From an uncultured bacterium (lineage in GTDB: Bacteria > Caldisericota > JANLFM01), in contig CAYXFH010000012.1 in NCBI GenBank assembly GCA_964464245.1, forward strand, positions 1-14,689: a stretch of 14,689 nt of DNA, read 5' to 3'. Shown one piece after another: positions 1 to 14,689 of the stretch. The position numbers were made by a program, and so were the translations under genes. The notes below the pieces were generated by a model. That model was not told the DNA's origin. It did no database searches and worked only from the letters and a program-made list of their open reading frames with translations. How positions within the stretch are numbered: position 1 is the stretch's first letter; every line of letters starts with the position of its first letter.

Positions 1-986
1 TCGAGCGCTCCCTCTCCGACGCCAAGCTGACCCCCAGCGAGATCGACAAGATCATCCTGGTGGGCGGTCCGACGCGGATGCCGATCGTGCAGAAGTTCGT
101 CGAAGACTTCATGAGCAAGCCGGCCGAGCGCGGCATCGACCCGATGGAGTGCGTGGCCATGGGCGCGGCCATCCAGGCCGGTGTGATCGGCGGCGAGATC
201 AAGGATGTGGTGCTGGTGGACGTGACCCCGCTCTCTCTGGGCATCGAGACCCTGGGCGGCGTCTTCACCAAGATGATCGACCGCAATACGCCCATCCCTA
301 CGCGCAAGACCCAGATTTTCACCACCGCCACCGACAATCAGCCGGCCGTGGAAGTGCATGTCCACCAGGGTGAGCGCACCATGGCCAAAGACAACATCTC
401 CCTGGGCCGCTTCATCCTGGAAGGGCTCCCCCTGGCTCCCCGCGGCGTGCCCCAGGTGGAAGTCACCTACGAGATCGACGCCAACGGCATCATCCAGGTC
501 TCAGCCAAGGACAAAGCGACCGACAAAGAGAACAGCATCACCATCACCGGCGGCACTCGCCTCTCCAAGGATGATATCGACAAGATGACCAAGGACGCCG
601 AGCGCTTCGCCGAGGAGGACCGCCAACACGCCAAGGAAGTTGAGCTGCGCAACCAAGGCGATTCGCTGGTCTACACCGGGCGCAAGACCCTCGCCGATTT
701 CAAGGGCAAGGTGGACGCGGCCAAGGTGGACGCGGCGGAGAAGGCTCTCGCTGAGCTGGAGCAGTTGCTGAAAGAGAACAAGATGGACCAAGTAGAGGCC
801 AAGATGCGCGAGGCCTCGGACCTCCTCTCCAAGATCGGAGAGGAACTCTACAAGCAACAGCAGCCCCCGCCTCCCCCACCCGGCTCTGGCCCTGGGCCGC
901 AAGCCGGGCCGAGCGGAGGTTCTCCCGCGCCGGATGCAGGCAGTGACGGCAAGACCATCGAAGGCGACTACGAGGTTAAGAAATAG
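1..986 (+). CDS. dnaK: Molecular chaperone DnaK (Hsp70), C-terminal ~328 aa; 5'-truncated by window edge (frame continues from nt 3)
   Basis: Translation from nt 3 gives ...[23 protein letters not shown]...[28 protein letters not shown]...[41 protein letters not shown]..., the canonical Hsp70 substrate-binding domain and lid. It ends in a Pro/Gly-rich tail before the stop at 984-986. The 'M' at 60 in the ORF track is an internal GTG. Confidence 0.95.
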
Positions 987-1008
987 GCATCGCTACGGTA
1001 AACCCGTT

Positions 1009-1049
1009 CCCCAGGGGGGTTCTTCCTCCCCCTGGGGACTTTTGTTGTG
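1009..1049 (+). terminator. Intergenic GC hairpin followed by a U-rich tract (ACUUUUGUUGUG) between dnaK and dnaJ; candidate partial terminator/attenuator
   Basis: Perfect 10-bp stem CCCCAGGGGG (1009-1018) / CCCCCTGGGG (1028-1037) with a 9-nt loop, then ACTTTTGTTGTG (1038-1049). It lies 99 nt upstream of dnaJ, where intergenic attenuators are common. Confidence 0.45.
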
Positions 1050-1085
1050 CCCGCGCAAGGGTGGCGGGGGAGGCATGAAGAGAGG

Positions 1086-2219
1086 ATGAGCCCGCAGAAG
1101 GACTTCTACCAGGTGCTCGGCGTGACGCAAAGCGCCAGCGGTGAGGAGATCAAGTACGCTTACCGCCAGTTGGCCCGCCAATTCCACCCCGACTTGAACC
1201 CCGAACCCGACGCGGGCGAGAAGATGCGCGAGATCAACGAAGCCTACGAGGTCCTCTCCGACAGCGAAAAGCGCGCCCGGTATGACCAGTTCGGGACTGC
1301 CGACCAACCGCAGGGAAGCCCCTTTGGAGGCAGTTACGGCGGCGGCTTTGGCGACTTGGGGGAGATCTTCAGCGCTTTCTTCGGAGGAGGAACGCGCGCC
1401 GGGCCAGAAGTGGAGCGCGGCCCGCGCCGCGGTTCCGACCTGCGAGCCAACGCGCGCGTGACGCTGGAGGAAGTAGCCACCGGCGCCGACCGGGAGGTCT
1501 CCGTCAATCGTCTGGAACGCTGCGCCACCTGCAACGGGACCGGCGCGGAAGCGGGCAGTTTCCCAGTGACGTGCGCGCGCTGCAATGGCCGGGGGGTCAT
1601 GCGCCAAGTCAACCAGTCGCTCTTTGGCCAGTTCATCCAGGAAGTGGCCTGCCCGGACTGCCATGGCGAAGGGCAGATCATCCGCAACCCCTGCCCTGCC
1701 TGTCGGGGAAACGGGGTCAGCCGCGCCTCCCGCAAGCTGAACATCCGCATCCCGGCCGGGGCGGACGACGGCACCAAGCTCCGTCTCAACAACGAGGGGG
1801 AAGCAGGCTTTCGCGGCGGGCCGGCGGGCGACCTCTTCATCAGCCTCTCAGTGACCAAGGATCCGCGCTTCGAACGCGATGAAGCCAACCTCTTCACAAC
1901 CCTTTTTGTCCCCTACCCCACGCTCGTCTTGGGCAGCACGGTAGCGGTGCAATCGGTGTTGGAAATGCACAACCTGACCATTCCCCCTGGCACTGAGGCG
2001 GACAAGCAGTTCAACCTGCGCGGGGCCGGCCTCCCCTACTTGGGCCGGCGCGATAAGGGCGATCTCTACGTGACCGTCAAGGTGCAGGTGCCCAAGAAGC
2101 TCAGCCCGCAAGAACGCCAATTGCTGGAGCAATTAGCTGTTATCCAAAACAATGGCAATCTCTCCGCCGCAGCGAGCAAGAAAACCAGCGGTAAGAAGAA
2201 AAAGGGTCTCTTCGGCTAA
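1086..2219 (+). CDS. dnaJ: Molecular chaperone DnaJ (type I Hsp40), ~377 aa
   Basis: J-domain with HPD motif (YRQLARQFHPDLNP). Gly/Phe-rich linker (GSPFGGSYGGGFGDLGEIFSAFFGGG). Four CxxCxGxG zinc-finger repeats (CATCNGTG, CARCNGRG, CPDCHGEG, CPACRGNG). C-terminal client-binding domain. Start is taken at ATG 1086 (MSPQKDFYQVLGV) rather than the upstream in-frame codon at 1047, because a GGAGG/AGAGAGG Shine-Dalgarno (SD) sequence precedes 1086. Confidence 0.93.
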   Translation: MSPQKDFYQVLGVTQSASGEEIKYAYRQLARQFHPDLNPEPDAGEKMREINEAYEVLSDSEKRARYDQFGTADQPQGSPFGGSYGGGFGDLGEIFSAFFGGGTRAGPEVERGPRRGSDLRANARVTLEEVATGADREVSVNRLERCATCNGTGAEAGSFPVTCARCNGRGVMRQVNQSLFGQFIQEVACPDCHGEGQIIRNPCPACRGNGVSRASRKLNIRIPAGADDGTKLRLNNEGEAGFRGGPAGDLFISLSVTKDPRFERDEANLFTTLFVPYPTLVLGSTVAVQSVLEMHNLTIPPGTEADKQFNLRGAGLPYLGRRDKGDLYVTVKVQVPKKLSPQERQLLEQLAVIQNNGNLSAAASKKTSGKKKKGLFG

Positions 2220-2256
2220 TGGGGACAGCCAAAACCAATGGGGACAGAATTGAGCT

Positions 2257-2297
2257 AAACCAATGGGGACAGATTTGAAATCTGTCCCCATTGGTTT
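2257..2297. repeat. Perfect 20-bp-arm inverted repeat AACCAATGGGGACAGATTT-g-AAATCTGTCCCCATTGGTT, preceded by two extra direct half-sites ATGGGGACAG at 2219-2230 and 2238-2249; copy 1 of a dispersed palindromic element
   Basis: Read directly: arms 2257-2276 and 2278-2297 are exact reverse complements. It sits between the convergent 3' ends of dnaJ (stop 2219) and the yeaQ-like gene (stop 2308). The same core recurs at 5369-5438, 11131-11175 and 11990-12026. Confidence 0.8.
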
Positions 2298-2307
2298 CCA
2301 TTAGCGA

Positions 2308-2565
2308 TTAGAGCAAGCGGCGATAGCTGAAGAGACGCACCATCCAGAAGAAAAGGAAAGCGCCCCCTCCAGCGGCGAGAAGGACGGCCCAATGCGTGGC
2401 TCTCCAGTGGCCCAGGGTGGTTGCCAGGTAGGCGGCGATCAGCGCTCCGGTGACGCTGAGGATCAGCGTCTCCATGAACTGCAAGCCGCGGCGGATGGGA
2501 AAGAGGAAATGACAGAAGACCGTCACCCCAAACCCGACCAGCGCCCACCAGAGCCAGTTGCTCAT
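2308..2565 (-). CDS. GlsB/YeaQ/YmgE-family (transglycosylase-associated) small stress membrane protein, 85 aa
   Basis: Hydrophobic helices with a Gly-rich pattern (LILSVTGALIAAYLATTLG, VLLAAGGGAFLFFWMV) typical of PF04226. The start lies 7 nt downstream of the pmbA stop, suggesting an operon. Confidence 0.65.
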   Translation of the reverse strand: MSNWLWWALVGFGVTVFCHFLFPIRRGLQFMETLILSVTGALIAAYLATTLGHWRATHWAVLLAAGGGAFLFFWMVRLFSYRRLL

Positions 2566-2572
2566 CCCGGCC

Positions 2573-3913
2573 TCAGTAGGTCGTCTGTCCGTTGAAGGTG
2601 AAAGCCCTCACCTTGAGGGCAGGGACCAGGTTCCCGCCGAAGAAACCGGCCTGCAGCTTCCGCTCGAAGCCGATCAGTTGGGCTTCCTTCAGGGCGCCTA
2701 GGATGGATGAGGTGAAGCGCAAGTTGCAGAGGGGCGCGGTGATCCGGCCGTGATCGATCTTGAAGGTGCCGTCGCGGGTCATCCCGGTGATCAGGGTCAG
2801 TTTTGGGTGAACCGGCCGGACGTACCAGAGGCGAGTTACCAGTACGCCGTCCTCGGTGTCGGCGATCATCTCCTCGATCGTAGCGTTCCCAGGGGCCATC
2901 ACCATGTTCAAGGGCAAGGGTCCAAATCCGTTCGGCTGGGGCAAGGCATGCCCGGTGGAACGCTTCCCCTCCAGATTGGCGGTGAAGGAATCATAGACGA
3001 CGCCCATAGCCACGCCGTTCTCGATGAGGGCGACTTTTTCCTTGGGCTGCCCCTCGAAGTCAAAAGGAACGATCCAGCCTTCCGGGTGCAACCCGTCATC
3101 CCAAATGGAGATGTTCTCCGCCGCCACCGGTTGACCCATGGAGTCGCTCATGAAGGAGCGCTTCTCCTGATAGGACAAGGCGCCCAGCCCCATGTAGCCG
3201 AGGTAATCCAGCATCTCAGCCACAGCGTAGGGCAAGAAGACCGCTTCCATCTCCTTCACTTCGGTAAGCTGGGGATCCTGGGCGCTGAGGGCGCGCTCCA
3301 GCGCTTCCTCGGCCACTGCCTCCACGTCGATCGCAGCAACTGATGTGCCGTGGCGGTCGGCGTACCCGGCCGAGGTCGGGGAGAGAAGGACGGTAGAGAG
3401 GGAGGCGCGGGTGGCTTCGGTGTAGGCTTCCACCCCCAGGGAGTTAACCACGCCCAGTTTGTAGACGCTGGTGGAGAAAGCGCCCGAGGCTTTCACCGGA
3501 TGACCCTTCAGCTTGGCCACCAGCTTGGCCACTCCCTCGGCTCGCTCCTCCGGGGAATAGCGGGCGGTGCGCCCTACGAAAGCGCCGGCCGGGGCGGGAA
3601 GGATCGCTTGCGGGCCGGGCAAGCTCTTGAACTCGCTGTTCTTCGGGGAAAGGCGAGCGATTTCGGCAGCCAACCGCACTGTCTTGACTACCTCTTCCGG
3701 GTCCAAGCGGTTGGTGGAGGCGATGCCGATGCGTTGATCTACTACCAGGCGAACGGTCAGGGTGGCATCCTCCTGGCTGGTGTTCTGGTGGATGATGGAG
3801 TTGGCGAAACGCGTTAGTTGTTCGTCCTGAACAGTCAGCACGGCTTCCGCCTGGTCGGCCTGGCTGGCGGCCAGGGCTTGCTTAAGGATAGAGAGGATCT
3901 CGTCGCGCTTCAT
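2573..3913 (-). CDS. pmbA: PmbA/TldE-family metalloprotease partner subunit, 446 aa
   Basis: Length and sequence are typical of the TldE/PmbA family, which lacks HExxxH. It is paired with tldD directly upstream, and its ATG (3913-3911) overlaps the tldD TGA (3912-3910) as ATGA. Confidence 0.82.
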   Translation of the reverse strand: MKRDEILSILKQALAASQADQAEAVLTVQDEQLTRFANSIIHQNTSQEDATLTVRLVVDQRIGIASTNRLDPEEVVKTVRLAAEIARLSPKNSEFKSLPGPQAILPAPAGAFVGRTARYSPEERAEGVAKLVAKLKGHPVKASGAFSTSVYKLGVVNSLGVEAYTEATRASLSTVLLSPTSAGYADRHGTSVAAIDVEAVAEEALERALSAQDPQLTEVKEMEAVFLPYAVAEMLDYLGYMGLGALSYQEKRSFMSDSMGQPVAAENISIWDDGLHPEGWIVPFDFEGQPKEKVALIENGVAMGVVYDSFTANLEGKRSTGHALPQPNGFGPLPLNMVMAPGNATIEEMIADTEDGVLVTRLWYVRPVHPKLTLITGMTRDGTFKIDHGRITAPLCNLRFTSSILGALKEAQLIGFERKLQAGFFGGNLVPALKVRAFTFNGQTTY

Positions 3914-5370
3914 TTCTTCACTCCTACCTGCACATTGCGGAAACGGGCCGGGGACGCCCCGTGCCCCACGTGCATGCTCTGGGGTGGCTGTCCTTTGCCG
4001 CAGTTGGTAAGACCCCAGAGGAACCAGGAATTCTCGTCGGCGACGGCATCGCAGGAGTTCCAGAACTGAGGCGTCATCCCGGTGTAGGTGGCGTTCTTAA
4101 CAGGCGCTCCCAGCTTGCCTCCCTCGATCTCGTAGGCGATCTCTGTGCCGAACTGGAAGTTCAGGCGTTTGTCGTCGATCGACCAGCTCTTGTTGGTGAT
4201 CAGGTAGAGGCCGTGCTCGGTGTCGGCGATCAGTTCCTCGAAGGGTATCGTCCCAGGCCGGATGCTGATGTTGGTCATGCGGATGATCGGCATCCGCCCC
4301 CAGCCGTCGGCTCGCATCGCCGCCGAGTTCTTCAGCCCCAGCGCAGCGGCTGTCTCGCGGCTGGTCAGGTAACCAATGAAGAGCCCTTCTTTGACCAAAT
4401 CCACCGACTGGGCGGGAAATCCCTCATCATCATAGGCGAAGGTCCCCAGGCCGCCGGGGATGGTGGCGTCGGCATAGATGGTGACATGCTTGGAGCCGTA
4501 CTGCAGCTTGCCTAGAAGGTCCGGCATCATGAAGCTTGTGCCGGCGAAGGAGGCCTCGGTTCCCAAGACCCGATCCAGCTCGGTTGGGTGTCCGCAGGAT
4601 TCATGGATCTGCAAGCCTAACTGACTGGAATCGAGGATGATATCGATCTCGCCGGAGGGACAAGGCTTGGCGGTCAAGAGCGAGACGGCTTCCTGCCCGA
4701 TGCGCTCGGCATTCTCCAGCAAGCCCAAAGTGGCGATGAACTCGTATCCCAAGGCCCGCACGTTCCCCCCCATCGAGTTGGGGAAAGAGCGGATCTGCAT
4801 GTCGTTCTCGCCCACAGCGTAGGCTTCCAGGCCGCCGCCGGACTCCACCTTGTGCTGTTCGATGAACGACCCTTCCGAGGAGGCGAAGATCTTCCGCTCC
4901 TTCCAGAAGTCCAGGCTGGCGCGGGAGATGGTCACCCCCGGCACAGCCCGCACCTTGTCGTCGACTTGGGTCAGGAACTGGATCTTCTCCTCCAGTGGAA
5001 CATGGAAGGGGTCGATCCGGCAGTCAGCGGGGAGATAGGCCTCCACTGCCAGTAGAGGTTCCAGGACCACGTCGCGCTCTTTGACGCGGGCTGATGCTTC
5101 GGCGATGCGCACAGCCAAAGCGGTGATCTCTTCCACCTTCCGGCCGGTGAGCGTGCGGGAGCTAGCGAAACCCCAGGCGCCGTTCTTCAGGACGCGCACC
5201 CCAAAACCTGCATCCAAGCCGTTGGCGATCGACTCCACATTCCCCAACTTCAAGGCCAGACTCTGCTGTTCGCGTCGGATGATGCGGATGTCGGCATAGG
5301 CACAGCTTAACTTCTTGGCTGTGCTCAGGCACAATTCAGTGAACTCGCGCAAATGATACTCCTTTCGCAT
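3910..5370 (-). CDS. tldD: TldD-family zinc metalloprotease, 486 aa
   Basis: Contains the IHESCGHPTELD (HExxxH-like) metal site. The C-terminal segment ...TNCGKGQPPQSMHVGHGASPARFRNVQVG resembles the E. coli TldD C-terminus. It has a 4-nt overlap with pmbA. Confidence 0.86.
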   Translation of the reverse strand: MRKEYHLREFTELCLSTAKKLSCAYADIRIIRREQQSLALKLGNVESIANGLDAGFGVRVLKNGAWGFASSRTLTGRKVEEITALAVRIAEASARVKERDVVLEPLLAVEAYLPADCRIDPFHVPLEEKIQFLTQVDDKVRAVPGVTISRASLDFWKERKIFASSEGSFIEQHKVESGGGLEAYAVGENDMQIRSFPNSMGGNVRALGYEFIATLGLLENAERIGQEAVSLLTAKPCPSGEIDIILDSSQLGLQIHESCGHPTELDRVLGTEASFAGTSFMMPDLLGKLQYGSKHVTIYADATIPGGLGTFAYDDEGFPAQSVDLVKEGLFIGYLTSRETAAALGLKNSAAMRADGWGRMPIIRMTNISIRPGTIPFEELIADTEHGLYLITNKSWSIDDKRLNFQFGTEIAYEIEGGKLGAPVKNATYTGMTPQFWNSCDAVADENSWFLWGLTNCGKGQPPQSMHVGHGASPARFRNVQVGVKK

Positions 5371-5438
5371 GGGGGGAACAGATTTGACCTCCGGTCTATC
5401 CGGAAATCTGTCCCCATACTATTAAAATCTGTCCCGAT
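5369..5438. repeat. Degenerate copy 2 of the palindromic element: ATGGGG(gga)ACAGATTTGA - 18-nt GC-rich loop (CCTCCGGTCTATCCGG) - GAAATCTGTCCCCAT, plus an extra half-site AAATCTGTCCCGAT at 5425-5438
   Basis: Read directly. It overlaps and abuts the tldD start codon (5370-5368) and lies downstream of the small-TM/DUF2207 genes. Confidence 0.7.
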
Positions 5439-5451
5439 ACTGTCTGTTGGC

Positions 5452-5718
5452 TTAGGGCTTCGTCTCGGGGTCTCCTCCCCTCTTTCCCTCCGCGCGTGCG
5501 GGGGCAAAATCGGCATCAAGCTGCGCCGCTTGGCGCAGTTCCTCCTCCTCACGGCGCGCCTCGCGTCGAAGAAGAAGGCCGGCTATAAGCAGCGCGACAG
5601 CCGGGATAGCCAGCGGCCACCAGGCGCCCGGCCAGGCGAGGAGATAGCCGAGGGCTATCAATAGGAACAACAGGGCGGAGAGAAGAACAGTTAGGGAAGC
5701 CCAGCGGCTAACCCGCAC
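5452..5718 (-). CDS. Hypothetical small membrane protein (~88 aa): two predicted TM helices followed by a charged Arg/Glu-rich tail; possible GTG start overlapping the DUF2207 stop
   Basis: Supported portion of ORF 5452..5991: VRVSRWASLTVLLSALLFLLIALGYLLAWPGAWWPLAIPAVALLIAGLLLRREARREEEELRQAAQLDADFAPARAEGKRGGDPETKP. The upstream part of that ORF is an alternate frame of the DUF2207 C-terminus and is not counted. GTG at 5718-5716 is preceded by GGAGGAGGGGG, which comes from the poly-Gly codons of the upstream gene. Confidence 0.35.
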   Translation of the reverse strand: MRVSRWASLTVLLSALLFLLIALGYLLAWPGAWWPLAIPAVALLIAGLLLRREARREEEELRQAAQLDADFAPARAEGKRGGDPETKP

Positions 5719-7516
5719 CGCTGCCCCCTCCTCCTCCCCCGCCGCCGCCTCCTCCGGAGAAACCGCCCCCTCCTCCGCCCGAGGAGCTGGATCTTTCCGC
5801 TGTGAATGCCGTGCTGACGCGGGCGCCGAAATCGTTGAAGGAGTTCTGCAGCGCTTGTCCGAATTGGCTGCTTCCGCCCATCGCGGAGCTGCCGTAGGCG
5901 CCGGCGTAAGCCCACACCCACCAGGAGGGTGCGTAGAAGTCTGGCCGCGCGGCGAAGGAGGCCACCCAGCCCTTCTCGATGCCGAAGACAATGGCGTAGG
6001 GCAAGTATTCCGAGAAGATCGTGCTGGAATCGCGCAAGGCCGGCCGCTTTTCCAGCTCCAGCATGTACTGCATGAAGGCCTTCCAGGCGGACAGCTCGCG
6101 CGCGCCGGTATAGCTGCGACGCGGCATCGCTGAGCCGAAACCTAGGACAAAGAAGGAAGCGAAGATCAACCCGATGCCCAGGATAAAGACCTGGAAGAAG
6201 AAGAGAGCGATCCCGCCAAAAAGCATCAGCGTGCCGATCCCGCTATAGGTGGCTCGGACTCTGCCGGGATCGGCATCGAAGAAGCGGTAGGGAGCCAGGT
6301 AGGCCCAGATCTCCTTCTGGAAACTGCTCACGTAGGCGGAGAGGGCATGCGCCATGGCGGAGAGAGTGGTGGTCTGCACGTGGGCGCCGAAGAGCAGGTT
6401 GAAGAGGAAACTCTCGTAGGGCTGTAGATCCTGGTCCTCTTTCAGCTTGGTCAGGCGAAAGTCCGCTCCCTCTTGCTCCATCTTCAGGTACCCCTTATGA
6501 GCCAAGTCGAAGATCGTCGCCTGGATCCCTTTCTGGGTGGAAGCTTGGCGCCAGAGCGCATCCACCCCGGCCGGGCGTAATGCGGTGGGGGGGCCGGAGA
6601 TCATCGCCGTGGAGGGCGGCATGCGCAGCTCGCGCCCCTTGGTCCACCACTGATAGATCATCCAGATGGGAACCAGCGAGGCAATGGCGATCGCTAAAAT
6701 GTACTGCGCATCCAACCAGAAGCGGCGCCACCATGCGGCGTTGTCCTGGGCCTTCTGTTCTTGCTGCACTTGGGGGAGAATGGATTGGCTGGAGCGGCTC
6801 ATGCCGGAGGGAAGGGAGACCAACCCTTGCGGGAAGAGCAGGCGCGCCTCCAGCCCCACCCCCTCGTCGAGGGTGGATTCCAGTTGGATGGTCGCGCCGT
6901 CAACGATGGTCACCTTACCGCTTCCCGGGGCCGGACCGTACGCCCAAACCAGCAATTGCTCCTTCGTAGCGCCGGCGGGCAAATGGATGGCGACCCGCGC
7001 CTGCTCCATGGGTTTCTCGTGGTCGGCCCCGATGAACTTGAAATAGAGCTGGTCGTAGTCCTGCCAGAAGCTGATCGCGCCGCGCCGCGCGGCGCCCACC
7101 AAGCGGTAGCCGATCACCCAACTGTGGGTGGAGTTGGTGTAATCGAAATTCCAGCGGATGGTCACGCGGGAACCCTCGTCGGTGACGCTGTAAACGCCTG
7201 GAGCAGTGCCGGCGTCACGACGGTAGACAGTCCCGCTCGGCTCGCGCACGCTGACCTGGTCCACACCTTCGATCTGGTCCTTGACGATGTAGAGGTAGGC
7301 GAAATGGTAATTCCCCTCGAAGCGCAGGCTCCGCGTCTCTTCTACCAAGAGGTTCCCGTCCGCTTGCACTTGAACCTGGAGGGAAACATCAGTCCAGATG
7401 TAGTCCTTGGCTTGGACGCCAGTGGGCAGGATGAACAGGAGGCACGACGACATCACTGCAAGGAGGAGCGATAGCAAAGCCAGGCGCCTCAAGCGACCGC
7501 GGGTTATTCTTCTCAT
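5708..7516 (-). CDS. DUF2207-family predicted membrane protein (signal peptide, extracytoplasmic N-domain, central TM helices, Gly-rich C-terminal tail), 602 aa
   Basis: N-terminal signal peptide (MRRITRGRLRRLALLSLLLAVMSSCLLF). TM segments lie around residues 270-290 and 420-470. The C-terminal SSSSGGGGGGFSGGGGGGGGGGGSGAG tail is characteristic of DUF2207 proteins. Start ATG 7516-7514 is preceded by AAGGAG. Confidence 0.75.
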   Translation of the reverse strand: MRRITRGRLRRLALLSLLLAVMSSCLLFILPTGVQAKDYIWTDVSLQVQVQADGNLLVEETRSLRFEGNYHFAYLYIVKDQIEGVDQVSVREPSGTVYRRDAGTAPGVYSVTDEGSRVTIRWNFDYTNSTHSWVIGYRLVGAARRGAISFWQDYDQLYFKFIGADHEKPMEQARVAIHLPAGATKEQLLVWAYGPAPGSGKVTIVDGATIQLESTLDEGVGLEARLLFPQGLVSLPSGMSRSSQSILPQVQQEQKAQDNAAWWRRFWLDAQYILAIAIASLVPIWMIYQWWTKGRELRMPPSTAMISGPPTALRPAGVDALWRQASTQKGIQATIFDLAHKGYLKMEQEGADFRLTKLKEDQDLQPYESFLFNLLFGAHVQTTTLSAMAHALSAYVSSFQKEIWAYLAPYRFFDADPGRVRATYSGIGTLMLFGGIALFFFQVFILGIGLIFASFFVLGFGSAMPRRSYTGARELSAWKAFMQYMLELEKRPALRDSSTIFSEYLPYAIVFGIEKGWVASFAARPDFYAPSWWVWAYAGAYGSSAMGGSSQFGQALQNSFNDFGARVSTAFTAERSSSSGGGGGGFSGGGGGGGGGGGSGAG

Positions 7517-7576
7517 CTTCGCTCCTTTCCCAGCGGGATCTCTCCCATTATACTCAGAACGCCCTGCCGGGGGCTA
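7517..7576 (-). promoter_or_regulatory. Candidate promoter/operator of the DUF2207 gene: SD AAGGAG, -10 TATAAT, and the 19-mer TAGCCCCCGGCAGGGCGTT over the -35 position
   Basis: Minus strand reads ...TAGCCCCCGGCAGGGCGTTCTGAGTATAATGGGAGAGATCCCGCTGGGAAAGGAGCGAAGATG. TATAAT is the reverse complement of 7547-7552 and AAGGAG the reverse complement of 7522-7527. The 19-mer (7558-7576) recurs exactly at 11663-11681. Confidence 0.4.
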
Positions 7577-7600
7577 TTATGTTGCCGGGGGCTATCATTG

Positions 7601-7660
7601 TTTAGTGGTTTAGTAGCCAAGTGGTCAAGTGGTCAAGTGGTCAAGTGGTCAAGTAAAAAA
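7601..7660. repeat. Tandem 8-mer repeat (GTGGTCAA x4 perfect at 7621-7652, with degenerate units either side: tttagtgg/tttagtag/ccaagtgg/.../tcaagtaa)
   Basis: Read directly. The 8-bp periodicity suggests a slippage-prone microsatellite. The reverse complement gives four overlapping TTGACC motifs. Confidence 0.85.
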
Positions 7661-7771
7661 ACAAATCTTGATCTTACTCATACTCAACTGCTTTATTACT
7701 CACTTTGAATCACCTATTTACTCAGTTGCTTAACTACTTAATTACTTGATTACTTGATTACTTAACTGCTC
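7661..7771. other. AT-rich island (~30% GC in a ~63% GC context) with AGTAA/TACTCA and GATTACTT x3 short repeats; non-coding
   Basis: Stop codons occur in all frames. It is flanked by 20-nt direct repeats ATGTTGCCGGGGGCTATCAT at 7579-7598 and 7772-7791. Confidence 0.8.
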
Positions 7772-7777
7772 ATGTTG

Positions 7778-7855
7778 CCGGGGGCTATCATGGCGCCGCG
7801 GGGTATGATGCTACCGGGGGCTATCATGGCGCCGCGGGTTATCATGGCGCCGCGC
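7778..7855. repeat. GC-rich direct repeats CCGGGGGCTATCATGGCGCCGCGGG (x2, 7778-7802 and 7814-7838) plus a partial third copy TATCATGGCGCCGCG; they encode the last ~14 aa of the upstream ORF
   Basis: Read directly. CCGGGGGCTAT occurs 4 times between 7567 and 7824 and once more at 11672. Confidence 0.8.
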
Positions 7856-8842
7856 CAGCGCTCGCCACAATTCCTCCCGGCCATCGAAGACCTGCTTCTG
7901 CTCCACGCCGCCTTTGACAAAGATCAGAGTGCGCTCGGGGTGGAAAGAACCGATCCGGGTGAGGGGCAGGCCGCGTTGAGCGAAGGGCTCTTCCAACAGT
8001 CCAAGCGGCGCAGCGATCAGCATCGCTCCGGAGGAGATCAAAGCCAGCGGGTCCAACTCCAAAGCGCGACAGAGAAGGGCGGTCTCCAGGCGAATGGGAA
8101 GCGATTCTTCTTCCACACGCAGCCCGCAGGCGGAGGCCTCCATCATCTCCCAGGCTCCGCCCAGCAGCCCCCCCTCAGTCGCGTCGTGCATGGCATGAGC
8201 GCCCAGGGAAGCGGCCAGCAACCCCTCGGGGACCACCGAGATCTCCTCCAGGAAAGTCGCGGCATGAGCCAAGAGCTCCTCGCCCAGGACGGGGCGCAGC
8301 TCTTCCGCCAGCTCGCGGGCGAGGATCGCCGTCCCCTCCAAAGCAAGCGCTTTGCTGAGGTAGAGGGAGTCCCCCAACTGGGCGCCGCCGGTTCGGATCA
8401 GGCGACCGCGAGGTGTTTTGCCCACCGCCGTCGCCACCACCACCAGTTGCGGCAAATATGGCGTGACTTCGCTGTGACCGCCGAGGATGGCCACTCCCAA
8501 AGAACGAGCGGCGCGATCGGCATCGGACATCATCATCGCCAGCTCTTCGGCAGCCACGTGGGGAGGAATCAGCCAGGTCAAGAGCAGGCCGACCGGCTCG
8601 GCGCCTGCGGCGGCCAGGTCATTGCAGGCGATGTGGACGGCCAACCAGCCAATCTCCTGGCCGGCGCCGGTAATGGGATCGGTGGAGAGAACCAACAAGG
8701 AGTCGCCCCCCAGGTCGAGGACGGCAGCGTCCTCCCCCAGCGCTGCGCCAACCAGCGCCTCCGGCCGTGGCGATCCCAAGTAGGGGAAGACCAAGCGGGT
8801 CAATTCCTGGGAGGAGAGCTTGCCGGGGGAGAGCTTAGGCAT
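7811..8842 (-). CDS. AIR-synthase-related protein (PurM superfamily; HypE/ThiL-like), ~343 aa
   Basis: The N-domain motif ...GEDAAVLDLGGDSLLVLSTDPITGAGQEIGWLAVHIACNDLAAAGAEP... matches the PurM-like N-domain. The C-domain ...GGHSEVTP...ALISSGAMLIAAP... matches the PurM-like C-domain. It lacks the HypE N-terminal HGSGG motif and the C-terminal Cys, and lacks the SelD CxC/U motif. The ATG at 8842-8840 (MPKLSPGK...) is preferred over the TTG at 8869. Confidence 0.55.
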   Translation of the reverse strand: MPKLSPGKLSSQELTRLVFPYLGSPRPEALVGAALGEDAAVLDLGGDSLLVLSTDPITGAGQEIGWLAVHIACNDLAAAGAEPVGLLLTWLIPPHVAAEELAMMMSDADRAARSLGVAILGGHSEVTPYLPQLVVVATAVGKTPRGRLIRTGGAQLGDSLYLSKALALEGTAILARELAEELRPVLGEELLAHAATFLEEISVVPEGLLAASLGAHAMHDATEGGLLGGAWEMMEASACGLRVEEESLPIRLETALLCRALELDPLALISSGAMLIAAPLGLLEEPFAQRGLPLTRIGSFHPERTLIFVKGGVEQKQVFDGREELWRALARRHDNPRRHDSPR

Positions 8843-8865
8843 ACCCGTCTCTTCCCCGCAAGTCA

Positions 8866-8901
8866 GCAACCCTCGACTCTTCGCTTCCGCTCGAGGGTTG
8901 C
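8866..8901 (-). other. Strong hairpin (11-bp stem GCAACCCTCGA/TCGAGGGTTGC, 14-nt loop) in the 119-nt spacer between the flotillin-like gene and the PurM-like gene
   Basis: Read directly. No U-tract follows on the minus-strand RNA, so this is more likely a processing/stability or attenuator structure than an intrinsic terminator. Confidence 0.35.
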
Positions 8902-8961
8902 TGCGGACTTGCTGGGTGACCCGGTCGACCGATGTCGTCTCGGAGGCTGCTCAGGATCGCT

Positions 8962-11028
8962 CTACTTTCCGGAGGGGGGCATCGGGTAGATGGTTGCCTC
9001 AGCCACGGGTGAGGAATTGGCGGGTGAGGAGCCAACGGGCAGCGACTCCAAAACGGGAGTGTTCGACCCACGCTGGGCGCTTCCGGCATTCCCGAGCCAG
9101 CGCATCAGCGTCCCAGCCAAGCCATCCAACGAGCCGGAGCCGTTGCTGCCGGAGACCAGCACTTCGGGTACGAACTTCACCCCGCGGTCGGCCAAAGCCG
9201 TGATGGCGTTTACCATTGCCGTCGGCTCCTGCCCAAGCGCGCGGACCTGGGCCTCGTATGCTTTGGCTCGCGCCATCCCGATCGCCTCTACTTCGGCCCC
9301 CTTGGCGGCGCCGGTCTCCCGGATGTAGGTGGCTTCGCCGTCAGCCTCGGCCTTGCGGGCGGTGGCGTTGTTGCTCTTGATCTCCACGTTAACGCGGGAC
9401 TCGGCCAGCTTGGTCTGCATGTCGGCCGTCCCCCGAGCCTGCTCGGTGGCGATGCGCTGATCCTGAGCCTCTCGCTGCTTCTGGTAGGTCTGAATCTCCT
9501 GGTTGGCGATCTCCCGTTCGGTCAGAACCTTCACCAGGCTCTCCGGCAGGATGACGTCCTGGATGTAGACGCCACGGGTCTCCACCTGGTACTGAGCGAG
9601 ATGGGAGGCGATGTGCATGAAGGCTTCCTCCTGCACCTTCTGCCGCGTCTCGATGAAGCTGATGGCCGGCATGGACTGCAGTTTGTCGCGGAAGTGGTTG
9701 CCTACCGCCGCCTGCAGGACCTCGTTGACCAGGTTGGCCATGGTCCCCACCATCGAGATGACGCGGGGGGCCTTCGTGTCCGGAACGTGGATCTGCACCT
9801 GCAAATCGATGCGGAAGATGAACCCCTCGCGCGACTTGGCCACGATCTGAGAGAGCTGGCGGTCCAGGTTGTGCGCTTGCGAGGTGGCATCGGCCCAGTT
9901 CAGGGTGAGGATCGAGGTGGGCACGACTTCGGCTTGGTAGCAACGCGGGTTGACCGAGTATTTTCCGGTGCGGATCGGCTCCTGCCAAATGCCGCGGTGG
10001 CCGGAGCGCACTAGTGTGCCGAACTTGAACTCCTCGCCGGAGGTGTCCTTGGCGCCCAGCCCGACATAGGCTTTGATCACCGCCACTTGACCCTGCTCCA
10101 CCACCAGCATCGGCACCATTTCCACCGAGACCAGGAAAGGGTTCAACGCGTAGGCGCCGTAAAGCAGGGGGTCATGCTGCAAGCCGATGCGGCCGCCGTT
10201 GTCGAGGAAGGCTTGGAAGTCCTGGTAGTTGTTGTGCAGATCGTTCTTACTCCCCAGGAGATGGTCAATCAGTTCACTATCTGAGGCGCCCTCATGCTCC
10301 AGCTTCTCCAGATCGGTGAATCCACCCAGACGGCTGGCGATGTCGCCGGCGGGAAGCGGATCTCCCTCGTAAACGGTGACAATCCCCACCATATCGTTGA
10401 CCTCTCCCTCGCGGCTGCGCGGGAGGGGCTCGATGCGCACCAGCGAGAGCTGGTCGGGACGAAGGCCGTAGGCCTCCGGCGTCAGCCGGCCGCTTCCGGC
10501 GCTCCCGGACTTGGTCATCCAGGCGCGCAACTCCGAGGCAATCGGCTCGCCGTAGACCTGGCGACGGGTAATCACCATAAAGCCCACCGGGTGGATCGGC
10601 ACCAGCGTGCCGGGGGGAAGGACCGGGCGCTGTACGCCCTTCTGCCCCCCCAGAGCGATGAACTTGCGCAGGTCGGAGAAGTTGGCGAACTCCGGTTTGA
10701 AGACGGCCGACTTGGCGCCGATCGGCAGCGGCGCCCCGACCTGGGCCACTACCACACCGATCTCCCCGGCCGGCACTTGCACCCAGGGGAACTTGTCGAC
10801 GCGGTAAGGCATCCAGAATTTCCAGCGCCAGCCAGGCATCAACAGGTCGGCTTGGTAGCCGGCTTCCCCCTGGAAGGCAATAGGGTTGTCCTGGTGCAGC
10901 TTGCCGAAGGAGAAACGCTTCGTCACCAGACCGACCTGGGTCGGCCCGATGATCCTGATTGAAGGGAGGAAGAGAATCAAGAAGAGCAAGATGCCCCCCA
11001 GTATGTAGATCAGTGTCCACGGAACCAT
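8962..11028 (-). CDS. Flotillin-like SPFH/band-7 protein (YqiK/FloT-like), 688 aa: N-terminal TM anchor, SPFH domain, long Ala/Glu-rich coiled coil, Ser/Gly/Pro-rich tail
   Basis: TM segment WTLIYILGGILLFLILFL is followed by IIGPTQVGLV..., the start of the SPFH domain. The coiled-coil segment QKQREAQDQRIATEQARGTADMQTKLAESRVNVEIK...AKAYEAQVRALG is typical of flotillin EA repeats. The ATG at 11028 has a perfect SD TAAGGAGG 7 nt upstream. Confidence 0.72.
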   Translation of the reverse strand: MVPWTLIYILGGILLFLILFLPSIRIIGPTQVGLVTKRFSFGKLHQDNPIAFQGEAGYQADLLMPGWRWKFWMPYRVDKFPWVQVPAGEIGVVVAQVGAPLPIGAKSAVFKPEFANFSDLRKFIALGGQKGVQRPVLPPGTLVPIHPVGFMVITRRQVYGEPIASELRAWMTKSGSAGSGRLTPEAYGLRPDQLSLVRIEPLPRSREGEVNDMVGIVTVYEGDPLPAGDIASRLGGFTDLEKLEHEGASDSELIDHLLGSKNDLHNNYQDFQAFLDNGGRIGLQHDPLLYGAYALNPFLVSVEMVPMLVVEQGQVAVIKAYVGLGAKDTSGEEFKFGTLVRSGHRGIWQEPIRTGKYSVNPRCYQAEVVPTSILTLNWADATSQAHNLDRQLSQIVAKSREGFIFRIDLQVQIHVPDTKAPRVISMVGTMANLVNEVLQAAVGNHFRDKLQSMPAISFIETRQKVQEEAFMHIASHLAQYQVETRGVYIQDVILPESLVKVLTEREIANQEIQTYQKQREAQDQRIATEQARGTADMQTKLAESRVNVEIKSNNATARKAEADGEATYIRETGAAKGAEVEAIGMARAKAYEAQVRALGQEPTAMVNAITALADRGVKFVPEVLVSGSNGSGSLDGLAGTLMRWLGNAGSAQRGSNTPVLESLPVGSSPANSSPVAEATIYPMPPSGK

Positions 11029-11130
11029 CGCAGTGCCTCCTTACTCGGCGGTGCGAACCCCAGTGGGTTCCCCACCTGTCCTTTGATTATAGGGCCTTTC
11101 CGGCCGAATGGCGCAGTCTCCGAAAAATAG

Positions 11131-11175
11131 ATCAGCTAATGGGGACAGATTTGAATTCTGTCCCCATTAGCTGAT
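11131..11175. repeat. Copy 3 of the palindromic element: 18-bp arms ATCAGCTAATGGGGACAG / CTGTCCCCATTAGCTGAT with a 9-nt loop ATTTGAATT
   Basis: Read directly. The element supplies the last 12 codons (LMGTEFKSVPIS) and the stop of the Nif3-like C-terminal ORF. Confidence 0.8.
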
Positions 11176-11608
11176 TCAAGGCGCTGAGGCTGTCCACCTG
11201 CAGGCCGCGGCGACGCAACTCGTTCAGGTAGGGGTTGATCCCGACCATATCTGAGGCAAGGTGGCCGCTGATCACCAGGTTCTTCCCCGGATGGGCTGCC
11301 GCCAGTTTCTCTGCTTCTCCTCCATCGATGTGAATGTAGATGACGGTCTGATAACCGGCGCGGTAGAGGACATCCGCTGCGCCAAAGCCGCCATTGGTTC
11401 CCGCTCCGTGGAAAACAGCGACGCGCCCGGCCGGAGCGCTCTCCTCTCCCAGGATAGCAACCGGGGGAAGGGGAGCAGCGGCAATCTCCGGGAACTCGCC
11501 CAAGGCCGACAAAACCTCTGCTACTGTCCAACCAGGGTGGGCTCGCTCCTCCAGTTTACCTTGCATCAGGCGCCGGCCCAGCTCGTCGAGTGGGTTGTGT
11601 ACATTCAA
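11132..11608 (-). CDS. Nif3/DUF34-family protein, C-terminal half (frame 2 of a split gene); TTG start in the track, but the frame is open upstream to ~11847
   Basis: RVAVFHGAGTNGGFGAADVLYRAGYQTVIYIHIDGGEAEKLAAAHPGKNLVISGHLASD...LNEL matches the Nif3 C-terminal half (compare E. coli YbgI RVAWCTGGGQSF...AAGHHATERGG...LSEWL). Confidence 0.5.
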   Translation of the reverse strand: MNVHNPLDELGRRLMQGKLEERAHPGWTVAEVLSALGEFPEIAAAPLPPVAILGEESAPAGRVAVFHGAGTNGGFGAADVLYRAGYQTVIYIHIDGGEAEKLAAAHPGKNLVISGHLASDMVGINPYLNELRRRGLQVDSLSALNQLMGTEFKSVPIS

Positions 11609-11982
11609 GAAGGGTTGGCGCAGTCGCTCGGCCAGCCGAAGAGGATCCTCCCAGTTGGCCTTAACGCCCTGCCGGGGGCTAGAGCGTTCAGGAAGGCGCT
11701 TCGCCGCAGACGGGCAGTGGCGCGCTCGGCCTCCTCCTTGGGCGCCCCCAGTTCTTCCAGAAGAGAGCTCTGCCGTTCCAGCACGCGGTAGAAAGTAGCT
11801 ATAGCCAGACCGCGCGGGTGGTGGCCAAGAACGCAGTCATAGGCGTGGTCTTTGGCATAGAGAAGCTCGGCGGCGGAGACATCAAGGGCGAAGAGGATCC
11901 GCTGGAGGCGCCTCCCGGGAACATGGACGGCTGAATCCGAAGGGACCTCCTTCATTCCGGCCATATCGAGGGCGATCTGCAT
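11605..11982 (-). CDS. Nif3/DUF34-family protein, N-terminal half (frame 1 of a split gene); likely disrupted or frameshifted
   Basis: VHVPGRRLQRILFALDVSAAELLYAKDHAYDCVLGHHP matches the Nif3 N-terminal fold and the HHP metal motif. The expected second motif (aaHTNlD) is absent in all three frames. The TGA stop overlaps the TTG of the C-terminal half (TTGA). Confidence 0.45.
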   Translation of the reverse strand: MQIALDMAGMKEVPSDSAVHVPGRRLQRILFALDVSAAELLYAKDHAYDCVLGHHPRGLAIATFYRVLERQSSLLEELGAPKEEAERATARLRRSAFLNALAPGRALRPTGRILFGWPSDCANPS

Positions 11983-11989
11983 CAGTTGA

Positions 11990-12026
11990 GCAAATGGGGA
12001 CAGATTTGAAATCTGTCCCCATTTGC
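11990..12026. repeat. Copy 4 of the palindromic element: perfect 18-bp arms GCAAATGGGGACAGATTT-g-AAATCTGTCCCCATTTGC
   Basis: Read directly. It lies between the nrdJ stop (12037) and the Nif3-like N-terminal ATG (11982), ending 8 nt from that ATG with no SD sequence. Confidence 0.8.
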
Positions 12027-12036
12027 TGCTTGCTGC

Positions 12037-14403
12037 TCAGGCGCAGCGCGAATAGCCGCAGGTGCGACAGATCAGGCAGCCTTCGATGTACTCCAGGACG
12101 TTGCCGCATTCAGGACAGACGCCGCCCATAGTGCGGGCGGCAAGGATAGGGAGAGAGACTGGCGACGGAGGAGAAAGGGCATCTCCTGCAACTGGTGGAC
12201 TGTCTTTCTCCGGGGAGGTGGATTGGACGCCCTCCTGAGGCGCGAAGAGGCCCCCTTGGTGTGTGCCGTATGGTCCGGCGTAACCGGCGCCCCACATCTT
12301 CCGCCCCATCGCCAGCGCCACCCCCTGGGCGATGGAGCGCACCGGCACGCGCGTCCCGTCGCTGGAGAAGTCGTTCACCGCTTCGCGGGATTCACAACGC
12401 CAAAGCTGCTCGATCACTTCCTGCGAATCCACTCCGGCGCGCAGGGCCAGCGAGATCAGGCGGGAGAGACCGTCCGCTTCTTGGTCGCGCGACTCCACGA
12501 AAACCTCGCAGATCCCCTCCTCGTCGGCGTTGACCGTCACGTAGATACGACCGCGGGGCGTCTCCACCCGCTCAGTGGAACCGGCAGTGACCTTCGGCCG
12601 ACGGCGCGCCACCTTGTGCCGGCTAGCGGCCAGCTCGTCCCAAGTCTTTCCCTCCTCACTGGTGGGAATGTTCAGGACCTGCTCATTGCGGCTCTTGTCG
12701 CGGTAGATGGTGACCCCCTTGCAACCCTCGCGGTAAGCCAACAGGAATACCTTCCGCACCTCCTCCTCGCCGGCCTCCTGGGGAAAGTTCACCGTCTTGC
12801 TGACAGCGTTCTGGGTGTGACGCTGGAAAGCGGCTTGCATGCGCAGGTGATACTCCGGGCTGATATCGTAGGCAATGCGGAAAGCCTGGCGGACCTCTGG
12901 GGGAATCTCCTCAATTCCCTGCAGAGTGCCCTGATGAGCGATGCGATCCATCAGCGCCTCGCTGTAGAAGCCACGCTGGCGAGCGATCCCCTCGAAATAG
13001 GGGTTCACCTCCAGCATGCGCGTGTTGTCCATGACGTTGCGCAGATAGATCAAAGCAAAGTGCGGCTCCACCCCGGAGGAACAGCCGGCCAGGATGGAGA
13101 GGGTGCCGGTGGGGGCGATGGTGGTGGTGGTGGCGTTGCGAAGCTTTGGCCCCTCTGCGGCGTAGACCGAGCGGGGGAAGTTGGGGAAGGCGCCGCGCAG
13201 ATCCGCCAGGGCGATGGAGGCGGCTGTCGCTTCCGCTTGGATAAAGGACATCACCCGTTCAGCCAGAGCCAAGGCTTGGGGTGAGTCGTAGGGTACTCCT
13301 AACTGCACTAGCAAGTCGGCCCAGCCCATCAGCCCCAGGCCGATCTTGCGGTTGCCGCGCACCATCTCCTCGATCTCGTGCAAGGGGTAGGCGCTGCGAT
13401 CGATGACGTTATCCAGGAAGTGAACGGCCAGGTGGGCGGTCCGAGCCAACTTCGGCCAATCGATCGCTTCCTCCGGCTGTGGCGCCGGATAGGGCCGGGA
13501 ACCCGGCTGCAGCATGCGGGCCAAATTGAGCGATCCCAGGTTGCACGCCTCGTAGGGAAGCAGCGGCGTTTCACCACAGGGATTGGTGCTCTCGATGGAG
13601 CCCAGGGAAGGGGTGGGGTTGTCGCGGTTGATGCGGTCGATGAAGATCACCCCCGGCTCGCCCGAGCGCCAGGCGTTATGAACGATCCGGTCGAAGACCT
13701 GGCGAGCCGGCAAAGTGCGAGTGACCTCGCCGGTGCGGGGGTTGACCAGGTCGTAGTCGCGGCCCTCTTCCATCCGCTGCATGAAATCCTCGGTTAGCGC
13801 CACTGAAATGTTAAAGTTGTTGAACTCGCTCAGATCGTTCTTGCAATCAATGAATTCCTCGATATCGGGATGGGTCGCCCGCAGGATTCCCATGTTGGCG
13901 CCGCGCCGCGTCCCCCCTTGCTTTATAACCTCAGTAGCCATGTTGAAGACACGCATGAAGGAGACCGGGCCTGAGGCGACCCCGCCGGTGCTCTTGACGA
14001 CGTCGCTCTTTGGCCGCAGATGGGAGAAGGAGAAACCCGTGCCGCCGCCTGACTGCTGGATCAGAGCGGTGTTCTTGACCGATTCAAAGATGGACTCCAA
14101 GTCATCCTCCACCGGCAGGACGAAACAGGCAGCCAGTTGTTGCAACTCTCGTCCCGCATTCATTAGGGTGGGCGAGTTGGGCAGGAACTCCAGCGAGGCC
14201 ATCAGGTTGTAGAAACGGTCGGCCAGCTCCTCCAGATTGGCCTGCGGATCGTAGGCCGCCTCGGCGGAGGCGATGTCGGCTGCAACTCGGGCAAGCATCT
14301 CCTCCGGCTTCTCGATCGGCTTGCCTTCCGCATCCTTCTTCAGGTATCGTTTGTTCAGCACAGTCTTGGCGTTCTCGGTCAGTTGCAGCGGAATCCTCTC
14401 CAT
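12037..14403 (-). CDS. nrdJ: Class II adenosylcobalamin-dependent ribonucleotide reductase NrdJ (~788 aa) with C-terminal Cys4 zinc ribbon
   Basis: Conserved class II RNR blocks: ...LMNAGRELQQLAACFVLPVEDDLESIF..., NPCGETPLLPYEACNLGSLNL, SKTVNFP. The C-terminus has CPECGNVLEYIEGCLICRTCGYSRCA (CxxC-x10-CxxC) after a Pro/Ser-rich linker. Start is taken at ATG 14403 (MERIPLQL...) with SD AGAGAGGA 6 nt upstream; the track's TTG at 14424 is less likely. Confidence 0.9.
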   Translation of the reverse strand: MERIPLQLTENAKTVLNKRYLKKDAEGKPIEKPEEMLARVAADIASAEAAYDPQANLEELADRFYNLMASLEFLPNSPTLMNAGRELQQLAACFVLPVEDDLESIFESVKNTALIQQSGGGTGFSFSHLRPKSDVVKSTGGVASGPVSFMRVFNMATEVIKQGGTRRGANMGILRATHPDIEEFIDCKNDLSEFNNFNISVALTEDFMQRMEEGRDYDLVNPRTGEVTRTLPARQVFDRIVHNAWRSGEPGVIFIDRINRDNPTPSLGSIESTNPCGETPLLPYEACNLGSLNLARMLQPGSRPYPAPQPEEAIDWPKLARTAHLAVHFLDNVIDRSAYPLHEIEEMVRGNRKIGLGLMGWADLLVQLGVPYDSPQALALAERVMSFIQAEATAASIALADLRGAFPNFPRSVYAAEGPKLRNATTTTIAPTGTLSILAGCSSGVEPHFALIYLRNVMDNTRMLEVNPYFEGIARQRGFYSEALMDRIAHQGTLQGIEEIPPEVRQAFRIAYDISPEYHLRMQAAFQRHTQNAVSKTVNFPQEAGEEEVRKVFLLAYREGCKGVTIYRDKSRNEQVLNIPTSEEGKTWDELAASRHKVARRRPKVTAGSTERVETPRGRIYVTVNADEEGICEVFVESRDQEADGLSRLISLALRAGVDSQEVIEQLWRCESREAVNDFSSDGTRVPVRSIAQGVALAMGRKMWGAGYAGPYGTHQGGLFAPQEGVQSTSPEKDSPPVAGDALSPPSPVSLPILAARTMGGVCPECGNVLEYIEGCLICRTCGYSRCA

Positions 14404-14543
14404 TTCGGTCCTCTCTACAATCAATGGTGGATGAGATCAATTATCTATACAACCAATGGTAGCATATCCTCTTATCGCAAGCCACCAGGGTGGACCCTGG
14501 ACCGGCTTTCCAAAGATGGCGGGATCGGTTAAAATGTGCGCGT

Positions 14544-14630
14544 GCCGAAGTGGCGGAATTGGCAGACGCGCTACGTTCAGGGCGTAGTTGGAGAACTCCA
14601 GTGGGGGTTCGACTCCCCCCTTCGGCACCA
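14544..14630 (+). tRNA. tRNA-Leu (anticodon CAG), type II tRNA with long variable arm; CCA encoded
   Basis: Cloverleaf read by hand. Acceptor GCCGAAG/CTTCGGC; D-stem GCG/CGC; anticodon stem CTACG/CGTAG with loop TTCAGGG (anticodon CAG); variable arm TTGGAGAACTCCAGT; T-stem GGGGG/CCCCC with loop TTCGACT; discriminator A then CCA (14628-14630). Confidence 0.85.
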
Positions 14631-14689
14631 ACCAACACGAGGTCAGGTTTTTCTATCTAAATTAATCGGTGGCTATCCCCAATAAAGCA

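What the first reader, a model, noticed from the sequence alone, without database searches (positions are those of the whole stretch)
2219..12026. Dispersed perfect palindromic element (core ATGGGGACAGATTTGAAATCTGTCCCCAT) at four gene boundaries in 15 kb
Four copies: 2257-2297, 5369-5438, 11131-11175 and 11990-12026. Each has an 18-20-bp perfect inverted repeat around a 1-9-nt centre; the 5369 copy is degenerate and has an 18-nt inserted loop. Flanking nucleotides vary (CCAATGGGG / GCTAATGGGG / CAAATGGGG), so the arms extend beyond the conserved core in each copy. This is typical of REP/MITE-like elements, not of a single duplicated segment. Two copies carry extra direct half-sites (ATGGGGACAG x2 before copy 1; AAATCTGTCCCGAT after copy 2). 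All copies sit at boundaries within the long co-directional minus-strand array: nrdJ|nif3, nif3|flotillin, smallTM|tldD, and the convergent dnaJ/yeaQ junction. None is followed by a U-tract. In two copies read-through of the element supplies the final residues and stop of the adjacent ORF (the Nif3-like C-terminal ORF gains LMGTEFKSVPIS), so the element has remodelled gene ends. Possible roles are an RNase III/processing or mRNA-stability hairpin, a factor-dependent terminator, or an operator for a dimeric regulator. A density of 4 per 15 kb implies a genome-wide family that is probably unannotated.
Basis: seen in the sequence. Interest (0 to 1): 0.72.

Follow-up and report, generated by a model that had tools for sequence, protein, structure and literature searches.

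The report
Miniature palindromes from a tyrosine-transposase element
The four palindromes are real: they are miniature, gene-less copies of the inverted ends of a small mobile element that encodes an IS200-like tyrosine transposase, an element class already described as "TIRtrons", so the finding is sound but a new member of a known kind.

Summary
There are nine half-sites where 0.07 are expected by chance. Three copies are near-perfect 19-22 bp-arm palindromes. One copy is interrupted, and there are extra tandem half-sites.

The core GGGGACAGATTT-N-AAATCTGTCCCC is not private to this genome. The exact sequence occurs in more than 116 stretches of GTDB genomes from many phyla.

The same 12-19 nt form the terminal inverted repeats (AAAGGGGACAGATTTATTT) of a roughly 0.8 kb element. 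That element encodes a 230-aa Y1/HUH tyrosine transposase with NHVH and RY[IV]ELNP motifs. I found it in P. aeruginosa, in Desulfobacteraceae, Chloroflexota and Deltaproteobacteria MAGs, and in a Coprothermobacterota MAG related to the window's organism.

This protein class is published: TIRYT/"TIRtron" with TIR consensus GGGGWSAS (Di Nocera 2013), TnpAY1 subclass 2.1 (Quentin 2018), and RAYT group 1.

Intermediate 190-300 bp MITEs link the full element to the 25-bp palindromes.

Close relatives carry the copies at two of the four junctions. More distant relatives have empty sites, with ordinary terminators at one of them.

The best reading is non-autonomous TIR dimers, probably moved in trans by a TIRYT; that step is inferred. 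No TIRYT gene lies in the window. Roles as RNA hairpins or terminators are possible but untested.

The parts
2212..2228 (.). Solo half-site TCGGCTAATGGGGACAG. It overlaps the dnaJ stop codon (TAA at 2217-2219).
   Evidence: (D15).
2232..2253 (.). Second tandem half-site AAACCAATGGGGACAGAATTGA. It is a direct repeat, 25 bp upstream, of the left arm of copy 1.
   Evidence: D5, 95% identity. It is absent from the orthologous copy in L117.
2257..2297 (.). Copy 1: a perfect palindrome with 20-nt arms and a 1-nt centre, at the convergent junction between dnaJ and the 85-aa ORF.
   Evidence: I8. RNA hairpin of -33 to -38 kcal/mol, z -5.7 to -6.2. An orthologous copy is present in L117. Ordinary GC terminators occupy this site in L127 and L118.
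5368..5417 (.). Copy 2: an interrupted palindrome made of a degenerate arm (5368-5385), an 18-nt insert (5386-5403) and the arm AAATCTGTCCCCAT (5404-5417). It lies directly upstream of the tldD ribosome-binding site.
   Evidence: L117 has a short degenerate orthologue (GGGGGACAAATCTGTCCCCC). L127 and L128 have none.
5425..5438 (.). Extra tandem half-site AAATCTGTCCCGAT, with a 21-bp period.
   Evidence: D6.
11131..11175 (.). Copy 3: a palindrome with 22-nt arms at 95% complementarity. It supplies the last 12 codons and the stop of the nif3-like ORF, and is followed by CTATTTTT on the transcribed strand.
   Evidence: I6; -34.2 kcal/mol, z -8.0.
11989..12027 (.). Copy 4: a perfect palindrome with 19-nt arms, between the nrdJ stop and nif3. 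It replaces the first four or so nif3 codons seen in relatives.
   Evidence: I14; -29.9 kcal/mol, z -8.7.
11141..12032 (-). Segment absent from the 94%-identical relative L117. It holds the frameshifted nif3-like gene and is bounded by copies 3 and 4. L117 reads ...CCTGAGCAGAAGT|TAGCTGATCTATTTT...
   Evidence: The outgroups L118, L128 and L129 have nrdJ-nif3-AIRS, so nif3 is ancestral here.

Best explanation
Each palindrome is a head-to-head pair of the terminal inverted repeat (TIR) of a "TIRtron". A TIRtron is an element of about 0.8 kb consisting only of a Y1/HUH tyrosine-transposase gene (TIRYT; TnpAY1 subclass 2.1; RAYT group 1) bounded by AAAGGGGACAGATTTATTT and its complement. The window copies keep only the first 12-15 nt of each TIR, joined through 0-1 nt, so they are the smallest non-autonomous derivatives of that element.

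The likely history runs from TIRtron, by internal deletion, to 190-300 bp MITEs, then to long-loop hairpins, then to 25-bp palindromes.

The likely mode of spread is inferred, not shown. A TIRYT encoded elsewhere in the genome would recognise the TIR sequence when the palindrome extrudes as a single-strand DNA hairpin. It would then cut and rejoin the hairpin in the manner of IS200/IS605 TnpA and E. coli TnpA-REP. Tandem half-site duplications would be a by-product.

Once inserted between genes, the 19-22 bp stems are transcribed as very stable RNA hairpins. They may secondarily act as 3'-end or stability elements, and that too is untested.
For: Shown:
1. The exact core occurs in more than 116 genome stretches from many phyla. 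The same 12-19 nt flank Y1_Tnp genes in inverted orientation in P. aeruginosa (3 copies), in L195, and in MAGs labelled Coprothermobacterota (L250), Desulfobacteraceae (L251), Chloroflexota (L252) and Deltaproteobacteria (L253/L254).
2. Of 120 metagenome stretches picked by the 19-nt TIR, 28 carry a TIRYT homologue. Of the 11 full-length genes, 8 have the motif 51-107 nt upstream and 9 have its complement 22-71 nt after the gene.
3. The protein matches Pfam Y1_Tnp at 7.6e-14. It keeps NHVH and RY[IV]ELNP, as in subclass 2.1 of PMC6006769. It is 65% identical to the published TIRYT tkm_1558, and P0241 is 54% identical to it.
4. More distant homologues carry GGGGTCAG-type inverted repeats instead (R. 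rubrum, Iodobacter, Sporomusa, Pseudoalteromonas, Skermanella). Protein and TIR therefore co-vary within the GGGGWSAS consensus.
5. Gene and palindromes occur in the same genome. The TIRYT P0241 and the palindrome loci L002, L015, L046, L052, L113 and L115 all come from MAG JAPLHV01. P0337 and L019/L082 both come from JAAEMK01. L195 is from the same JGI sample as L117, the window's 94% relative.
6. The MITEs in L115 and L149 match the TIRtron at 77-89% identity over about 45-100 nt at one end, plus 18-38 nt at the other.
7. The insertions are polymorphic. L117 shares copies 1 and 2, while L127, L118 and L128 have none.
8. Tandem half-sites like those beside copies 1 and 2 also sit at TIRtron ends (L251, L253, Skermanella, Pseudoalteromonas).
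Against: - No TIRYT gene lies in the window or in any of the 116 palindrome-selected loci. Its presence in this particular genome is unproven.
- No experiment shows that a subclass 2.1 TIRYT cuts or moves its TIRs. PMC3733652 itself calls TIRYTs possibly "less productive" than RAYTs.
- The window-type copies start AAT-GGGG, whereas TIRtron ends start AAA-GGGG. They may therefore be a diverged subfamily.
- The copy-specific complementary outer stems are not explained by simple cut-and-paste: 14% of 131 copies have 4 bp or more, against 0.4% expected.
Confidence: 0.75

Rival explanations
1. The hairpins are mainly host-selected RNA elements, such as bidirectional terminators, mRNA 3'-end protectors or processing sites. 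They would be kept for that function, and their resemblance to a transposon end would be secondary (exaptation).
For: - The RNA stems are very stable, at -27 to -38 kcal/mol with z down to -8.7.
- At the convergent dnaJ junction, relatives L127 and L118 carry ordinary GC-hairpin terminators exactly where the window and L117 carry the palindrome.
- Copy 3 has a T-rich tail and is flagged terminator-like.
- In a Desulfobacteraceae MAG, a variant followed by TTTTTTT lies directly after what I read by eye as a 5S rRNA gene; no search was run to confirm that identification (L082).
Against: - Three of the four copies lack a T-tract.
- Copy 2 sits in a 5' leader beside a ribosome-binding site.
- In the wider sample, divergent contexts are as common as convergent ones (15 versus 15, crude ORF call).
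- Selection for a hairpin does not explain identity of the stem sequence across phyla, nor its identity to TIRtron ends.
Confidence: 0.15
2. The copies are dead relics. They would have been generated and reshaped by host replication or repair (slippage at palindromes, fold-back synthesis) after an ancient invasion, with no transposase acting on them today.
For: - Copy 2 and its L117 orthologue are degenerate.
- The tandem half-sites and the perfect but copy-specific outer stems look like slippage or fold-back products.
- No TIRYT gene is present in the window.
Against: - Three copies are perfect or near-perfect.
- The window gained half-sites and outer stem at copy 1 since its split from a 94%-identical relative.
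- Intact TIRYT genes exist in the related MAG and in the same sample as L117.
Confidence: 0.1
3. The palindromes are an operator or binding site for a dimeric DNA-binding protein (a regulator or a nucleoid protein).
For: The sequences have perfect dyad symmetry, and the half-site sequence is conserved across phyla. parS offers a precedent for a cross-phylum palindrome (my own knowledge).
Against: - The half-site spacing varies from 0 to 20 nt.
- Half-sites occur singly and in tandem.
- The copies lie at 3' ends and inside operons.
- The same sequence forms the ends of a transposase gene about 0.8 kb apart.
Confidence: 0.02
4. The elements are canonical GTAG-type REP/REPIN elements of a group 2/3 RAYT, or a MITE of a DDE transposon.
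For: They are short intergenic palindromes, sometimes clustered, as REPs and BIMEs are.
Against: - There is no GT[AG]G at the hairpin foot; the foot reads AATGGGG.
- There are no target-site duplications, and the flanks are inverted rather than direct.
- The cognate gene is a subclass 2.1 TIRYT, for which PMC6006769 reports no REP.
Confidence: 0.03

Closest known systems
TIRtrons and TIRYT-associated TIR repeat families (Di Nocera et al. 2013, PMC3733652); TnpAY1 subclass 2.1 (Quentin et al. 2018, PMC6006769); RAYT group 1 (Bertels et al. 2017, PMC5581495)
   Same: - The GGGGWSAS motif is present (here GGGGACAG).
- Inverted repeats flank a tyrosine-transposase gene of about 230 aa with NHVH and YIELNP motifs.
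- The TIRs also occur away from the gene as singles, dimers and clusters.
- The distribution across phyla is wide and patchy.
- The published member tkm_1558 is 65% identical to the P. aeruginosa protein found here.
   Different: - This particular TIR sequence family is not described in the text I could read. That includes its minimal 25-bp head-to-head form, its near-identity over about 19-25 nt from Pseudomonas to Coprothermobacterota, and the series from TIRtron to MITE to palindrome.
- Quentin et al. found no REP-like structures near subclass 2.1 genes.
REP/REPIN-RAYT systems (Nunvar 2010; Bertels & Rainey 2011; Ton-Hoang 2012)
   Same: - Short intergenic palindromes are dispersed from the flanks of a single-copy Y1 transposase gene.
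- Dimers and clusters occur.
- Secondary roles as RNA hairpins are possible.
   Different: - There is no 5' GT[AG]G guide.
- The arms are a perfect inverted copy of a TIR rather than an imperfect REP stem.
- The protein clade is different.
IS200/IS605 and their palindrome-associated derivatives (PATEs)
   Same: - The catalytic core is a Y1 HUH domain.
- The presumed substrates are single-strand hairpins.
- There are no target-site duplications.
   Different: - IS200/IS605 have different subterminal hairpins at each end and no TIRs.
- They are often linked to tnpB.
- Their Tyr motif is Y---Q, not Y---NP.
Inverted DNA-uptake-sequence pairs that double as terminators in Neisseria (my own knowledge)
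   Same: A 10-12 nt genome-wide word is paired in inverted orientation at gene ends, forming hairpins.
   Different: Those words are species-specific uptake signals with no transposase. Here the word is shared across phyla and is a transposon end.

Membership tests
TIRYT/TIRtron TIR repeats | The repeat carries the GGGGWSAS motif. | tested here: met
   The core GGGGACAG (W=A, S=C, A, S=G) is present in all copies. The consensus is quoted from PMC3733652 and PMC6006769.
TIRYT/TIRtron TIR repeats | The same sequence flanks a TIRYT gene as terminal inverted repeats. | tested here: met
   Six elements are flanked by AAAGGGGACAGATTTATTT ... AAATAAATCTGTCCCCTTT. Among full-length metagenome genes, 8 of 11 have the upstream repeat and 9 of 11 the downstream one.
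TIRYT/TIRtron TIR repeats | The cognate protein is a Y1 HUH transposase of the TIRYT type (NHVH, YIELNP, about 230-240 aa). | tested here: met
   Pfam Y1_Tnp at 7.6e-14. The motifs are invariant in the alignment. Identity to the published tkm_1558 is 65% and 54%. NCBIfam REP_Tyr_transpos scores 75.6 bits, just under its 80-bit cutoff.
TIRYT/TIRtron TIR repeats | A TIRYT gene is present in the same genome as the repeats. | not testable with these tools
   Only 14.7 kb of the source genome is available, and it holds no TIRYT. The feature is met in the related Coprothermobacterota MAG JAPLHV01 and in Desulfobacteraceae JAAEMK01.
TIRYT/TIRtron TIR repeats | The repeats are mobilised by the TIRYT. 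| not testable with these tools
   There is only indirect evidence: filled versus empty orthologous sites and recent local remodelling.
Canonical REP/REPIN (GTAG type) | A 5' GT[AG]G tetranucleotide sits at the foot of the hairpin. | tested here: not met
   The feet read CCAATGGGG, GCTAATGGGG and GCAAATGGGG.
MITE of a DDE transposon | Direct target-site duplications flank the TIRs. | tested here: not met
   The flanks are inverted complements or unrelated, and no direct repeats were seen.
Intrinsic (Rho-independent) terminator | A GC-rich stem is followed directly by a U-tract on the transcribed strand. | tested here: inconclusive
   Only copy 3 is flagged; copies 1, 2 and 4 lack a T-run. Variants elsewhere do carry TTTT tails.
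Rfam RNA families | A match to a curated covariance model. | tested here: not met
   There are only chance-level miRNA-like hairpin hits at E about 1 or higher, far below the gathering scores.

The most novel reading that the evidence does not exclude
The TIR palindromes may be more than passive debris. A TIRYT acting on two of them could excise whatever lies between, as ssDNA transposition excises an IS. That would explain why the 94% relative L117 lacks exactly the nif3 pseudogene together with both bounding palindromes, keeping only the right outer stem TAGCTGATC. The perfect, copy-specific outer stems and the tandem half-sites could arise by fold-back copying at a TIRYT-cut half-site. Together these would make a transposase-driven way of building portable hairpins, deleting gene cassettes, and replacing ordinary terminators.
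Probability: 0.12. Interest if true: 0.6.

Novelty: new member of a known kind. Interest (0 to 1): 0.33.

Why it matters
To my knowledge, subclass 2.1 TIRYTs are one of the largest groups of Y1/HUH proteins (about 15% of strains in PMC6006769) without a demonstrated substrate or activity. This family offers a clean natural series: an intact gene with 19-nt TIRs, then MITEs, then a 25-bp palindrome. The recognition sequence is almost unchanged from Pseudomonas to Coprothermobacterota. That hands an experimenter defined oligonucleotide substrates and cultivable hosts (P. aeruginosa, Marinobacter).

For genome annotation, the result explains a recurrent and very stable intergenic hairpin found in many MAGs. 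That hairpin can extend ORFs, abut ribosome-binding sites and sit where terminators normally are.

It does not reveal a new class of element.

Tried and rejected
- **Rfam** (E-value mode, whole window): only chance hairpin hits.
- **Literature search by sequence words**: no relevant paper.
- **Exact-protein look-up of the window's TldD**: not on record, so the source contig could not be extended.
- **Neighbour-protein enrichment** around 131 palindromes in 116 loci: no shared mobile-element gene. tblastn with the TIRYT found none there.
- **31-mer against plasmids**: one true hit, in Marinobacter, inside a liu operon spacer; the rest were 17-nt chance matches.
- **Viral contigs with the 19-nt TIR**: nothing.
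- **Gene-context classification**: done with a crude longest-ORF caller. Many "inside ORF" calls are artefacts of ORFs reading through the element, so only the intergenic classes were used.
- **Burkholderia sp. M701 homologue**: no inverted repeat found.
- **Rejected ideas**: LexA, NrdR or CIRCE-type operators (wrong sequence, variable spacing); CRISPR repeats; integron attC; telomere-resolvase sites; sequencing adaptor artefact (the sequence is present in isolate genomes).
- **Insertion into a pre-existing terminator loop** as the source of the outer stems could not be tested. The empty-site relatives (84% and 78%) are too diverged in the spacers.


Full report

Yes. The half-site ATGGGGACAGATTT (up to 2 mismatches) occurs nine times in 14.7 kb, against 0.07 expected, and none of 200 shuffles reaches nine. 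The repeat finder gives three compact palindromes:
- 2257-2297, with 20-nt arms at 100% complementarity;
- 11131-11175, with 22-nt arms at 95%;
- 11989-12027, with 19-nt arms at 100%.

Each has a 1-nt centre. The fourth copy is interrupted. It has a degenerate arm at 5368-5385, an 18-nt insert, and then AAATCTGTCCCCAT at 5404-5417. Extra half-sites in tandem lie at 2212-2228, 2232-2253 and 5425-5438. The outer 4-8 bp of the stems differ between copies but remain complementary.

Pfam gives this gene map:
- dnaK' and dnaJ on the + strand;
- then on the - strand: an 85-aa ORF, pmbA/tldD, tldD, a small ORF, DUF2207, an AIR-synthase-like gene, a flotillin/SPFH gene, a nif3-like gene and nrdJ.

The copies lie at four junctions: dnaJ|85-aa ORF (convergent), small ORF|tldD, nif3|flotillin and nrdJ|nif3.

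**2. The sequence is not private to this genome.**

The records are labelled Gammaproteobacteria (Marinobacter, Thioalkalivibrio, Halorhodospira, Pseudomonas and many MAGs), Syntrophales/Desulfobacterales, Nitrospirota, Coprothermobacterota, Chloroflexota, Thermoanaerobaculia, Actinomycetes, Clostridium, Salibacteraceae, SAR324 and SAR86.

My own estimate of the chance expectation for a 24-nt word over that database is about 0.04; this was not computed with a tool.

Among the 131 copies:
- the centre is 1 nt in 110 and ranges from 0 to 20 nt;
- 14% have at least 4 bp of extra outer complementarity, against 0.4% expected.

A crude ORF classification gives 36 co-directional, 15 convergent and 15 divergent contexts, so there is no 3'-end bias. 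No protein family is enriched next to the copies. Rfam has no matching family.

**3. What the sequence is.**

In a Coprothermobacterota MAG (L115) the motif also forms the two ends of 190-240 bp units: AAAAAGGGGACAGATTTATTTT ... AATAAATAAATCTGTCCCCTTTT.

Searching those ends against plasmids led to a P. aeruginosa record. There, three 693-bp "transposase" genes are each bracketed by GGGGACAGATTTATTTTCCCTACTCTAAT and its inverted complement. The protein has these properties:
- it matches Pfam Y1_Tnp (IS200-like) at 7.6e-14;
- its best NCBIfam match is REP-associated tyrosine transposase, just under the cutoff;
- it carries NHVH and RYIELNP.

In the classification of Quentin et al. 2018 these motifs, and a length of about 238 aa, define TnpAY1 subclass 2.1, which equals Bertels' RAYT group 1. 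The authors equate this subclass with the "TIRYT" of Di Nocera et al. 2013. TIRYTs are tyrosine transposases flanked not by REPs but by terminal inverted repeats that share GGGG[AT][CG]A[CG]. Their TIRs form [quoted passage not shown].

GGGGACAG fits that consensus. A published TIRYT (tkm_1558, from supplement 5 of that paper) is 65% identical to the P. aeruginosa protein and 54% identical to the Coprothermobacterota one.

**4. Generality and co-variation.**

More distant homologues on plasmids are flanked by inverted repeats built on GGGGTCAG or GGGTCAGAG. These are in R. rubrum, Iodobacter, Sporomusa, Pseudoalteromonas and Skermanella, at 28-45% identity, and several show tandem repeats of the end. 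The one Burkholderia homologue showed none.

Closer homologues (53-56% identical to the P. aeruginosa protein, 65-88% to each other) come from contigs labelled Coprothermobacterota, Desulfobacteraceae, Chloroflexota and Deltaproteobacteria. All of them are flanked by AAAGGGGACAGATTTATTT about 50-60 nt upstream, and by its complement overlapping the stop codon.

I also scanned metagenomes for the 19-nt TIR. Of 120 stretches, 28 carry a TIRYT homologue. Of 11 full-length genes, 8 have the exact motif 51-107 nt upstream and 9 have its complement 22-71 nt downstream. The loci were selected on one TIR, so the informative result is the second, inverted TIR on the other side of the gene.

**5. Link to the window's lineage.**

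The window's TldD is 94% identical to a JGI metagenome protein and 73-81% identical to proteins that include ones labelled Caldiserica and Coprothermobacterota. Three links follow:
- A complete TIRtron (L195) lies on another contig of the same JGI sample as the 94% relative L117.
- Its protein is 88% identical to a "transposase [Coprothermobacterota bacterium]" on contig JAPLHV010000133. That is the same MAG that yielded six palindrome loci.
- Likewise, the Desulfobacteraceae TIRYT and two palindrome loci share one MAG.

The MITEs of L115 and L149 match the TIRtron at 77-89% identity over about 45-100 nt at one end, plus 18-38 nt at the other. By my own translation of that end, it includes remnants of the transposase C-terminus (VDEIEK). 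They are therefore internal-deletion derivatives.

Long-loop hairpins (GGGGACAGATTTATTTTC-loop-GAAAATAAATCTGTCCCC) and the 25-bp palindromes complete the series.

In this lineage TIRtron and MITE ends are preceded by AAA, whereas compact palindromes are mostly preceded by AAT. The compact form may therefore be a diverged subfamily.

**6. Evidence of movement.**

Syntenic loci were recovered from relatives.
- L117 (94%) has a copy at the dnaJ junction with a 0-nt centre and only a 3-bp outer stem. It also has a short degenerate copy upstream of tldD.
- L127 (84%), L118 (78%) and L128/L129 (77%) have none at any junction.
- At the convergent dnaJ junction, L127 and L118 carry ordinary GC-hairpin terminators where the window and L117 carry the palindrome.
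- Since its split from L117, the window has gained two tandem half-sites and a longer outer stem at copy 1.

The nif3-like gene, ancestral at this position in L118, L128 and L129, is frameshifted in the window. In L117 it is absent together with both bounding palindromes. L117 keeps the sequence TAGCTGATCTATTTT, which in the window is the right outer stem and flank of copy 3. This is compatible with an element-bounded deletion. It is also compatible with coincidence, because the nrdJ|nif3 spacer is only about 10 nt in L118, which leaves little room for the left boundary to fall elsewhere.

**7. How it most likely works.**

*Shown:* the palindromes are two abutted copies of the TIRtron end. The family is polymorphic between close relatives. 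The cognate gene exists in related genomes.

*Inferred:* the first basis is established knowledge of IS200/IS605 TnpA. The second is the in-vitro cleavage and rejoining of REP by E. coli TnpA-REP (PMC3333891, PMC3479197, PMC8266576; I saw only their abstracts). On those bases, a TIRYT acting in trans would recognise the TIR in a single-strand hairpin and cut and rejoin it.

This is not shown for any subclass 2.1 protein. Simple cut-and-paste also does not explain the complementary, copy-specific outer stems.

*Secondary effects:* the transcribed hairpins are very stable, at -27 to -38 kcal/mol with z from -2.3 to -8.7. Only copy 3 has a T-rich tail. Copy 2 abuts the tldD ribosome-binding site. 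Copy 3 supplies twelve codons and the stop of the nif3 pseudogene.

**8. Verdict.**

The element belongs to a published class (TIRYT/TIRtron TIR repeats, GGGGWSAS).

I did not find three things described in the text I could read:
- this specific, cross-phylum GGGGACAGATTT family;
- its minimal palindromic form;
- the series from gene to MITE to palindrome.

I rate it a new member of a known kind, of moderate-to-low interest. Its main value is as a ready substrate set for testing what subclass 2.1 Y1 transposases do.

Noticed in passing
window 7579-7790: An AT-rich insertion of about 200 bp in the AIRS|DUF2207 spacer, absent from the 94% relative L117. It is built of 8-bp tandem repeats (CAAGTGGT x4.6 at 7618-7654; TTACTTAA x6 at 7718-7765) and bracketed by the direct repeat ATGATAGCCCCCGGCAACAT. 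Adjacent 18-bp repeats (7777-7854) overlap the C-terminus of the AIRS protein.
   Followed up: partly
window 11132-11982 (- strand): The nif3-like gene is split by a frameshift into ORFs 11605-11982 and 11132-11608. tblastn with the intact 272-aa L118 protein aligns in two frames. It is either a pseudogene or an assembly error. The gene is missing altogether in L117.
   Followed up: yes
window 12037-14424 versus L117 1011-4493 and L118 690-4076: NrdJ carries a LAGLIDADG intein in L117 (1160 aa) and L118 (1128 aa). It does not in the window (795 aa) or in L128/L129 (759 aa).
   Followed up: no
window 8962-11028 versus L118, L128 and L129: The flotillin/SPFH gene is present only in the window and L117. 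The more distant relatives go straight from nif3 to the AIRS gene, so the gene was gained in this subclade.
   Followed up: no
L127 3757-3828 and L118 11179-11257: At the convergent 85-aa ORF|dnaJ junction, these relatives carry classical bidirectional terminators (AAAAAAGGCGCCTGCACTCGCAGGCGCCTTTTTT; GGGGAGAGCGATCCGCTCTCCCC). The window and L117 have the TIR palindrome at the same place.
   Followed up: partly
L115 3595-3640 and 4455-4510; L149 1095-1145, 3215-3250 and 5350-5395: Compact palindromes are nested inside the 200-300 bp MITEs, close to the point where homology to the TIRtron stops. One shows a tandem half-site (GCGGCTAATGGGGACAATGCGGCTGATGGGGACAG).
   Followed up: partly
L120 (P. 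aeruginosa NZ_CP116719.1) 3100-23000: The TIRtrons and many solo TIRs are interspersed among orphan toxin/immunity cassettes of a CdiA-type array (DUF637, EndoU, deaminase, glutamine deamidase). This suggests the element populates, or helps shuffle, that array.
   Followed up: no
L082 35-312: In a Desulfobacteraceae MAG, palindromes flank what I read by eye as a 5S rRNA gene; no search was run to confirm that. The downstream palindrome (GGGGACAGATTTAATAAATCTGTCCCC followed by TTTTTTT) has the form of an rRNA-operon terminator.
   Followed up: no
window 14544-14630 and 1008-1038: A tRNA-Leu(CAG) lies at the right edge of the window. A GC hairpin with a T-tract lies between dnaK and dnaJ.
   Followed up: no

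Follow-up and report, generated by a model that had tools for sequence, protein, structure and literature searches.

The repeat-dense region described here is the junction between two minus-strand genes of a Coprothermobacterota genome, one AIR-synthase-related (AIRS) and the other coding for a DUF2207 protein. The window, by which we mean the entire stretch of 14,689 nucleotides that was analysed, contains genes assigned by Pfam to DnaK, DnaJ, TldD/PmbA, DUF2207, AIRS, Band_7 and ribonucleotide reductase, and the chromosomal gene order at the locus is kept among the relatives whose orthologous loci were compared. The AIRS product scores under every cut-off of the NCBIfam hypE, thiL and selD models. 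In exact-protein look-ups, the PmbA product of the window could be matched to a record, its DUF2207 and AIRS products could not. The features of the junction, with the lines of evidence for them, are the following:

5708..7516, minus strand: DUF2207 membrane-protein gene, downstream of the repeats (Pfam DUF2207 and DUF2207_C, orthologues)
7514..7530, minus strand: ribosome-binding site GGAAAGGAG (7530-7522) and DUF2207 ATG (7516-7514)
7547..7552, minus strand: -10-like hexamer TATAAT, within GTATAATGGG, 5′ of DUF2207 (cross-relative conservation)
7560..7568, minus strand: minisatellite tail GGCAGGGCG (invariant in the family)
7569..7598, minus strand: downstream 18-bp block (in-register copies, unit parsing)
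7599..7771, no strand assigned: AT-rich foldback, 173 bp, 34% GC, within one 18-bp unit (presence/absence, folds, profile)
7600..7654, minus strand: 3′ arm (gene strand), inverted counterpart of the 5′ arm (TRF, inverted-repeat search)
7655..7717, minus strand: spacer between the arms, degenerate octamers and a T7 run (7661-7655, gene strand)
7718..7768, minus strand: 5′ arm (gene strand), octamer array (TRF period 8, 6 copies; inverted-repeat arm)
7772..7851, minus strand: upstream 18-bp block (TRF, in-register copies, unit parsing, comparison with L001, L002 and L004)
7811..8869, minus strand: AIR-synthase-related (PurM-superfamily) gene (Pfam AIRS and AIRS_C)

The TATAAT hexamer at 7552-7547 is the same in the window and in the relatives L030, L001, L002 and L004, and reads TACAAT in L031. 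It is a putative -10 of DUF2207, for which no convincing -35 partner was seen. Could the repeats themselves be an expanded promoter or UP element of DUF2207, as the original prediction offered among other readings? The -10 is also present in relatives that lack the AT-rich island, and the end of the island lies about 46 bp upstream, which argues against it. The TTGACC boxes proposed as -35 elements have no -10 at a distance of 16-18 bp. A promoter-like TAAACA-17-CATAAT (7604-7576), the sole site that uses island sequence, was discarded, as its -10 is lost in L030.

The 18-bp minisatellite

The GC-rich repeats, which flank the island on both sides, constitute a single tandem array of the unit GGCRNCATNATAGCCCCC (TRF period 18 and 36). 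Six 18-bp units are in register in the window, head to tail and with no spacers. The upstream block comprises four full units (7851-7780) and the 8 starting bases GGCAACAT (7779-7772) of the unit that is interrupted by the foldback; the rest of this unit (ATGATAGCCCCC), followed by one full unit GGCAACATAATAGCCCCC, makes up the downstream block. A 36-bp duplication, equal to two units of the upstream block, is common to the window and L030.

The direct repeats of the original prediction were all recovered, and they greatly exceed what chance would give. On the plus strand, CCGGGGGCTAT occurs four times (7567, 7585, 7778 and 7814; shuffle mean 0.01, with 0 of 200 shuffles reaching 4), and ATGTTGCCGGGGGCTATCAT is exact at 7579-7598 and 7772-7791, with the 173 bp of 7599-7771 in between. 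Two 25-mers, one beginning at 7787 and the other 36 bp further on, at 7823, lie within the last codons (..ALARRHDNPRRHDSPR*) of the ORF 7811-8869(-). A third copy of ATGTTGCCGGGGGCTATCAT, with 2 mismatches and located at 7808-7827, was absent from the original list.

The tail GGCAG(G/C)G closes every one of the 16 complete arrays that were recovered, as GGCAGGG in 14 of them and as GGCAGCG in 2. Array starts are partial units, and no common leader was seen. The length of the unit is a multiple of three, and it is open in five of the six reading frames. In the AIRS protein, the last 13 codons (RRHDNPRRHDSPR) and the TAG stop (7813-7811) are supplied by the array, and distant AIRS orthologues, with the C-termini ..ELWRGLARRKR* and ..ELWRILKESRD*, are without the repeat. 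This length and the five open frames are the reason why such a repeat-coded protein tail is tolerated.

The 18-bp array is a member of a minisatellite family that is dispersed at many loci of this Coprothermobacterota lineage. A genome scan with the 18-mer pattern yielded 7 contigs of the MAG JAPLHV, 1 of JAPLHW and 2 of ELA551. In about 50 kb of JAPLHV DNA, parsing recognised 11 arrays, which range from 1 to 11 units and have the same tail throughout; 4 of these arrays had not been selected for. At the AIRS-DUF2207 locus, the unit number is six in the window and L030, four in L001 and L002, two in L004 and zero in L031 and L032; L001 has an additional 18-mer array within a small ORF, which the window and L002 are without. 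The pattern had 0 matches in viral contigs. Matches in Hyphomonadaceae were set aside as chance or unrelated, as they consist of a lone unit-like stretch in a conserved gene.

In a fuller form, the tail of the minisatellite reads GGCAGGGYG. The only terminator-like hit in the region is a 5-bp stem within the 18-mer tail, and it was rejected, since the number of such hits is within chance expectation.

The AT-rich foldback and its relatives

The GC content of the island is 34% over 7599-7771 and 28% over 7653-7766, as against 62% for the window. As originally noted, this tract is unique: elsewhere in the window, the lowest-GC stretch of 110 bp has 44%, and no stretch of 80 bp falls below 38% GC. 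The sole repeated sequence at the two foldback junctions is of 4 bp, TCAT on the plus strand or ATGA on the gene strand. At one end of the island lies the perfect tandem array that had been reported, GTGGTCAA x4 at 7621-7652, delimited by TRF to 7618-7654 (period 8, 4.6 copies, 100% match) and degenerate from there to 7604; on the gene strand, this 3′ arm is composed of ACTTGACC x4, then ACTTGGCT, ACTAAACC and ACTAAACA. A second octamer array, of the TTACTTAA type, occupies the opposite end (7718-7765, TRF). Here the units of the 5′ arm are AAGTAATC x2, then AAGTAATT, AAGTAGTT, AAGCAACT and similar ones, with the consensus YYWAGTRR; the 5′ arm of L001 has one more AAGTAATC and an additional AGATAGTT unit.

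The two arrays are mutually inverted, with arms of 25 nt (7632-7656 and 7742-7766) that are 80% complementary. These represent terminal inverted repeats as they are known from MITEs, albeit atypical ones, the arms being tandem octamers. The inverted rather than direct order of the arrays speaks against iterons next to the unwinding region of a former replicon, a further early suggestion, as do the conserved chromosomal gene order, the absence of a replication-initiator or integrase gene from the window, and the lack of significant plasmid or phage matches. Almost the entire island can be written as in-register degenerate octamers. These vary mostly at their first three positions, and the AGT(A/G)(A/G) core is constant across units, loci and phyla. 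The spacer includes TGAGTAAGATCAAGA, also present in a paralogous element at a formate-dehydrogenase-like locus. Each of the six reading frames of the island contains 3-9 stop codons, and the hairpin folds of foldbacks have z-scores of -2.0 to -5.9.

Is the island a constant part of this junction? It is carried by the window, L030 and L001, whereas in L002/L003 and L004/L005 the 18-bp array runs through this position without interruption. The length polymorphism that the original prediction had envisaged is found at two levels: the segment is present or absent among orthologues rather than identical in all of them, and ACTTGACC occurs four times in the window, three times in L001 and once in L030. 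Despite this variation, a contingency locus in the usual sense is not supported: the octamer array is located 3′ of the AIRS stop and more than 46 bp upstream of the conserved -10, outside any ORF and outside any -35/-10 interval. Nucleotide identity is 92-95% among carriers and 85-88% between carriers and the two empty lineages, and the carriers form one clade. The boundaries of the island within the 18-bp unit are sharp and the same in 3/3 carriers, the empty alleles show no intermediate forms, and L001 without its insert retains exactly four 18-bp units, the same count as the empty L002. The orientation of the spacer at this locus is the same in 3/3 copies.

The flanking 20-mer pair matches at 20/20 positions in the window, at 18/20 in L030 and at 15/20 in L001. 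Its left flank in the window matches L030, its right flank L001. The window allele is a recombinant mosaic of an L030-like left and an L001-like right flank, and it is because these two were joined that the 20-mer pair of the window is exact. Between the window and L001, the island core shows 3 substitutions in 81 sites and four-fold sites show 98 in 725 (Fisher p about 0.007 on DUF2207 and PmbA sites). This slower change hints at a constraint on the island core, which a purely neutral reading would not predict; local recombination could be an alternative cause.

L018, L098 and L099 carry a paralogous foldback in the interval that separates a formate-dehydrogenase-like gene from its neighbour. 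At this second locus the 3′ arm has 8 units as opposed to about 5, and the foldback encloses an 18-mer fragment, the reverse of the nesting at the window locus. No clear target duplication was seen at L018. A more distant formate-dehydrogenase-like orthologue was considered as an empty site and proved uninformative, as the neighbouring gene is absent.

Relatives of the foldback also exist at at least six loci of gut Bacteroides, with several elements per Bacteroides contig. An nhmmer profile built from Coprothermobacterota copies only matched the Bacteroides elements over approximately the full model (E 1e-16 to 1e-10), whereas the same profile matched plain viral octamer arrays with one arm only (E 1e-7 to 1e-3). 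The heterogeneous unit run TTTAGTAGTCAAGTAGTTTAGTAGTCAAG is common to L018 and L034. At the Bacteroides GH32-MFS site, a sister Bacteroides species has 12 bp and no element, and filled and empty sites are thus on record for two loci, AIRS-DUF2207 and GH32-MFS. The 31-nt spacer of the GH32-MFS element is reversed in one contig relative to five others, with a 29/31 match to the reverse complement. Related copies sit between ordinary chromosomal genes. The element has a length of 151-185 bp, or 115-270 bp in the wider family, and a GC content of 28-39%; among near-identical strains the copy number of an arm ranges from 1 to 4, from 3 to 6 or from 5 to 8.

How far can this resemblance across phyla be taken as kinship? 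In viral contigs, a heterogeneous octamer pattern had 0 matches. Homogeneous patterns had 9-10, which we rejected as evidence of kinship because permuted octamers are equally common (8 and 10) and the profile matches one arm only. Since permuted arrays (8, 10) are about as frequent in viral contigs as the real one (10), part of the cross-phylum resemblance, which is one of low-complexity octamers, could be convergent. BLAST of the island against phages gave no match, and against plasmids two chance hits of 32-37 nt (E = 0.5). Among the loci examined, no parent element with matching ends and a transposase was seen. A 22-mer of the island core had 0 matches in the metagenome collection, and the population of the window is therefore not in that collection. 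A literature search for a YYWAGTRR foldback, by sequence and by concept, retrieved no description, which, given a limited library, does not prove novelty.

Nested elements and competing explanations

What, then, is the composition of this junction? We consider it probable that it consists of two unrelated non-coding repeat elements, one nested in the other, which both evolve by slippage and recombination. The first step is shown by the data: the 18-bp minisatellite stood at the 3′ end of AIRS before the five close relatives diverged; it replaced the original AIRS stop and now codes for the last 13 residues. A foldback of ~150-185 bp and 31-34% GC would then have entered one unit in the ancestor of the carrier clade (window, L030 and L001), between GGYARCAT and GATAGCCCCC, and brought with it two inverted YYWAGTRR arrays round a short spacer. 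The presence/absence pattern itself is observed; from it we infer a gain by parsimony, and a double loss of the island through recombination between the flanking 18-mers is a less economical, though conceivable, alternative to a single gain. The third step is again shown: unit-number drift gave rise to 2, 4 or 6 18-mers, to 1, 3 or 4 copies of ACTTGACC and to the 36-bp duplication, and recombination of the L030-like left with the L001-like right flank produced the perfect 20-mer pair.

Beyond this locus, the foldback family would insert, or be copied, between co-directional genes directly 3′ of stop codons, and there may form a long inter-gene RNA hairpin or a cruciform-prone DNA palindrome with stops in six frames. 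As to the mechanism of insertion, no transposase was found at the loci examined, and the longest junction repeat is 4 bp. The foldback may act as an RNA hairpin between two genes or as a protein-binding array. If it is active at all, it would most likely resemble REP/MITE hairpins, insulating or stabilising the upstream transcript and decoupling the two genes. A U-tract after the hairpin is absent. There is no support for the foldback as an origin, a promoter or a known RNA family, and we do not think that it serves as a promoter, an origin or a recombination site.

More tentatively, the octamer foldback may belong to an undescribed class of intergenic element common to distant phyla, here Coprothermobacterota and Bacteroides, one that abuts stop codons between co-directional genes, is mobile, has an invertible, locus-specific spacer and a periodic core read by a conserved protein or nuclease, and serves as a functional module (e.g. 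an operon insulator or switch) instead of being junk, with the 18-bp minisatellite as a second, lineage-specific partner. We regard this broader proposal as possible, with the chances against it.

An explanation that we deem unlikely is that the octamer arrays are sites for a DNA-binding protein, with a conserved core of 4-5 nt every 8 bp and the sets inverted, so that the island would be regulatory or architectural and not a passive insertion. Ribbon-helix-helix partition and operator proteins read short boxes in this manner, paired sites of a global regulator or nucleoid protein might work likewise, and both the preservation of the AGT(A/G)(A/G) core and its slower change in comparison with four-fold sites would agree with such a function. 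Similar paired inverted octanucleotides in Geobacter metallireducens have been interpreted as regulator or IHF/HU sites (PMC2700814), although that interpretation is itself a hypothesis. The copy number of the arms, however, is free to vary among near-identical strains, as would seldom be seen in a tuned operator; the elements are located after stop codons and not at promoters; and no candidate protein was found.

Could the island instead have arisen in place, by slippage of a seed octamer and inverted duplication, its likeness to other loci being the convergence of a stop-rich microsatellite? That nearly all of it consists of degenerate octamers, that copy number is quick to change, and that viral contigs contain permuted arrays as often as the real motif would fit such an origin. 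It becomes improbable in view of the sharp boundaries shared by all three carriers, of empty alleles without intermediates, and of a GC content of 28-34% in a genome of 62%. Moreover, the foldback architecture and heterogeneous unit runs are common to the second locus and to Bacteroides, and profile matches cover both arms.

The folds permit yet another interpretation, that the island encodes a structured RNA on the plus strand, antisense to the flanking genes, with a long stem that G-U pairs would keep together. The plus strand folds more stably than the gene strand in 4/4 Coprothermobacterota copies tested (-53.0 versus -42.8, -62.2 versus -55.1 and -56.9 versus -50.6 kcal/mol, with the trimmed elements in the same direction), and mismatches in the arms are G-T on the plus strand and A-C on the gene strand. 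This asymmetry, however, goes back to very few independent changes (GG versus AA in one amplified unit). It is absent from the Bacteroides relatives, whose sense and antisense fold energies are approximately equal, and for this reason was abandoned as evidence of an antisense RNA. No conserved plus-strand promoter or terminator was found, an Rfam scan of the window returned nothing in the region at E up to 1, and a scan of eight related loci returned only sub-threshold mir-1002 (33-40 bits, compared to a gathering score of 85). We hold this RNA to be very doubtful.

Of the insertion or excision scar in the original prediction, the discrete segment, present or absent among relatives, stands; the role assigned to the 20-mers does not. 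The 20-mers are two units of the 18-bp array and therefore neither an att core nor a long duplication of a target site from the site-specific insertion or excision of foreign DNA, an origin to which, for all the foreign composition of the island, its presence or absence among relatives and the exact match in the window, we give hardly any credence: the units belong to a pre-existing array, stand 2-4 in tandem at empty sites and recur at many unrelated loci, the flanks match at only 15/20 in L001 and 18/20 in L030, the L001 and L002 alleles contradict it, an allele stripped of its insert has the same number of units as the empty one and none besides, and there is neither an integrase in the window nor a phage or plasmid match.

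Annotation is affected by the 18-bp arrays: being open in 5/6 frames, they add unnoticed length to the predicted proteins of this lineage, as seen for the AIRS tail, an aldehyde-dehydrogenase N-terminus and an Asp23-like C-terminus, and the arrays also break assemblies at contig ends. The arrays would also be useful as strain-typing (VNTR) markers. A GC-rich, uncultured lineage retains a hairpin element of 28-34% GC whose nearest relatives are abundant between genes of gut Bacteroides. If this family is mobile or protein-bound, it would be a new type among the few bacterial intergenic repeat elements, and one testable in a genetically tractable host; if it is slippage-prone junk only, the finding would be an ordinary one.

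Comparison with known repeat systems

BrickBuilt, a minisatellite/MITE of Porphyromonas gingivalis with 23-nt units, is reported to be always intergenic (Klein et al. 2015, PMC4596501). Like BrickBuilt, the 18-bp layer has spacerless head-to-tail units of ~20 nt, is dispersed in one lineage, and shows a conserved terminal subunit and a variable number of units. Unlike BrickBuilt, its units are of 18 rather than 23 nt and unrelated in sequence, and it possesses only the tail GGCAGGGYG, with no recognisable leader and no inverted-repeat ends. The 18-bp arrays also extend into coding regions and lengthen ORFs, whereas BrickBuilt is reported as intergenic throughout.

The units of mycobacterial interspersed repetitive units (MIRU) measure 46-101 bp, and Rickettsia palindromic elements are single elements of 100-150 bp inserted in frame. 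The 18-bp layer resembles MIRU-VNTRs and the Rickettsia elements as a dispersed, frame-compatible repeat at gene boundaries that joins ORFs and varies in copy number; the likeness is one of behaviour only, with no relationship in sequence.

The foldback, in turn, has in common with MITEs and REP/BIMEs that it is short, non-coding, intergenic, strain-polymorphic and hairpin-capable, with inverted arms. It differs from MITEs in that its arms are 8-bp tandem arrays and its spacer is locus-specific; no parent transposase was found, nor any target duplication exceeding 4 bp. A REP is a GC-rich imperfect palindrome of 20-40 nt with a conserved GTAG head and a cognate RAYT transposase, and REP hairpins near stop codons influence the upstream mRNA and its translation. 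The foldback, an AT-rich octamer array of 115-270 bp, falls outside the REP/BIME class. The Bacteroides GH32-MFS copy is reminiscent of invertons, in that its spacer was seen in both orientations; in contrast to invertons, the foldback has no associated promoter or recombinase, and octamer arrays of 40-80 bp form its arms in place of short, defined repeats of 10-30 bp.

In Geobacter metallireducens, the 'class 1' sites number 24 pairs (Aklujkar et al. 2009, PMC2700814), in each of which two sets of tandem octanucleotides lie in inverted orientation on either side of a spacer that varies. The Geobacter sites have insertion sequences at a fixed distance, and nothing comparable was seen at the island. 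Like them, the island is multicopy and intergenic and consists of two opposite-strand sets of three to five tandem repeats of 7-9 nt, the Geobacter consensus GTTGCTYN being a GC-rich and the island consensus YYWAGTRR an AT-rich form.

Two nested repeat layers between the AIRS and DUF2207 genes

The original prediction described a cluster of repeats around an AT-rich segment at 7556-7860, and every repeat it listed is present in the window. CCGGGGGCTAT occurs four times, against 0.01 copies expected; exact copies of the 20-mer lie at 7579-7598 and 7772-7791, and one with two mismatches at 7808-7827; GTGGTCAA stands four times in tandem (TRF); and two 25-mers, spaced 36 bp apart, lie within the end of the ORF. 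The AT-rich tract at 7653-7766 has 28% GC in a 62% GC window, where the next-lowest 110-bp stretch has 44%. The genes on either side are:

5708-7516, minus strand, DUF2207 gene
7811-8869, minus strand, AIR-synthase-related (AIRS) gene

All genes near the repeats lie on the minus strand, the others being Band_7, ribonucleotide reductase and two TldD/PmbA genes. By this layout, the region spans the last AIRS codons to just short of the DUF2207 promoter and ribosome-binding site. The nearest DUF2207 homologues are found in Coprothermobacterota MAGs.

How do these repeats relate to one another? The GC-rich ones belong to a single 18-bp tandem array (gene-strand unit GGCRNCATNATAGCCCCC), with four and a half units upstream of the AT-rich island; downstream come one and a half more and then GGCAGGGCG. 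A second octamer array (7718-7765; TRF) occupies the other end of the island and is inverted relative to the first, so that the island, 7599-7771, is a foldback nested in the 18-bp array. It carries stop codons in all six frames and matches no known RNA family in Rfam.

The gene neighborhood has several further features. The ribonucleotide reductase has 795 aa in the window (12037-14424), compared to 1,160 aa in the island-free loci L002/L003 (L002 1-1615) and 1,128 aa in the distant orthologue L032 (1-1019), both with LAGLIDADG/intein domains; by these differences, its intein is present in some relatives and absent from others. Island-free L004 carries a NIF3-like gene, recognised by a faint Pfam hit, together with a 181-aa ORF upstream of AIRS (2331-3805), where the window (8962-11982), L030 and L002 carry a 688-aa Band_7 gene. 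A GC-clamped palindrome, GGGGACAGATTT...AAATCTGTCCCC, lies at window 5373-5414 (minus strand; partial copy at 5415-5435) and recurs between genes of the lineage (L002 about 10157-10200, L022 about 965-1010); its form suggests a further small hairpin repeat or a terminator family. A tRNA gene at the window edge (14544-14627, plus strand; Rfam RF00005, 51 bits) has no connection to the repeat region.

Probable gain of the island and origin of the 20-mers

Orthologous loci were retrieved through homologous proteins and exact-protein look-ups. The island occupies the same position in L030 (GCA_037130295.1) and L001 (GCA_026389455.1), and its octamer copy number varies rapidly, as anticipated: ACTTGACC has four copies in the window, three in L001 and one in L030, and L001 has one additional AAGTAATC and one extra unit in the other arm. 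The island is missing from L002/L003 and L004/L005, whose 18-bp array runs unbroken over four and two units, respectively. The more distant L031 and L032 have neither repeat, and their upstream protein ends a few residues past the conserved ELWR motif. Island carriers form one clade in DUF2207 (92–95% nucleotide identity, versus 85–88% to the empty lineages), and their PmbA genes are 95–99.6% identical, versus 89–92% to the empty lineages. On these relationships, one gain of the island is more parsimonious than two losses. Removal of the island from L001 leaves four units, the third being the stop-bearing GGTAGC one, exactly as in L002, and ATGA is the sole repeat at the island junctions.

The proposal that the 20-mers mark an insertion or excision scar thus survives in part. 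The island is present or absent among relatives and, we infer, was gained by insertion, but the 20-mers are not its signature, and an att site is not supported: they are two units of the 18-bp array, and the equivalent flanks match at only 15/20 positions in L001 and 18/20 in L030. A 36-bp (two-unit) duplication left of the island is common to the window and L030; the right flank of the window differs at 1/106 positions from L001 and 9/106 from L030. Flank mismatches, shared duplication and mixed affinities together identify the perfect 20-mer pair as a by-product of array structure and a recombination mosaic. Window and L030 diverge by at most 0.4% in AIRS, PmbA, the island core and the final 1,050 nt of DUF2207, versus 13.7% over the initial 750 nt of that gene (6767-7516). 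The mosaic region covers 6767-7516 and 7517-7600, its promoter flank matching L001 and not L030; one recombination breakpoint lies at or beside the repeats.

Could the island itself serve the DUF2207 gene as an expanded promoter or UP element? A conserved -10 exists in its absence, about 46 bp separate that -10 from the end of the island upstream, and the sole promoter-like site that depends on the island does not survive in L030, all of which argues against this reading. A former replication origin is unsupported. The foldbacks have hairpin potential with z from -2 to -5.9, and the main consequence of the island would be that the transcript between both genes forms a long hairpin, or that the DNA holds a cruciform-prone palindrome; it may act like REP or MITE hairpins, insulating or stabilising upstream messages. 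A folding advantage of the antisense strand, seen in the Coprothermobacterota copies, did not hold family-wide. Substitutions are rarer in the island core (3/81) than at four-fold sites (98/725), which hints at constraint, a comparison confounded by local recombination.

Dispersal of both repeat families

We scanned one genome per species with two consecutive 18-bp units. Matches fell on seven contigs of the L001 MAG, one of a sister MAG and two of 'bacterium ELA551', where both lie at contig ends, in keeping with repeats that break assemblies; five single-unit matches in a conserved Hyphomonadaceae gene were irrelevant to the family. In the fetched DNA, arrays comprise 1–11 units with locally amplified sub-variants, and all 16 of 16 complete arrays end in GGCAG(G/C)G. 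They sit at gene ends in either orientation, and four occur in roughly 50 kb of flanking DNA not chosen for them. Since stops fall in just one of the unit's six frames, ORFs run through the arrays. An aldehyde dehydrogenase carries SPRQH(N/D) repeats at its N-terminus in this way, and an Asp23-like protein has APGSMI repeats at its C-terminus. Read-through arrays are located at L020 7720-7845, L029 3886-3975, and L018 6217-6252 with L028 3167-3202. Such arrays therefore inflate protein predictions as well as break assemblies. In L001, the small membrane-protein ORF that follows DUF2207 contains a second array (3903-3974; four units plus tail), which lengthens it in frame by 32 codons (..SPRQHNSPRQHNSPRQHDSPRQG..) and replaces about 14 bp; this array is absent from the window (5500-5530, minus strand) and L002 (6985-7005). 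The nearest described element is BrickBuilt, a 23-nt minisatellite/MITE of Porphyromonas gingivalis (PMC4596501).

The foldback is likewise dispersed. A screen of fetched lineage DNA for AT-rich islands revealed a similar one in L018, where it separates a formate-dehydrogenase-like gene from the gene that follows; it recurs at the same locus in L098 (a 95% relative) and L099 (a 90% relative that shares its sample with island-free L004). Its 3' arm has eight versus about five units between relatives, and it is about 55–59% identical to the window island, with common runs such as TGAGTAAGATCAAGA. At its centre lies a fragment of the 18-mer family, CAGCCTGCGGCAGCATGWTAAY (L018 720-790; L098 6120-6170; L099 6105-6155). 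With an 18-mer inside a foldback here and a foldback inside an 18-mer array in the window, each element type is nested in the other. The left end of the fragment is the same as that of an array in L024, and a direct TGACTAGA repeat on both sides may represent a target duplication of 8 bp or just a pair of octamer units. 18-mer-like sequence accompanies an AT-rich periodic segment for a third time between two co-directional genes of L028 (1925-2010), where a stretch of roughly 8-bp periodicity (TAATAATT, CATAATTC and similar) is bordered by inverted 18-mer-like arms, GGCAGCATCCATAGGAAC and GTTCCATGGGTGCTGCC.

Foldbacks in Bacteroides and comparison with known elements

When metagenomes were scanned with a heterogeneous three-unit pattern, 37 contigs matched, mostly from human gut; they come from at least six loci of Bacteroides-like genomes:

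GH32-MFS
HPPK-KdsB
Dak2-DeoC
GPI-family gene
alginate lyase
BamD

Each foldback consists of (YYWAGTAG)n, a locus-specific spacer of 31–130 nt and (CTACTTRR)n, and lies between co-directional genes, its first arm usually 0–20 nt past the upstream stop. Arm lengths vary between contigs of a single locus. The GH32-MFS spacer is inverted in one contig (29/31 matches to the reverse complement, 9/31 direct), and in a sister species only 12 bp lie between these two genes. A profile built from six Coprothermobacterota copies alone matches the Bacteroides elements over both arms (E 1e-16 to 1e-10) and picks up additional copies on those contigs; from plain octamer arrays on viral contigs it draws one-arm matches only. 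Permuted octamer arrays are about as frequent in viral DNA as the real octamer, so that low-complexity convergence can account for part of the cross-phylum resemblance.

The Rfam mir-1002 precursor was also matched by Bacteroides foldbacks, on both strands, at 33–40 bits and thus below the gathering score of 85; these matches reflect a generic long AT-rich hairpin, not homology:

L038 2422-2527, both strands, sub-threshold mir-1002 match
L060 1786-1891, both strands, sub-threshold mir-1002 match
L041 341-459, both strands, sub-threshold mir-1002 match

The Bacteroides contigs L102-L105 carry, between their MFS and PfkB genes (about 5035-5190), a distinct tandem repeat with a unit of about 22 nt (..CCTAACGACNGAGGCYAYC..). 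Its copy number ranges from about one to four among contigs with identical GH32 protein, which makes it a further VNTR between genes that recalls BrickBuilt.

The region comprises two non-coding repeat elements, one nested in the other, both known in their general kinds and new in these variants. A literature search of limited coverage returned no description of the octamer foldback family, whose occurrence across phyla is the remaining lead, of moderate interest. MITEs, REP/BIME elements and Bacteroides invertons each have some features in common with the foldback and fail others. The same architecture as that of the inverted octamer arrays of the island is found in Geobacter metallireducens, which has 24 pairs of inverted tandem octanucleotide sites with variable spacers, of unknown function (PMC2700814).
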